Of a stretch of 64,000 nt of DNA, positions 1 to 64,000 are shown piece by piece. The stretch is taken from contig CM102286.1 of NCBI GenBank assembly GCA_046563655.1, positions 7,874,001 through 7,938,000 on the forward strand, written 5' to 3'. Numbering within the stretch: the first letter of the stretch is position 1; each line of letters opens with the position of its first letter. Position numbers and translations under genes: made by a program. The DNA comes from Yuukianura sp. NJ FZ-2021. Its lineage: Eukaryota. Below the pieces are notes generated by a model. That model saw only the letters and a program-made list of their open reading frames with translations. It was not told the origin of the DNA and did not search any database.

Positions 1-469
1 CCTTTGACTTCAAAGAATGTCAGCGTCTTTTTTGTACATTTAGGTGGGATTAAGTCCGGATTTTGTGAATGTTTACAAATGGTGTAAAGGACTTGAGTAT
101 GAGAGTTGATATTCAATTTACTTAAAAGAGTTGTTAAATGTACAGCTAATTTATAATTAGTTTGTATCCACTCATTTTAATTAAATGTAACTTCTATATA
201 TTCAAGGTAGAAGTAATTTGTCAGTCAGTCGGATTCCATTCATGGAAGGAGTTTTTTGTTCTATTTTTACTAATGTGATATGTAGTCCGACTGATTGGAA
301 AAGTAATGCACCAAATAAAGAAATTATCGTAATTTCCAGAAAAATTGCAACTTATTCACTTTTTTTTTAATTTTAGCAATAAAATCCAAAGTTCTCAAAC
401 ATTGTATATTTTTGCGTAAAAAGATTCAGAAACTAAAATAAATCTTTAAGATAGGCATTGAGCTTCCAT

Positions 470-1393
470 TTAATCTTTAAAATCTCTGGATTTGTGAAAT
501 TTTTCCCTCACCGCTTGCTCCAAAATGACATGGATCTTCTTGCAACCCTCAATGGCTACCCGAATGACGTCGTCCAAGTAGAGTAAGTGCAGTAACTGGG
601 ATTGTTCCAGGACAATGATTTGTGTATCCGACGGAAGGATTCCAACAGTAAGTTCTGGACACCCCGTTCCTCTCTCGAACGAATTGATATCAATCATTGC
701 AATGGAATGACTCAAGGTCGCCGTACAGGCCACAACGTAATCCCGGATTGGAATTCCAGCATCAACAAGTGCCAAAGTCGTTGCATTTATGCCTGAAAAT
801 AACAAATTCCCGTTTTAATTCATTTAAGTCCAGATAATACAATAAAACTTGGAAACAAGGATGTAAGTTATAAGAAAGTACATGCTGCGTAGCTGCCTCC
901 GTCATCTTGTATCAACTCCACGTAAATGTCCACTTGGGATCCAGGAAACGTATCTTGTACAACGATGTTGTCAATTAAAGAGTTAAGGTTGGATGAAATT
1001 TCAATTGACTTCCGGTCGTTCTTCGTCGACTTCTTCCGCTCGTTTGACGCAAAGCAGGCAGAACTGTATTCACAGTTGATCGTCATTTTGTCTGGGTTGC
1101 CTTGCATTCGCTTCTGAGAATGTCGCACCTGATAACGATTTTAAAAGTACACCGTAATTTCATGGTCTAGTATAATCAAGTAGAGAATTTAATCCAAAAA
1201 ATAAAATAACCTCATGCGGACCATAAACTGCTGCCATCACTTTTGTATTGCCAATACTAAATGAAGCGCTTCCACTCGCTTGGGGATGAAAAATTCCCAT
1301 TTCACATTCAATTTTGCGAAGGTCCAAAGGTGCACGTCCATCAGCTCGTATCTCATGGTCCCAGAGGTCATCGAGATGTGTCCTTAAAGCCAT
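470..1393 (-). CDS. EXOSC4: Exosome complex component RRP41 (RNase PH family), 3 exons (1393-1211, 1128-882, 792-470)
   Basis: Motifs RADGRAPLDLR, GSASFSIGNTKVMAAVYGPHE, SQVDIYVELIQDDGG, INATTLALVDAGIPIRDYV; GT-AG introns keep the frame. Confidence 0.92.
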
Positions 1394-2111
1394 CGTTCGA
1401 TGTGGATATCTAAAAGTAAAGTAGATTTTTCCAGTAAATCTCATTAAATTACGATTTCACGCCCAGGAATTTGCATTAACCAGAAGCTGAAATACACTCG
1501 ACAGGATGTCATCTCATTCATTTTCTCATGCGATCACAAGACACTTTAGACTTCAGTGCTTGGTTTCTTTGGTCGGCGTCAGTCAAGCTGACACTACTGT
1601 CAACGTCAACTCAGGATACGTCTTTTCTAGATACGTGTCGACGTGTGATAAGTAGTTAACAATAACGCAAGAAATCCACGTTCAAGGCTCTCCATGATCA
1701 AAAAGTTTATATTAACCGGAGCTAAATCTTAAATTTTTAACAGTAATCGATTTTCGTTTGCCGATTCAACTACTACATTAAATCCCACTTCAGGGAAAGT
1801 AGAACACCTCGGGCGTTAGGTATTTTCGAATTTTGGAAATCAAATTTCCAATTCAAACAAAACAAAAAAAAAAAAAAAAAAAAAACCAGCGGACGCTACT
1901 ATAAAATTGTGCTGCTTTTATAATTGGGTTCTCAAAAACACCGGCGCGCGTATTTTGAACTTATCTTCCAAAACAAGAGAGAAAAACCAATCTGTACTTT
2001 TCCGAAAAAAAAAAACAAAAGAACGAGGAGGAAAGTTAACTTTTAATTAATTATCAGTGGCTTTTAACGTGACATCTTGCGTTAACGGTGCTTCAGGACG
2101 TACCTGCAAGA

Positions 2112-5100
2112 ATGAAGTTCCAATTCGCAATTGATCGAGGAGGCACCTTCACCGATATTTATGCTCGATGTCCGTCCGGAAAAGTTTCGGTTTTGAAACT
2201 GCTGTCTGTGGACTCCTCTTACCCAGATGCACCACGTGAGGGAATCCGGCGGATTATTGAAATGGTAACTCTTTCAAGCGTCCCGCTCACCAAACTTTCG
2301 GCTTCGGCCCGAAAGTACACAATACACATGCGCAAAATCAGTACGACGATGACGAATACGTTTTAGGCTTTTTATACTCGTAGGTTTCGAAGTAACTGGC
2401 GTCAATGCTTTTTTTTTCCTTAAGAGATTATAATATGAACGTTTCTGATATCAAAGTCTCTGATTATCCAAATTCTAGGAAACTGGTCAAAAACTTCCAA
2501 GGGAAGAGCCGATTGATGGTTCGTGCATCGAGTGGATTCGGATGGGGACGACGGTGGCAACGAATGCCTTGCTGGAACGGAAAGGCGAACGAATGGCTTT
2601 GCTCATCACTAAAGGATTCCGTGATCTCCTTCACATTGGAAATCAATCACGACCGAAGATCTTTGACCTTGTGAGGACAACTTTAACTTCCTCGCCTCCA
2701 GTTGATTTCAACCAATGCACCTTCATATTAATGATTGCTTTTCTGACTTCCAGTCTATATCAATGCCAGAACATCTTTACGAAGACATAGTCGAAATTGA
2801 AGAACGGCTGATTCTACAAAGAAATGATTGTCAAATGGAATCTTGTACGAAGAATTGGCGAGCGGAGAAAACGTCTACTGGAGAAACAGTTTTTATTTCC
2901 AAGGAACTAGACTTGGCAAAGATAGCGGCTGACTTGCGGAAGATGAAAGACAAGGGGATAAATAGCTTGGCCGTTATTCTTCTACACTCTTACATGTATT
3001 TACAGATTTTGCTGTACATTAGTTGTCATGTTTTAAGTCTTGATAATTTCCTCTCACTCTATTAACAGGTACAACGATCACGAAAGGAAAATCGGAGAAC
3101 TAGCACTTAGCCTCGGATTCGAACATGTATCACTATCGTCAGAAGTGATGCCAATGATTCGGGCGGTGCCCCGCGGGTTTACGGCATCTGCCGATGCCTA
3201 TTTGACGCCTTTGATTAAAAAGTACGTGAAGGTGTGTAACCAAAATCAGCACATGTTTTCAATTCCGAAGTTATATAGCTTGAGTTACCGATTTATACAA
3301 ACGTAGTTTTAAATATTTCAGGGCTTCTCTGCTGGATTCAAGAATTTGGATGATTCGTCTGTTCTGTTCATGAAGAGCGATGGTGGACTTACTCCAATGG
3401 CAGAGTAATTTTACTTAATGTTTAGTTTAATTGTCATGACTTACCTCGCCTCCTTATCCTTTTGACAAGGTAATTTTTGTTTACAGGTTTTGTGGCTCCA
3501 GAGCAATTTTATCCGGCCCGGCAGGGGGTGTTGTTGGTTACTCCAAAACTTACTACAACGAATATACAACTGATGTCATTGGATTCGACATGGGTGGAAC
3601 GTCTACAGATGTGAGCCGTTATGGTGGACATTTCGAGCACACATACGAGTCAACAACAGCTGGAGTCCAAGTTCAAGCTCCGCAACTAGACATTAGCACT
3701 GTAGCTGCCGGCGGAGGGTCGATGCTGTTTTTCCGGTCGGGTCTGTTTGTTGTCGGTCCAGAATCAGCTGGAGCTTCTCCGGGGCCAATTTGTTACTGCA
3801 AGGGTGGAAAGGTGCTCACAGTTACCGACGCGAATCTCTACCTTGGCCGGTTACTGCCACAGTTTTTTCCAAAAATATTTGGCCCAACAGATAGCGAACC
3901 ATTGGACAAGGATAGCACAGTAGCGGCGGTAGAAGATATGGTTAAAAATGTCAACGCCTTCCTTAGCCAACAGGAATGTCAACCGATGACATCCGAAGAA
4001 GTCGTGATGGGATTCATTCGCGTGGCCAATGAGGCAATGTGTAGACCAATTCGCTCAATTACTCAAGGCAAAGGATACGACACTGCAGCGCACACTTTGG
4101 CTTGTTTTGGCGGTGCGGGCGGACAACACGGTAAGACAAGTTTATTCGTCATGTTTACCGTACACACTCAATATGAAGCCAAATTGCCAATTTTCAATTT
4201 CATTTTTCTTATTCCGTAGCTTGCGCTGTGGCCAAATCCCTCGGAATTACTAAAGTTTTTGTTGCACGGTACGCTGGAATCTTGTCTGCTTTTGGACTTG
4301 CCCTCGCTGATGTAGTTTATGAACTCCAAGAACCAACAGGAAAAGAGCTATGCGCTGGTAAGAGTAATTGGGGCTAAAATACTCAGCTTAATCCCTACTT
4401 TAAATCCATTTTCTCGTTTAAGGTAACATGCAATACATCGATGATAGGATTGACGATCTGCTTCAAAAATGCAAAAATCATCTTACGTCCAAACAGGAAT
4501 ATCCGGAAGTGCTAACCGAAGTCTATCTGCATCTACGTTATGAGGGCACTGATTGTGCTCTCATGTGTCAACCTCTCAGAAGTACCAACACTGGCAAGAG
4601 CTTGAGCAAGTTTGGTGACTTCCTCGGAAGCTTCGTAGAAAAGTAGGAAAACTAATATTGTTTAATTCAATTTATTCCTGTAAATCAGGGTTGGGTGGTT
4701 TTTGGTTTTTTTAAATAAAAACCAAAAAAACCTGGTTTTTGGTTTAAACCAGGTTTTTTTATGGTTTAAATCAAAAGCGGGTTTTTATGGAAAATAGTAT
4801 ACTGAAAAGGTGTATTTTAGTAAAATATTGTCAAATAATGTAGTTAGTTTGTCTACTTTTGACTAAAATTTGACAACTGAAGAGAAAAAAGGGTTCAATA
4901 GAACAAGTAGCAGCATATAACACAACAATTTGTGGGGAATTCGTTGTTTCGAGGTGAAAAATTTCAAGATTTCCCCGTTTATGCTAATTTCTGTGTTTAA
5001 TTTAAACCAGGTTTTTTTTTAAAAAAAACCACTTGGTTTAAACCATGGTTTAAATCATATTTTAAATCAATTGGTTTAAACCAGCCAACCCTGCTGTAAA

Positions 5101-7863
5101 TACAATAGGTCTTGATTTAAAATATATACTTTAGTATACTTATTATTGCTTCTAATGAGCAGATACCAAAAGGAGTTCGGTTTTACGATTCCCGAAAGGA
5201 AGGTAATCGTGGATGACATTCGAATCCGAGCAATAGGCAAAAGTGGTATCTCAAATGACTGGAAACTGGAGCAATCCACAACTGAACCGAAACCTACTAA
5301 AGTACGTTACTGTTGTTTCCTTGCTTCATACTGTGCCGTATTTTTGTTGTACATTGTGGACTAATATCGCTTTCTTTTCCATTTTAGGAAGAGCCAGTAT
5401 ATTTTGAGTCTGTAGGATGGGTTAAAACACGGGTTTTTCTAATCGAAGATTTACGTGGACATGATTGCATTCAAGGGCCAGCCATCATTATGGACAAGTT
5501 GAGCACAATACTGATTGAACCGAATTGTACTGCCGAAATTACAGGGAAAGGCGACGTTCTAATAACCGTCCCTGGAGGAAGTCAGGAGAAAATTGGAACG
5601 GAAATGAATACGATTCAACTGAGTATCTTCTCACATCGATTCATGAGTATTGCTGAGCAGATGGGAAGAATATTACAGCGTACTGCAATTTCAACCAACA
5701 TAAAGGAGCGGTAAGGTTTATAAACAAACGGAGAATATTTTAACGAGTCTACATTTTTATGATTTTTCCGTAAATATCTTAGGCTTGATTTTTCATGTGC
5801 CGTATTTGGACCCGACGGAGGGCTAGTTTCCAATGCTCCGCACATTCCTGTGCACTTGGGCGCCATGCAAGAAGCTGTCCAATACCAGGTAAATGTTAAA
5901 CCTCAATAAGTTAAACTTTTTAGAATTTTTTGGCGTGTTTACATTTAACACCTATTTTTAACTCCGAAATCACAGCTCAGAGCATTACAAGGGCAATTGA
6001 AACCAGGAGACGTCATTCTTACGAATCACCCATGTGCTGGAGGGTCACATTTACCCGACTTGACTGTAATCACTCCTGTTTTTAACCCGTAAGTTCACAA
6101 TAATAATTTCACTTGCCGATTAACATTTCGTAGTTTGATCAATTGGTTTCTCCTCAATTTCAGGGAATCTGAAACTCCAATTTTTTTTCTCGCAAGCCGT
6201 GGTCACCACGCAGATATCGGAGGAATAACTCCAGGGTCTATGCCACCTCATTCTAAACTGCTGAGTGAGGAAGGAGCATCGTTCAAGAGCTTCAAACTTG
6301 TATCAGAGGGAAGGTTCCAGGAAGCGGAACTAGTATCAGTGTTAACTGCTGCTGGCACACGAAATCTCCACGATAATCTCGCAGATTTGCATGCCCAAAT
6401 TGCAGCAAATCATAAGGTAAACTCTTTGCATCTTGCTTCATGTTGGCGTTTTGCTTCAGCAGGTTGGTCTTACCCACAAACGGTTTTTTTTACTTCAGGG
6501 AATTGAACTTATATTGGGACTGGTAGCTGTCTATGGTCTGGACGTAGTTCAAGCATACATGGGACATATTCAGAGTAACGCTGAATTATCCGTCAGAGCC
6601 ATGTTGAAGAGTTTTGGCCATCGGCTGGGGAAGCATGTTCTCCAGGCTTCTGATTTCATGGATGACGGCACCGAGATCAAACTAAAAGTTACGATTGATC
6701 CCGAGGAAGGAAGTGCCATTTTTGACTTCACGGGAACAGGTTATGAAGTTTGGGGAAATTGCAACGCTCCTCGTGCCATCACCGTATCAGCCATAATCTA
6801 CTGCCTTCGTTGCTTGGTTGGCCAAGAGATTCCTCTGAACCAGGTGATTTGGTTATGATTATTTAGTAGCAAGATATTTCTTTTATGGATGCGGAGGTAT
6901 AAACGTTTTGTTTTTATATTCTTGTAGGGTTGCATGACTCCAATCACCACAATTGTTCCAAACGGCAGCATTCTGGCTCCTTCAGATGAAGCCGGTAAAG
7001 TGGCTACAGTAAAGTTTTATAACACGTTTCCGGTATTACCTCTGCCCTAATTTTTAATTTGTTATGCAGCGGTCGTTGGCGGCAATGTTCAAACTAGCCA
7101 ACGTGTGGTTGACGTGATACTGCGAGCCTTTGAAGCGTCAGCAGCATCTCAGGGATGTATGAAGTATGTAACTGCATGCTTGTTTCTTTTTGAATACCCG
7201 CTTACATTGTAAACTCTCTCTTTGTGTTGCAGCAATCTGACGTTTGGGGACGAAACACTGGGGTACTATGAGACAATCGCCGGCGGGGCTGGAGCTGGAC
7301 CAACTTGGAATGGGCGAAGTGGAATCCATACTCATATGGTAAGTGCCTTAGCATTCACAATGGTAATGTTGCCTCAACGAAAATATGAAACAGTTTCCTT
7401 TTTCTTAGACAAACACGCGTATAACAGATCCAGAAATCTTAGAAACAAGATATCCCGTTGTTCTCCAGCACTTCAGTTTAGAGGAAAATACTGGTGGAAT
7501 GGGGAAGTTCAAAGGTGGAGATGGAGTTCGTCGGGAAGTTCTGTTCCGGAAGCCATTAACTGTTTCGGTTCTTACGGAACGAAGAGTGTTTGAACCTTAC
7601 GGGCTCCATGGCGGAGAAAATGGGAAACGTGGACGAAATCTCTTAAGACGAAGGAAAGGAAATCGTGTCATCAATTTAGGTGGAAAAACGTCTGTAGACG
7701 TAGATACTGGGGTGAGTGGCAATAAGTTAAGTAAGACAGTAATTATGCAAGTAAGAACTAACCGCTAACCGTCTATGCTTTATAAATCAATGTAATTGTT
7801 TCGTAGGATATTCTTTGTCTTCTATCTCCTGGAGGTGGCGGGTATGGAAAACCTGAACAGTGA
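2112..7863 (+). CDS. OPLAH: 5-oxoprolinase (hydantoinase A/B domains), multi-exon
   Basis: [15 protein letters not shown] start, [61 protein letters not shown], last exon [18 protein letters not shown] (TGA 7861-7863). Confidence 0.95.
4686..5093. mobile_element. hAT-like MITE (408 bp) in an OPLAH intron
   Basis: TIR CAGGGTTGG(G/C)TGGTTT at both ends; perfect 8-bp TSD CTGTAAAT (4678-4685, 5094-5101); subterminal GGTTTAAACC motifs; no ORF. Confidence 0.9.
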
Positions 7864-8039
7864 TAGGATGTCTACCTATTTAGAAATGAACAGAGAAGCG
7901 ACATATCAAGCGTCCGTTGCAGTTGATTTGGACCAATCATTAGAAAATTCTGTATCTTCTTTTACTTGCCAGGAAGTCATCGGGTTAGAATAAAAATATT
8001 TCATGATATTTAATGTTTCCGTTGGATTTGGAACGTCCA

Positions 8040-11000
8040 CTAGTTGCTGTCCTGAATATCCGAACTCAGAGTTTCAAAGTCTGCATACCTGGTTTTCCGT
8101 TTCCCCTTACCACGCTGCTTCTTTGGTTTCTTTTTTGATTTCCTTTGGCTAGGCATATAGAATTCGAGATCGCTTCCATCTTCTTCATCATCATCCAAAA
8201 AATCATCTTCAAAATCTTCAAACACCGCGCCATGTTTTGAAGATCTCTTCCGTCTGGACTCCTTCCCAAGGTCCTCTTCAATTTCCGGCTCGGCGGGATA
8301 CTTTATCCGTAGCTCATCTAACTTGATTTTGTCATCGTTTGTAAAATTGTCATGTTGTGACTTGAGATGGTTCTCCAACTTATTGACATAGAAGTACTTT
8401 TTGTCACACGGTTGCCTGAGGCAAGGTATAGGATCTCCCTTATGATAACTCTTTATATGACGTCTCAGTGCTGCAGCATTTGGAAATGACCAATCACAAT
8501 CTTCACAGTAGTAGAACAGCGGTTTGCTCCTAGGAATGTAGTTGGACTTTCTATTCTTGCCATGAGTTTTCCGTATGTGCGATTTAACTTTCCATTCAAA
8601 TTCAAACTGTTTGGGGCAGATGTGACAAGTGAAGCCGCCGTTGGTGTTGGGATTTGTCACAGCAGTGGCTGCTCCGTCATGCGATGTATCGAGATGCTGC
8701 TGAAGATTTTCTCCACGAATATAGGAACATTCACAGAACGGACACTTATAAGGACGAAGTCGCTCGCCCTTCTCCTGATGTTGTTCGCTGTGACGTTTCA
8801 GCCGAGATGCCGTTGGACACATGAAATTACATCCTGGATGTGTGCATGCATGCATCTTATCTGCATGGTCTGTTATAACGTGAGAATGCAATTCACCTGA
8901 CGTAGGTTTTTCTTCTTTGCAGATCTTGCAACGATACTTCCGGAAGGTTTTGATTGAGTGAACAGTTTTGTGTTTTCGAAATTCTCCGGGAGCTCGGAAT
9001 TCTGCTCGGCACCCAGGCTCGCTGCATTTGAACGGCTTTAAAGTTGGATCATGGATGACCGAATGAACAGTAAGGTAGTATGATCTACTAAAAGTTTTTC
9101 CACAAACAAGGCACTTGAACGCATCAGTAATTGGAATCTCCTTTCTCTCGTGTATTTGTTGATGGGTTCGGAGGTGTTGATTTGTACCTATAATCCACAA
9201 GGAACGCGACAATTCACTTTTTATCGGGCTAAACGAGATACACACCATGCATAGAAAGTGTAAAGTTACCGAAAAATTTATTGCAGACCGGACAGGGCAG
9301 TTTCTTTTTAGGCAGAGGTTTTCTCGGATGTCGTGCAACTTTTTGATTTGTTGCTTGCGTTTTGACAGCTTTTGATTGTTGAGCATGCGTTGCACCAACT
9401 TTCCGAGGTCGTCCACGTTTTCCTACGAGATTGATATCTATATGTTGTACTGTTGCTTCGGGTACTGGTTCTGCACTGTCCTCTCTGCAAAATAAAATGA
9501 TATACTGTAAGTATAAGAGTATAGTACGTATAAACTTTTTTTTTAAGTTTAAACGCATTCTCGCAAATATTACTCATTATCGTTGGTTGTTGAATTGGCG
9601 TCGTTTCCTTCTTGGTACTGCATTTCCCCATGATAAGGAATCCGAATCAAGTCACTATAATCGCTCGAATGATAATTTTCTCTTAAGGGATCCACTTGAC
9701 GCAATTGGGCAGGCGAAATATGTGATTGGTAAAGAGGCTGCTGCTGAGGTCTATTAGTCAATTGATTCTGGTGAGTCTGCCAAAAGTTGCCAGCATTATC
9801 TAAAACCAGAAATAAATTTCCTGGTGTGAAGTTCAACACTTCAATTTATTATATGAAATAAAAATTTAAATTACCGTAGTCAGTTTGGTGAAAGTGTGAT
9901 GTTGTCAATGGAACAGAAGAATAAAGAAAATTAGATGGGGGCAGAACCGTACTATAACCGGAAGTGAAGTTAACGAAAGGGAACTGTTCCTGTGCTCCAG
10001 TGTAAATACTTGAACGAAGTGGAAGTCCCTCTACTGTGGAATTTTGAGAGTGAGGAATAGTAGCGCTAATGGAATTTTGATTTATCCTGGTATCGGGTTG
10101 AGGTTGAGTTAAACTGGCGGGAGATTCTGATTGAGAGATCATTGTAGACGGCAAAACGACTGGAATGGTCAATTCACTAGCGTTGACGCTCCTAGTACTA
10201 GGTACGGTACTGGTTACTTCCAGTGAAGCACGAGACTTGCTCCGTTGTGACGTACTAGACAAGTTTCCAAACGTTATAACTGGCAGCTTCGAATGCTTGG
10301 AATTTGCTCCCGAGTGACGGCTCCGTTTGTGTATTGCGAGCCGAGCTACCCCTTGAACAACTTTGCCGCACTCATCACACTCAACATCAGCTAACAAATT
10401 GTTCTCGATCACATGTCCGTGAGCCTTGCGAAGATGATTTTGCAACTTGTAGTGAGAAATGAACGCTTTGGAGCATTGAGCTTCGGGACACTTGAATTCA
10501 CGTTCGTTCAAATGAACAGCCTTTGTATGTTTGTCAAGCTCGTTCTGGAATGAAATAATAATTCAGCTTTACATTACTGAATTTCTGACTTAATTGGTTT
10601 GTTGAATTTTTACCTGATACGGGAAACGCTTTTCACAGTAGACGCACTGCAGCTTTCGAACGGGTGCTGGTGTCTTCCTTTCCTTCCGCCGTTTTGGTAT
10701 TAATTTCTTACGATTCGCTGGATTTCTCGGAATTACGACTCCTGAAACTCCATCGTCCTTCATTTTTCTCATCTCATGCACCAATATGTGACGTTTCAAG
10801 AGATCATCCGATTCCAACGCCCTATTGCAAATGTTGCACTGATGTAAGCCTAGATTGTGTATCCGCTGATGTCGTACTAGCTTCGCACGTTGTACAAACG
10901 ACCTTAACAAAGCACACTTATAACAGGGTTGAAGAAATAACTATCAATTAAACTTGTCATTTACCTTCCACACCCTTCTTGGTCACACGTAAATTTCTTG

Positions 11001-13627
11001 TCGACATGTCTCGAAAGAATGTGATACTTCAAGCTCATTTGTCTTCCGAAGGCAGCACCGCAAATTGTACAAAGTAAGTCCAATGTGTGGGTATGTACTA
11101 TTTTCTCATGTTCTTTCAAAGCAACCGAAGATTTGTATGCGTTTCCGCAGACCATGCACAGAAATGGCTTCTCTCCAGTGTGCCTATTACAAAGTTTTAC
11201 AAGAATAATCCGTCAGTTAACAACGAAAGTAATTGTTTATTTTTGTGTTTGAGATATGTTATATTTCTTGCCTTCTCTCGTGCACTCTCTTAGCCGAGGG
11301 CCTGGGAAATACTTTCGGGCAATACGAGCAAGAATACTCCCGCGGTACATCAGGATTATGCTTCTTTTGATTTTCCGCCGCGATACCTGATTCCGTTGCA
11401 TCTTGTATTTTCAGTGCTACTTTCGCTCGTTTTGCTTGTATTTCCTCCTGTGATAAGTCGTTTCCATTCTCACCATGCACCTTTTCTTCATGAATTCGGC
11501 GTCCACTGGTGCCTCCAAACGAACGCTCACAGAATCGACAGGGGAATAACCTCTCTCCAGTATGGGATTGGCCATGTAAAATCAAATGACTTTTCTTCAG
11601 GAAACTCTAAACAAACGTAAAAAATACGGTTTTCCATGCTATTGTGCCACTTGAATTGTATCAACGCCCATTGCTTCAAGTGAATTGTGACAACTGGAAT
11701 TGTATCAACACTCAATTATTTCAACTGCACTAGTAGTTGTGTCAACGCTCAACAAGCATATCCTAACCCCAATTAAGCATTCTATCATGCATTGACACAA
11801 TTGACCAACCAGTTGGACACAATTCAGCTGAGACAATTGAATTGAGGCAATGCCGTATTGCATAAATTGCTGGAAATATGAATATTCCGTCGTTACCTTC
11901 TCGCACTTATCACAGTCGTACTTCCTTTCCATTACTCCGCCAATACCATGAACCTAGGCAAGGCAGAACATCAAAATACTAAATTGCTACTAAACCTAAA
12001 CTGGTTTGTCTTCGAAGAACAGATTAGCTTTGGGACGTGGAACGATACTAAATTTCGAACTTACCTGCCGCTGGTGGTAAATTAGCCCAGTAGCTCTGGT
12101 AAATAGTTTTCCACAGATATCGCATGTGGGGCATTGTGTCTTCTTGCCGAAATCCGAATCGTCGCTTCCAACATCTTCCTTGCCCAGTTGTCGTTTCAAT
12201 TGGTGTCCCTTCTTATGTGACACCAAATGTGATTTTTGCAGAAATGACTACAAACAGAAAAAAGTTTTAGCTTATGTGTGGTGTAATTGTTCAGACAGTA
12301 ATTACTTACTTTATGACATTGTTTACAGTTGTATTTCCTTTCCACTGATTTCCCTAGGTTGTGACTCTATAGTTGCATAACGAACATGAAAAGAGAACCA
12401 TTTCGGAACTGGTTAATGATTGACTGAGATTGACATGACTATAAACTTACGCGTCTGCGATGGTACACAAGTCCGGCAATCCGTGTGAACGTTTTATTAC
12501 AAACTTCGCAGACTCGGGAAGATGATACGTCTCTTGAATTAGCCCTCACGATCTCCGCATCTTCGCCATGCAGTTTACTGCGATGGTAGCTGAGACAATT
12601 AGGGTGCTTTAAGTCTGTGTCACAAGTAGTACACCGGGTTTCGACATTTTGATCATCGAATGGCCTCTGGTGATTTTGAAATGCTGATTCAATCCGAAAT
12701 CCTCGAGAGCAGTTGAGGCAAGAAAATGTACGATGTGTCTTCCCTTTCGAACTTGGAATGTTCTTTCTGATTGTTTCTTCGTCTGCGTTTTTGCTGGGAG
12801 ACACTTTTGATCTCGACCGTGAAGGTTTCCTATTTATATTTTCTACGTATTCTGTTGATAATGGAGATTGGTTGTCCGACGCAAGAGTCTTGACTGATTT
12901 AATTCTGGACTTCACTGCCACTGCCACACTCTTCTGCCTTCTTCCCATTCTTCGCGCAATTGTTCTTCTACATAGATCCGACCTTCTCTTGATGATTTGC
13001 CGGATGTTGGCGATGTCAACATCTTGTAAAGGAATTACAGGCACAAAACAACTCAGACTTCTGCAAATTTCAGTTGGAGTCAAAATGCCCATCAGTTGAT
13101 GAATAAGCGAATTTAGAAGAACTTCTGAGATTTTTGAAACAGTCTGAACTCCAAAGACATTGTCGTAGCTCGACTTTTGTTGCTGTCCATGGTGAAGGTG
13201 ATCTACTCCTAGATCACATTGCGTAGAATCTGTCTTGGACGGCATTCCCAGTTCTTCATTGAGTGCACCTTCAGGACACAAATTGTCAAAATAATCCTGG
13301 CTTACTGATCCATTCTTAACTACTTGTGTGTCGTCATTCTCAACTAGTAGTGCACGCATCTCGTCGCGTGTACTTCTTTCGTCGCATTCTCCGCGCAGTA
13401 GTAGTCCCTCTGATACCATCTACAGTTATTCAGACATTAATTAGATAAACCAGAAACAGATTTTATACATTCCTTATTCCAAATTTTACGGGAAAATAAA
13501 TGAAACAGTACCGTACCTCGTCCAAAAATACAGGTGGGAAATCTGATAACGACTCCGCAAACAAATCTTCTTGCGCAATCACTAGTCGACGTTGGCTTGA
13601 ACTTCGACAAGAGTCTGTGTCGTCCAT
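8040..13627 (-). CDS. Large multi-exon C2H2 zinc-finger protein with an AT-hook-like motif
   Basis: Many CxxC...HxxxH fingers and HTGE-type linkers over about 12 exons; exons join in frame across 9.2-9.9 kb; KRGRPRK near 9410-9430; probable ATG at 13627 (MDDTDSC) spliced to the 13419 exon; a likely non-coding exon ends near 13819. Confidence 0.8.
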
Positions 13628-14389
13628 TACAGAAGCGTTCCGTGAGAAGTTCCTTCCAACTTAAAGGATGACGATATGTAGAGTCGCTGCTTATTAGGTT
13701 AAGTGTTCTAAGATTGGATTGAATACCTGTAAAAACACACACACAAGATGAAATGAAAACAATGTTAGTCGTTGAGGAACAACAGTAAGCGTTGGTAATA
13801 AAAGGCAAAATCACTTACCTGATTGAGCTTAATAATGGAAAATAGTTAACAAGATTTGAACTGATAGGAGTTGCACTTGCAATTACGAATGGTTGGTTAT
13901 TCACAAATTAAATAGGTTTTCACGTTAATCCCACAGTACAGGTACGAGAACCACCGAGGCCCAGTTCTCAATGGAGCGTTCAGTTTCACTCAAAAATCAA
14001 ATTTGAAAGTAAATTGACATAAAAAAAAATAATAAAACTGTGTGTCAAATATTCAAAAGTAATTTTGTTTTCATTGTCATTATCATTTATCAAAGTTTCT
14101 AAGTTAGTACTAAATCTGTTGTACCGAAAGTTCAGTGGTAAACTACAAGAAATTTTTGGGTTTTGGTGGTGAGAGTAAAATCTCCTCGAAAAAGTCGCAC
14201 ATCCCCCTCTCACCCGCCAAAACTAACTCTTCCCTCCAAAATTACTTTTGTTCTCTAACTCTTCCCTCCAGAAAGCCAAATAAACTTGGAGTTAACTATG
14301 GCTTTCTCCTCATTTGCATAGTCAAAAAATATTTTCTTACCAGTGGCGCCGTACCTGCAGTGTGGAAGTGTCGCAAATACAGAGATGGG

Positions 14390-14590
14390 CAAATAAAATA
14401 AATTAAATTAAATAAAAATGAATTCCAATTAAATTAGAAAAGTAAATTGCAATGAATTAAATTAAAGTAAAGTAAAATGAATTAAATTAAATTAAATAAA
14501 AGTAAATTAAATTATAATAAAATGAATTAAATTTAATAAAAGTGAAATGAAATAACTTAAATTAAACAAGATTAAATTAGTTCTTAAATT
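14390..14590. repeat. AT-rich low-complexity (AATTA/AAATT)n tract
   Basis: Degenerate pentamer repeats, almost no G/C. Confidence 0.75.
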
Positions 14591-14851
14591 AAAGTTACAG
14601 TATTTGAGCCAGAAATAACATAAAGTAACAGATGAGTAGTTTGAAATAAAGTAGAGGAATTGAAATCGTAGTAGGTTTGAACGTAGAACGCGCGTTTGCA
14701 GCTGATCACTTTCCTTCTACGTTTGCTCTCAAAGTTAGCGTAGAGATTTCAAGTTGAAATCGCACGTGTAAACTTCATAAAAAATTGAATTATAAGGGAA
14801 TGCCAGAAACCCCATAAGAAAGTACTTATTCATGTTCAGTCTTCACTTCAT

Positions 14852-17800
14852 AATTTCTGAAAATTTTACGGAAGGGACCCCTGAGGGTCCCCTCCAAGCT
14901 GCCACTAAGTCCTGTTCAAATTTCAAAGAAATGAATTTTTCCGAAACCCAAAAATGTGAAAATTTTTTGAAAGTTTTCGGAAAATTCAAAGTACTGACCA
15001 CGCCCAAAGTCCAGAATGTTTGCAAATTTTATGGAAGGGACCCCTGAGGGTCCCCTCCAAGCTGCCACTAAGTCCTGTTCAAATTTCAAGGAAATGAATT
15101 TTTCCGAAACCCAAAAATGTGAAATTTTTTTCAAAGTTTTCGGAAAATTCAAAGTACTGACCACGCCCAGAATCCAGAAATTCTGAAAATTTTATGGAAG
15201 GAACCCTTAAGGGTCTCCTCCAAGCGGACACTAAGTACTGTGGAAATTTCAAAGAAATGAATTTTTCCGAAACCCAAAAATGTGAAAATTTTTTGAAAGT
15301 TTTCGGAAAATTCAAAGTACTGACCACGCCCAAAGTCCAGAATTTTTGAAAATTTTATGGAAGGGACCCCTGAGGGTCCCCTCCAAGCTGCCACTAAGTC
15401 CTGTTCAAATTTCAAAGAAATGAATTTTTCCGAAACCCAAAAATGTGAAAATTTTTTGAAAGTTTTCGGAAAATTCAAAGTACTGACCACGCCCAAAGTC
15501 CAGAATGTTTGCAAATTTTATGGAAGGGACCCCTGAGGGTCCCCTCCAAGTTGCCACTAAGTCCTGTTCAAATTTCAAAGAAATGAATTTTTCCGAAACC
15601 CAAAAATGTGAAATTTTTTTGAAAGTTTTCGGAAAATTCAAAGTACTGACCACGCCCAAAGTCTAGAATTTTTGAAAATTTTACGGAAGGGACCCCTGAG
15701 GGTCCCCTCCAAGCTGCCACTAAGTCCTGTTCAAATTTCAAAGAAATGAATTTTTCCGAAACCCAAAAATGTGAAAATTTTTTGAAAGTTTTCGGAAAAT
15801 TCAAAGTACTGACCACGCCCAAAGTCCAGAATGTTTGCAAATTTTATGGAAGGGACCCCTGAGGGTCCCCTCCAAGCTGCCACTAAGTCCTGTTCAAATT
15901 TCAAGGAAATGAATTTTTCCGAAACCCAAAAATGTGAAATTTTTTGAAAGTTTTCGGAAAATTCAAAGTACTGACCACGCCCAAAGTCCAGAATTTTTGC
16001 AAATTTTATGGAAGGGACCCCTGAGGGAGGGTCCCCTCCAAGCTGCCACTAAGTCCTGTTCAAATTTCAAGGAAATGAATTTTTCCGAAACCCAAAAATG
16101 TGAAATTTTTTTGAAAGTTTTCGGAAAATTCAAAGTACTGACCACGCCCAAAGTCTAGAATTTTTGAAAATTTTACGGAAGGGACCCCTGAGGGTCCCCT
16201 CCAAGCTGCCACTAAGTCCTGTTCAAATTTCAAAGAAATGAATTTTTCCGAAACCCAAAAATGTGAAAATTTTTTGAAAGTTTTCGGAAAATTCAAAGTA
16301 CTGACCACGCCCAAAGTCCAGAATGTTTGCAAATTTTATGGAAGGGACCCCTGAGGGTCCCCTCCAAGTTGCCACTAAGTCCTGTTCAAATTTCAAAGAA
16401 ATGAATTTTTCCGAAACCCAAAAATGTGAAATTTTTTTGAAAGTTTTCGGAAAATTCAAAGTACTGACCACGCCCAAAGTCTAGAATTTTTGAAAATTTT
16501 ACGGAAGGGACCCCTGAGGGTCCCCTCCAAGCTGCCACTAAGTCCTGTTCAAATTTCAAAGAAATGAATTTTTCCGAAACCCAAAAATGTGAAAATTTTT
16601 TGAAAGTTTTCGGAAAATTCAAAGTACTGACCACGCCCAAAGTCCAGAATGTTTGCAAATTTTATGGAAGGGACCCCTGAGGGTCCCCTCCAAGCTGCCA
16701 CTAAGTCCTGTTCAAATTTCAAGGAAATGAATTTTTCCGAAACCCAAAAATGTGAAATTTTTTGAAAGTTTTCGGAAAATTCAAAGTACTGACCACGCCC
16801 AAAGTCCAGAATTTTTGAAAATTTTATGGAAGGGACCCCTGAGGGTCCCCTCCAAGTGGCCACTAAGTCCTGTTCAAATTTCAAAGAAATGAATTTTTCC
16901 GGAACCCAAAAATGTGAAATTTTTTTGAAAGTTTTCGGAAAATTCAAAGTACTGACCACGCCCAAAGTCCAGAATTTCTGAAAATTTTATGGAAGGGACC
17001 CCTGAGGGTCCCCTCCAAGTTGATACTAAGTCCTGTTCAAATTTCAAAGAAATGAATTTTTCCGAAACCCAAAAATGTGAAATTTTTTTGAAAGTTTTCG
17101 GAAAATTCAAAGTACTGACCACGCCCAAAGTCTAGAATTTTTGAAAATTTTACGGAAGGGACCCCTGAGGGTCCCCTCCAAGCTGCCACTAAGTCCTGTT
17201 CAAATTTCAAAGAAATGAATTTTTCCGAAACCCAAAAATGTGAAAATTTTTTGAAAGTTTTCGGAAAATTCAAAGTACTGACCACGCCCAAAGTCCAGAA
17301 TGTTTGCAAATTTTATGGAAGGGACCCCTGAGGGAGGGTCCCCTCCAAGCTGCCACTAAGTCCTGTTCAAATTTCAAGGAAATGAATTTTTCCGAAACCC
17401 AAAAATGTGAAATTTTTTTCAAAGTTTTCGGAAAATTCAAAGTACTGACCACGCCCAAAATCCAGAAATTCTGAAAATTTTATGGAAGGAACCCTTAAGG
17501 GTCTCCTCCAAGCGGACACTAAGTCCTGTTCAAATTTCAAAGAAATGAATTTTTCCGAAACCCAAAAATGTGAAAATTTTTTGAAAGTTTTCGGAAAATT
17601 CAAAGTACTGACCTCGCCCAAAATCCAGAAATTCTGAAAATTTTATGGAAGGAACCCTTAAGGGTCTCCTCCAAGCGGACACTAAGTACTGTGGAAATTT
17701 CAAAGAAATGAATTTTTCCGAAACCCAAAAATGTGAAAATTTTTTGAAAGTTTTCGGAAAATTCAAAGTACTGACCACGCCCAAAGTCTAGAATTTTTGA

Positions 17801-18410
17801 AAATTTTATGGAAGGGACCCCTGAGGGTCCCCTCCAAGCTGCCACTAAGTCCTATTCAAATTTCAAAGAAATGAATTTTTCCGAAACCCAAAAATGTGAA
17901 AATTTTTTGAAAGTTTTCGGAAAATTCAAAGTACTGACCACGCCCAAAGTCCGGAACGTTTGAAAATTTTATGAAAGGGACCCCTGAGGGTCCCCTCCAA
18001 GCAGACACTAAGTACTGTGGGAATTTCAAAGAAATGAATTTTTCCGAAACCAAAAATGTGAAAATTTTTTGAAAGTTTTCGGAAAATTCAAAGTACTGAC
18101 CACGCCCAAAGTCCAGAATGTTTGCAAATTTTATGGAAGGGACCCCTGAGGATCCCCTCCTAGCTGCCACTAAGTCCTGTTCAAATTTCAAAGAAATGAA
18201 TTTTTCCGAAACCCAAAAATGTGAAAATTTTTTGAAAGTTTTCGGAAAATTCAAAGTACTGACCACGCACAAAATCCAGAAATTCTGAAAATTTTATGGA
18301 AGGAACCCTTAAGGGTCTCCTCCAAGCGCACACTAAGTACTGTGGAAATTTCAGAGAAATGAATTTTTCCGAAACCCAAAAATGTGAAAATTTTTTGAAA
18401 GTTTTCGAAA
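14852..18410. repeat. Satellite array A, ~163-bp unit, about 22 copies
   Basis: GGGACCCCTGAGGGTCCC (or its variant) recurs at 14874, 15037, 15200, 15363 and onward (period 163). Confidence 0.97.
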
Positions 18411-18419
18411 ATTTAAATA

Positions 18420-18872
18420 TTTCAGTGATCTACAAAAAATTTTCAGTGATCGATCAGTGATGATTTTTCAGTGATTAATGAAAAATTTTAAACTGATGAT
18501 TTAGCAGTGATCACTGAAAAATTGACAATTTTTCAATAATCACAGAAAAATAAACATTGATCAGTGAAAAATCAGCAGTGATTACTGAAAAATAGTGGGT
18601 GATCGCTGCAAATTTGTGGTCACTAAAAAATCATCAGTGCTCACTGAAAATTTGTTTAGTTGGTCACTGAAAAATCATCAGTGATCACTGAAAGCATTTT
18701 GGTGGTCACTGAAAAATCATCAATGTTCACTGAAAAGTTTTTACTCTTCAGTGAAGAGTTTTTGGTGGTCACTGCAAAATCACCAGTGGTCACAGAAAAC
18801 TTTTTAGTGGTCACAAAAATCTACAATTTATGAATTTGAAAATTCGTGTATCACGGAAAAATCATCACTGAT
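18420..18872. repeat. Short degenerate repeats of CAGTGAT / TCACTG forming a loosely self-inverted spacer
   Basis: Left part dominated by tcagtgat, right part by ggtcactgaaaa; CAGTGATCACTG palindromes. Confidence 0.7.
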
Positions 18873-18937
18873 GCCTAATCACTTCCAATGTTGATTAATT
18901 AGTGGTAATTTTAACTTTAGGAAAGATGAACTTTATG

Positions 18938-19260
18938 CGTGGTCAGTACTTTGAATTTTCCGAAAACTTTCAAAAAAATTTCACATTTTTGGGTTTCGGA
19001 AAAATTCATTTCTTTGAAATTTGAACAGGACTTAGAGGCAGCTTGGAGAGGACCCTCAGGGGTCCCTTCCATAAAATTTTCAAAAATTCTGGACTTTGGG
19101 CGTGGTCAGTACTTTGAATTTTCCGAAAACTTTCAAAAAATTTTCAAATTGTTGGGTTCCGGAAAACTTCATTTCTTTGAAATTTCCATAGGACTTAGTG
19201 CCCACTTGGAAGGGACCCTCAAGGGTCCCTTCCATAAAAATTTCAAAAATTTTTCTGGAA
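18938..19260. repeat. Two inverted copies of satellite A, the second drifting towards satellite B
   Basis: gcgtggtcagtactttgaattttccgaaaac... is the reverse complement of the array A unit. Confidence 0.92.
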
Positions 19261-22200
19261 GTGCGTGGCCAGCACTTAAGTTTTTCACAAAAAATTTCCC
19301 TTTTTCTGGAGTTTACAACCTCGGAGAAAGTGTTCAACGCATAAATCTACCTCGGAATGGGTACCCACGAGAAGGGACCTTTCTTGGGTACCTTCGTTAA
19401 AAATTTCAAAAATTTTTACTGGAAGGGCGTGGCAAGCACTTAAGTTTTTCTTCAAAAACATCGACTTTTTCTGGAGTTTACAACCTCGGAGAAAGTGTTT
19501 AACGCTTAAATCTACCTCGGAAAGGGTACCCACGAGAAGGTACCTTTCTTGGGTACCTTCGTTAAAAATTTCAAAAATTTTTACTGGAAGGGCGTGGCAA
19601 GCACTTAAGTTTTTCTTCAAAAACATCGACTTTTTCTGGAGTTTACAACCTCGGAGAAAGTGTTTAACGCTTAAATCTACCTCGGAAAGGGTACCCACGA
19701 GAAGGTACCTCCCTTGGGTACCTTCCTTAAAAATTTCAAAAATTTTTACTTAAGTTTTTCTTCAAAAACATCGACTTTTTCTGGAGTTTACAACCTCGGA
19801 GAAAGTGTTTAACGCTTAAATCTACCTCGGAATTGGTACCCACGAGAAGGTACCTCCCTTGGGTACCTTCCTTAAAAATTTCAAAAATTTTTACTGGAAG
19901 GGCGTGGCCAGCACTTAAGTTTTTTTCCAAAAAATTTTCCCTTTTTTTGCAATTTTCAACCTCGGAGAAAGTGTTTGACGCTGAAATCTACCTCGGAATG
20001 GGTACCCACGAGAAGGTACCTCCCTTGGGTACCTTCGTTAAAAATTTCAAAATTTTTAATGGAAGGGCGTGGCCAGCACTTAAGTTTTTTTCAAAAATTT
20101 CCCCTTTTTTTCCACTTTTCAACCTCGGAGCAAGTGTTCAAGGCTTAAATCTACCTCGGAATGGGTACCCACAAGAAGGTACCTCCCTTGGGTACCTTCG
20201 TTAAAAATTTCAAAATTTTTACTGGAAGGGCGTGGCCAGCACTTAAGTTTTTCTTCAAAAACATCGACTTTTTCTGGAGTTTACAACCTCGGAGAAAGTG
20301 TTTAACGCTTAAATCTACCTCGGAAAGGGTACCCACGAGAAGGTACCTCCCTTGGGTACCTTCCTTAAAAATTTCAAAAATTTTTACTTAAGTTTTTCTT
20401 CAAAAACATCGACTTTTTCTGGAGTTTACAACCTCGGAGAAAGTGTTTAACGCTTAAATCTACCTCGGAATTGGTACCCACGAGAAGGTACCTCCCTTGG
20501 GTACCTTCCTTAAAAATTTCAAAAATTTTTACTGGAAGGGCGTGGCCAGCACTTAAGTTTTTTTCCAAAAAATTTTCCCTTTTTTTGCAATTTTCAACCT
20601 CGGAGAAAGTGTTTGACGCTGAAATCTACCTCGGAATGGGTACCCACGAGAAGGTACCTCCCTTGGGTACCTTCCTTAAAAATTTCAAAAATTTTTACTG
20701 GAAGGGCGTGGCCAGCACTTAAGTTTTTTTCCAAAAAATTTCCCCTGTTTTTTGCAATTTTCAACCTCGGAGAAAGTGTTTAACGCTGAAATCTACCTCG
20801 GAATGGGTACCCACGAGAAGGTACCTCCCTTGGGTACCTTCGTTAAAAATTTCAAAAATTTTTACTGGAAGGGCGTGGCAAGCACTTAAGTTTTTCTTCA
20901 AAAACATCGACTTTTTCTGGAGTTTACAACCTCGGAGAAAGTGTTTAACGCTTAAATCTACCTCGGAAAGGGTACCCACGAGAAGGTACCTCCCTTGGGT
21001 ACCTTCCTTAAAAATTTCAAAAATTTTTACTTAAGTTTTTCTTCAAAAACATCGACTTTTTCTGGAGTTTACAACCTCGGAGAAAGTGTTTAACGCTTAA
21101 ATCTACCTCGGAATTGGTACCCACGAGAAGGTACCTCCCTTGGGTACCTTCCTTAAAAATTTCAAAAATTTTTACTGGAAGGGCGTGGCAAGCACTTAAG
21201 TTTTTCTTCAAAAACATCGACTTTTTCTGGAGTTTACAACCTCGGAGAAAGTGTTTAACGCTTAAATCTACCTCGGAAAGGGTACCCACGAGAAGGTACC
21301 TCCCTTGGGTACCTTCCTTAAAAATTTCAAAAATTTTTACTTAAGTTTTTCTTCAAAAACATCGACTTTTTCTGGAGTTTACAACCTCGGAGAAAGTGTT
21401 TAACGCTTAAATCTACCTCGGAATTGGTACCCACGAGAAGGTACCTCCCTTGGGTACCTTCCTTAAAAATTTCAAAAATTTTTACTGGAAGGGCGTGGCC
21501 AGCACTTAAGTTTTTTTCCAAAAAATTTTCCCTTTTTTTGCAATTTTCAACCTCGGAGAAAGTGTTTGACGCTGAAATCTACCTCGGAATGGGTACCCAC
21601 GAGAAGGTACCTCCCTTGGGTACCTTCCTTAAAAATTTCAAAAATTTTTACTGGAAGGGCGTGGCAAGCACTTAAGTTTTTCTTCAAAAACATCGACTTT
21701 TTCTGGAGTTTACAACCTCGGAGAAAGTGTTTAACGCTTAAATCTACCTCGGAAAGGGTACCCACGAGAAGGTACCTTTCTTGGGTACCTTCCTTAAAAA
21801 TTTCAAAAATTTTTACTGGAAGGGCGTGGCAAGCACTTAAGTTTTTCTTCAAAAACATCGACTTTTTCTGGAGTTTACAACCTCGGAGAAAGTGTTTAAC
21901 GCTTAAATCTACCTCGGAAAGGGTACCCACGAGAAGGTACCTCCCTTGGGTACCTTCCTTAAAAATTTCAAAAATTTTTACTTAAGTTTTTCTTCAAAAA
22001 CATCGACTTTTTCTGGAGTTTACAACCTCGGAGAAAGTGTTTAACGCTTAAATCTACCTCGGAATTGGTACCCACGAGAAGGTACCTCCCTTGGGTACCT
22101 TCCTTAAAAATTTCAAAAATTTTTACTGGAAGGGCGTGGCCAGCACTTAAGTTTTTTTCCAAAAAATTTTCCCCTTTTTTGCAATTTTCAACCTCGGAGA

Positions 22201-23262
22201 AAGTGTTTGACGCTGAAATCTACCTCGGAATGGGTACCCACGAGAAGGTACCTCCCTTGGGTACCTTCCTTAAAAACTTCGAAATTTTCACTTGAAGGGC
22301 GTGGCCAGCACTTAAGTTTTTTTCAAAAATTTCCCCTTTTTTTTGCACTTTTCAACCTCGGAGAAAGTGTTAAACACTTTAATCTACCTCGGAATGGGTA
22401 CCCACGAGAAGGTACCTCCCTTGGGTACCTTCGTTAAAAATTTCAAAAATTTTTACTGGAAGGGCGTGGCAAGCACTTAAGTTTTTCTTCAAAAACATCG
22501 ACTTTTTCTGGAGTTTACAACCTCGGAGAAAGTGTTTAACGCTTAAATCTACCTCGGAATTGGTACCCACGAGAAGGTACCTCCCTTGGGTACCTTCGTT
22601 AAAAATTTCAAAAATTTTTACTGGAAGGGCGTGGCAAGCACTTAAGTTTTTCTTCAAAAACATCGACTTTTTCTGGAGTTTACAACCTCGGAGAAAGTGT
22701 TTAACGCTTAAATCTACCTCGGAATTGGTACCCACGAGAAGGTACCTTTCTTGGGTACCTTCGTTAAAAATTTCAAAAATTTTTACTGGAAGGGCGTGGC
22801 AAGCACTTAAGTTTTTCTTCAAAAACATCGACTTTTTCTGGAGTTTACAACCTCGGAGAAAGTGTTTAACGCTTAAATCTACCTCGGAAAGGGTACCCAC
22901 GAGAAGGTACCTCCCTTGGGTACCTTCCTTAAAAATTTCAAAAATTTTTACTTAAGTTTTTCTTCAAAAACATCGACTTTTTCTGGAGTTTACAACCTCG
23001 GAGAAAGTGTTTAACGCTTAAATCTACCTCGGAATTGGTACCCACGAGAAGGTACCTCCCTTGGGTACCTTCCTTAAAAATTTCAAAAATTTTTACTGGA
23101 AGGGCGTGGCCAGCACTTAAGTTTTTTTCCAAAAAATTTTCCCTTTTTTTGCAATTTTCAACCTCGGAGAAAGTGTTTGACGCTGAAATCTACCTCGGAA
23201 TGGGTACCCACGAGAAGGTACCTCCCTTGGGTACCTTTCTTAAAAATTACAAAAATTTTTAA
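19261..23262. repeat. Satellite array B, ~165-bp unit with 145-bp deletion variants, about 25 copies
   Basis: GTACCCACGAG recurs at 19361, 19526, 19691, 19836, 20002 and onward (periods 165, 165, 145, 166). Confidence 0.97.
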
Positions 23263-23768
23263 TGGAGTAAATTTAAAGCAATTTTTGCAATAAATTGCCA
23301 GCTACACTTCCTGCTTCTGCTAATTAATGTAAGTTAGTTGAGTTTTATATTTTACTACATTTAAGTAAATTAGAAAATACTTCCGATGCCCATATGCGAT
23401 TTTGCATTGCTTCGGCTGCATGGTATCACGTAATCTGAAAATAGGGTGAAAGTCCATAGTTAACTATGGGAGAAAGCCATAGTTAACTCCAAATGGACAC
23501 CGATCCTCCAGAATTATTTTACCTCTCTTACTCTTCCCTCCAGGTTAACTTTTTTGCTTTTAGTTAATTCGAAAAGTGCAACTGGTTTTTTAATTAAAAC
23601 CGATTGAGTGAAGAAATCCAATCAAACGTGGAACTGAAGCAATAACTAAGGTAAGTCAGTTTTGGATACATTTGCATCCTTTCTAAAAATAAGCAATAAG
23701 TTATGTAAAATTAACCAATTTAAGCATGCACTGATTGAAGTTAATTTTCTTGCAGGCATTAATCGACC

Positions 23769-24255
23769 ATGCCGAAGAGGCTAGTTCCAGAGGAGAGAGC
23801 TTTCGTCGTCGAATGTTTTTTTTCGTTGTGCTGGAAAAGACTGTCACGGAATTGCTCATGTCCAGAAGAAATTTCAGGAAAAATTTGGGAAAGTCGTCAA
23901 TGGACGAACACTGATGCTAAACGGAAAGAAATTTCACGAACACTTCGACACGAAAGACCGTCGCTCTGGACCGAAGGTACCGGATTCTACTATCGAGAAT
24001 TTGGACAAATTTCGGAAATTGGTTACCGATAGCCCTCAAATCCCTCTCCGCACAGTGACCAAGCAACTGAATGTTGGGTACGTTGTAATTTTTCAGAATT
24101 TTATAATGTAAATTTGTCTAAATTTTGAAAATCAACATTTGCCTTTTTTAAAAAAAATGTTTTTTTGTTTACTACCTTAGCGTTGGAAGATGAAAAAGAA
24201 ACTGAAGCGCAAATTGGTCATAACCGACGAGACAGTAATTACACAGAAACATTAA
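23769..24255 (+). pseudogene. Truncated, frameshifted Tc1/mariner-type transposase N-terminus
   Basis: MPKRLVPEERAFVVECFF; removing one T from the T8 run continues RCAGKDCHGIAHVQKKFQEKFGKVVNGRTLMLNGKKFHEHFDTKDRRSGPK...ENLDKFRKLVTDSPQIPLRTVTKQLNV, resembling HTH regions of mariner-like transposases; a later KLVITDET fragment; no full DDE domain. Confidence 0.6.
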
Positions 24256-25148
24256 GGGAAAAATCAAAATATGGTCCACTTCTCGTCCAACTAAAGTCAA
24301 CCCTTGCCTGTCAACTGATAAGGATACGTTATAGTTTTGATCTGCTACCTTTTTGGTCTACTGATTCTATTCCTGACTATAAGATGCTTGACACTACAAA
24401 TTAACCATGAAAATTAAATAAATTCATTCCAGTTAGTTACTGCAGAAATTGGTTATTTCTAAATTTTTGTAGCGATTTTTTGAAAAGCAAACCAAGCAGT
24501 TTCACCAAAAACAAAATAAAAGGTTTTAAAATTAACTCATTTGTCCAACTCTGATCTTTGATTTCCTATCCGGTGAACTTCGGGTGAGGTGGGGCCTCTC
24601 CCTCTCACCACTTTGTTTACAAATTTCTTGTAGTTTACCACTGAACGGCCGGTAGTTGTTTTTTTTTTGAAATTTTAGTAATAGCTTTCGGTTCGCGTAA
24701 GGTTAAGGAAAATCATTGTACTCATGCAGCGGAGCCAATTTCCGGTTAGGTCTCACTAGTGGCTACACTTTAGGGCTAGTTACGTTGCCAGTTTCGGTTA
24801 GGTATTTCTAAGTTCAGGATACGGCAAATGTTGCCACTAGGTGAAGCCTTCTGTCTAATCATACAAGATGGCCGGGTGGCTACACTATATCGTTAGCCCT
24901 TACCTCAGCTCCACTTTAATTTAATTTTCAACTTCAAAACATAACAAATTCCCGCCTGCCAATAACTCAGTAAGAGGTGAGCGTCGTCAATCTGTTAAGC
25001 TAGAAATTGAAGTTAGTACATATATAATTTAAAAGTTGTGTAATAATAATAATAATTTATTTATATTAACACTGAATGATTATCAATAGCCTGTGAGTAT
25101 GAAGTCGTTGAAGGGGAGAGAACTCTATAACAGGTTCCAATTAAAATA

Positions 25149-26495
25149 GGGTGAGTGCACCTAAGTGTGATTGCGGGGCAATTGTGATCGCAGCTTATAG
25201 CATCACTGGGGTAATGAATTTTAAAATTCTAAAAAGTACACGTTGTTCAGGGGGTAACGTGCTACAAGATTTAGTGCTCGCGGGATTTTATCAGCTAATT
25301 TGCATATAAGAAAAGGTGGGTTTTACTTGTGGACCAACTCTAAACTTTTCTTTCTAATTCTCAACTTCCAAAGAGAGTTGGAATTTAAAAGGTCAAACCT
25401 TGAGGTCAGGAATCAGCTGTTCCAACAATTCTCTTCTCCTAAGCGTTAAGAAACAATGTACGTCGAGTTTCCAGTGATTCGATAGTCCAGTGTTTAGCAA
25501 CACTGGAATCACACTTTCCCCCCGATTTTTCAAAAAGTGGGGGAAGTGTGATTAGCGAAACCAGAAGGGAAAACTGATAAAACAAACATCTGATTCTGTA
25601 CTAAATTGTACAAAATTACGTACAAAACACAAACAGACGATGTGGAAGCGCCTGGACACGTGAAGCAGGACAAAATGGACTCTCAATTGCTACAGCCGCG
25701 TCCCAATTCGGCCTACCAAGAACTACACTCTTATTGAAAACGAAAGGTCGGAAAGGCAGGAAGTCAGCACTCGAAAGCGTATGTGGAGGAGGCAGAATGG
25801 CAACAATTCAATTGACCAGGAGACAGGACTGTTCGGACATGCTAAAAACGATGAACAAATTGAGATTTGGACTTGGGAAGGAGAGTTTGCCAAAGCTACA
25901 ATTTTGAAATTGCTACCTCACACTTTGTTTATCCTTCAACTGCTCGACGTTACAGTTTTTTGAGGTGTTAAGTGCAAATGGGATAGGATGCTTACGGAAT
26001 TGGCACGACATAACTATGCAACGTTACTACCAAAGTCAGTTTTTGCCAATATTTTCAGGAAAACATAAAGCGCAGTATTTCCGGACATTATCAAAAAGGG
26101 ATTCGAGAAATGCGGAATATTCAATTCTACACTTGAATTTCCAGTGAATCATAGAGCCTAGATAATGCTTAAACATTTGAATTGCAAGGTTTTGTGTTAA
26201 TGTAGAATTAAAAAACTTGAATACATAATGCTTTTCAACAGATCACACTTTCCCACAACAAAATCACACTTGCCCCATTTTGGGGGAAAGTGTGATCGGC
26301 TGTTCAAATTTTTTTAAAATTCGTTAAAACAAAGTTAGGCAGCAAGATTTAAATAAAAAATTAATTTGTCTCATTGGGGACAAGTTGTACTTAAGAGCTG
26401 ATGCTTTGGATTGGTCAAAATACGTTTAGATTGAGATATTTTGGTGCTCAAAGTCGAAACTCAGAAAAAACGATCACACTTAGATGCACCGACCC
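25149..26495 (+). mobile_element. Internally deleted pogo/Fot1-like DNA transposon (1347 bp)
   Basis: TIR GGGT(GA/CG)GTGCA(C/T)CTAAGTGTGAT, TA TSD; remnants of HTH-psq (AWTREA..GLSIATAASQFGLPRTTL, ~25650-25730) and DDE_1 motif (LLPHTLFILQLLDVTVF, ~25910-25960). Confidence 0.85.
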
Positions 26496-26614
26496 TATGC
26501 ATTATCTTACATTATGCGTTTGAACCTTGGCAGGGATTCTAACATCGTTAACGTAGTTGTGCTTATTAGCTTAAATTCAAAAGCTGATTTTTCAGCCGTT
26601 ATTTAGTTAACTTA

Positions 26615-27314
26615 CCCTAATTCCTCGCCTACAAGCCGCGGCTTATCTGAGAAATTTCGAAAAATTTTGAAAACAAAATAATTTTTTTCGCTGAAATCTG
26701 AAGAATTTTGTTAAAAATCTGTAGGAATTGCTGGTAAATGTGCTAAATCCTATTTAAAACGGTTTTCATCTAATGTTAATTCATCAAATCCACCATTTTT
26801 GCCACGGTTCTGGTGCCTGGCGAATCAAATTTGTACGAATTCGTGCATAATTAGAAGATTGTTTGAGGAAACTGGAAATAATTTTACTTTCACAGGGCAA
26901 CTCAGATTTTTATAATTTTCTTTCTCAACAAACTAACCTAACCTAGCCTACCAACAACATTGTTTAAGCCTTTTTTTTTAAAAGTAACCGAGTTAAGTTG
27001 CAAAACGTTGAAAAAAAATTTACATGAGCCCGTATGGGGACATTTCAATTTTCAAACTTTTTTAAAAATTTTAGTTTTTGAGAGTGTAGTAAAAAAAAAT
27101 ATAGCAGGGGTCCACAGGTATTTTAGGAAAAAATCGGAGTTACACGATGAAAGTTACACCTGACATGATGAGTTACAATTACACCTGAAACTGTACTAAT
27201 CTGTACAGTTTCCTTTTCAACTTTAAAGTTTGCGTTTTTGAGCTATCAAGGTATTTTTTAAAATTCCTTGGTGCGGCTTATACGCGAGTGCGGCTTATAG
27301 GCAAGGAATTAGGG
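26615..27314. mobile_element. pogo/Tigger-like MITE (700 bp)
   Basis: 25-bp TIR CCCTAATTCCT(C/T)GCCTA(C/T)AAGCCGC, TA on both flanks, no coding capacity. Confidence 0.88.
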
Positions 27315-27406
27315 TATTTCTATTTCCAATTGAATAATTATTATTTGTGAAATTATGTTTCAATTGTTAACTACAGCCAGAACGAAAACCAAATTCCACT
27401 CATCTC

Positions 27407-27931
27407 TATGGGGGGAGTTTTGCTGATTAATGTTAGGAATTTTTCCACATTAGGAATGCCTAAAATACGGGCTATTCCTGACGCAGAACATCCTGACGTC
27501 GGATTCCTGATGCAGAAATTCCTGACGTTCAATTTCTAATGCAGAAATTCCTAACGCAGAAAATCGTGACGTCCAATTCCTAATGCAGAAAATCGTGGCG
27601 TTCAATTCCTAACGCAGAAAATCCTGGCGTCAAATTCCTAACGTAAAAAATCCTGAGGTCCAATTCCTAATGTAAAAATTTCTGACAGTGATTTTCTAAT
27701 GTAAAAATTCCTGGCAGCGAATTTCTAATGTAGAAAATGCTGACAGATAATTTCTAATGCAAAAAATCCTGACAGACAATTTCTAACGTAAAAAATCCTG
27801 ACACACATTTTCTGAAGTAATCAGCTGATTCCTAATGTAAAAATTCGTGGCGTGGAAAGTTCGTGTTCAATTCCTGGCGAGGAAAGTTCACAGGCTTTCA
27901 CTTTCTCATTTTCATTCTCTCTCTATTGTAA
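27407..27931 (+). repeat. Left TIR with internal ~29-bp tandem repeats
   Basis: Reverse complement of 35376-35887; repeats like ttcctaacgcagaaaatcctgacgtccaa at ~27476-27850. Confidence 0.92.
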
Positions 27932-28258
27932 CACATTCTTTCTACTGTTGAGAGAGGGCGTCAATGGCATGCATAAAATACTTGGTTATGTGATAGTTTA
28001 TTTACAAATGTTGAATGGAATATAATAATAAATATATATATAATATATATAATATGAGTATTATAAGTATTAACAAGAAAATTCAACGTCTTCTTATACT
28101 AAAAACGAAGAGACAAATTCCAACAAAAGCTTTCTTGAAACCAGATCTTTTAGCAATAGTCATTTGAGTTAAGGATACAGGGATACAGTAATTAGATACA
28201 ATAATGAGGATTACTTGAATTTTAAATCTAATTAGGCGTAGGAGGGTAGCGCTACCCA

Positions 28259-29516
28259 TTAATTAAAATAAACTCTAACGAGGACTCGCAGTTTCTCTTT
28301 ACAGATAGGACATCTTGGAGACTGTACTCTTCCAAAATCATCGCGCGGAACGTTCGCTTTTACGCCTTCGATGCATCGGAGACAGTACTGGTGGCCACAT
28401 TTTAAAACGTACTCCTTGTTGTGATCGTAACAAATTGAGCACAGCATCTGCAGTCCATAAACGATTCATTACTGCTCAAATATTTATGCATACTTATATC
28501 CATGCCAGACTCGTTAGCTTACCCCCGTTTTTAGAGAGTCCATTTCCTCATTGACACGATGTGACCCTTGTTCCTTAAGAACTTCTTTGCGTCTTTTCAA
28601 TTCCTTCAGTTCTGTTTCCATATCCCTGCAATCAGAGAATTGTTGCAGACAATTCAACATATGCTCTGCGTCAGCGATCTTCTTCTGAATTGTTTCCAGG
28701 TTAGTCAGCATTGATTCGAAAATTTCTGATGTAGGAGAGCGCTCTCCTAGTTTGCTTTGACAAACTTCCAGGTCAAGTTCGACCTCTTTAATGAAGTCGT
28801 GAAGCCTCGGACCTTGTATGCCAAACTCCTTCAATTGCGCAACAACCTTTGAGACTTTCGCGTACAGAGGTTGTCTAACTTCGAACAATTGATTTACAGT
28901 GAGTTGAAACATTTTGTCTTCCTCGTCCCAAAACCGTGTTCCCCTGTAGCATTCTATATACTAAAACAAAAGAAAAATAACACTTTTAAGATTGGCCGCA
29001 ACAAAAAAACTAGGCTAGATGAATGGATCGCGCGATCCTTACGTTTCTCGAATGCGCGATACCATCCCTCATTGATGCTAGTCGCGACTTTAGTAGCTGG
29101 TGCAGTTCGGTCGCAGTTACTAAATCTTCGCGATGAGACATGAGAGTTGGCTTTTGGATATAGTATAAACCAAACTCCACCTCTGCGATCACGTCCAGTT
29201 CAGCGTCAAGGTGCTTACGTAACATGTCTCGCTGCAATGAAAGTTTCAAGTTATTATCTTATCTCCTCACAGATTTCACTTCTTAGCAGATAATGTTAAA
29301 CAATGCATTACTTACATGATGAATAACTGGTGAAGTACGGATACTTTGCTTCTCTCGCCATTTCTGTTTCTCCGCTTCCGGTTTTGGAGCCAGCATTCTG
29401 CGTTCCGTTACTGCTGAACGTTTTGTTTGGATGGCGCCATCCGAGCGCATATCCGTCGTACAAGCACGTCGGTGATGGCCTAAACTACCGCAAGACCAGC
29501 ACCCACTGGAACTCAT
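28259..29516 (-). CDS. Zinc knuckle + coiled-coil + C3HC4 RING protein (~338 aa; exons 29516-29316, 29231-29043, 28960-28523, 28447-28259), putative E3 ligase
   Basis: CWSCGSLGHHRRAC (CX2CX4HX4C); heptad-like middle region; CSIC...CGHQYCLRC...CPIC; three phase-0 GT-AG introns give an open frame. Confidence 0.85.
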
Positions 29517-30796
29517 TTTAACGTGAAACAACTTTCTGGAATTTATAAAGAATTGAATGTTTATATTTTCTGGAAGCGTGTAAAACTAATTCTAAAACTT
29601 GGCCTGAAGCTAAACACTAACGAGCATCGTTGCAACCACCACTGTCATCTGTGTCTACAGTTCATAGCTAACCGCCGCAACCACATCGCTCATGATTCCT
29701 ACAACATGAACATTTACTCAATTTGATTTCGAATGGTTTTTTATATTGAAATATTTCCATAAATTGTAAGGACAAAAGATAAATACATTACTTAAACTTA
29801 ATTACAAAATTACTATTATTCGTCCTTACTTCAGCCAAAATAACTGTGCGATTGGTGTATCTAAACCACTGCTATTTCGGACTACGAATTCGAATTTTTT
29901 AACTACGAATTCGAAAAGACTTATGTGGCGTGGAATAAAACCTAGATTTCTCAAAAACGAAAGTCCAGATTTTGAATTCCTTTCGCAGGTTCATAGCACG
30001 CATGAATCTGCGTACTTATGGAAAAATTTAGCTTTCGCACTGGTCGAAGTCGAAAGTTATGACCATCCTTTTCCACCAGCTTGGCTAGATTTGAGGACTA
30101 CAGAATTAAAATTTTGAATACAACTGATACAACTGAACAAACAGTAATCACTATGACTGATTCTGACGATACATAATAAAAATTAATTAATACACTACAG
30201 CTCAAAAACGACTGTCCAGATTCTGAACTCGTTTTGTACACTTAAAGCTTCTATATTGAAGGATGTTTCAAGAAATTTGTAGCTTTCTTGCTGATCCAGG
30301 TCAAAAGTTATGACAATTTAATTTCAAAACCTACCCACTCTCGCTTAAATAAGGCTTTGAACCTTGGTAGCTTAAATCCTATCTCAACGCCTTAAAGTAA
30401 AGATAAAGTACCGTATTTTAAAGCAAAACTGTTTTCATAAGGTTTCATTGATGAATTCCACTGGCGGTCAAAAGAGATTATGTTTTACGTTAAATTAAAT
30501 TATTAATTAATTAATTATCATATCTCATTAATTAATTTATTAATCAACTATCAATTAATGAAAAGACGGGTTGAAAGCCCACGTCTTCTACTGATTTCTG
30601 ACTATAGGTTGTCAATATTCATTTCTTAAAAAAAGTTGAATAAGTAACTGACCACCGAACAGTTCGAGTTCTGACTATTATCCAGACCCCTCAGGTATTT
30701 CTTTGGAACCTGTTTACTTCCCGTGTTTTCACAGTATTGAACTACTATGCTTATTGCATTTCGTGTAGCGCTACACTTTAAGGTGCATTGCTGGTT

Positions 30797-32500
30797 ATGG
30801 AGCACCTAACGCAGCAATCCTTACGTTGCTCAATCCAGCAACTCATCAACGCTTTAAACGAAGGTGCGGATTTAGACATAGTCACACAAGGTTTAGATTT
30901 CCTGTTGTTAGAACTCGAGCTGTGTAACCAACAGGAACACTGGGTTGTTGAATCGGTGTCTAAATTGACAGAAGTTACAGCTCTATTGGTGCAAGAGTTG
31001 GAAGGGGAAACATTGCGCAAACTAGGAAGACCAAGAATTCATATTCCTATTGAAGATATTGAGTTTTTACTATCCTTCCGGTTCAAAGTCGTGGATATTG
31101 CCAAGTTGTACGGGGTGTCAAGGGATACAATAAGTGGACGCCTTCGAGACCATGGGATTTCGGTAACTACTAAGTTACACCATGCTTAGCGCTAAGCAGT
31201 AAATGTGAATGGGCTGACTCTGTTTTGTGAACAAAATTATCAGGTTTCCCACAGCTATACAAACCTAACTGACGAACAACTACAGTCGGAAATGCTGAAA
31301 ATTTTACAAGACTTTCCAAACACAGGGTACAAACGAATGAAAGGATTCCTCTTAAGCAATGGCATTAAGGTGGCGGACAAAAGGGTTCGACTAGCTATGA
31401 GGGAAGTTGACCCTGAAGGTGTCGCTTTACGACGACGAGGCAACAGAGCCATAGTACGCCGGCAATACAGAATGACCTATTCCAACGAGCTATGGCATTT
31501 GGATACAAATATGAAGTTGATCAGGTTGACAAATTTAATAACAGCAGTTTAAGGAAGTTGGAAAGCGCTTTCCGTTGTTAAATGTTTTAAGTTTATTTTA
31601 GGTGGAACATTATAATCAGGAGCTGTATCGATGGGAAGTCACGGGTTGTAGTTTATCTGGATGCCAGTGCCGATAACACGTCCAAGAGTAATTTGGAATC
31701 ATTCTTAAAAGCTGTGACAAAATATGGTATTCCTTGGAGGACTCGCTCGGACAAAGGCGGGGAGAATGTGTCAATTGCTCAATTCATGATTGAAAACCGT
31801 GGAGCTGGAAGAGCAAGTCATATTTGTGGTAGGTCGGTGCACAACCAAAGGTGAGTAGCGCTACTCCAAAAAAAAAATAGTGTCATATCATAAAACCATA
31901 ATCTTAGTTTGTAATTATGTTAGGATTGAGCGGTACTGGAGAGACGTTTACTATGGGTATACGAGCACAATTGCGAGTGTACTAATTGCGCTGGAAGAGG
32001 ATGGGTACCTGGACATAGATAACCCGAAGCATGTAGAACTTGTCCACTTAGTATTTGTTCCAAGAATTAATGACGCTTTGGAAGTTTTTCGAAATGCCTG
32101 GAATAATCACCCATTGTCGACGGAAGGAAATTATAGTCCAAATCAGCTCATGTTACTCAACCTGCCGCCCGATGACCATGTCCAACACATTTCTCAGGTA
32201 CTTTGCGTAGCGCTACGCATCGGAGTTGAGAAAATATAATGTTTTTTCATGACGAATATACCAAATCCGTTCCTGTTTCCGTAGGAGGATGTGGACGACT
32301 ACTTGTGCCAGGACTTGTCTGATGTTGCGTACCTGGTTCCACCGGATGTGGATTCGATAACATCGCCAATGAGTTTGGCCGGAAGTATTACAGAAATTGA
32401 ATTGGATAGACTAAGACAGCTGGACTTCAACCAACCGTCATCCAGCTTTGGCTTTGACATATTTCTAAACGCAGTGGGCCTACTTGATTTCACATCGTAA
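30797..32500 (+). CDS. IS3/integrase-like DD34E transposase (~461 aa; exons 30797-31162, 31244-31524, 31602-31850, 31924-32197, 32285-32500)
   Basis: HTH (VVDIAKLYGVSRDTISGRL), GYKRMKGFL, catalytic WHLDTNMKL, RSDKGGEN, HNQRIERYWRDV; all splice junctions preserve the frame. Confidence 0.92.
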
Positions 32501-32746
32501 AAAACGAAGCAGATTTTGTTTAATCTGAATAGGATTAAATAAATTAGTGTGGCGCCGCACTACAGAAAATAAGCTGAAATCGTATCAGTTAGCGTTTTCT
32601 CGCAAATATTGCTACATGTGGCGCCACATAAAACGAAATAAATAATCTGAAAGAACTAAACTAGAAGTAAAGTAGCATGGGTTTTGTGAAGTTCGAATTA
32701 AGTAAATACATAACGCAACAACAATAAGTACACTTCCTCCGACGTG

Positions 32747-35170
32747 CTAGACTCCCCCGAAACCGTTGCTTGCGTACCGCACGACGAGATTCAACTTCTC
32801 CACTAGTTCCGTGCAACTGAGGTCATTTGGAATTTGTATTTCATTGAAGCACGCACGAACCATGAAGTCAACATCGTCTTCAAAACGTACAATTAAAGGA
32901 TCTTCCGGTAAAACGGGCCAACCAGTCCACGCGGACAGCAGATTCTGTAGACCACCTGAAACTAAATATAGCAGTTAGTATGTTGAGCATTCCGGAGTAG
33001 CGCTACTCAACTTTGAGTAACGTAACTTACGCAGTTCCAAAGATTCTATGAAGCTGGTTACAACCGAAAGCATTTCTTGTCTTCCGTGACATTCGATTTT
33101 GGAAATAAGCAAGCTGGAAGGATAATTAAGTGCTGAACTCCGAGGAAATAAAGATTCAACTAAGTACGACTTTCCTTTCAGGAATTCATTCAGTCCTGCG
33201 CACTTGAATCCAGCTTTAATCGCCTCCAGTTGTGCAACGCGACGGTCGACGACGGCATGATATAACACTTGTTCTATGACAAAGCCAGAGTTGTGTTTGT
33301 CGACGGTTTCTCCGAATTCCGATGATTCTGCCACCTCTTGCACATGCGCTGCCTCATCCTCCGTTAGAGTGGCGCCACTCTGCAGTTTCGCCAACTAATT
33401 TTTTTCAAAGTTGCGTGAAATTAAATCAAAAGTTAAGTTAATCAAACAACAAAATGATTAAGTTACCAATGCAACTGCTTCACGAACGTGAAGTTCTGGA
33501 ACGTCCTCCACGGTGATAGGAAGTGGCGTATCACTATCAACGGTTTCAAGAAATACGTACTGCGCCACCGCCTCACTCAATCCAATAAACGCGATTCCGC
33601 AATGTAAAGCAGCGTGACCCAAAAACTTTCCAATCGTTTTGAAAACCCCAGCGCGAAGGAGCCTTCCATCTGTTGCCGGAACCTTGTGGTCTAGTTCACC
33701 TTCGAAAGCAGGAAGGCCATCTATCTTGTCTTGAACTATTGCCGTCAGTCCTTTCCAAAAGTATTCACGAGTTATTGCTCCAATGTCGGCCCCTTCAAAA
33801 TGATAGTTAAAATAAACTAAACATTTTAATCAATATAATTAGTTGGATAGCGCTATCCTAGTACCGGGTTCACCCTGAAATTCTACTTTTGGTTTCTTCA
33901 GGAAGTTGAACGCAGGATCCTTGTAAATGCCAAGAATTTTTTCTAGAAAACGCTCTCTTGAAGCAAGAATATACTGAAACCCTTCGTTTTCCATGTAAAT
34001 TTGTTCGCGGTAATGGTCCAATGTCAATAGTTCTCCCTCGATTGATGGCGATGAGTTCGCAGATGTATCGTTCCGGGTAACCTCCGACAAAGGCAAGTGC
34101 TGATTAACAGCACCCTCGAGTGTTGAATTTAATGCCGAAGGCTGTCGTCCGTCTCCGACCGGTGTCTAAAAAATGGATAACGCCATCCATTAAACATTGT
34201 TTATCACTAACCTCAACATAGAACTTACAACCATATAATTTGAGCGAGGAAGTTGAAGATTAACTTCAGGTTCGGCACTCAAGCCTTGGTGAAGCTCCTC
34301 TGAATCCACTGGTATGGGTTGATCAAGCTGAACATCCACTGCTACGTGTGGTAACGGTTGTTCAATTCCTTCCGCAACCTGTGTCAAGTGTAAACAGTTC
34401 CAATTACAGTTAGTTTTGATTAGGATAGCGCTATCCATACAAAGCAATACTTAAAATGAGTGTAGACGAGGAACGTAACTTACACTTAAAATGTCGGAAA
34501 CTGGCTGGACGTAGATAACTGCAAGTCGAGAAGCGCGTAAATGCAGCACACCAGGCACTGGCTCCGTGTTTGATACTCGAACCAATGGCTTCCCTTTACC
34601 ACCAGTCAGTGCACGATATAATACAACACCTACTGCAACTAATTTTGGGAAAGTGCTTTCCAGTGCCGCCTTCAATGCGTCAATTGTTGCAGTGGGATCT
34701 AGCAAAGTAACAATTGATCATTACCCATGCCACACTCTACACCTTTATTTAAAAAAAAACTAACCAATTGTGATAACTTCTTCCCCTAGTCCATGCCTTT
34801 TGAGAAGTAGCATACGAGATTCGATTGGTGTTTTCGATTCCGAAGGTCCACCAAGACAACAGTACCTGGCAGTCCAAGGCCTTATATTACGTACCGGTAT
34901 GGAACGATGTCGAAGTGCTGGGCGCCCAGTTAATCGCAGACCAGCAGCTGAAGTCGATGGTCTAGGATAAGGTGCAAACAGGCGAGACATTTCGGATCGC
35001 GCGAGTCCATTGGTAGAGCTTCCGGATTGACCTTGTTCTTGTCTTCGAGTTACCACTGGTGTAGTGTGACCCGGAGTCACTGTTGTAGCTGTTGGAGACT
35101 CAACGCCAAGTAAACTAGCAAGTTGGGTAAGAATTTGAGTAGCAGTAGCTCTGGTATTTCCATCCGCCAT
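32747..35170 (-). CDS. HECT-domain E3 ubiquitin ligase-like protein (~656 aa; exons 35170-34765, 34698-34484, 34378-34229, 34165-33865, 33792-33467, 33394-33031, 32955-32747)
   Basis: VEFQGEPGADIGAITREYFW, FKTIGKFLGHAALH, QLEAIKAGF, LLSAWTG, catalytic RACFNEIQIP and C-terminal GFGGV*; frame intact across 6 introns. Confidence 0.88.
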
Positions 35171-35375
35171 ATTGGGCTGATTTGTATTAGTTCCGGTGTT
35201 AGAAAACCGTCACGACAAAATTCTACATTGATTGATATACAGTATTTGAAATATCGCAACACTTATCCACAAAAGAGTGGCGCCACTCAACAGACGTGTA
35301 GCACTACACCTAAAAATGTAACGCTAGTTTTTTTCATTGCCGATAACGCCCCCTCTTGACGGTTGCAAAATGTTT

Positions 35376-35887
35376 TTACAATAAAAAGTGAGAATGAAAA
35401 TGAGAAAGTGAAAGCCTGTGAACTTTCCTCGCCAGGAATTGAACACGAACTTTCCACGCCACGAATTTTTACATTAGGAATCAGCTGATTACTTCAGAAA
35501 ATGTGTGTCAGGATTTTTTACGTTAGAAATTGTCTGTCAGGATTTTTTGCATTAGAAATTATCTGTCAGCATTTTCTACATTAGAAATTCGCTGCCAGGA
35601 ATTTTTGCATTAGAAATTCACTGTCAGAAATTTTTACATTAGGATTTGGACCTCAGGATTTTTTACGTTAGGAATTTGACGTCACGATTTTCTTCGTTAG
35701 GAATTTGACGCCAGCATTTTCTGCGTTAGGAAATGGACGTCACGATTTTCTGCGTTAGGAATTTAGCGCTAGGATTTTCTGCATTAGGAATTGGACGTCA
35801 CGATTTTCTGCGTTAGGAATAGCCTGTATTTTAGGCATTCCTAATGTGGAAAAATTCCTAACATTTATCAGCAAATCTCCCCCCATA
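35376..35887 (-). repeat. Right TIR of the IS3EU-like element
   Basis: Reverse complement of 27407-27931; inner ~250 bp nearly identical, repeat copy number differs slightly. Confidence 0.92.
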
Positions 35888-35911
35888 CATCTCTGAAAAA
35901 ATTTTCTCCTC

Positions 35912-38900
35912 TTATACGTTTCTCCTCAGAAACTCTGCTGGACGAGTGAAGTCCCCGTCGCCACTTTCGGCATCTTCTGCAAGGTCATGTGGGATTTCCT
36001 TAATGTTGTCAGATAATTTGCGAGATACTTGTGCAAATTCGCGATTCGTTTGAACCACTTTCTCTAGCTTTGCGATCAATTCATAGTCGGGTACAATGGT
36101 TTTGCTCCAGTCAATTCCAAGTATTTTTCCCACGGTAGTGCGCAAATTAAGGAGCTGAAATAGACAAACATCATCAGAGTATCAAACAAAAAAGAAACAT
36201 AATGTGTAACCTCCATGATTGATGCATGCAATTTACCTGATTTTCACGTCTTGACGATTCCAATAGGTTCTTCCGGCAAGCATTTAACTCTGAACTTAGT
36301 CTCTGGAATGCATTATCATTTAAATCTCGTTCCTGATTGGTGTTTTCGCGTGAAATTTTGAGCTGGTCTTTTAGCAAATTCACTTTCCTGTTATACTTGA
36401 CCCGAAGGACTTCCATATCATTCAGTTTAGTCTCCAACTCTTCAATTTTTCTTGCCCTTTCCAAGGAAATAATCTGCAAATGTTTGGAATTCTGAAAAAG
36501 TTACACTTGATTCAGAAGTAGCTTGTAAATCGTACTTTGTATTCCGTCGCGTCTGTCAAGTGCAACTTCATATCTTTCACAGAAAGTCTTGATTCGCGCA
36601 GGTCCAGCTCAAGACGTTCAACTTGCTTGATGAGCTTCTTGCATCTTGCGGTCGCTTCATCTCGTTCCAGTTCCAGCGTTGTTCTTAGCTTAATGCTGTC
36701 TTCGAGTAAAGTAATTTTCTTCCTTAGCATATCCAAATGCAAATCTTTCTTCTCCATCTGCTCTTTTAACGTACGAACTCTTCGCTGAAGTTGATACACT
36801 GATGCAGTCTATTTAAAAAAAGAAGCGAAGAGACAAGCAATTAAAAACCAAGCAAAGTCACAACTGTAAGCATTCTATTTGAATTTTGAAACTTTCTAGA
36901 AGCATACTTTATCTGCCAAGCGATCGCCCTCCAATTTTGCCAGTTGCGTCGCTCTTGTTACAATCGCATCCGTCTGAAGGTCGAATCCGAGTTCCTTGGA
37001 AACTTCGTCCAGTCCCAAAATATTTCCAAGTTGCTCCAGAAATTGCATATACTAAATGTAAGTATCAGAAAAAGTAAAATCCAGTGAATTTTAGTAAATG
37101 TTTGGTCTTTTGAATCTCACTCTGTTCTTATCCCTGCGTAATCCTTCGTTTAGGATTTCAGTTGTTGTTAGCTGGGTCTCCGTTTCCTGAAGCTTTTTGA
37201 GTGAAATCACCTTGTCACTAATGGCATCCTCTTGCTTGCCCTTTGAATCCGACAGTAACTTTTCGAGACGTTCGACATTTTCTGTTAATCGTCCAACCTT
37301 TTCCTTCAGTTGGTCATTGGCCTGTTTAAAAGGAAAAAGCAAAACATTGAAAAAACTCTTGAAAGTTCAAACAAAGCATTTACGTATAGTTTCTCCTTCA
37401 ATTCATTTTGGATTTCCTTGATTCTTTCTCGGATTCCGCTTGGACTATCCACCGTTCTAGATCCAGTAGATAACTGAATTGCTATTGAATCCTGAAAATT
37501 TCGAAGTTCTTTTTCAGTTCTGCTATTTTTCTCTTCAGCGACCAGTAGATTTTGTTTCAAGGTGTGTAGTTGCAGTTCCATGGTTTTCGCTTGCTCGTTC
37601 AAATTGGAGACAGTTCTGTCAGTAATGGAAGAACGCTCTTTGTAACTCCCTAGTTCGGTTTGAAGATATGATTTTTCTGTTTGAATTTCATCCTTCTCCT
37701 GAAAAATTAAAATATAAATGATACCAAAAAACTGGCGTTAGTAAGAAATTCACCTCAAATTAGGATATGTTCTGACTCACTCGTTTGAGCGAATCAACGC
37801 TGGACATGAACGAAACTATCCGCTGGTTGGAGTTCTCCTTTTCGGAATTAAGACGATTAATCATTTCCACATTAATTTTAGTTTCCCTCTCGAAAGATTC
37901 AATTGATTGCCTCATTTCAGCAACCTTGACGCTTAGTCTTCGGTTTTCCTTAAAAAAATTGAAAAATAAAAAACATAAAAAACGAAACCAAAAATAAAAT
38001 ACATTTAAAAAATCCAAAGTTATTGCTGCTATTGCGCAGTAGGATTTTACCTGGAAAACTTCGTAGACGCGTTTCAGAATAGCGTCCATCTTGGGAGATT
38101 CTTCTTGCAGGTCAACTGCTTGGCCCAATTTTTTGCAAAACTCCAACAGACTTTTCTGTGAATGCTCCTTGGCTTGATCCGCTCCATCTCGATCAATCAG
38201 CGTAGACCTTCAATGACAAAAAACAAACTTAATTACTAACTTAGAGTAGAACAATGACCACCAAAACGTTTAGCTCACCTCAGCTGGCTCTGTAGGTCTT
38301 CAATAAAATTTTGATTATGCTGAAGTTCGTGTTTACAACGAGAAATTTCATCTTCCTGCCTTTGATTCGTTGTAGAAAGTTGTCGCTCGCGTTCCTCAAC
38401 GTCCTGAATAGACAAAGCATGACGTAAAATTGAAGATGTTTAACAATCAATTAATTGGATCATGCAAATTACCTGAAGTTTCCGCTGCAGGGAACCATTG
38501 ATGGCATTAAGTCGAGCTAAATTCTCCTTCAAATTGTCAATTTCAGCATTCAGACGCTGCAAAGAACCGTCTTTGGTCTTCATCCTGTTTTCATTGTCTC
38601 GTAACTAAAAATTATCATAACATAATAAATTAATAAATAATAAATAATAAAATATACAAAAATAAAGTAAACAAATTATTCTAAATTGTACAATTAATCA
38701 GTTGAAAACCGCTTACCTCTTGAGTTAATCGATCATTTTTGTACTTCAGAGCTGCAATTTCACTTTGCAGATGTGTGTCTGCTGGAATATCGTCCTGCAA
38801 CATTAAAAACCAATCCCAAGGCTTAAATTGTGATTAAAAAGTTAATTATGTTAAGGTACAGAAACGAATTATTACTTCAAATGAATTGGTATATTAATTA

Positions 38901-38987
38901 TAATTAAATATTAAATTAATCACTATATTATTGTACTTCATTTCTCTTATCGAAATGCTCCAGTGAATTCTGAACAAGTAGATACAT
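35912..38987 (-). CDS. CCDC170: Coiled-coil domain-containing protein 170-like (start uncertain)
   Basis: Long coiled-coil exons; YQLQRRVRTLKEQMEKKDLHLDMLRKKI and LRTTVGKILGIDW..VPDYELIAKLEK resemble the CCDC170 C-terminus. Confidence 0.7.
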
Positions 38988-39840
38988 TTAATTTCTAAAA
39001 TTACTAAAAACCCTGTGACGCTCACACAATGATGTGTCGCTATTTAAGTATTGATCGTTTGAAGGTGCAATGGTACGCACTGGTACGCAGTCAAATTGTA
39101 TAATGTTTTTGACCATGAACTACTTATTTTCTAATCCGTTCAAGTAAACACGATGTTTCTAAAAAATTAATTCTGTCAAGTTACATAACGTTTTAGGAAG
39201 ATTGGACCACTCGCGCCATATTTGAATTTAACAAAATAAAAACGATCTAAGTTACGTGACGGATATTGTAGGGAAGCGGATCCATTTTCCGACGACGCCA
39301 AATCTAAAAGATGCAGTCAACAATCACAGTATCTTAAAATACTTGAATTTGCAACTACCTACTTTCTGTTAATTACTTTAACAAAATTGGCAAGTTACAG
39401 TAACGTATGTGATTAGAAGTTACTTCGATATGGATTCCCTCTTACGAAGACAACTTAAGTGTGAGGTGACTGTTTGCTGCTCATGCTCGTGTCGAAAGTT
39501 TTGTCAAATTGGAAATGGAATATGCCGTGCGCATGTTCAGAAAACTTGTCACTGATTCAATACTGTTGTGTTTGAATAATCATCCAAAATTACTTGGAGC
39601 GAAAAAAAAAAACGGATTTAATTTATAAACTCGAGTGTCCACTTTCGGCTATTATAACTTACGTGCGCTCAGCCGATAAAGTTTCAAATGCCAAACCTAA
39701 CGTTTGGCACTCGTTTCGAAATACTCGCGAGAAATTAACTTAAGCCGAGCTGGTAAAAATACGAGAATTAAGTGTTGATTGTTGAACGTGTGAGGCGACG
39801 ACTTGAAAATACGAAATTCGTTAAATGAGTTCAGTTTAAC

Positions 39841-42748
39841 CTATGCGAGTACGCAATCCATCCCGCCTGCACCATCTTCATCGTCATCATCGTCGTCCTC
39901 CCAGTCCAAATCTTCCATTGAGTCAGAATCATCATCGTCTTCCTGCCGACGTTCCTAAGAATATAAACTGAAATTATCTTCACAAAATCACAAAGCAAAA
40001 CCTAAGCCTTGTAAAAGCAATTTTTGTTGGTGCTTACCGCACGAACTCTGCGAACTGCCCGCATTTGATGCCGCAGCGCCCACATTATAAAGCCATCAGA
40101 AACTGTTTGTGAATTGCCAGCATTTTCTCTTTTCCTCTTGTTTCGCTTTACAGTCGTAAGCAAGTCGGACATTTTGGGCGGAAACTCCTGCCCAGGCACC
40201 CATATTTTAATGTCGTCATCTAGGCCACTCGTTGCCAAAATTGGAGCCTATGGAACCAAAAAGGATAAGTAATTGTTAATCGTTAATAGTTGATGTTGAT
40301 TACTAATTAACCAGGGAAGTAGCTATAAAAGACAAACGAAAGGAATCGAAAGAGATCACTTCCCGTAGGATGTCCTTCCAGACAATTGACTACTCCCTTA
40401 TCGTCTCCGCGGAAGAAGTTGACAATACTTTCCGTGTTCTTCTCCCAAATGAAAATGTTTCCACAATCTGAGCCGGAAATTATAAATTGACTCTTGTCTC
40501 CAAAGAAGTTCACACCCTTGACGGTCATGCTGTTCCGATGCCCCTCATATTTCTTTATGAAGTCGGCGCCATCGGAATGTGACGAGTCAAAGAGGTAGAT
40601 GTGCTCATCGTTGTAACTTGCTAAGATTTCATTTCCGTTGTAGTTGTACACAGCACTTGTTACGTTCGTTTTTGAGAATGGGTCACTACTGTTGGCTCGA
40701 CTCATCAGATGATGCGGACAGAATTTTTTCACAGGTTGAAATGCAGTTCGGCGTAAGTCGGCTCGAAATTCAGAGTCTGCGTCACGGGAGCTTGTTCTAG
40801 GAGCAGATTCGCTTACCAACTTGCGAATATCAAAAATGCGAACGTAAGAATCTTTTCCAGACACACAGAACTCGTGGGGTTGCAGTGGATTCAGACTCAA
40901 GCTGTATAATGCCACTTTCTTGCCATTTTCCCTGACGTTTAGAATCCTAGAATCAAAAGTTCATTCCATATTTACTTATAATATCCCTATTTATTTTAAT
41001 AGTTTAACCTTTACTAATCACTTACCTATTCGGCTTATCTTCCCGCGTATCAATGCTGAAAACAACTGCGTCCTCACCACAGCTAAGGATAACGTTTGGA
41101 TTGTCAACACTGATTGATAGTTTGTGGCACGGTCCCCTGTGTTGAGCTAGTTTCCTGGAAGACCGAACTATGAATCCATCAAAAATTGCATAATTAAACA
41201 AGCGTAAAAATTATCACTGGTTGGCTATGTTACTTGATAAATTACCTTCACCAGAGGAAGAAAGCTCATTCAATCGCACTTGGTTATCCCTTCCGCTGGA
41301 AACAATCATAGTATCCGTCCCCAGAAACGGAATAAACTTGGCCTAATAAATAATAGAAAATACGGACGAATTGATACTTAAGAGCCAGTGCTGGACACAA
41401 ACGTACTCTTCCCATTTAGTACAATTTTGTGTCGTATCGTATCGTATTGTTAGATCAAGTATCGTACTGTTCCTTTACCTGAAAGACATTCGCCCTGTGT
41501 CCAGAACGAAAAGAAGTGAGACACTTGCCCAAAGTGTAGTTCCAAATTTTAATGTCCAGATCATCGCTCCCGCTGACCAGTCTTGTTCCAGAGTGGTTAA
41601 AACCAAGACAGTTAACACATCCTTGGTGACCTTCAAGCTTCGCCATTAGTTCCAGTCTTTCAGCAGAAAATAGTGACCCATAGAACTCGGCACGAAAATA
41701 TTGTTCAGCTTGAGCCTGTTTCCGGCCGGCATTCCTTCCACGACCATAACCAACTTCTCTTTGGACTAGAGCTCTTGGAGGATTCCAAGTTTCTTTCGGT
41801 TTTGGTTTGCACAAAGGACTCGGTAACGAATCGGGCACTTTCTTGTCAGCCTTACTGTCATTTTTCTTTTTGTTATCCACTGAAGAGTTCCCTGCTGTAT
41901 TTTCCTCACCATTACCTGAAACAAGAGCAGATTAACTATATTTGCTAAATTCGCTTTACTTATTACTAACCAATATTATTAGTATTAGCACAATGGAAAT
42001 AAAGTCTTGTCTTACCCCCATTTTCATCTCCATCCGGTAGCGATTCTTCCTCGGAAGAAGATGATGTTTCTTCAAACAGCATATCCCTAGAATCCTCATC
42101 ATGATCGTCGGATGAGGACGACTCGTTGTCTATGTCAATTTCAACATCTCCATCATCGGTAGTATGATTAAGGGAAGATTCATCGCCCTCTTCATGTTCC
42201 GTACTAGCAGTAGTGTCCTGAACATTAGCTGATCCACTTCGCCGATTTCGCAGTGTAGTGAACCGAGGTTCAGAATCCGACGATTGAGCATGAGCCACAT
42301 CCTCGTCATGGTCACTATCGTGTTGCCTCCGATATTTCGCCAAAGGGATACCCTGATTTTGAGAATCGGCTTTTGCCGGCCTCTTCCCTTCAACGCTCCT
42401 GGAACGTGGTCTCGACGGCCCCGGTGCATCACCTACAGGGTCATTATTGATATCATCGTTGACCGTCTCCTCTTCACTGAATGAATTCGATTCCCGCCTA
42501 TAACATCGGTTTCGTGTTTTCGAGTTTGAAGGTTTCGAGTGGCCATGACTTTTTGGATTATCCTCTGCTACTTGAACCAAGTTCGGCAAGTCTAATTCGA
42601 GGAGTTCAGGCTGCTGTTGAACAATTTCGTCCGTATCCGTTATCGTAAGTGCTTGCACCTTTTGCAATGGTTCCACAGCGTCGACGCATTCATCCTCACT
42701 CTGCGCCTGCACTGAATTCTCCATTCTACTCGTAGTTGCTGGGATCAT
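39841..42748 (-). CDS. DCAF8: DDB1- and CUL4-associated factor 8-like WD40 protein (start uncertain)
   Basis: Acidic N-terminus; LEGHQGCVNCL, LVSGSDDL, SGHRANVFQAKF, YEGHRNSMTVKGVNFFG, SGSDCGNIFIW, LATSGLDDDIKIW. Confidence 0.88.
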
Positions 42749-44597
42749 GCTGGGATCAGTTATACGCAATGATGGATTTGCGAGGGCGCTTGAGACTGAG
42801 ACAGCTTTGTCCACATTCGAAGAGTTCTAAAAAAAAAACAATTATTACTTACAGACTGTTAGCAAGTTAGTGTATTTACAAACACAACTTCTGGATGTTG
42901 AAAAGTTACAACAAGTATGCTTACATCGTTTTTGTCCGCACTAGTATAATCCAACTTCTCTTAAGGGATGAATTTTAGGACCAGATCGACGATTTGCGGT
43001 ATTTCGGTTAAGTAACGTAAGATTCTTACGTCCAAAGGGTTTTTTCTTATTCTTATTTGCCAATCTTATGTTGTCTGTCGGCAACAAATCAAAGTTGTAC
43101 GATGTAGAAATAGGAATACCCAAGAATACTTACGTACTTAGGTTTTAGTCGTAATACTAAAAATATTATTGCTGACGACTTTTGTTTGTTGATTCTTTCA
43201 GAATCCAAGAGTTGAGTTAGAGATCAAAGATCAAAAAGATCAAGATCAAAAATCTCCCAAAAAGAACAGAAAAAAAGAGTTGGCTGTACTAGCACACGCA
43301 AACACTTTATCGACATGGTTCAATTGTTTGATCTGGGCATTTTCCGTCTTGTCACTTTTAATCACTATTTACAACCTGAGCACCAATATTAATTTGGAGA
43401 AAAACTGAACATTTAATACACAGCTTTACTGGGATTTTAATAGACTTATAACAGTAGTTAAGTTGTATTAGTGTTAAATTCAGTCAATGACAATAATTAA
43501 ATTATAACTGTTATAGTTATACCCATCTTTGACGTGGGTGCACTTTTAGTGGCGGTGGTAAGCAAAATATTGAAAGCTCGTAAGCTGTGTTTTGTTTTTG
43601 TTTACTTTTGTTCAATTTTATTCAGTTTTCTTTCAGTTGCATTAACATGCATCTCCTTACTTTTATAACGTCTCGGAAATTAATGAATTAACCAATGAAT
43701 GCAATTAATACACCATCTATTTGGTAACAGTTAATTACATTTTAAATCGGTTTCATTTGAATGTTTTGCCGGTCTTCGTATAAGCATAATAACCTTCCTC
43801 GTTATATTGGCCTAGCTTCATTGCTGCGAAAGTGGAGTTCGACGAATTTACAATGCAATTTGTTGATTACGATTACAAAGTATTGACGCTTAATTGGAAT
43901 CATTCAACACCACTTGTTATCGTAATTCGTAATAAACCAATTTGCGACGGGGCGGTCGACGGTACTACGATGATTCTACTCCGTTGCTGGAAAGAAAACT
44001 GACAAATTCTCCTGCTGTGTTCTGCTGGTGCTGACGCTGAGTTTTGTCCCGGAAATACTTTGGAGTACATTTTACAAAAAATACTCCAACGCGAGGGCGA
44101 GGAAGCAAGTTGCTGCAAGCTCGCTCTTTTCTTCCTGTCCTAGAGAATGGTGAGTCCCATCCCGACTCCATTGGCAACAAGTTAGGTAATATCTTCCCAT
44201 TTGAAAACTATAAACAAGCATGTTTATTCATTGGTTGCTGACATGGATTATGGTTTTATTTACTTGCTAATTTTTAGGGCACGGGTGGGGGTTGACGGCT
44301 GAAATTCATGCCAAACCCAGTTTAAATTTTCCGTATTAGTGAATGTGTTTTCGCCCCATTCTTTCTTATTGGTTCTGTATGAACCGATAAGATTATTATT
44401 ATCGATTCGAAACGAGCTGTCACCAACAAGAGCGAACGAAATTAGTATGCCGAACTTGCGTTAACTTCAAATTTTTATTGCTATTTTTACACAGGGTTGA
44501 AGCACTTTGGATACACATTTTTACTTTTGAGGATCTTCATAAAATTGACGCTGCTGTGATAGTTTCCTCATCTTTTCGTCGGATTACCCGGAATTGG

Positions 44598-47500
44598 ATG
44601 GAGAAGTCAAACATTGCGTGAGTTTATCGCAAACATTTAACACAAACTGTTTGTGTTAGCTTAATTTTTGATGGTGTTGAGCAGTTTGTAATTGATTTTT
44701 TTAGACTGGATGAAGCCGATCGCCATGATTCCCGTGCGAAGCCCCATCCTGTCGATGCTGCTAATTGGTTCTCCTTCAGCACATTCTCATGGATCACTTC
44801 ACTCATGTACTCATCTTACCGAAATGGGTTAAATCCTACCGAAATTCCATTCGTGTCGCTTTGGGAATCATCTCAATTGAACACTGACCAATTAGAGAAG
44901 AATTGGAATGAACAACTGAAGATGTCTTCCGCAAGTCCCGGACGTAACAATTCACGATTTGGAAAAATCGTATGGAGTTATGTCCGCAAACGTGTCTTGC
45001 TTACAAGCATCGTGTATTTAACCTCGGTTCTGGTCGGATTTATAACTCCAACTATCTGTATGCGACAACTGCTAAGATTCTCAGCGAACCCTGCAGCCAC
45101 CCTGGGCGAAGGCGTGTTTTGGGTTGCGCTGCTAATCCTCTGTGAATTTATTCGAGTCGGACTTTTTACTCTAACGTGGGCTCTGGGATATCGGTAAGTT
45201 CAGCACAAATCGGTATTTAGAAGGACTGCATCGAAGTAGTACCTAACACCAAACTTTTCTGTATCTGTTGTACGGATTGACTGTAATTGTTATTAATAGG
45301 ACGTCGATTCGATTGAAAACTGCTGCGATGGGCCTCACATACCGAAAACTGCTCCGTCTGGGTTATGTTACCGACAGTACTGCTTCTACAGTAAGGAAAT
45401 TGATTTATTTGTAAAAGTGTATTCATTCTTTCCTTGATAATATTTTGAACTACTATGAATTCGTCCACAGATAACGAATGTCATCGTTAACGACTGCAAC
45501 CGAATTTATGAAGTCATCGTTACGACACAGTTAGCAATTGGAGGACCGTTTGTGCTCATCCTCTCTGCCATTTACATTACGTATGAATTGGGACCAGTGG
45601 CGCTCGTAGGGTTGATGGTCTTTCCGCTATTTTATCCCATTCAAGTAAGAATTGCTATAGACCTGCTTGTGACCGTGTTGTTGTTATGTTCTAAAGTGAA
45701 ATTATTTACAGTATTTATTGGCAAAAGGAAGCGGAATGTGTAAACGGAATGCAGTCTATATTCAGGATACTCGAATCACCTTCGTGTCACAGGCGCTACA
45801 TTACTTGAAATTTCTAAAGATGTTCGCCTGGGAAAAATATTTTCGGAATCTTATTTGCGGTGAGTGAGTTAAAACAACTTGAAAATATTTTTTAAAGGTT
45901 CATGAATTACAGTTTTCTTTATTCCTGATTGTTTTTCCCATTAGATGCGAGACTTTCCGAGAAGAAATTCATTCAGCGAGCTCAGTTGTTGTTGAGCATG
46001 AGCGTCGTCATTGCGCCTACGCTTCCACACATTGGGGCTATCATCACATTTCTTCTGTACATTAATTCCGGTCATAATCTTTACCCGGCTCAGGTGAAGC
46101 GATCGATTTTACAGTCAATAATTTTCATTTTTCAATGTGCTAAGCTATTACTGTTTCCTCTTACCCCGAAATTCTTTTGAAACGCCATGTGAAGCTTTAT
46201 ATGTTGTATTGTTGTACCATACAACTTGTATGTAGCTTGTTTGTTCAATTTACAGGCTTTCTGCGTTGTGGCAATCTTTAGTGGAAGAATTCGGCCGTCC
46301 ATTAACAAAGTCCGTTCTGGTCTACGTTCATATTTCGATGCTCAAATTGCCATCGAAAGATTAGAGGTGCTTGGGAAATATTTATTCTAACACTCTTTAT
46401 TGTTGTATCCTCCATCCGCTTTATTCGTAGTTCTACTTGCTTTTTCTCTTTTTTCGTTTGCTTTCGTCTGCTATTCATCGTTTTAAACTAATTCCAATGA
46501 TATTAGTAGTAGCATATACCATTTTTAAAACTCTTTTCAGGCATTTACGATGTTATTTTTATTTTCTCTATTTGGTTACTCCGTGCGTTCTATTACACAA
46601 ATCTTTGATTTCGCCAATGCATTTCATCTTTTTACGAAACGGATGGAGGTACAACGTTATTGCTTCGGAGAAAAAAACGCATTAATTACAAAATGTTAAT
46701 GTGACGCTGTTTTTGTGTTCAGGCTGTCTTGATGATCCCGGAGATGCGACGGGGGGAGCACGACAAGACTATTCTCGGAGAAAAGTCTAACGTAATCTCT
46801 CTCAAGCAAGTCACACTTCGTCGCCGTGCCCCGGTCGATTCGTCACAACGTATTGGCAAACGTAATCGCAAAGTGAAACAGGCTACAGCAAATTTCGGAA
46901 GAACGGAACAGGAAAAGACCGACCCGAGATCGCCAGTTTGCACCTCCACTGAAGGTCAGAAATTGCTGACACAAAACCAAGTTCCGGAAGTTATTGCCTT
47001 TCAAATGGAGGATATTAGTCTATCAATCAAAAAAGTAAGTTCGTTTTTACATTTTTGCTTGCACTTTTGCTAACGCTATTTACATTCTTTTCTGCTTTTA
47101 ACAGGGTTCGTTTGTCGGGATTTGTGGCCAAGTCGGCAGCGGAAAAAGTGAGTTGGACTTCTTTACTAAAACTACGGCCATAACTTTCGGCTTCTGTATA
47201 CAAGACACAACTTTCTATAACTTTTATTGCATCGTTCTTTCCATTTTATTTGCTCATGCTGCCATCGTACACCACAATACTTAAATTCGTGCAACTGAAG
47301 GTACTTTCTTGGAAGCAATCGCTGGTGCGCTTACCGTAGAGCAAGGAACGCTGAATGTGTTTGGCTCGATTGCCTATGCTGCTCAAGAGCCATGGTAATG
47401 CCAGCTTCAATAACATAGAAGTTTAGGAAAGCTTCTTGATTCTTATGGTTCTTTAGTCTAAATTTTAAACTTCAAACTTTACCTTAAACCATTACTGGTT

Positions 47501-50500
47501 ACTTTCACTAACCCAGTTTCTTCCCACCATTCCTGATTTGTGAAATTGGTTAATCATCTGAGCTCTTTTCTTTCAGGATTTTCAAAGGCACTATCAGAGA
47601 TAACATTTTGTTTGGAGAGGATTTTGACTCCGTCCGGTATTACAGCACAATCAGTGCATGCTGTTTGGTCAATGACTTTGGCTCTTTCCCCCTTGGGGAT
47701 CTGACGGATGCTATAGAAAAAGGGAGCAACTTATCCGGAGGGCAGAAATCTAGAATTTCCATGGCCCGGGTTCTTTACCATGCTAATACCCGTGATTTGT
47801 TTCTACTGGACGATCCATTTGCAGCGTTGGATTCGCGTGTAGCGAAAACTGTCTACGAACGTGCCATTGTGGAGGGATTGAGGGGAGACAAAAAGAAGAC
47901 TGTGATTTTAGTCACACATCAATTGCAGTATTTACGAGATTGTGACGAAATTTTAGTCATGTCCGATGGAAAATTTGTTGAGAGGGGCACGCATGCGTAA
48001 GTGACTCAATGATTGTTTTTATAAATTGATCACTTTGAACATTTTTCTCTTATCAAAGGGAATTGGTAGCCAATAACTCTACGCTATATAACGGTCTTTT
48101 GGCTGCAACCCATGAAGATGAGGACCATACTAGTCAAATCATGTATGGTTTTACTACTATAAAAGTTAGCACGGATTACATTCATTTTAATTAAACTTTT
48201 TTATTCTAACTACTTCAGGTTAGAAGATTCCGAACTCCTTGAATGCACATACTCTGATGTGGACGCCGACTCCAATGGCACCTTTACTCTGAAGACACCT
48301 ACGAAAAAGAAAGGTCAACTGTCTTTGACTGGAGACCTCAAAAGTGGAATTCCTTGGGGAGTGTACAAACTTTACATTGACAGTGCTGGAGGATTCCTAG
48401 CGGCACTTTCGGTCGCCTTCGCGTTTGCATTGAGTATTGGTTCGACTGCTTTTAGTAGCTGGTGGTTAAAACACTGGTTCAGTTCCAGCGCTACCACCGT
48501 CTGGCAAAATTCCACTGACAATACAAGTGTAACGGTAGAAGTAATTAGTGAAGACGCTCCTGGATTCGCTTTGAACAGAGACATTTACACCGGGCTCATC
48601 GGAATCATCTTGTTCGCCGGCATCTTCCGCACGTTGGTCTTCGTATTTGTGAGTTTTTCGGCAGAATTTAGATGCTTTTATTTATTTCTTGGTTTTAACA
48701 ACACTGTTTTCCCTTATATAGACTGCAATTCGTGCTTCACAAGGTCTGCATTCCCAGCTACTTACACGTTTCTTTCGGAATCGATTAAGATCCACTGAGA
48801 AGATTGGTATAGGACAAATACTTACGCTGTTTTCAAAAGACATGGAACAAGGTAAGAGTGGTTCAGAAGATCTCAAATTATAGTTTAAGCATTTAGGCCA
48901 ATTCAATAATCGGTGTTTACTTTTTCTAGTTGATCTGGCGCTTCCGAACACATTGGAATTTTTCTTACAAAATGTTTGCATTGTCATTTCCATATTTGTT
49001 CTCGTGACACTCGTTTTTCCTGTGTTTTTGATTCCGTTGCTCATCCTCTGTGCTATTTTCATCTTCATCAGGCGTGTGTACAAGTAAGTAAAATAAGCTA
49101 ACCTTATTTTGATCATGATTTTTTTTCACTCATCGGAACGGAATGAAGTGCTTACTATAAAAAAATTTATAACAAAATAATGCATATTTTGTGTTTTGGT
49201 TTATACAGCGCTGCTATTAGAGACTTGAAACGTTTAGAAAGCGAAGCGAAAGCTCCCATCTTCACAAGAGTCGAGGAAACTGTAAGCGGAATTGCAACGA
49301 TTCGAGCGTTTTCCAAAGAAGATAAAGCGTTGAAGAGTTTCAACAAGCTGTCCGATGAGTACCACTCTATTTTTTACACGTTCAATGCCGCTGTACGTTG
49401 GCTTTCTTTTCGGCTCGACTGTCTTGCAGGTAAGGTTTACACATGAAATAGAAATAGAGATAGTTATGTTTACAGTGGTTCAATGTCAACTGAACGTTCT
49501 GTTTCAATATACTAGTTTCCGTGACTGGCGTGACTGCAATCCTCATTCTAATTTTTCACGGCAAAGTGGATGGCAGCGCCGCAGGATTGGCTCTTGCCTA
49601 CGCAGCTCAGCTCAGTGGAATTTTCCAATTTACCGTCCGCCTTGCAACCGAAACACAAACTCGATTTGTGTCAGTTGAACGAATGCGAAACTTTGTTCTC
49701 CGAAGTAATCCAGAAGAACCCGAACTATTTGAGTGTGGCAAGAACGGGAAACCAGTCCGGAACCGTTCCAGTGTTGCTGAAAAGCTTATTGCACTACAAA
49801 GTTGGAACGACGTTAATCGAAATTGGCCAGCTCGAGGTCACGTGAAGTTTGATTCCGTCTATATGAGCTATTCGCTTGAGCATGAAGTAGTTCTCAAGGA
49901 CTTGAGCTTCGAAGCTCTACCGGGACAGAAGATTGGAATCATTGGAAGAACCGGAAGTGGGAAAAGCTCAATTGGAAGTGCTTTGTTTCGACTCACTGAA
50001 ATCAAGAGTGGAACAATTTCTATCGACGAAGTTGATATTGCCGAGGTCTCACTTTCGAAGTTACGAAATTCCCTTTGTGTTATTCCACAAGATCCGGCAG
50101 TTTTCCAGCAGAGTATTCGTTTTAATTTGGATCCAAGCAAGAGCTTTTCAGATGCAGAATTGTGGACAGTGCTGGATAAAACTGGCCTCAAAAGTTCAAT
50201 CGAAAGCTTGGATGCTGAAGTTGGATTAAGTCAAGGGCAACGTCAACTTCTCTCCATTGCTCGAGCACTTCTCCGCAGAGCTACGGTAAATCATTATTGA
50301 ATTATAATTAACATACTAATCTTAATTTCGACGACTTTGCGTTTGAGTGCTAATTTGTTCAATCGTTGCTGGTTTTAGGTTCTCTTTGTCGACGAAGCAA
50401 CGTCGGCAATTGACAATGAAACTTCGGCCGTGATAGATCGCCTCTTAGCAGAGGAGTTTACGAATTCCACTGTCTTCATAATTGCTCATCGACTCAAATC

Positions 50501-50721
50501 TCTCTCATACTGTGATCATCTTCTAATCATGGACAACGGACAGGTACGATAAACAACCAATTACTCTTTTCTGTTCCTTAAGTCTATTTTCATTGAAATT
50601 TTTGGATATTCAGGCTCGAGATTTTGGACCTGTCGGAACCATTACCAAGAAGGCTGAATTTGCTTCGCATTTTGAAAAATTCGAACCCCGATGTCGTAGG
50701 TTGGACGGGCGGAAGCCTTAG
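44598..50721 (+). CDS. ABC transporter subfamily C (short MRP, ABCC5-like)
   Basis: HPVDAANWFSFSTFSW, Walker A GQVGSGK and GRTGSGKS, signatures LSGGQ and LSQGQ, Walker B LLDD and FVDEA; two TM domains; stop TAG 50719-50721. Confidence 0.9.
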
Positions 50722-51037
50722 CCCTGTTGCATTTCAACCACAAGATGTGTTCTGTAAATTAAAATGTCAAAATTAAATCCAAAATTTTTGCACGAATATT
50801 CTTTTTTTAAATCTCAATTTTAAAACGGTTCTATTATTATTATTAATTATTCAATTACTTTTAATTTGATACAGGTCGAAAGTTACCATGTTTTAGATAT
50901 TAGCGTAATGCTAATGAGTTCAAAATCTCGTAAGTTAACCATTTCAATCTTTTTGACGCCAATGCTTCTGCTAAGATTCTATGAGTTCATGTCTTTAGGC
51001 GAGTTTATTATGGTCGCAGTTTTTCGTTTTTTTTTCT

Positions 51038-53774
51038 TCAATTCTTACGTCCCAGCTCATCGATTGCCGGGTACTCATAATCGGATAGGATTGATAATTT
51101 TGTATCATCTTTCTCTTTCGTACTGGTTATTGAATCAGACGGTCGGATTTGTTCATCTCCAATGGGAAATACACTGTCGTCGTCATTTTCATCCACTCCT
51201 TTACTCAGGAGTCGTGGACCGGCGAGGGAGATTCCAATGGCTCCAATCGGAGCACTCAAGATGATGCCTACCACTGCCATGCACACAATTAGCTTCGCAA
51301 TGCATATCATTTGAACAGTATGTGCTTTTTCTAGGACTTGACTCAATACTATTGGAGCCAACGCCGCCTGGAAAGTAAACCCAGAAACATTACTCAATTT
51401 TCCACCGATTCATACAAATACGGTGAGTTGCACTTACTTGGACAGTGGCTTTTGGTACCCATGATATAGCTACAAAGAGACACTCCTTTTTGTTCAGGCG
51501 AGCGTATCTTGCGATGCAGAAACTGACAATGGATCGAGCCACCAATGAAATCAAAATGATCCCAATGACGCGTCCAATACCTGTATTTGAAAATTCCGGG
51601 AATATTTAAATGCAAATGCGCTGTAAACGTTATAATTTAGCAGTTGTCAACACATTTACAGTTTGGCGCGAAAACATCCCAGTAGTCGTTTTGGAGACGT
51701 TGATCGTGAGCGGTCATGTTGTAAGTTACTTTGTACGGGTCGTTCTTTTCTGGGACAAACCGAATTTCCTTGCCAATTGTTCCGAACAGAATTGGGACGA
51801 AAATTGTCCAAATGTGGCCTATTGTAAGCAAATGAGTCTGTAAATGATCACTGATTTGTTTGTTTTGTTTTTTTTAAGGTTGCGTTCTTGCGTTATACCC
51901 AGTGTGTGTTCAACCTTGTTGAAAGAGTTTCTCCAGTGTTGCTGTGATCTCCAGCCGAAACTTGCCACAAAGGAAGTGACAAGCACTCCAATTGACCCCG
52001 CTCCGCTGAACACATTTGACCTTTCATATGCCAGCATTGTTGCGATGTTTAGAATCAGGATGAGCACAAATCGCTGCATCGCTCTTGATGGAGAGGCATT
52101 GGACGGCACGAAATGAAGGAAGCATCCAACTACAATGCCATGGACAACACCCAATGGAATTGCGCCAATTGTGGCGAGAATTCGGCCCCAGTTGGTGTCG
52201 ATGGCTGTGAGAGGTATTAAAATATATGGAATAACTTGAAAATTATTTAACTAAAGTACAACTAACGATAAGTTAATTAATTAAAACTCATTACACTTAC
52301 AGATTCCATGCTCAGGAGGCGTTTCACATCCTTTGAAACTGGATGCCGGTGACGGTTTGGCTTGTGAAAGACCAATGGAGAGACAAATTGTGTACAACGT
52401 AATGGCCAGGACGTCGTCAATACTGGAACTTGCAATCAATAGAGTTGGTATCCCTTTGGCCACACCGAATCCGCGCTTCTTCAGTGACTAAGAATAAGAA
52501 GTGAATGCCATTGACATCGATACATTCGTTTGCGACCTAATTTACCATTGCACCCGGAACCACGACTGCTGGAGACACCGCTGAAAGTGCAAATCTGCAA
52601 GAATTGCTCAACTGATTTCCCATTTTGTGGATTGGCATTTACACTTGCGCAAAACAATACTTACCCAGACACCAAGCAAAGCCAAACGGAAGGTTCCAGG
52701 TCACTGAAGAATGCGTAGAAGAGACCTGCGCAAGCCAAGGCTTCGATCACGCATGGACCAAACGCAAGCATAGGAACGACACCTTTCAATTTCTTCAGTT
52801 GCTTCGGGCTGAGTTCCAGTCCAGCACGCGTAAGAATTAGAGTTAAAGCGATTTGGCTGTGAAAAAAGTAGAATGACCTTTGACCTCAATTTGAATTTCA
52901 GGTTGTAAGTCACAACTTGTAACTTTTACCGGATAGGGTCAATCCAATGAGCAACGGAATAGAGGAGATGCTTATTGCAGCATGTCACCAGCGCTTGCTC
53001 ATTCAAGCGATTGAAGGTGACATTGTGGAAGTGCAACTCTTCGTAGCATTCTGACAGTGTAACAAATGATTGACCGAAGACCTTGAAGATGTAGCTGTCC
53101 AGCACATCCACATTTCTAATGAGGATTCCTATTGCAAGTGGAGCCAGCAGTGCTGGAAAGCCGATAAGGCGCATGCCCATGCCCGAAAAAAGCCTACGAT
53201 TTTCATAACAACGGAGAGAAGTTGTCGTCAATTCATCAATTAACTTGAACTTGCTCTTGAGATTGAAACGAAATCAACTTTTTTTCTTTTTGGTTGCTAA
53301 AGATTATACCCAACAATTTCCAGGATTAGGAGTGCCAGGATTGGCCCAGTTGCAAATTTTCCAAAAAGAAGCAACAAGATGAGCCAGGATCCGCCGAGAA
53401 TTATAAGGAATGCGACAATTCGTGGAAGTGGACCGCTCGGAGGGCATTGGAAAAAATAGACCATTCGATCGTGACATGTCGGCTCTGTTGGAGGTCGGAG
53501 TGTCGCATTATCAAAACAAGTACACCAGTTTGGGTAAAACCTGGCAACAATTTTTAACTTTTTGAAATTTTGGTCTTTAGTAGCAATATTTAGCTGCTAA
53601 AAAATTCCAGAGAAAGAAGTTTTGTTTTTACCTGATCAGACTGCTGCTTTTGGCTTCCAAGAAGCCCGTGTCGCTATGTTTCCCGATGTCCCTACTTATA
53701 CTTGGCGTAACGTCGACATCAATTACACTAGTGTCTGAATTTGGTAACTGCTGTTTGTCAATGAAAAATGACAT
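51038..53774 (-). CDS. Na+/H+ antiporter SLC9B (NHA) family; 3' end uncertain
   Basis: KGIPTLLIASSSIDDVLAI, SGVSPAVVVP, VPILFGTIG, KECLFVAISWVPKATVQAAL, IILSAPIGA. Confidence 0.88.
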
Positions 53775-55160
53775 GACAAGCGGAACTAATGTCTATAATA
53801 TATACGTTCAGTTTAAGCCGATTATGACGCTTCTCCAGACTTTATGTGCTGCATTTTTACTTTCAATTTCTAGTACGAAATAAAAACCAAATTTTTACAT
53901 CCATCTTAATTTCCGTTGTTTTCAGCAAATCGTTTAAATTAAAAGATAGCTCTCCTTGGCAACCAAGAACTGGCGGATGAGTATAATGAGCTGGCCTCGG
54001 ACGCGGTTATGTAATTGCCAACAACGTCAGGCGTCATTCTCGTAAATAGGTCCAATCTTGCCAAGTCAGCATTTGCAGTTTTACCACTTAACTTCCAAAG
54101 TGGTAAAGTGATACGACGCCGCGCGCACCAAGAAGTCTCACGTTATGGGTTGACGGTATTTCGCAGCTTCCGTATTTGTTTACATGCGTCTTCTCATTGA
54201 ATTCAAATCCCAAATCAATCTTATCTAACTTAGCTCCAAAACCGCAAAAACAATGCTGGAATTTACAACTTGAAACCGCATCAATCCCGAGAGGTGTCTT
54301 ATATTATGTCGATACATATAAGTGCACAACGAGTATAAATCTGCATACATTAGTTGAGAGAAGGTTTTTTTTATTGAACTTATTAATTATTTATTAATTA
54401 ATTTAACCAACCTTGGAACGTAGAATTGAATACAAAGCATGGACGGTACATGTATGAATTAACCGAGTATTTTAAACCCACACGAACCATTTCCCTCAAA
54501 CTTTAACCTGAATTTGAAAAGAAACTGTATAGGTAGATATATTCACCATAGAAAGAACATGAATTTGCAACGCCCATTTTTGTTTTATACGTAATCTAAT
54601 CAATTTTTATTTATGTAGGAAATATTGCCATTAGGCTATTTTATTACTTTGAGTAATAAAATAAAAACATGGTGGGTATAAATGGACCTCGTGGGTACAG
54701 TCCGACAACAAAAGTTTACTTCAACGGAAAATTGACTTTCAATACTAAAAGAAGCATTTTCGTCATAAACCAATAACCAACCGTTATCATTATCAAGTCT
54801 ATGTTTACGTTTCCTTATAGAGTGAGTAATAAATTCCACTGATGAGAGAAACCGGTACCGGATGAACCGAGATCTGATCAGTCATTCCGCTCCGGCCGAC
54901 CCCGTGTATGATCTGATCTCCTTCTCCTATTCGTCTGTGCATTAATTGAGGGGTTTGGGGTTTCGGAATTGGTGTTCTCCCAACATGAGAGAGAAGAAGT
55001 GGGGAAGCGAAGTGAAAAAAAATGACTGACGTGAAAAGGTCTCTGTCGAGTATAAAAGTGGAATAGTTCCCCTCAAGAAGTTGGACTTTCAAGAAGTCCC
55101 CGTCGCTAGTTCAGAGGTCATACAGCTATTCTTAATTAATTTGACATCAATTTTTCCAAT

Positions 55161-57685
55161 ATGAATGTCACTTCGAGTCAGCAGGCGGTGGTAAGTTCAT
55201 AGTTTTCGGTTTCGGTTAATAGCCTAACCTAGTAGTACTTTAAAATGTCTAGTTTAAAATAAAATGATTATGAAATCATTCCTGTTTTCCTCAGCGTAGC
55301 ACTTTCCTTGCCATTGTTCTGCCATTCCTTGCTCCTTCATTTACATGCTAAATCCAGTTAATTCGAAAACTCTTCTTCATGGGTGTGTAGCGGCAGAATA
55401 GAGGCATGTTGGCATGTAAACGAAACCGATGCATGACTTGGTTAGGTTTTTAAGTTAAAGCATAATTGTTAGGTTTCAGGTTAAGAGAAGTGTTGAAGTA
55501 GGGTTAATCCAACTTGAATAGAAATGACTGCTTATTATAAAACTATGTTTTCAAAGTGTATTTTCTGTATTGTTTAATTTAATGCATTGGGATGCAAAAG
55601 TGATTCTCTTCTCTTCTCATCCTATTTTAGGGAAAAGGAAACAATTCATACCCGTGTGCGACTTCAAGAAAGTGATTTGATTAAACTCATTTCTGTATTA
55701 GAATTTTGGATGTGTCTAAAAACGGCAGTATACATGGAAGCACGCCATTGGTTCAAATGAATTGGTTCAAATGCGAATTGGTTCTAAAAATAATTGGTTC
55801 TAAACACTAGTTGTTTAGGGTATAAGGCTTAAATTAGGTTATGTTAGGTTAGGTTAAGTAAGTTTAGGTTAGTTTACTTATTTTAGGTTATGTTAGGTTA
55901 GGTTTAGGTATCAAAATTAGGTTTTAGAACCAATTATTTTTCGAACCAATTCGTATTTGAACCTATTCATTTGAACCAATGGCATGGAACCGTATACATA
56001 CTACACGGCATTTTTAAAAATAGAACGCAGCGGTATAGCGTTATGTAACTGCAATAATATCTTCACCAGAAATAATATACTACTATAGTTAGCCAACTAT
56101 AATTAAATTTATCGCATTCAGGAGAAATTAACTTCGCTTGTCCTCAGCAGCGCATGCGCGTTCAAGTTGAATTTGTGAGAGCAGCACTCTAAAAGGAACT
56201 CGGAAGCGATAAATTTGAGTTAAATTCTGTTAACTAATATAAATATACGCAGAGCTTCTCAATCCCATCAATTAGCGCCAATTTATGTTTTTAATTAAGA
56301 AACAATTTTAAGGAAGAAATGATTATTCTATTTTAGAAAAAGATCTACCAGAGCGTCATTGACGATGTTGTGACAAACGTCCGGGAAAGCTTTTTGGACG
56401 AAGGAATTGATGAGCAGATTTTGCAGGAGTTGCGAATGATTTGGGAATCGAAGCTTGCAGCTCAGAAAGCGATCGACATTTCGACAGACCAAGGTGCTCA
56501 ACTTCCAGCGCAAAATGCACGCACAACTTCTGCAGTTGGTGGGTTATACTTAAAAGGGTGTTATGTGTTCTTTTCAAGTTTGTTTTCTTTGTTTAGTTAA
56601 TCTCTAACTATTTGTTGTTTCAATTTAGATAACCAATCTCTTACAACTACCGCCGGAGGGAATCATAATAATGCAGTTCCAAGGCATGTGGTTCCCCCGA
56701 CGTCACAGGCACAGCAATCCAATCCCATGATGTCAAATAACTCTAATCCTCCGCCATCTACTCCGCAAGTAATTCGAGGCGATTCGAACTTAGTCCCAAT
56801 TCAAATCACAGTGCCAAGACTTCCCACTGACCCACCAAACATTCAACGCACCATGTCAATCCAAGTGCCCGCTTCATGCATACAATCGAACAAGCTCCAG
56901 GTTCGTTCGATCGTTTCTTCGATTTCTTCGTTATTGACTTGTCTTTAGCGCTAGCGCAAAGATCATCAGCATTGTTCTTTTGTGCTCACCATAGCTTGAA
57001 TATTTTGCAGGAGATTCTGTCTTTACCAGCAATTCAGAGCGTGCTCTCACTTCCCATCGCGGAAGCAGCGGTGGAGCTTCAAAACTATATAAACTTGGTG
57101 CTAAAGAATGACCAGCAGCAGCTTCACTTTCAGAACCAAGGGGGTGCACACTTACGCCAAGGTCCCTTGAATAATATTTTGCAAGCCGATGGGTTGACGG
57201 GTTCAGACGACACGAGCGACGAAGAAGAGGAAGAAGAAGACGATGATGATGATCTGGACGACGACCTGGATTTGGACAAGGACGAGGAAAAGGAGGAGGA
57301 AGAAGATATTGGGCAAGATGAGGTTAGCTTAAAACTAATTCAATTCTTGTTATTGTTTTACCCGGACTATTCTGATGATTGCGAATTTGGTCTAACAGGA
57401 GCCACTTAATTCCGGGGATGACGTTTCGGATGCCGAAGATTCCAATGACAAATTATACGAAGTTGACAATGTCGTGGTCTGTCAGTACGATAAGGTATGA
57501 ATCATCCTTACCCTAATGATGAAACTTCATCTCTTATAAATTCAAAGACATGACCAATTTTTTTTTCTAAAATACAGATCACCCGAACGAGAAACAAGTG
57601 GAAATTCCATTTGAAAGATGGGATCATGAATTTGAACGGGAAAGACTACATATTCCAGAAGGCTAACGGGGACGCCGAGTGGTAA
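55161..57685 (+). CDS. GTF2A1: Transcription initiation factor IIA large subunit (alpha/beta)
   Basis: MNVTSSQQAV spliced to KKIYQSVIDDVVTNVRESFLDEGIDEQILQEL; acidic tract; EPLNSGDDVSD, NVVVCQYDKITRTRNKWKFHLKDGIM...GDAEW*. Confidence 0.93.
55736..55991. mobile_element. MITE (256 bp) with GG..CC ends in TFIIA intron 1
   Basis: ~70-bp imperfect TIRs built of ATTGGTTC repeats; 8-bp TSD GTATACAT (55728-55735, 55992-55999); TTAGG-rich core. Confidence 0.85.
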
Positions 57686-59299
57686 TTGACATTGACTGGG
57701 CATAATTTTTTTAATGGACGATAAACGAAGGACCCGCCAATTTTCCAGCACATGTCCTAGTAGTCTTTGTGGACAGTTTCATAGAAACTTACTAATTGTA
57801 AATGACTAATTTCATTGTTGTTCCTTATTACCTTGCTTCGGGTTGCATTTTGTTGGTGTTAGTAGACAACTGTTGCGGTGCAATAGCAGGCAGATTTACA
57901 TTTAATTGACCTATCGTAATCCTTTTGATTGAATTCAACATTGTTATAACTTAATCAACTTAGATCTTATGTTTAACTTTACGTTGGAGTCTTAAACTCA
58001 GGTGCCTGAAGACTTTTCGGCGTCAATTTAACTTTAGTAGAATTGTATGATTTCTTTCGAAGCTTCTGTAACACGTTAGACTGTAAGAATAAATTGTTAC
58101 ATTTTTAAATTACGATAATTAATTATGAAAATACTGAAGCCTCATCCCGCCATTAGATGAAAAATGAGTTTGTATACCTGTATAATGTTTAACAACCTTC
58201 ATTGCAGCCTCATGGTGCCATCATTTTGGTGGCAACACCATGCCGTTACTTATGTTGCCACTTTAGGTTAGGGTAGACCGGCTACAACAGTTGCCACTCA
58301 TGTGTAGCCTTTGTCGCACCACACGCGATGGTTAGAGTGGCTACATTGTGCGACGATAATTACTAGATTTATGTCGTACATTTTTCGCCTCTCTAGCACG
58401 ATCCAACCATCTCGGCGAAATTTTGGTACGTGACGGTAGTATACTCATCTTTTATACAAACAGAAAAAAAAATAGCTAAACTAATTTATTCTATTAATAC
58501 GACATTTTTGTTTTCTTTTTGCAGAATCAACAAAAACCTTTATATGCTAGCAAACTAACACAGCGTGGGCGGATGTTTTTATGATGCTGCGGAGGCGCCA
58601 AGCCTCAAACATCCCTATGCTGAATGACTTGATAAATTCCATTCTTTTTTTCTGGAGAGTCCCACATTGAAAGGCGTCTGGTGTTGTTGATGTCATGCGG
58701 GGATAAAACCGCGAAAAAGCTTCGGATGACGTCGAAAGAGCATCTGAGTACTGGAAGGGGACTGGACGTAAACTGCTGCCTTAACCCCCTCCCCACCACG
58801 ATCTGATCCGCCTACGTCTGAGAACTCCATTCTTCACCTTGTTCTGCTGCTTCGAAGCACTCCAGCGCTTTTTTGAAGCTTGGAAGGAATTTGGGAGTCG
58901 AACAAGGTTTTGGGGTTGAATCAGTCCACCTCCCTTCTTCCTCGTTCACATTCCGCATACAAAGCTGTTGCACTTTCTCCTCTTTGGCGCAAAGGAGAAA
59001 GCATCAAAATTTTAGACAGACGAAACTCGCTTCCAGCGTCACCAAGTTTAGGCAGAAGAAAGTCCGCTGCCAGCGTCACTCTCTGTTCCAGTTTGTGTCG
59101 AGTGTCCGTGAGGAGCAGACAAAAGCCCCTTGTTTCGTGACCCACGGAGTCTCGGGGCCTTCCGCGCTTGCTGTCCAATTTTTAAAAATTCAGCAACTTT
59201 TTGAAATTTTTTGACATTCCCTCTAGCATTCCCTTTTCATCTTTTTTCTCATTCAGGCTTCAAAGCCCACCAATTTTTTTCGAGTGTCGAACTTTCCCA

Positions 59300-62200
59300 A
59301 TGTTAGGGATCAAAATGATTCTTGGAAGCGGGATAGCCTTGACACTTATGCTCGTGACCCTCGGTTCTTCAGCAGTATACTCCATTGACTTGCAACGACT
59401 CTACGAACTCCAGAAGCCAAAGAGAGACAGTAAGTCAACATAAGTTTTGTTCAACTTTTTTGAAATTTTGGAAATTTTGAAAACATAAGATCAAGTCTAT
59501 GCCACGGGGCACAAAAAACTTCATTTTTGAGTCAAGCTTGTTTCAATTTCGCTCGAATCCAATTTTTTTAAAAAGAGTGACGGCAGACCAAAACCGTCAT
59601 GCCTTATTCCAAAATGCTGTTTTAGATTTCTAGACATATGAAATTCAATTAGTTTGGATTCTCTTGAGTCTTTTGTAGCCAAAGAAGAATATTTAAAGAG
59701 GAAAGACAAACATGGCTGGTAGTACAGTAGCCCATTAAATAAATTATGAACCTGTTTGTTTCTCGAGGAGATGAAAATTGAAGAGGGTTCAGACGTAAAG
59801 ATGGCAGAGAGGTATCGAGTTCCTTTCAGGAACGCGTAAATTGGACATCCTTAGCTTTGCACACTTCAGCTTTTCTAAGAAAGTCTTGTGAAAATGAAAA
59901 TTGGAAACTGCTTGAGAGACAAGACAAGTGAGATTTGGTTTTAACGAGATTCGCGAAAAGATGAGATTCTCGTGGCCTTTTATGACTGAGAGTTTTAAGA
60001 TGTAAAAATATTCGGATCCAATTTTCGGGAAAAGCCTTTTAAAACATTTTTAGGTGAAATTCAATCTCCATTTTGAATTTCGCTACTACCATAACCTACT
60101 AACCTCGTCTTTGTCCTTAGGTGATACCTGTCATCCATATAAGCCGTTCAAGTGCCCCGGTGATAATAAATGCATTTCTATTCAGTACCTCTGCGACGGT
60201 GCTCCAGGTAAGCACACAACTTCAACATTTCCATAACTGGACGCTTTTTCCAAACAAACATTTCTATTGACTAATTCTTGAAAAATTTATAAATTTGGGT
60301 CAGTAGAAAGAAATTTTACTAGTACAGAAAAAATTTCAAAAGAAAATTAAACATTACACTGCTGGTTGTTAGTCGTACCGTCCTGTAGTTCTGCGCTTTC
60401 CACAAAATAAGTTAGGATTTTGGAAAAAAAAAAAAGAAATCAAACAACTAGAAAGTTTCCTTCACCCAGTCTTTTAAAGCCGAGAAATTTTTAAAAGTTT
60501 AGTCTTCGTTCGAGCAGTTACTGTAGCGCTTTCAAATTGATTCCGTTGCATGTTCTTCCACTTGAACAAAGGTTAATTGAATTTCAGATTGCCCAGACGG
60601 CTACGATGAAGACTCTCGTCTTTGCACGGCAGGTAAGAAACCACCACTTTTCTCACAGTCGTTTTCATTTTCTAGATTTCTTGAATCTTTCAAAATGACT
60701 AACGATGTTCGTCTCTGTACTTCGGAAGCGAAGAAATGTACTTGGAAATTCTCGAGTTTTGTATTAGTTGTATAGGTCAGTTTTGCAATAAGAAGCGCAT
60801 TGCGTGCACAGTGTTGATTGGTAATATTAATGATCATGGGGCATGGGATCATGGGGTAAGTTTAAAAATCAATCATCGCTGCCTATTTTTCCTGGCAAAT
60901 TAAGATAGGTAGATTTACACAAACTTCAATGCGGATGTGATGCACAGTTTTTTTCTCAAAATCTAACCAAAGGCTTTAAAAATTTAGCTTGATCGAGGAA
61001 GCCTAAAAGTTTCAAATCAAAGTTCACTTCGAAAAGTACGGAACAAAAAACGAATTTCCGTGACAGGTTAATTATTTTACTTCCAAACGCCAAGAGTACG
61101 GAAAGTGGGCCACTACACCGTAGGGAGGGGCCTTAGGAGACTCTTTTGTTCTATGTTTTAAACAACAACAGCATGTTCAATGCTTCTGAAATTCAAAAGT
61201 GACACACGACTGACGTTAGATTTCATATCTCCTGACGTTGAAGAAGAAAAGGCTTATTTCACAGAAATAATTGAACAATGATCGTCAAAATCTGACGCAA
61301 AACGTCAGTTTTTCGCGTGAAAGCGAATAAAAATTTGAACCAAATCTCGAAAATGAAGAGTTAGAAATTAATCATTCGGAGAAATTACTGAGCCGTGTAA
61401 TCGAACGTACGGAAGTCCTTCTGATGATCTTGACGTGACTTGATCATTGCCAAAACGAATGCTGGATTTCCCTTAATGGTTCCACTAGTGTTCTGGAACC
61501 ACCATTCTCATCAATAAAATAAAACCAAAAAATTCCCTCTGTCTCTGTGAATTCATGATCTCCGGATGCACTTTCCATTGGCAGAGTAATATTTGATTCC
61601 ATTTCAAACCTAATCTTGACGTCTTGTGCCATAGAACATCCTTAGGCATCTATACATATCCACTCCCACATTCAATTTGTTTCTGTTTCTACCAAAAAGT
61701 GGAGTAGCGTTAGCGATCCGTTTCCCTCACGGCATCATTTCCAATTTCCTATTTCGGTCGGACTCCCAAAGCCGTTGCATGTCCATGCCCTCTGGAGTAC
61801 CACAAACTACAAAATGCAAAAACGATGTAGTACAACATTCAGTTTTTTCGGTATGAAATACCAATTTTGCTGGAATAGCTCCAAAATGTAACCTAGAAAC
61901 GAAAATCCATCTTTATTCGTGAAATGCTATTTTGCATACGGTGGAAAATGTACGAATAACTTTATATCTACTTTACATCAAATTGAAAGTTGGCTGATGT
62001 TCAAGTCTTTAGAAGTTCTACGCTTCATATTTTCAAAATCTGTTTTAGAAAAAAGCTGTTTTGAAACATAGTATTAAGATAGTATTATCTTAAGGTGTTT
62101 GATTTTACTATTTAGCGTATTAGTTGCATAAGCTTGCTATCCCTAATCTATCAATCTGCCACACGTACAAATATAGTACATCAAGAGATAGTATTTTTTC

Positions 62201-63475
62201 CAAAAGAAAATTGTTGAAAATTTGTCTTTCGGATTTTCTTTTTGTGAAACCGAGGGAATTTAACAGGTCTGGTGAAAAGCAATTTTTTAGCTCCACCACT
62301 CTTTGAAACTGAAATTTTCCCATCGACTTTGGAAAGAGCGATAAGAGATTATTTTTTCGTGAAAGCTTAAGTAGATCTACTAAAGTTTACTTCTTTGTCC
62401 TCAACACCGGAAAATTTTCTGAAAACTTTTGCCTGTGTGTTCAATTTTTCGTTCCTTTCTTTAAAAACTTTTTCCATTCAATCTCTTTCTCGTCTTTGTG
62501 CGCGCTTACATGAAGGGGTATAAATAATAACGTGAAGATTGGAAACCGTTATGCTTTCGATAATTTGTTAAAGTTCTTACTAGTTTATTTCGGGAATTTA
62601 AGGAATACATTGTTGTTTTTTATTTCTGTTGTGTGCGGTTCCATTTTTCTTTAATTACTTTTTGTTCAGCTGACCTTTTGTTTGAAATAATCTTAACAAT
62701 CATGGAGTTCTAGCCTCGTCACCATTACTGCCAGGGCTGTTAATCTAAATTAAATAAGTTCAATTATTTAGAGATTTGGGAAGGAGAAAGCATCTATTTT
62801 CTAGGACTAGCTGAGAAAAAAATTTCCTAGGATAAGAAAATAGCTCTGCTCCCCTCTTTTCACGTCCTTTAGAAATAGCATGAGTAATTCAGTTTTCCAC
62901 ATGACGCAAATCCTTTTCTTAATGAATGAATTAGACACAGCAGGGCCCTCAATTTTCTCTGTCTCAAAAGAAAGTCGGAGAAAACAGGCAGAAAATTAAC
63001 TTCTACACAAAACACTCATTTCGAGCCATATCTGTCAATGCAGCTTGTTAAAGCTGTTCTCTTTTTTCGAGAGAAATTGACTAGAAAATAGGGCAATTCT
63101 TCCCAATGCTCATTGGTCAAGCATACATGATAAAATACACAATGATTGACTACTAAAACTTGAAAACAGTTGATTTGTTAGAGTGCAATTGCTAAATATA
63201 ATTTGAAACATGTTGTTCCGGAGTAATGACGACGTTTGCATTTTCTTCATGTTACAATCCAACCCTTCACAGTTTATAAATTTGTTAATTTGGAATTAAT
63301 TTGTAATGTTGTATTATTTTAGCCAAAAGACCTCCGGTTGAGGAGACGTCTAACTTCCTGCAGTCGCTAATTGCGAGTCATGGACCGAACTACCTGGAGA
63401 AGCTGTTCGGTGCCAAAGCACGGGATGCCTTGGCTCCCTTGGGCGGAGTGGAGAAAGTCGCTATTGCATTATCAG
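59300..63475 (+). CDS. IDLSRF-like peptide / prohormone-4 precursor with LDL-receptor class A domain (3' partial; exons 59300-59429, 60121-60207, 60588-60632, 63323-63475)
   Basis: Signal peptide, IDLQRLYELQKP-KR, CHPYKPFKCPGDNKCISIQYLCDGAPDCPDGYDEDSRLCTA, AKRPPVEETSNFLQSLIASHGPNYLEKLFG. Confidence 0.9.
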
Positions 63476-64000
63476 GTGAGCCAACTTTCACCAAAGTCAC
63501 TTCTAATTTCTACTTTGGAACCCATTTGGTGTCTTTGCTTCTCCTCGTATCTTCCCATAAGGTTTAAAGTCCATCAACTGGAGGACCTGAAGGGAAAGGA
63601 AAGTAACCTAACCCTATAGTTTGATGTACTTCTAACTTAGCGTAACAAGACAAAGGGGAAAGCGTAGTACAAAACTCCATTATCTTCCAGAAATGAATTT
63701 GTTCTTGGAAGAGGCCTGAGTGCCCTATTAATTTCCAAACTTTCACCCCACCTTACGCCCCCGTACTGGAGCACCACCAGATGCTCTCACCATTTCACGA
63801 ACAACGCCTTTCTCTCTCTAATGGTTTTTGATGTTTCTTTTTCAAATCAGAGCCTTTGTCTCTCTTTTTTGAACTTTCTATTTTAATGACGTCTAAAAAA
63901 ACACCATCAAATTGAAAAGCAAAATCGTGTTCGATTCTTTTTATGTGTCTTGTTTTTTGGAACAAAGAGTTCAATAATCTAAATCGAAATGACGGTTTCT

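Follow-up and report, generated by a model that had tools for sequence, protein, structure and literature searches.

A young IS3EU/GingerRoot-type DNA transposon of an animal genome with putative HECT and RING ligase genes and an array of GCGC-centred palindromes

The window analyzed here, a stretch of 64,000 nucleotides from the animal Yuukianura sp. NJ FZ-2021, contains an 8,481-bp transposon at positions 27407-35887, whose features are collected in Table 1. Inspection of the sequence gave a left end in which CATCTC directly precedes TATGGGGGGAG (27401-27417) and a right end in which CTCCCCCCATA directly precedes CATCTC (35877-35893). The two ends are properly inverted, the termini have the form TATGG..CCATA, and the perfect 6-bp target-site duplication (TSD) CATCTC brackets the whole unit. 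These ends and the TSD, together with terminal inverted repeats (TIRs) of ~0.5 kb, had been described in an initial annotation made by eye, and all are present in the sequence, the alignment and the repeat search. The repeat search paired arms of 378 nt (27545-27922 and 35387-35764, 97%) and of 150 nt (27407-27556 and 35738-35887, 87%), while direct alignment of the left and right TIRs (~560 bp) over 578 columns gave a mean column identity of 94%, with a single 15-bp indel and no difference in the inner ~213 columns. Both TIRs contain 29-bp subterminal repeats in an array: TRF counts 9.2 copies at ~27474-27853 in the left TIR and, at ~35460-35836 in the right one, lists overlapping rows of 9.5 and 6.3 copies.

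Table 1. Features of the transposon and its target site (positions in the window; exons and genes as predicted)
Feature	Position	Strand	Basis
Left TSD copy, CATCTC	27401..27406	.	end sequence
Left TIR, starts TATGGGGGGAG	27407..27968	+	repeat search, TRF, end alignment
RING protein gene, 338 aa, 4 exons	28259..29516	-	gene model, Pfam, AlphaFold
RING gene exons	29516-29316, 29231-29043, 28960-28523, 28447-28259	-	predicted
Divergent intergenic region, RING/transposase	29517..30796	.	repeat search, depth
Transposase gene, 461 aa, 5 exons	30797..32503	+	gene model, Pfam, homologue alignment
Transposase exons	30797-31162, 31244-31524, 31602-31850, 31924-32197, 32285-32503	+	predicted
HECT-type gene, 656 aa, 7 exons	32747..35170	-	gene model, phmmer, Pfam of relative
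HECT exons	35170-34765, 34698-34484, 34378-34229, 34165-33865, 33792-33467, 33394 (or 33379)-33031, 32955-32747	-	predicted
Right TIR, ends CTCCCCCCATA	35340..35887	-	repeat search, TRF, end alignment
Right TSD copy, CATCTC	35888..35893	.	end sequence
16 perfect GCGC-centred palindromes, 12-18 bp	28244..35288	.	scan + simulation
Palindromes 1-4	28244-57, 28732-49, 29025-38, 29429-42	.	
Palindromes 5-8	30763-76, 31183-98, 31560-73, 31853-66	.	
Palindromes 9-12	32204-19, 32616-29, 32995-33008, 33366-81	.	
Palindromes 13-16	33845-58, 34423-36, 34918-29, 35275-88	.	

The three spliced, uninterrupted genes proposed initially are all open from ATG to stop under gene models with predicted GT-AG introns of 63-105 nt, and their orientations are as described, with the HECT gene convergent with, and the RING gene divergent from, the transposase gene. 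Independent support for splicing comes from nine aligned homologues and covers transposase junctions 2 and 3, the other junctions being predictions: junction 2 is continuous in five of the nine and is the exact site of in-frame read-through inserts in three more, and junction 3 is continuous in six. Between the divergent RING and transposase genes lies a direct duplication with 251-bp spacing (29950-30066 and 30201-30317; repeat families D6 and D9), and the segment 30110-30420 is high-copy in all four public sequencing runs, with a depth of 265-4638 versus 15-330 alongside.

The assignment of the plus-strand gene to DD34E integrase-type transposases is upheld by Pfam rva_4 (PF24764), which matches two core exons at 110.9 and 78.2 bits (cut-off 26) and is present in 22 of 22 database relatives, and by the residues D209, D266 and E301, the last two of which are separated by 34 residues. 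The core motifs (LWHLDTNMKLIR / W.IIIRSCIDGKSR / RSDKGGENV / GRSVHNQRIERYWRDV), compared one by one by eye, are nearly the same as those of IS3EU-1_CVi, IS3EU-1_SK and IS3EU-3_CGi in the accessible portion of Data S3 of PMC10045372. According to the portion of that paper available, TA..TA termini occur without exception in complete IS3EU families and 6-bp TSDs are the usual case, and IS3EU transposases lack an HHCC finger before the core and have 100-300 residues between the N-terminus and the first catalytic D; the ends of fungal IS3EU elements are given as TAYGG..CCRTA in excerpts of PMC12730594. In the window transposase, Pfam detects no HHCC zinc finger before the core, where there are only weak helix-turn-helix matches (HTH_21, E 2e-4; HTH_23, E 0.03), and the first catalytic D is D209. 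All the IS3EU/GingerRoot features tested, namely, the DDE core, the TA..TA termini, the 6-bp TSD, and the absence of an HHCC finger with the position of the first D, are thus found here. The element is a real, young and autonomous IS3EU element, and the initial view of it as an intact transposon of this type agrees with published IS3EU in termini, TSD and transposase core.

Contigs of the public runs bear on two of the checks that had been suggested, the search for empty-site alleles and the search for other copies. An unoccupied site with a single CATCTC, from which exactly 27407-35887 is missing, occurs in contigs of three of the four runs (X3, X4 and X5, the last from a second organism; not X1), and all three genes accordingly lie within the mobile unit, as the whole 8.5 kb is lacking there. 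The empty-site contig joins 27407 to 35912; at the joint, 19 letters correspond to the right-flank sequence in a diverged copy. The left terminus is found beside other flanks in three contigs of X1, which begin exactly at 27407 behind mutually unlike flanks, and in five of X4, which begin at 27406 in the same manner. Deletion derivatives with TIR-to-TIR joints (27438 to 35774, 27595 to 35770 and 27457 to 35543) are also present. In X1, the TIRs are covered 5-19 times as deeply as the interior, and the depth of the interior (45.7-51.1) is close to that of the unique flank (41.1); the full-length copy is therefore at about single-copy depth in X1, leaving no full-length family for comparison. 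X1, X3 and X4 are given as runs of a single sample, yet only variant copies and the empty site occur in X3 and X4. The presence or absence of the insertion among runs, the varied flanks at one terminus, the deletion derivatives and the intact frames bear out the earlier suggestion of recent activity. One could suppose instead that two short non-autonomous TIR elements happen to flank host DNA with three unrelated genes, in a composite that moved once or never, and the many short TIR-bearing derivatives indicated by the high TIR depth and the TIR-to-TIR joints mean that two such elements could be neighbours. Such a composite is, however, extremely improbable because the ends are properly inverted, a single perfect 6-bp TSD encloses the entire unit, precisely this unit is missing from the unoccupied site, one of the inner genes is the matching IS3EU transposase, and interior pieces recur, 96-99% alike, in other runs and in the second organism.

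The HECT-type protein, which would have 651 aa with the alternative acceptor (33379), comprises a low-complexity N-terminus, a conserved module of ~70 aa encoded by exon 2 and a putative HECT domain. In HECT ligases, the catalytic cysteine lies ~32-35 residues before the C-terminus and position -4 is a phenylalanine. In the window protein, Cys623 is followed by 33 residues, and the final residues, ...NGFGGV, place Phe at -4; both residues are also found in all three relatives whose C-terminus was inspected (P0025, P0010 and P0020). Phmmer relates the protein to P0034, a 922-aa "HECT domain-containing protein" of Folsomia candida (OXA50878.1), with an E-value of 2.6e-58, and, over residues 378-654, to P0025 with 4.5e-30. 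P0025 itself is recognised by the Pfam HECT profile, with 56.3 bits against a cut-off of 23.9 and a match that runs from position 22 to position 305 of the 306 in the profile, and the Atlas neighbours of P0034 are HECT clusters. When the exons of the window gene were scanned singly, the best of them, the last, reached 12.8 bits against the same cut-off of 23.9. Membership of the window protein in the HECT family is thus putative, by transitive homology. Exon 6 has exon-sized relatives with shared exon limits in 32 database proteins (E up to 1e-3).

The RING-type protein combines a putative CCHC knuckle at its N-terminus with an extended helical central part and, at the C-terminus, a RING-HC finger. 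The last exon passes three Pfam profiles (zf-C3HC4, 30.7 bits, cut-off 21; zf-RING_UBOX, 32.5, cut-off 25.2; zf-C3HC4_3, 29.5, cut-off 27), and the eight metal ligands of the C3HC4 finger are properly spaced at residues 279-325. The knuckle follows the pattern C-x2-C-x4-H-x4-C at residues 6-19, with zf-CCHC scoring 19.7 bits on exon 1, just below the cut-off of 20.8. An AlphaFold model of the part encoded by exon 3 has helices at 13-45, 51-71 and 78-145 with a mean pLDDT of 73, and no relatives of the helical part were found in the Atlas.

In our preferred reading, the HECT and RING genes have most likely long been cargo of the element lineage and are not host genes acquired by accident. In the second organism (X5), one contig carries the 3' part of the RING gene and then the 5' part of the HECT gene; the arrangement differs from that in the window in that RING adjoins HECT, with no TIR between them. 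In addition, a transposase fragment (P0039, 78% identical) and a relative of HECT exon 6 (P0002, 36-37% identical) are probably located on the same 7401-bp contig of a JGI metagenome, as the contigs of both are 7401 long. The two genes might alternatively be passengers, that is, host genes or copies thereof captured in Pack-type fashion, which take no part in transposition and are still intact only because they were captured recently. GingerRoot elements with acquired gene fragments have been reported (PMC6839031, in part), and passive exchange of TET/JBP genes by fungal transposons is described in the excerpted text of PMC12730594. The gap between 36-37% and 78% identity on the putative shared contig, and the lack of detected relatives of the RING protein in the Atlas, would also fit capture. 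We nevertheless regard it as unlikely: far from being fragments, both genes are whole, and each has introns and an upstream region of its own; the HECT exon limits are common to distant relatives; RING and HECT occur together in the second organism too; and an independent metagenome contig probably has a HECT relative and a related transposase side by side. Moreover, the palindromes described below cover both genes at the spacing seen in the transposase gene, which would be hard to achieve by recent capture.

The interior of the element carries 16 evenly spaced palindromes, an array that is absent from the initial annotation and new relative to it. Their consensus is approximately G-N-R-T-R-GCGC-Y-A-Y-N-C, and they form the surroundings of 16 of the 30 GCGC sites in the element. 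They span all three genes alike, the region between the RING and transposase genes being the sole long interior stretch without one. As RNA, they would give 5-7-bp stems capped by GCGC; being symmetric, they are present in the DNA and in the transcripts of either strand. The array might lack a function of its own and have arisen as a side effect of composition or mutation, such as a tendency of the genome where this family evolved or repeated template-switch mutations, and its perfect symmetry could mean that it is young rather than selected. We give this explanation a small but real chance, as several properties of the array speak against it. Sixteen palindromes were observed versus 0.07 expected, with a maximum of two in 2000 first-order Markov simulations, and the remaining 55.5 kb of the window contain no GCGC-centred palindrome with arms of at least 6. 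The palindromes share a sequence consensus at -7, -4 and -3; the consensus pattern has 11 matches in the window, all within the element (0.04 expected), and in all 11 the free positions complement each other although nothing in the pattern requires it. The spacing is ~400 bp, and its minimum of 291 bp was reached in none of 100,000 random placements. Finally, eight of the 16 are in introns (enriched, P 6e-4), four are in exons, where they sit in linker-coding parts, and four are in UTR or intergenic DNA.

Taken as a whole, the locus is probably an autonomous IS3EU/GingerRoot DNA transposon, recently inserted here, with a long-standing cargo of putative HECT and RING ligases and an array of palindromes marking the interior as a single co-evolving unit. 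The N-terminal helix-turn-helix region of the transposase would bind the 29-bp subterminal repeat arrays, and the enzyme would then pair the two ends, cut at the TA termini and integrate with a 6-bp stagger, with the donor copy either excised or, in the manner of bacterial IS3, copied out. Going by their domains, the HECT-type and RING-type products most likely serve the element as E3 ligases whose substrates would be proteins of the host or of the element itself. The purposes proposed initially, breakdown of host silencing factors or control of the transposase, are speculative. A bolder idea, which we consider quite unlikely, is that the palindromes are docking sites for the element's own CCHC/coiled-coil/RING protein, possibly along with the HECT protein; the ligases might thereby be brought to the chromatin or nascent RNA of the element and ubiquitinate incoming silencing factors or histones, or the interior might be compacted for end pairing. 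If true, this would amount to a self-addressed anti-silencing device, a cis-trans system of a type new to eukaryotic transposons.

Virus-encoded E3 ubiquitin ligases that remove host restriction factors might offer a working analogy, with a selfish element bringing its own ligase to change host proteins, but they are viral while the window element is a cut/copy DNA transposon. For the window HECT protein, the closest known family is the one around P0034 and the G2E3-like HECT clusters, with alignment to P0034 spanning the N-terminal module of ~70 aa and the entire HECT region, whereas the PHD fingers of G2E3 are not found in the window protein by Pfam. This P0034/G2E3-like family was not described as transposon-borne in the literature searched. 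The animal elements IS3EU-1_CVi, IS3EU-3_CGi and IS3EU-1_SK share with the window element, as far as the accessible data go, the TA..TA termini, the 6-bp TSD and the lack of an HHCC finger, and Repbase names such as IS3EU-1_CGi_2p imply that some IS3EU entries encode more than one protein (PMC10045372, in part). A HECT and RING cargo, 0.5-kb TIRs of 29-bp repeats and a palindrome array are unmentioned in the portions of the IS3EU literature searched, Repbase entries aside. Fungal IS3EU elements already carry three genes, for transposase, TET/JBP dioxygenase and alpha-kinase (PMC12730594, in part), so that having three genes is in itself no novelty. These TET+ elements, represented by IS3EU-7_PSt and IS3EU-3_PCor, resemble the window element, in the excerpts of that paper available, in the TAYGG..CCRTA termini, the 6-bp TSD and the two accessory genes beside the transposase in mixed orientations. 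The cargo differs, being TET/JBP dioxygenase and alpha-kinase in a fungal host there and HECT and RING in an animal host here; according to the same excerpts (PMC12730594), the accessory enzymes of the fungal elements are believed to work against silencing by the host.

Contigs from four public sequencing runs belonging to two studies (X1, X3, X4 and X5, the last labelled as another organism) were placed on positions 27000-36300, and they demonstrate that the 8,481-bp element (27407-35887), flanked by CATCTC on both sides, has moved recently. A contig joining 27407 straight to 35912 occurs in X3, X4 and X5 and not in X1, and the 19 letters that bridge its joint read as a slightly altered copy of the 17 bases at 35895-35911; the joint is an unoccupied site, with a single CATCTC, that lacks exactly the 8.5 kb and its three genes. 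Other insertion sites are represented by contigs that start at 27407 or 27406 and whose preceding sequences are unlike one another (three in X1 and five in X4, with consensus agreements of 0.58 and 0.5), and joints such as 27438>35774, 27595>35770 and 27457>35543 are deletion derivatives that run from one terminal inverted repeat (TIR) to the other. Word depth in X1 is 45.7-51.1 in the interior, 41.1 in the unique right flank and 292-789 in the TIRs; this run holds about one full-length copy of the exact element sequence and many short relatives. The copies in X3, X4 and X5 differ from the element by 1-3%; although X1, X3 and X4 are listed as one sample, nothing but the variant copy and the empty site is seen in X3 and X4. 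Because the insertion is found in one run and is absent in three, with all reading frames intact, the element copy looks active, so that experiments could use it as a model. The recent activity proposed in the initial annotation, for which empty sites had been named as a check, is borne out by the unoccupied site, the unlike flanks, the deletion derivatives and the intact frames.

The host genes around the element are animal, and their positions are listed in the table with those of the genes of the element. Between 5-oxoprolinase exons, three copies of the 12-bp palindrome TGGTTTAAACCA lie within 350 bp of sequence (4740-5083). Two large satellite arrays (14852-18417 and 19223-23266) lie 4 kb left of the element, with periods of 163 and ~165 bp (higher-order periods 310 and 475 bp) and ~22 copies each at 94% and 73-87% matches. 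The left flank itself (27000-27406) is repeated: each of the four runs shows a word depth there 10-50 times the unique-sequence level, and many contigs end in it. A 27-nt inverted repeat pair (26613-26639 and 27290-27316, 93%) may mark a short element beside the insertion site; it seems that the element inserted into another repeat or next to one. Neither Rfam at gathering scores nor ARAGORN gave a hit anywhere in the window.

Positions of the genes in and around the element (splice sites of the element genes as modelled)
Feature	Position	Strand	Description
5-oxoprolinase gene	~2.7-7.8 kb	+	Hydantoinase_A/B domains
C2H2 zinc-finger reading-frame cluster	~8-13.4 kb	-	
RING gene	29516-28259	-	4 exons, 338 aa, predicted splicing
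Transposase gene	30797-32503	+	5 exons, introns 81, 77, 73 and 87 nt, 461 aa
HECT-like gene	35170-32747	-	7 exons, 656 aa (651 with alternative acceptor 33380), predicted splicing
WD40-repeat exons	~40.3-41.9 kb	-	
ABC-transporter exons	~47.5-50.3 kb	+	

The element starts TATGGGGGGAG and terminates CTCCCCCCATA, and each end carries a TIR of ~560 bp in inverted orientation. In a repeat search the arms paired over 378 nt at 97%, and the terminal 150 nt did so at 87%; when the two TIRs were aligned directly, the 578 columns had a mean identity of 94%, with a single 15-bp indel and ~213 identical inner columns, all of which agrees with the TIRs, termini and 6-bp target-site duplication (TSD) described at the outset. 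Within each TIR, 29-bp repeats form an array, for which TRF counts 9.2 copies in the left TIR and, in overlapping rows, 9.5 and 6.3 copies in the right TIR. The mismatches between the TIRs (~25; 27407-27968 against 35340-35887) and the indel fall in the outer ~300 bp near the termini, next to the identical inner stretch, which is the reverse of the distribution expected from simple inside-out decay. The 12-bp palindrome AATCAGCTGATT is found in each TIR (27819-27830 and 35479-35490), and GACGTC is present within several of the 29-bp units.

Stop-to-stop frames, Pfam scans of those frames and a search for frame-keeping GT-AG introns yielded three complete genes. The transposase is identified by Pfam rva_4 (PF24764), which matches two core exons (110.9 and 78.2 bits; cut-off 26), with weak helix-turn-helix matches upstream of the core; the catalytic residues are D209, D266 and E301, the last two separated by 34 residues. 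PF24764 is present in all 22 database relatives, and alignment with nine of them shows that junction 2 is continuous in five and junction 3 in six, while three ORF-called fragments have in-frame inserts exactly at junction 2. Introns 2 and 3 are well supported by this alignment, and their positions are common to the transposase and its closest relatives, whereas the remaining splice sites of all three genes are predicted. Viral contigs scanned with the transposase core gave no match, and a scan of genome contigs returned one chance match of 22 residues in a bacterial MAG (L002), which was discarded. Springtails are the source of the closest named relatives of two of the element proteins.

The second gene, convergent with that of the transposase, encodes a protein that resembles HECT ligases mainly by way of its relatives. 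Scored singly, the exons fell short of the Pfam HECT cut-off of 23.9 bits, the last exon reaching 12.8 bits (E 0.095). Exon 6, used as the query of an exhaustive HMMER search, had 32 protein matches at E <= 1e-3, 12 of them at E <= 1e-10. These matches are ORF calls on exon-sized pieces from metagenomes and read assemblies; because nearly all have 86-186 aa and match exon 6 end to end, the limits of the exon are old. P0025, a database protein of 548 aa, matches nearly the full Pfam HECT profile at 56.3 bits and the element protein with an E of 4.5e-30 (residues 378-654), and P0034, a "HECT domain-containing protein" of 922 aa from the springtail Folsomia candida, matches the latter in three stretches that include the small N-terminal module of exon 2 (E 2.6e-58). 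These two proteins appear to tie the family of the element protein to HECT, and in the Atlas P0034 has HECT clusters as its neighbors, some of which bear the name G2/M phase-specific E3 ligase-like; we regard this as a lead only. A catalytic Cys near the C terminus and a Phe at -4 are hallmarks of HECT ligases; the element protein has Cys623, with 33 residues to the C terminus, and a Phe at -4, and the same placement is seen in P0025 and in two further relatives, P0010 and P0020. Searches for homologous proteins with exon 5 or with residues 360-922 of P0034 found none, the word index seemingly being too coarse here, and a PDB sequence search with the exon-6 profile and P0025 gave no relevant match. 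The AlphaFold model of the N-terminal module has a mean pLDDT of 63. The sole metagenome contig from a locus search for P0002, an exon-6 relative, was bacterial (L001; 53% G+C, Fic-type HPFxxGNGR motif) and was discarded.

The third gene is divergent from the transposase gene, and its last exon passes Pfam zf-C3HC4, zf-RING_UBOX and zf-C3HC4_3, with eight RING ligands at residues 279-325. A C-x2-C-x4-H-x4-C motif lies at residues 6-19, where Pfam zf-CCHC scores 19.7 bits, slightly below the cut-off of 20.8, and exon 3 (146 aa) is modeled by AlphaFold as three long helices (13-45, 51-71 and 78-145; pLDDT 73). The long helical region followed by a RING at the extreme C terminus presumably resembles the arrangement of Bre1-type ligases. 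The initial annotation had placed a spliced, uninterrupted DD34E transposase on the plus strand, with a convergent HECT gene and a divergent CCHC/RING gene on the minus strand, and the predicted open models agree with this layout in every case; among the profile matches it anticipated, that of RING held, while that of zf-CCHC and the single-exon scores for HECT stayed below their cut-offs.

The HECT and RING genes probably belong to the element as cargo. Another explanation, which we consider unlikely, is that the two genes are mere passengers: an Atlas search found no relative of the helical exon of the RING protein (best score 0.75, not meaningful), and IS3EU and GingerRoot elements can acquire foreign genes or fragments, according to passages of two papers (PMC12730594, PMC6839031). 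Four observations, none of them decisive, favor cargo of the family instead. The empty site lacks all three genes, which therefore move together. In X5, a 1,972-nt contig (record 24) covers sequence from RING exon 3 past the RING stop as far as 27945, where it jumps to 35358 and enters the start of the HECT gene on the same strand, so that a second organism has the two genes as neighbors, arranged differently and with no TIRs between them. P0039, a transposase fragment 78% identical to the core exon of the element, and P0002, which is 36-37% identical to HECT exon 6, are both from JGI, each on a contig of size 7,401, and probably lie on the same contig, because a chance match in size is unlikely among the few dozen possible pairs; among the 20 of 32 exon-6 relatives that were looked up, P0002 is the only one to match the contig size of a transposase relative. 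The fourth is an array of palindromes that spans all three genes alike. As to record 24, which covers 27945-29016 and 34977-35358, its join could have been made in assembly, or it could reflect a different order of the genes or a tandem or circular junction that has lost the TIRs.

Statistically, the palindrome array gives a clear signal. Perfect palindromes of 12-18 bp are centered on 16 of the 30 GCGC sites of the element, whereas 2,000 first-order Markov simulations averaged 0.07 and never exceeded 2, and the remaining 55.5 kb of the window has no GCGC-centered palindrome with arms of at least 6. The pattern GNNTRGCGCYANNC has 11 matches, all within the element (0.04 expected), and the free NN positions are complementary in all 11, though the pattern does not demand it. 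In the half-site, G is found at -7 in 29/32, T at -4 in 26/32 and a purine at -3 in 30/32, and positions -6 and -5 are variable yet always complementary; the pairing count of 112/112 cells is circular because the sites were selected as palindromes, and we relied on the GCGC-site count and the pattern test instead. Two additional, decayed sites lie near 32552 and 34999. The spacing is 291-578 bp (mean 407, coefficient of variation 0.20), with the exception of one gap of 1,334 bp across the RING/transposase intergenic region, and a minimum of at least 291 was reached in 0 of 100,000 random placements. That sole long gap coincides with 30110-30420, where a stretch of ~200-300 bp is very high-copy in all runs (depth 4638 in X5, compared with ~15 nearby; contig breaks at 30127, 30271, 30301 and 30326) and overlaps a direct duplication, 251 bp apart (29950-30066 and 30201-30317); the stretch is probably a nested short repeat.

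Half of the 16 palindromes lie in predicted introns (all four of the transposase, HECT introns 2, 4 and 6, and RING intron 2), although introns make up 14% of the interior (binomial P 6e-4), and the others are divided between exons (4) and UTR or intergenic DNA (4). One exonic palindrome codes for GERSPT, a loop that separates two predicted helices in the RING protein, and the remaining exonic ones look like parts of linker-like or low-complexity segments. As RNA, each palindrome is predicted to fold into a stem of 5-7 bp that is closed by GCGC as the loop (-3.7 to -8.8 kcal/mol). The array looks like the product of selection for one symmetric site per ~400 bp, positioned where coding permits; the co-varying arms argue for a hairpin or a symmetry-creating process, and the common consensus points to a reader that recognizes a specific sequence. 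On reasoning, we set aside E2F-like or other known binding motifs, excision footprints and introner-type insertions, because the arms co-vary, flanking TSDs are absent and half of the sites lie outside introns. That the palindromes recruit the ligases of the element to its own DNA or RNA seems improbable. No description of a comparable array was found in the literature searched, and the signal can be tested directly by synonymous mutation.

The element most likely works as follows. The N-terminal helix-turn-helix region of the transposase would bind the 29-bp repeats, and the enzyme would pair the element ends and integrate them with a stagger of 6 bp. Both the HECT and the RING protein would be E3 ligases retained for the benefit of the element itself, and the palindromes would be cis sites of the same system.

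Few superfamilies of eukaryotic DNA transposons have been studied as little as IS3EU, and passages of a 2025 paper describe analyses of its structure and function as largely lacking (PMC11934779). In published descriptions, complete families always have TA..TA termini and usually a 6-bp TSD, and their transposases are without an HHCC finger and have the first catalytic D 100-300 residues from the N terminus (PMC10045372), while fungal members are described with TAYGG..CCRTA termini (excerpt of PMC12730594). All of these features are found in the element, in keeping with the IS3EU-like class first assigned to it. The cores of IS3EU-1_CVi, IS3EU-1_SK and IS3EU-3_CGi, as far as given in Data S3 of PMC10045372, read LWH[IV]D.NHKL[IV]R, W..I..G.IDG.SR, VRSD[KM]G.ENV and G[RK]S[VT]HNQRIERLWR[DE]V, and comparison by eye sets LWHLDTNMKLIR, WNIIIRSCIDGKSR, RSDKGGENV and GRSVHNQRIERYWRDV of the element transposase beside them. 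The superfamily, termini, TSD and even a three-gene layout are already known from portions of the same sources (PMC10045372, PMC12730594). A pair of ubiquitin-ligase genes as cargo was not found in the literature searched, which excluded the Repbase records and the Kojima 2019 review that may bear on cargo. If HECT and RING genes are regular cargo, G2E3-like HECT "expansions" reported as host adaptations, such as the 20 copies counted in sea cucumber in a section of PMC9700323, would need re-examination as transposon copies, and transposons would join viruses as selfish elements that carry ubiquitin ligases of their own.

Follow-up and report, generated by a model that had tools for sequence, protein, structure and literature searches.

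The DNA transposons Ac and En/Spm carry subterminal transposase-binding repeats that lie near their ends and share one common sequence. Retroviral dimerisation palindromes are single sites in RNA genomes, with a loop of at least 6 nt and unpaired flanking purines, and that of HIV-1 (the DIS) is a subtype-specific GCGCGC or GUGCAC palindrome. Integron attC sites keep a dyad structure while their sequence varies and are read as folded single strands, and the EBNA1 repeats and papillomavirus E2 sites are clustered, dyad-symmetric arrays with one consensus, bound by a dimer. REP sequences with RAYT transposases are structure-read bacterial DNA sites (excerpt of PMC8266576). Members of the IS3EU/GingerRoot superfamily have an integrase-type DDE transposase, TA..TA termini and a 6-bp target-site duplication, as set out in an excerpt of PMC10045372. 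That excerpt has no occurrence of “palindrom”, and a search of PMC6839031, the paper on GingerRoot, returned none for either “palindrom” or “hairpin”. We found no description in print of a palindrome system such as the one reported here.

The window, by which we mean the whole 64-kb stretch of DNA analysed, comes from a springtail-like genome and contains at 27407-35887 an IS3EU/GingerRoot-type DNA transposon with a Pfam rva_4 DDE transposase, TA..TA termini and a 6-bp duplication; it carries many palindromes, whereas the distant members of the superfamily that we sampled are without them. Like the Ac and En/Spm repeats, the palindromes are short, repeated, family-specific motifs of the element's own (and the end repeats of this family are often short dyads), but they span the whole body, genes included, at even spacing, their arms vary by site, and their centre is unlike that of the element's end repeats. 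They resemble retroviral dimerisation sites in having a self-complementary centre, complementary arms and lineage-specific centres that could separate lineages; however, each element has 16-26 sites, unpaired loop bases are absent, and the carrier is a DNA transposon without a reverse transcriptase or capsid gene. As in attC and REP sites, which are read as folded single strands and whose families co-vary with their protein, sequence varies while the dyad is kept, but those sites are imperfect, bulged and acted on by tyrosine recombinases or HUH enzymes, whereas these are perfect, in an animal host, in elements with no such gene. The many copies of a short dyad recall EBNA1 and E2 arrays, and the half-site GGATAGC/GGGTAGC presumably resembles, by eye, that of EBNA1; the present sites, in contrast, are spread evenly through genes without one shared consensus, and no EBNA1/E2-related protein was found in these elements.

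The window element and its genes

The element has inverted ends of ~570 bp and three genes, laid out as follows (features without a sign are unstranded).

27401..27406: left target-site duplication CATCTC; the identical hexamer adjoins both ends
27407..27978, +: left terminal inverted repeat, starting TATGGGGGG; blastn self-match, tandem repeats
28262..29510, −: CCHC zinc-knuckle/coiled-coil/RING-finger protein gene; 4 exons (in-silico model), Pfam
29954..30519: nested high-copy repeat; in four runs, contig depth exceeds that of adjacent bins 4- to 1000-fold
30797..32500, +: transposase gene, 461 aa; open spliced frame, Pfam, intron positions common to relatives
30797-31162, 31244-31524, 31602-31850, 31924-32197, 32285-32500, +: transposase exons; open spliced frame
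32750..35172, −: HECT-like E3 ligase gene; 7 exons (in-silico model)
35328..35887, −: right terminal inverted repeat, ending CCCCCCATA; blastn self-match
35888..35893: right target-site duplication CATCTC; pairs with the left copy

The gene models are in-silico splice predictions without RNA support, and all intron and exon placements given below follow them. Transposase exons 3 and 4 match the Pfam rva_4 integrase core (E 1.3e-29 and 1.4e-20), and exon 2 matches HTH_21. In the RING gene, several Pfam RING models score above cut-off on the last exon, and zf-CCHC on exon 1 falls below it (E 9e-4). An exon-by-exon Pfam search gave no match for the HECT-like gene; full-length homologues of its exon 5 score above cut-off for Pfam HECT (P0234, 46.4 bits; P0239, 54.7; P0245, 46.1; P0289, 35.5), and in relatives this gene travels with the transposase. 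The two inverted ends (27407-27978 versus 35887-35328) match at 89.8% over 576 columns in the blastn self-match, and a 29-bp subterminal repeat with TGACGTC(C/A)A-like short dyads occurs about 12 times in the left one. Because this subterminal dyad differs from the internal palindromes, the latter are not simply extra end-binding sites.

GCGC-centred palindromes are confined to the element

A scan of the 64-kb window found 53 perfect palindromes of at least 12 bp, 16 of which are centred on GCGC, all between 28244 and 35288. The window has 93 GCGC sites, and such a palindrome surrounds 16 of the 29 inside the element and none of the 64 outside, where no half-length exceeds 5; the half-lengths inside are 7 (eleven palindromes), 8 (three), 9 (one) and 6 (one). 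When the inner 7350 bp were shuffled 1000 times with dinucleotide composition preserved, the count averaged 0.058 and never exceeded 1. The initial annotation had listed 14 perfect palindromes, expected far fewer than one by chance and seen none as perfect elsewhere in the window. Every coordinate and sequence in its list proved exact on rescanning, and the GCGC-centred excess is stronger than first stated; its count was too low, two further perfect sites having been missed. The three imperfect copies that it reported all exist, the first two beginning one base later than written.

28244..28257: palindrome GGGTAGCGCTACCC; directly 3' of the RING-gene stop
28732..28749: 18-bp palindrome TAGGAGAGCGCTCTCCTA; RING-gene exon; missing from the earlier list
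29025..29038: palindrome GGATCGCGCGATCC; 4 nt into RING-gene intron 2, donor GTAAGG
29429..29442: palindrome GGATGGCGCCATCC; RING-gene exon 1
30763..30776: palindrome GTGTAGCGCTACAC; 21 nt ahead of the transposase start codon
31183..31198: palindrome TGCTTAGCGCTAAGCA; transposase intron 1
31560..31573: palindrome GGAAAGCGCTTTCC; transposase intron 2
31853..31866: palindrome GAGTAGCGCTACTC; transposase intron 3, overlapping donor GTGAGT
32204..32219: palindrome TGCGTAGCGCTACGCA; transposase intron 4
32546..32561: imperfect copy AGTGTGGCGCCGCACT; one T.G pair
32616..32629: palindrome ATGTGGCGCCACAT; between convergent stop codons
32995..33008: palindrome GAGTAGCGCTACTC; HECT-gene intron 6
33366..33381: palindrome AGAGTGGCGCCACTCT; HECT-gene exon, codes S-G-A-T
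33845..33858: palindrome GGATAGCGCTATCC; HECT-gene intron 4
34174..34189: imperfect copy TGGATAACGCCATCCA; HECT-gene intron 3
34423..34436: palindrome GGATAGCGCTATCC; HECT-gene intron 2
34918..34929: 12-bp palindrome CTGGGCGCCCAG; HECT-gene exon 1; missing from the earlier list
35275..35288: palindrome GAGTGGCGCCACTC; ~100 nt ahead of the HECT-gene start codon
35296..35309: imperfect copy GTGTAGCACTACAC; centre GCAC

The sites thus lie in exons, introns and untranslated regions, in genes of both strands. Perfect palindromes occupy 8 of the 13 modelled introns (all 4 transposase coding introns, 3 of 6 in the HECT gene and 1 of 3 in the RING gene), and a further HECT-gene intron has one imperfect copy; the initial annotation also counted a putative 5'-UTR intron of the transposase gene. 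Coding exons hold four (28732, 29429, 33366 and 34918) rather than the two claimed, and four more stand just outside coding sequence (28244, 30763, 32616 and 35275). The same scan, with its 12-bp minimum, found no GCGC palindrome in the left terminal repeat (27407..27978) nor one in the right, and the 1.3 kb between the divergent gene starts has none. The element's only long palindrome-free stretch, 29443-30762, contains the nested repeat. Spacing is about 200-500 bp along the element, and it was more even than random in all six elements tested (p from <5e-6 to 3.7e-4).

Each lineage has its own palindrome centre

Related elements were drawn from metagenome contigs, and they showed that homologous elements have the trait too, with GCGC, GATC or ACGT at the centre. 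With centre types assigned to loci after inspection of the data, palindromes of at least 12 bp numbered 34 GCGC versus 1 GATC in GCGC-type loci, 113 GATC versus 1 GCGC in GATC-type loci, and 9 ACGT versus no GCGC or GATC in ACGT-type loci; 561 kb of distant relatives held only 4, 8 and 11 with GCGC, GATC and ACGT centres, respectively. The palindrome-bearing loci are monophyletic with respect to 8 outgroup loci (SH-aLRT 99), and two short loci within the clade, L011 and L038, have no palindromes. Grouping of all 10 GATC loci was rejected (AU p 1.4e-7), so the centre changed more than once.

Among 23 relatives, a palindrome was present in 29 of 63 transposase introns and absent from the other 34, and 28 palindromes lay in transposase exons, which spoke against the splicing control that had been proposed; density in this gene was nevertheless 6.4 per kb in introns versus 1.2 per kb in exons (5.5x). 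One full-length relative, L020, has both terminal repeats and 24 palindromes of at least 12 bp, some of them inside its terminal inverted repeats, and its only genes are the transposase and the HECT-like gene. The CCHC-knuckle/coiled-coil/RING protein is encoded by the window element and by L007, the helix-turn-helix region of the transposase did not visibly track centre type, and the HECT-like gene occurs also in distant relatives without palindromes. No element protein emerged as the reader.

Signs of selection on symmetry rather than on a generic hairpin

Orthologous intron palindromes were identical at 10/10 to 18/18 positions, or at 12/14 through one symmetric pair, whereas the remainder of those introns had only 33-63% identity (three pairs with L009 were mis-scored in this comparison). 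The orthologous differences seen were symmetric pairs in 4 of 4 cases, two of them within the centre, and centre changes distinguish L003 (GTGTA-GCGC-TACAC) from L004 (GTGTA-GATC-TACAC) and L005 (TGTCGATCGACA) from L006 (TGTCAATTGACA). In the loci of the main GATC clade, the YGIP(Y) codons spell TACGGGATCCCGTA in 6 of 8, the remaining 2 being off by one G-to-A, and this region has no palindrome of at least 12 bp in the 20 other sequences listed (the window and 19 loci). Judged by these sequence comparisons, selection maintains the palindromes, and no lineage but the GATC one has its YGIPY codons tuned to spell a palindrome. That the arms differ yet remain complementary had been attributed at the outset to selection rather than copying, and the conserved or symmetrically changed orthologues and the codon tuning bear this out.

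The 5-6-bp stem with a free GCGC loop first envisaged was not supported: the centre is always self-complementary and changes symmetrically, which a 4-nt hairpin loop does not demand. Uninterrupted dyads (spacer 0) numbered 9-26 versus 1-2 in shuffles, and inverted repeats with 1-8 nt spacers were not enriched (46 of 48 counts inside the shuffle range). Among 361 centre sites, 172 were perfect, 8 had one G.T, 12 one A.C and 24 one transversion-type mismatch; where the sense strand was known (transposase-gene cases, counted by hand), there were 5 A.C versus 1 G.T. Predicted hairpin energies were marginal (DNA, -1.9 to -4.9 kcal/mol; RNA, -3.7 to -6.6 kcal/mol; z-scores, -0.5 to -2.5). These results argue against selection for a generic hairpin, and a CpG observed/expected ratio of about 1.0 argues against CpG methylation. 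The lack of spaced-repeat enrichment and of wobble preference, and the sites in exons, untranslated regions and the inverted ends of L020, together disfavor three readings: a plain RNA stem-loop, control of splicing and a binding site for the RING protein.

Discussion

The palindromes look like a selection-maintained marking system: cis-acting sites that purifying selection would keep from end to end of the element body in one IS3EU/GingerRoot clade. The selected property would be complete two-fold DNA symmetry, centre included, such that both strands read alike; the four central bases (GCGC, GATC or ACGT) would be the lineage-specific recognition part, and the arms would be free in sequence as long as each mirrors the other. 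We infer, tentatively and as an explanation that may well be wrong, that these are strand-symmetric sites acting at the DNA level and read by a lineage-specific factor. Duplex dyads might be read by a dimeric factor, although such a dimer needs no mirror-image variable arms, which counts against duplex reading. Alternatively, identical fold-back hairpins could form on whichever strand turns single-stranded, during replication or copy-out transposition; this form accounts for the arms, though with so short a sequence its predicted stability is minimal. Also weighing against the DNA-level reading are the want of an element protein that fits as reader, the different dyad in the window element's subterminal repeats, the bare terminal repeats and 1.3-kb region of that element, the intron excess in relatives, the two loci of the clade without palindromes (L011 and L038) and the assignment of centre types after inspection of the data.

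Unlikely, yet deserving serious consideration, is a role in primary transcripts, as small protein-bound stem-loops or through self-pairing between transcripts of a lineage, in the manner of retroviral dimerisation sites, affecting splicing, export, localisation or protection from silencing. All 16 window sites are within or near the three transcription units; the palindrome-free terminal repeats and 1.3-kb divergent region of the window element, the occupied introns there and the intron excess in relatives fit an RNA-level role too, and some sites overlap a splice donor (e.g., GTGAGTAGCGCTACTC). A bimolecular self-duplex pairs every position, which fits the symmetric centre changes, and counts each mismatch twice, which would account for wobble intolerance. 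However, free-loop hairpins are unenriched and weak by prediction, G.T does not exceed A.C even on the sense strand, the terminal repeats of L020 carry palindromes, more than half of the relatives' introns lack one, and we know of no role for transcript dimerisation in cut- or copy-and-paste DNA transposons.

Template switching turns near-palindromes perfect, centre included, so error-prone replication of the element might perfect chance dyads as a functionless by-product, in keeping with palindromes that are perfect and confined to a mobile element. This reading, which we consider improbable, does not account for each lineage keeping to a single tetranucleotide centre (113:1, 34:1), nor for the sharp lower limit on length (exactly 14 bp in 11 of 16, as chance extension of a 14-bp unit would give); it is largely refuted by that centre specificity, by palindromes unchanged in diverged introns and by the even spacing. 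CCHC knuckles bind bases left exposed in single-stranded nucleic acid, and the initial annotation had suggested the element's own zinc-knuckle RING protein as a reader, but with L020 having its palindromes and no such gene, and the CCHC match being below the Pfam cut-off, we regard this as very improbable. Least probable of all are landing pads, insertion targets preferred by this or another transposon and sited where insertions harm little: a 14-bp dyad could correspond to a 6-bp duplication with 4 bp to its left and right, the family makes 6-bp duplications (excerpt of PMC10045372) and a palindromic target-site model is published (excerpt of PMC2577343), but the one readable insertion duplicated the non-palindromic CATCTC in non-palindromic flanks, the only nested insertion seen is in the palindrome-free stretch, and exon sites kept by codon choice are left unexplained.

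If strand-symmetric DNA sites are indeed read by a lineage-specific factor, the centre specificity of that putative reader would have switched between sub-lineages. The even spacing suggests short-range marking that must cover the whole element, and the self-marking proposed at the outset is compatible with the data. Candidate roles would be self-recognition for transposition control, protection against self-integration and local chromatin control.

The element and its genes

The transposon that holds the palindromes (window 27407-35887) has inverted ends, 27407-27978 against 35887-35328, that are 89.8% identical over 576 columns and carry about a dozen 29-bp subterminal repeats each. It starts with TATGGGGGG and ends with CCCCCCATA, giving TA..TA termini, and is flanked by a 6-bp target-site duplication (CATCTC at 27401-27406 and 35888-35893); such termini, and a duplication usually of 6 bp, are hallmarks of IS3EU/GingerRoot elements in PMC10045372. 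Judged from sequence by its transposase domain, termini, and target-site duplication, the element is an ordinary member of that known superfamily. Its genes are as follows.

Transposase, plus strand: five-exon model, open 461-aa frame; Pfam rva_4 "Integrase core domain," DDE integrase/IS3 type (E 1.3e-29 for exon 3 and 1.4e-20 for exon 4)
RING gene, minus strand, opposite to the transposase: clear RING finger and weak CCHC knuckle match in Pfam
HECT-like gene, minus strand

The exons of the HECT-like gene, taken singly, had no match in Pfam, and exon 5 gave just a chance match among PDB sequences; we call the gene HECT-like because full-length homologues of exon 5 match Pfam HECT above the cutoff (four proteins, 35-55 bits). 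In two long homologues, P0250 and P0289, the HECT domain is preceded by CxxC...HxxxC motifs that resemble zinc fingers.

Contigs from four DNA runs contain several copies of the element, end-to-end deletion derivatives, and a nested high-copy repeat. Joints at 27438/35774, 27595/35770, and 27457/35543 fuse the left end to the right end and skip ~8.2-8.3 kb, and short end-only derivatives are therefore present in the same sample. The nested repeat (29954-30519, 566 bp) has a contig depth far above that of adjacent bins in the four runs and sits between the two divergent genes in the only long palindrome-free stretch of the element, there being no palindrome in 29443-30762 between the gene starts. 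Forty of 366 letter differences in these contigs, none of them in a palindrome, are a small sample that carries no weight.

The surrounding host genes look ordinary (oxoprolinase-like, 3440-6860; C2H2 zinc finger, 8040-13420; ABCC5-like transporter, 44600-50300), and a flanking ABC-transporter exon has its closest matches in springtails (Orchesella, 59% and 55%; Allacma, 54%; Folsomia, 52%), which makes the host a collembolan or something closely related. A large repeat array (15203-18316 and 16500-23000), unrelated to the element, is read as extended repetitive open frames in either strand and includes four copies of ACCCTTAAGGGT (12 bp, TTAA center).

GCGC-centered palindromes are confined to the element within the window

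An exhaustive scan of the 64-kb window found 53 perfect palindromes of at least 12 bp; 16 are GCGC centered, and every one of these lies within 28244-35288. They include the 14 listed in the initial annotation, whose coordinates and sequences were exact, and two more at 28732-28749 (18 bp) and 34918-34929 (12 bp). The three imperfect copies it had reported are also present, at 32546, 34174, and 35296. Of the 93 GCGC sites in the window, 29 are in the element, and 16 of the 29 have a half-length of at least 6 (7 in 11 of them, 8 in three, 9 in one, and 6 in one). None of the 64 sites outside has a half-length above 5, in agreement with the remark that none so perfect occurs elsewhere in the window. 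The annotation had also put the chance expectation far below one, and 1,000 shuffles that preserved dinucleotides, made from the element's inner 7350 bp, gave a mean of 0.058 and a maximum of 1 versus the 16 observed. The reference sequence for palindrome density was the remaining 55 kb of the window together with 561 kb of distant relatives. Exactly 14 bp is the length of 11 of the 16, the share (about three quarters) expected if a required 14-bp unit is extended by chance. We saw no conserved asymmetric flanks around the palindromes and, in the element's terminal repeats, no GCGC palindrome of at least 12 bp.

Placement of the perfect palindromes, which rests on in-silico splice models, was as follows.

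Transposase coding introns, plus strand: 4 of 4
HECT-gene introns, minus strand: 3 of 6, with an imperfect copy in a fourth
RING-gene introns, minus strand: 1 of 3
Coding exons: 4 palindromes
Just outside coding sequence: 4 palindromes

The earlier assignment to four of six HECT introns (one imperfect) and to one RING intron thus stands, but coding exons hold four palindromes, not two.

Centers are specific to lineages

When exon 3 of the transposase was used as a protein query, relatives at up to 78% identity were recovered. We examined all of the best 80 of 190 confirmed stretches on metagenome contigs (loci with L numbers), and among these, 23 loci with 61-80% exon 3 identity carry dense perfect palindromes with a single center (central tetranucleotide) per locus. 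All three centers are self-complementary 4-nt palindromes.

Palindromes by center in the relatives; the type of a locus was set only after its palindromes were known
GCGC-type, 11 loci, 23.6 kb: GCGC 34, GATC 1, ACGT 0
GATC-type, 10 loci, 38.5 kb: GCGC 1, GATC 113, ACGT 0
ACGT-type, 2 loci, 6.8 kb: GCGC 0, GATC 0, ACGT 9
Remaining distant loci, 561 kb: GCGC 4, GATC 8, ACGT 11

Two loci in the clade, L011 (1.7 kb; 32% G+C, with no GCGC whatever) and L038 (1.0 kb), lack palindromes of any of these types, and several other clade loci have just one each. Loci of all three types have a HECT-like gene beside the transposase, as do distant loci that lack palindromes, and the pairing of ligase and transposase looks old. 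In the distant loci L028-L036, L044, and L080, it is ~2.5 kb downstream of the transposase, and palindromes are absent.

In a maximum-likelihood tree of exons 2-4 (33 rows, of which 25 are clade members and 8 are selected outgroup loci, the remaining distant loci being excluded), a branch with an SH-aLRT of 99 had all palindrome-bearing loci on the same side. The best tree has three changes for GATC and one for ACGT. A constraint joining all 10 GATC loci was rejected (AU p = 1.4e-7), and the same constraint without L004, which was typed from a single palindrome, was not (p = 0.33); the grouping was defined with the tree already known. These results support, as a minimum, a main GCGC/GATC split, a shift to ACGT, and a change at a single site. 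By reasoning, CpG decay fails as a route from GCGC to GATC: it would yield GTAC, and the actual change needs two transversions. Decayed palindromes show transitions (G to A at L018 703 and L021 1291, a GCAC center at window 35296, and GCGT in L001 intron 3), although the overall CpG observed/expected ratio is ~1.

Symmetry is maintained in introns and exons

Intron positions are common to the clade, and within sublineages the intron palindromes are unchanged, with the remaining intron 33-63% identical: AATCAAGATCTTGATT is the same in L005, L006, L013, and L018, and AGTTTGACGTCAAACT is the same in L007 and L015. Three pairs with L009 scored 0 in this comparison because the script took a different dyad of the intron, although TCTAAGCGCTTAGA is present in L009. 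Where orthologous palindromes differ, all four differences seen are symmetric pairs.

Symmetric differences between orthologous palindromes
L006 T..A versus L013 G..C
L023/L039 TCTAAGCGCTTAGA versus L016 TCCAAGCGCTTGGA
L003 GTGTAGCGCTACAC versus L004 GTGTAGATCTACAC
L005 TGTCGATCGACA versus L006 TGTCAATTGACA, at equal exon offset

Codon choice is affected as well. Among the 8 loci of the main GATC clade, 6 write the YGIP(Y) codons of exon 3 as TACGGGATCCCGTA and the other 2 are off by one G-to-A change; a palindrome of at least 12 bp is absent at this place from all 20 other sequences compared, which are the window and 19 loci. Of the 63 transposase introns in the 23 relatives, 29 hold a palindrome with the center typical of the locus, and 28 more such palindromes are exonic, giving densities in this gene of 6.4 per kb in introns versus 1.2 per kb in exons. 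In each of six elements examined, spacing was more regular than expected at random (coefficient of variation, 0.19-0.51; between 0 of 200,000 and 3.7e-4 of simulations were as even), an evenness that may come partly from regular intron spacing.

We rejected excision footprints, hairpin-opening (P-nucleotide) insertions, and a tiny palindromic mobile insert as origins because the exon palindromes are in frame in conserved coding sequence and made by codon choice. By eye, no direct repeats flank the palindromes. Chance meeting of a dimer's degenerate half-sites would, by a hand estimate from rough half-site frequencies, make a few percent of sites symmetric and cannot yield 16 of 16. We conclude that the sites keep complete two-fold symmetry and, at the center, a tetranucleotide specific to the lineage.

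Level of action and candidate readers

The initial annotation had proposed, as one option beside a cruciform, a 5-6-bp stem with a GCGC loop. The center, however, is always self-complementary and changes symmetrically, which a 4-nt loop would not need. With stems of at least 6 and 1-8 nt between the arms, 46 of the 48 counts were within the shuffle range (the exceptions being spacer 4 in L001, above the range, and spacer 2 in the window, at its maximum); spacer 0, with 9-26 observed versus 1-2 expected, was the sole enriched class. RNA stem-loops with a variable stem and a conserved loop would be expected to show enrichment of spaced hairpins and tolerance of G.U on the transcribed strand. The 361 center sites include 172 that are perfect over at least 12 bp; a single G.T pair occurs in 8, a single A.C in 12, and a single transversion-type mismatch in 24. 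Wobble pairs are not favored. Predicted hairpins are weak (DNA, -1.9 to -4.9 kcal/mol; RNA, -3.7 to -6.6 kcal/mol).

A 6.4-kb relative, L020, with inverted ends at 124-266 and 6253-6479, bears on two proposals. Its sites, of the ACAAGATCTTGT type, reach into the terminal repeats, which counts against a simple stem-loop. It encodes only a transposase and a HECT-like protein, and the RING/CCHC protein, suggested earlier as a binding factor, is therefore no general reader in cis. CpG observed/expected ratios are 1.03 in the element, 0.94 outside, and 0.84-0.92 in relatives, so there is no methylation footprint, and the GATC center contains no CpG. The helix-turn-helix region of the transposase showed no evident link with center type.

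The subterminal repeats of the window element have TGACGTC-like short dyads, not GCGC. In the 29-bp repeats (27475-27830 and 35460-35820), these take the form of an imperfect dyad, TGACGTC(C/A)A, whose ACGT center is that of the internal palindromes in the L007, L015 sublineage; one unit reads TAGCGCTA instead. Presumed end repeats elsewhere are perfect short dyads with other centers: TAAATCGATTTA four times at 26-bp steps (L017, 877-966), GTGTATATACAC three times (L013, 248-344), and GTGCGTGCACGCAC seven times (L025, 926-2105). The transposase may generally bind dyads.

Comparison with known systems

Retroviral-type dimerization palindromes likewise have a self-complementary center, but there it is exposed in a loop with unpaired flanks and serves a packaged RNA genome, whereas here the dyads are uninterrupted and the element has no reverse transcriptase or capsid gene. 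Single-strand DNA sites of the attC/REP kind have a partner tyrosine recombinase or HUH enzyme nearby; here there are only transposase, HECT-like, and RING genes. Subterminal transposase-binding repeats would share their motif with the internal sites; in L020 the end repeats carry ACAAGATCTTGT-type sites, and in the window they carry TGACGTC-like dyads, not GCGC. As for a palindromic target-site motif, the one readable insertion (n = 1) duplicated CATCTC, with nonpalindromic flanks. The system fits no kind of element that we could name. To our knowledge, the cis-elements of eukaryotic DNA transposons are at the ends, and we know of no transposon function that calls for such a recognition system. 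In the literature searched, we found no description of such palindromes; the searched text of the GingerRoot paper PMC6839031 mentions neither palindromes nor hairpins, and that of PMC10045372 mentions no palindromes.

Discussion

The most economical account, which we favor tentatively and at somewhat less than even odds, is a site that acts at the DNA level, presents one sequence on both strands, and is recognized by a factor with a center specificity that would have changed between lineages. A dimer binding the duplex would account for the center, not for the mirror-image variable arms; a fold-back form would account for the arms, and its palindromic center would make it orientation independent, but it would be barely stable at this length. 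At the RNA level, a bimolecular self-duplex fits the full-length pairing as well as where the sites lie in the window, but DNA transposons have no known use for one; we consider an RNA-level reading unlikely, at perhaps one chance in a few. Smaller shares go to the RING protein, to a mutational by-product, and to landing pads.

A bolder reading, which we regard as improbable, is that the palindromes form a lineage-specific self-recognition code in which self-pairing of nucleic acid, beyond protein-DNA contacts, tells an element's own copies from all else. With sites alike on both strands, any strand or transcript could pair with the same site on any copy, and the central tetranucleotide would bar cross talk among sublineages. 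Retroviral dimerization centers are subtype specific and could keep subtypes apart. If true, such a code could serve copy counting, copy pairing, or avoidance of self-integration.

We infer function solely from the even coverage of the element. The clade keeps 16-26 perfect dyads, evenly spread through its genes, a constraint that falls on introns and untranslated regions and extends to the choice of codons. Evenly spread dyads with a switched four-base center are what one expects of a recognition system whose reader coevolves. A natural set of orthogonal 12-16-bp tags would follow, and the reader and its purpose, if found, could open a new layer of transposon biology (self-recognition, self-integration immunity, replication-coupled control, or antisilencing).

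Follow-up and report, generated by a model that had tools for sequence, protein, structure and literature searches.

Transposases of the RAG1/ProtoRAG type carry a RING E3 domain as an N-terminal fusion, and poxviruses encode p28, a RING E3 that combines an N-terminal nucleic-acid-binding module with a C-terminal RING and is thought to act against the host. The ligand of CCHC zinc knuckles is single-stranded or looped nucleic acid, and C3HC4 RINGs bind E2~ubiquitin. Mpe1 of yeast and RBBP6 open with a ubiquitin-like DWNN domain and have their knuckle adjacent to the RING. Both proteins contain a CCHC knuckle as well as a RING, and the knuckle region of Mpe1 touches RNA, according to the respective reports (PMC9380774, PMC6436931). 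DNA transposons are known to carry passengers that blunt host control, an example being the TET/JBP dioxygenases of fungal elements. The report on fungal IS3EU families describes TET/JBP dioxygenase and alpha-kinase genes in these elements, a gene order that is conserved within lineages, the proposal that the passengers aid the element against host control, and element ends of the form TAYGG..CCRTA (PMC12730594). For complete IS3EU families, TA..TA termini and usually 6-bp TSDs have been described (PMC10045372). We found neither RING or HECT genes nor internal palindromes described for IS3EU/GingerRoot elements in the literature, and Repbase and supplementary files may bear on this point.

In the window analysed here, that is the whole 64-kb stretch of DNA, we find a predicted gene for a zinc-knuckle and RING protein within an element of this kind. 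The DNA is eukaryotic, and introns are present in its genes. With a probability of roughly 65% we believe the knuckle-RING gene to be a conserved accessory gene of one IS3EU/GingerRoot lineage, as opposed to a gene of the host or one captured recently. The transposon family seems, in short, to carry a protein-tagging gene of its own. The element and its genes have the following coordinates:

27407-35887: IS3EU/GingerRoot-type transposon of 8,481 bp, recognised by its terminal inverted repeats (TIRs), ends and TSD
27407..27978, plus strand: left terminal inverted repeat, beginning TATGGGGGGAG, with the TSD CATCTC at 27401-27406
35328..35887, minus strand: right terminal inverted repeat, beginning TATGGGGGGAG, with the TSD CATCTC at 35888-35893
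28259..29516, minus strand: predicted CCHC-helical-RING gene, ATG to stop, 338 aa
29516-29316, 29231-29043, 28960-28523 and 28447-28259 (stop included), minus strand: exons 1-4 of the predicted gene
30797..32500, plus strand: transposase gene, five exons, 461 aa, intact, with rva_4 integrase core
30797-31162, 31244-31524, 31602-31850, 31924-32197 and 32285-32500, plus strand: transposase exons
32747..35170, minus strand: HECT-like gene, multi-exon, a hand-drawn predicted model

The inverted-repeat core of 378 nt is 97% complementary and is lengthened by alignment to TIRs of about 570 bp, which contain 29-nt subterminal tandem repeats. The element terminates in TATGG..CCATA and is flanked on either side by the 6-bp TSD CATCTC; its termini fit both of the IS3EU end definitions cited above, and the length of the TSD fits as well. 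The transposase gene contains four GT-AG introns of 73-87 nt, and its product matches the rva_4 integrase core in Pfam with E values of 8e-32 and 9e-22. By its ends and TSD we class the element as IS3EU/GingerRoot-type, and its rva_4 core makes the transposase a candidate member of that superfamily; the element is apparently autonomous. The initial annotation had placed the gene between the TIRs of an IS3EU-type element and beside its transposase, which the TIRs, the TSD and the rva_4 core bear out; the RING gene and the transposase gene are divergent in the window, with 1.28 kb between them. Rfam matched no family across the element, and within the 64-kb window there is no second copy of the element genes. 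The ORFs around the element resemble ordinary host genes (oxoprolinase, C2H2 zinc fingers, WD40, ABC transporter). Two long satellite arrays lie at 14720-18500 (period of ~163 bp) and at 19270-23420 (~165/145 bp), and the stretch 18927-19251 is the inverted complement of units of the first array, to which it is 87-94% complementary.

Logan contigs were taken from four DNA runs, three of which represent one sample of organism A and one organism B. Contigs of three of the four runs contain a junction 27407-35912, at which 8,504 nt are skipped and a single CATCTC is left. The 19 letters at this junction correspond to the right flank in a slightly diverged form, and the contigs thus represent an allelic or paralogous empty site. 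The flanks themselves (26900-27406 and 35888-36100) are likewise repetitive: summed depth is high there and several of the contigs diverge, so that the element seemingly was inserted in another repeat of which other copies exist without it. In run X5, from organism B, one contig joins position 29016 to 34977. It represents a derivative with an internal deletion, in which the transposase and most of the HECT-like gene are missing and the RING gene is reduced to its 3' part through the loss of exons 1-2; its existence implies that the RING gene is not required in cis by every copy.

The predicted gene agrees exactly, from stop codon to ATG, with the coordinates (28259-29516) and the length of 338 aa that had been annotated initially. 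Its exons contribute 67, 63, 146 and 62 codons, the last followed by the stop; all three predicted introns are of the GT..AG type, and the spliced CDS of 1017 nt has no internal stop. From the N-terminus onwards the protein consists of a zinc knuckle, a basic linker, ~200 residues of helices and a C3HC4 RING, to which the following segments correspond:

29460..29501, minus strand: CX2CX4HX4C zinc knuckle, aa 6-19, exact pattern
28523..28960, minus strand: exon 3 domain, aa 131-276, modelled as a three-helix bundle, with a conserved LGERSP loop
28301..28441, minus strand: C3HC4 RING finger, aa 279-325, ligand order C-C-C-H-C-C-C-C with RING spacing

Both zinc-binding modules had been proposed before, and both match their patterns, the knuckle exactly. 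The knuckle ligands C6, C9, H14 and C19 are invariant at all three loci now known (the window and the two relatives L001 and L002 described below). Against a curated cut-off of 20.8 bits for zf-CCHC (PF00098) the window protein scores slightly lower, at 20.4 bits, and the relatives reach 24.9 bits (L001, above the cut-off) and 17.9 bits (L002). Four RING models exceed their curated Pfam cut-offs in the window protein, namely zf-C3HC4 (PF00097; 31.2 bits, cut-off 21), zf-RING_UBOX (32.9, cut-off 25.2), zf-C3HC4_3 (28.7, cut-off 27) and zf-C3HC4_2 (27.3, cut-off 27). The nearest solved RINGs are those of TRIM31, TRIM39, ARIH1 and COP1, with E values of about 2e-3 to 8e-3. Moreover, the RING carries the Ile of C-x-I-C and the Pro of C-P-x-C, which we take to be the E2-contact positions. 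A nested retroelement gag remnant was also considered and rejected, as knuckle and RING belong to one and the same predicted multi-exon gene; in addition, a Pfam scan of 13 ORFs of the element reported no retroelement domain.

The coiled coil that had been proposed for the middle of the protein is borne out in part, the middle being helical. Fold prediction with a 7-sequence alignment models exon 3 as a three-helix bundle (pLDDT 82.6), and the coiled-coil-type Pfam matches in the protein are all sub-threshold. In Foldseek the only resemblances of the model are to helical bundles of a generic kind, syntaxin Habc and spectrin among them, with a best E value of 0.04, and a comparison of exon 3 with the ESM Atlas was uninformative (best score 0.75). 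By these comparisons the middle domain is an orphan. Taken together, the predicted domains indicate that the gene product is probably a ubiquitin ligase with a nucleic-acid-binding zinc knuckle.

The element may encode a second ligase, the gene for which had gone unmentioned in the initial annotation of the RING gene. The C-terminal exon of the HECT-like gene gives a weak match to the Pfam HECT profile (E 0.095, 12.8 bits as compared to a cut-off of 23.9), which spans profile positions 238-304 of 306, and the predicted protein has a Cys in an A-C-F-N context about 35 residues before its end. The fifth exon resembles large unnamed eukaryotic clusters in the ESM Atlas and also a cluster named 'G2/M phase-specific E3 ubiquitin ligase-like' (score 0.89), which we regard as a lead. 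The N-terminal region of roughly 450 aa matched no family, a sequence search of the PDB with the HECT-like exons returned nothing relevant, and the fold predicted for a single exon is of low confidence (pLDDT 54.5).

Is the RING gene a long-standing part of the transposon, or was a host gene or gene fragment recently transduplicated by this copy of the element, for which it would have no role? There is precedent for such an event in clubmoss GingerRoot elements, which are reported to capture gene fragments together with their introns (PMC6839031). Base composition leaves the gene and host genes unseparated: GC3 is 0.44 for the RING gene, 0.46 for the transposase and 0.38-0.47 for host genes, and neither GC3 nor CpG differs between element genes and host genes. 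Composition is therefore uninformative on residence time. The initial annotation had not recognised the product as a standard host protein, and among 1.84 billion representatives there is indeed no full-length homologue of host type, which argues against a recent capture. A full HMMER scan of these representatives with exon 3 matched five proteins (E 4.9e-11 to 3.8e-4), each of 104-170 aa and all of them single-exon ORF calls from metagenome contigs, and a word-indexed search returned no exon 3 homologue of similar or greater length. Viral contigs yielded no usable relative and prokaryote genomes none at all.

The metagenomes proved more informative. A scan with a three-sequence query alignment returned two loci from 243 pattern matches, L001 on a contig of 2,007 nt and L002 on one of 1,624 nt, both from the same metagenome and both too short to include TIRs. 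With the window's exons as tblastn queries, exons 1, 2 and 3 are found in order at either locus, at 28-44% amino acid identity, and the start of exon 4 is found in L002; in L001 the first RING cysteines are visible behind an AG acceptor. Exon 2 is 189 nt long (63 aa) and aligns without gaps across the window, L001 and L002, and exon 3 has 438 nt (146 aa) in both the window and L001. Upstream of the L001 knuckle gene and on the same strand lies an rva_4 exon (Pfam E 7.6e-23) that is 48% identical to that of the window. The L002 contig starts with a homologue of the ORF that follows the rva_4 exon in L001 (45% identity, E 5e-16), and this homologue lies about 220 bp upstream of the L002 knuckle gene. 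The last transposase exon of the window shows no significant similarity to that of L001 (E 0.19). The knuckle gene hence adjoins this type of transposase at three of three loci, in varying arrangement: as a divergent pair in the window and in tandem, with the gene downstream, in L001 and L002.

With the exon structure kept in both relatives, and with transposase exons directly upstream of each, a long-term accessory gene is to be preferred to a recent capture. It was also suggested from the outset that the gene would be such a component, which the two distant relatives now corroborate through their exon structure and their linkage to the transposase. Whether homologues always lie within TIRs beside a transposase had been put forward as a check; of this, adjacency to the transposase holds at all three loci, and TIRs have been seen at the window locus. 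The transduplication hypothesis is weakened further by the completeness of the gene, which is not a fragment, by the renewed adjacency to transposase exons in relatives of only 28-44% identity, and by the presence in the gene of the element's position-conserved palindromes (see below). We consider it very improbable.

Might the reading frame instead be a relic, one that merely happens to be open in a young, dead copy and whose protein no longer functions? Decay does occur. Exon 3 of L002 contains two in-frame stops (1340-1360), so this copy has decayed, and the deletion derivative in run X5 likewise exists without a complete gene. However, the window gene, the transposase and the visible part of the L001 gene are all intact. 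Moreover, the zinc ligands, the splice sites and the lengths of the exons have persisted where sequence identity is down to about 30-45%, which requires long-lasting purifying selection. A relic of this sort seems to us very improbable, and sequence comparison makes both of these alternatives, relic and capture, unlikely. We therefore return to the conserved accessory gene as the preferred reading.

A second line of evidence for long residence comes from a set of palindromes that marks the element. The 64-kb window contains 53 perfect palindromes of at least 12 bp, 16 of which are centred on GCGC, and all 16 of these fall within the element. Non-AT palindromes of at least 14 bp number 15 in the element, where shuffles average 0.62 (maximum 3 in 200), and 5 in the rest of the window, where they average 4.83. 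The RING gene alone, over 1,281 bp, has four palindromes of at least 14 bp (mean 0.07, maximum 1 in 200 dinucleotide shuffles). Among the 30 GCGC sites of the element, five flanking pairs are complementary at 15 and four at 2, whereas among the 63 sites outside it the respective counts are 0 and 2. The interior of the element (28244-35309) counts about 17-19 palindromes with a GCGC core and a length of 14-18 bp, the arms of which vary from site to site yet remain complementary and mostly end at 7 bp per half. Their spacing is mostly 225-580 bp, the exceptions being two close pairs (21 and 69 bp) and one gap of 1,334 bp that spans the spacer between the RING and transposase genes. Within this sole long stretch without a GCGC palindrome falls the segment 30070-30386, where summed contig depth is far above that of the rest of the element (up to ~4,500 in run X5) and which is probably a nested high-copy repeat. 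The palindromes are mainly non-coding, being present in all four transposase introns, in several introns of the HECT gene, in intron 2 of the RING gene and in UTRs; they favour UTRs and introns shortly past the 5' splice site, and some lie in frame within exons. Each TIR also contains, inward of the 29-nt repeats, one copy of the 12-bp palindrome AATCAGCTGATT (27819-27830 and 35479-35490), which unlike the internal palindromes has the core AGCT.

The RING gene and its immediate 3' end carry four of the palindromes:

28244..28257, unstranded: 14-bp palindrome GGGTAGCGCTACCC, beginning 2 nt past the stop codon of the RING gene
28732..28749, unstranded: 18-bp palindrome within exon 3, encoding the LGERSP loop
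29025..29038, unstranded: 14-bp palindrome in RING intron 2, from intron position +5
29429..29442, unstranded: 14-bp palindrome in exon 1, codons 25-30, right behind the knuckle

Those at 28244, 29025 and 29429 had been pointed out before, and each is a perfect 14-bp palindrome; the one of 18 bp at 28732-28749 is added as the fourth. Of the four residues that are invariant in the family alignment, two belong to the LGERSP loop encoded by this palindrome. Three palindromes of the RING gene have positional counterparts in the relatives, where the core is a different one. In L001 the core is ACGT and there are three such palindromes, each perfect over 16 bp, located in the intron behind the rva_4 exon, in exon 1 behind the knuckle and at position +9 of intron 2, a number above chance (3 as compared to a mean of 0.17, maximum 2 in 200 shuffles). 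In L002, palindromes with a GATC core lie in exon 1, at intron 2 +9 (16 bp there) and in exon 4; by shuffling, their number is not significant by itself. The LGERSP codons of L001 and L002 form 16-mers with one mismatched pair each. The matching positions imply that the gene has had the cis-signature of the element since before the three lineages split. The possibility that the palindromes are excision footprints was rejected, since they lie in frame in exons and their positions are conserved in relatives of 30% identity.

But what would read such sites? Variable complementary arms around a lineage-specific core fit a hairpin or cruciform that is read at its tip, and they would also fit a symmetric site that is held symmetric through some repair process. 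RNA folding of the four RING-gene palindromes is weak (-6.2 to -8.7 kcal/mol, z -0.7 to -2.7) and hence no argument for stable RNA hairpins at these sites. It is tempting to assign the reading to the RING protein itself. The knuckle-RING protein would then be a lineage-specific palindrome reader that recognises the regularly spaced 14-16 bp palindromes with GCGC, ACGT or GATC core as hairpins or cruciforms and, together with the HECT-like ligase, ubiquitinates proteins along the element's DNA, chromatin or transposition intermediate. If true, this would amount to a transposon-encoded, nucleic-acid-addressed ubiquitin system, but we hold the proposal to be quite doubtful.

How, then, might a conserved accessory gene of this kind serve its element? 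From the domains it is reasonable to suppose an RNA/ssDNA-guided E3 ligase. The knuckle would hold the protein on the element's transcripts or DNA wherever these are single-stranded or structured, the RING would recruit a ubiquitin-charged E2, and the helical domain would bind a partner or substrate. Proteins in the vicinity of the element's nucleic acid would consequently be ubiquitinated, to the benefit of the element; candidate substrates would be host chromatin or silencing factors or the element's own transposase, and the HECT-like ligase of the same element may join in.

The last of these candidate substrates leads to the main functional rival. The E3 could be a self-regulator that ubiquitinates the transposase or the HECT-like protein, and not host factors, in order to limit or time transposition. 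Co-inheritance with the transposase at three of three loci would be expected of such a regulator, and the divergent placement of the two genes at a distance of 1.28 kb would permit their co-regulation. Then again, self-regulation gives the zinc knuckle no obvious role, and we judge it unlikely on the whole. The conserved accessory gene, putatively acting through nucleic-acid-guided ubiquitination, remains the reading against which we compare the known systems.

Our literature searches turned up no conserved ubiquitin-ligase passenger in IS3EU elements. Should the protein prove to be an active E3, a transposon of the cut-and-paste or copy type would be at hand in which manipulation of host ubiquitin, as practised by many viruses, can be tested, and the RING gene would come paired with a second, putative HECT-type ligase. 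The palindromes add a cis feature that can be mutated and assayed. It occupies the same positions in exons, introns and UTRs and switches its core between lineages. Together, the ubiquitin-ligase passenger and the palindromes would make mechanistic work possible on IS3EU, a superfamily that has been little studied.

In sequence, the RING is nearest to those of TRIM31 and TRIM39 (E 1.6e-3 and 3.2e-3), and like the TRIM/RBCC proteins the window protein combines a RING with a helical region. Different from these proteins however, which have an N-terminal RING, a B-box and a coiled coil, its RING is C-terminal and its helical region is modelled as a three-helix bundle; no B-box was matched in Pfam at E values up to 1. 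With RBBP6/Mpe1 it shares the pairing of one CCHC knuckle with a RING in a single protein, but the knuckle is at the extreme N-terminus (from residue 6) and is separated from the RING by ~260 residues that include the helical domain, and here too Pfam gave no match to DWNN at E values up to 1. As in RAG1/ProtoRAG, a RING-type E3 module is tied to a DNA transposon; in the element described here, however, the RING is encoded by a separate intron-bearing gene, next to a transposase of integrase (rva_4) type. Poxvirus p28 resembles the window protein as a mobile-element protein with an N-terminal DNA/RNA-binding module and a C-terminal RING, a likeness by architecture alone; the two are unlike in their binding modules and in the kind of element that encodes them. 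Finally, the element shares with the fungal IS3EU families the TAYGG..CCRTA ends, the 6-bp TSDs and the extra genes beside the transposase. It differs from them in the nature of its passengers, which are a CCHC-RING and a HECT-like protein in place of a dioxygenase and a kinase.
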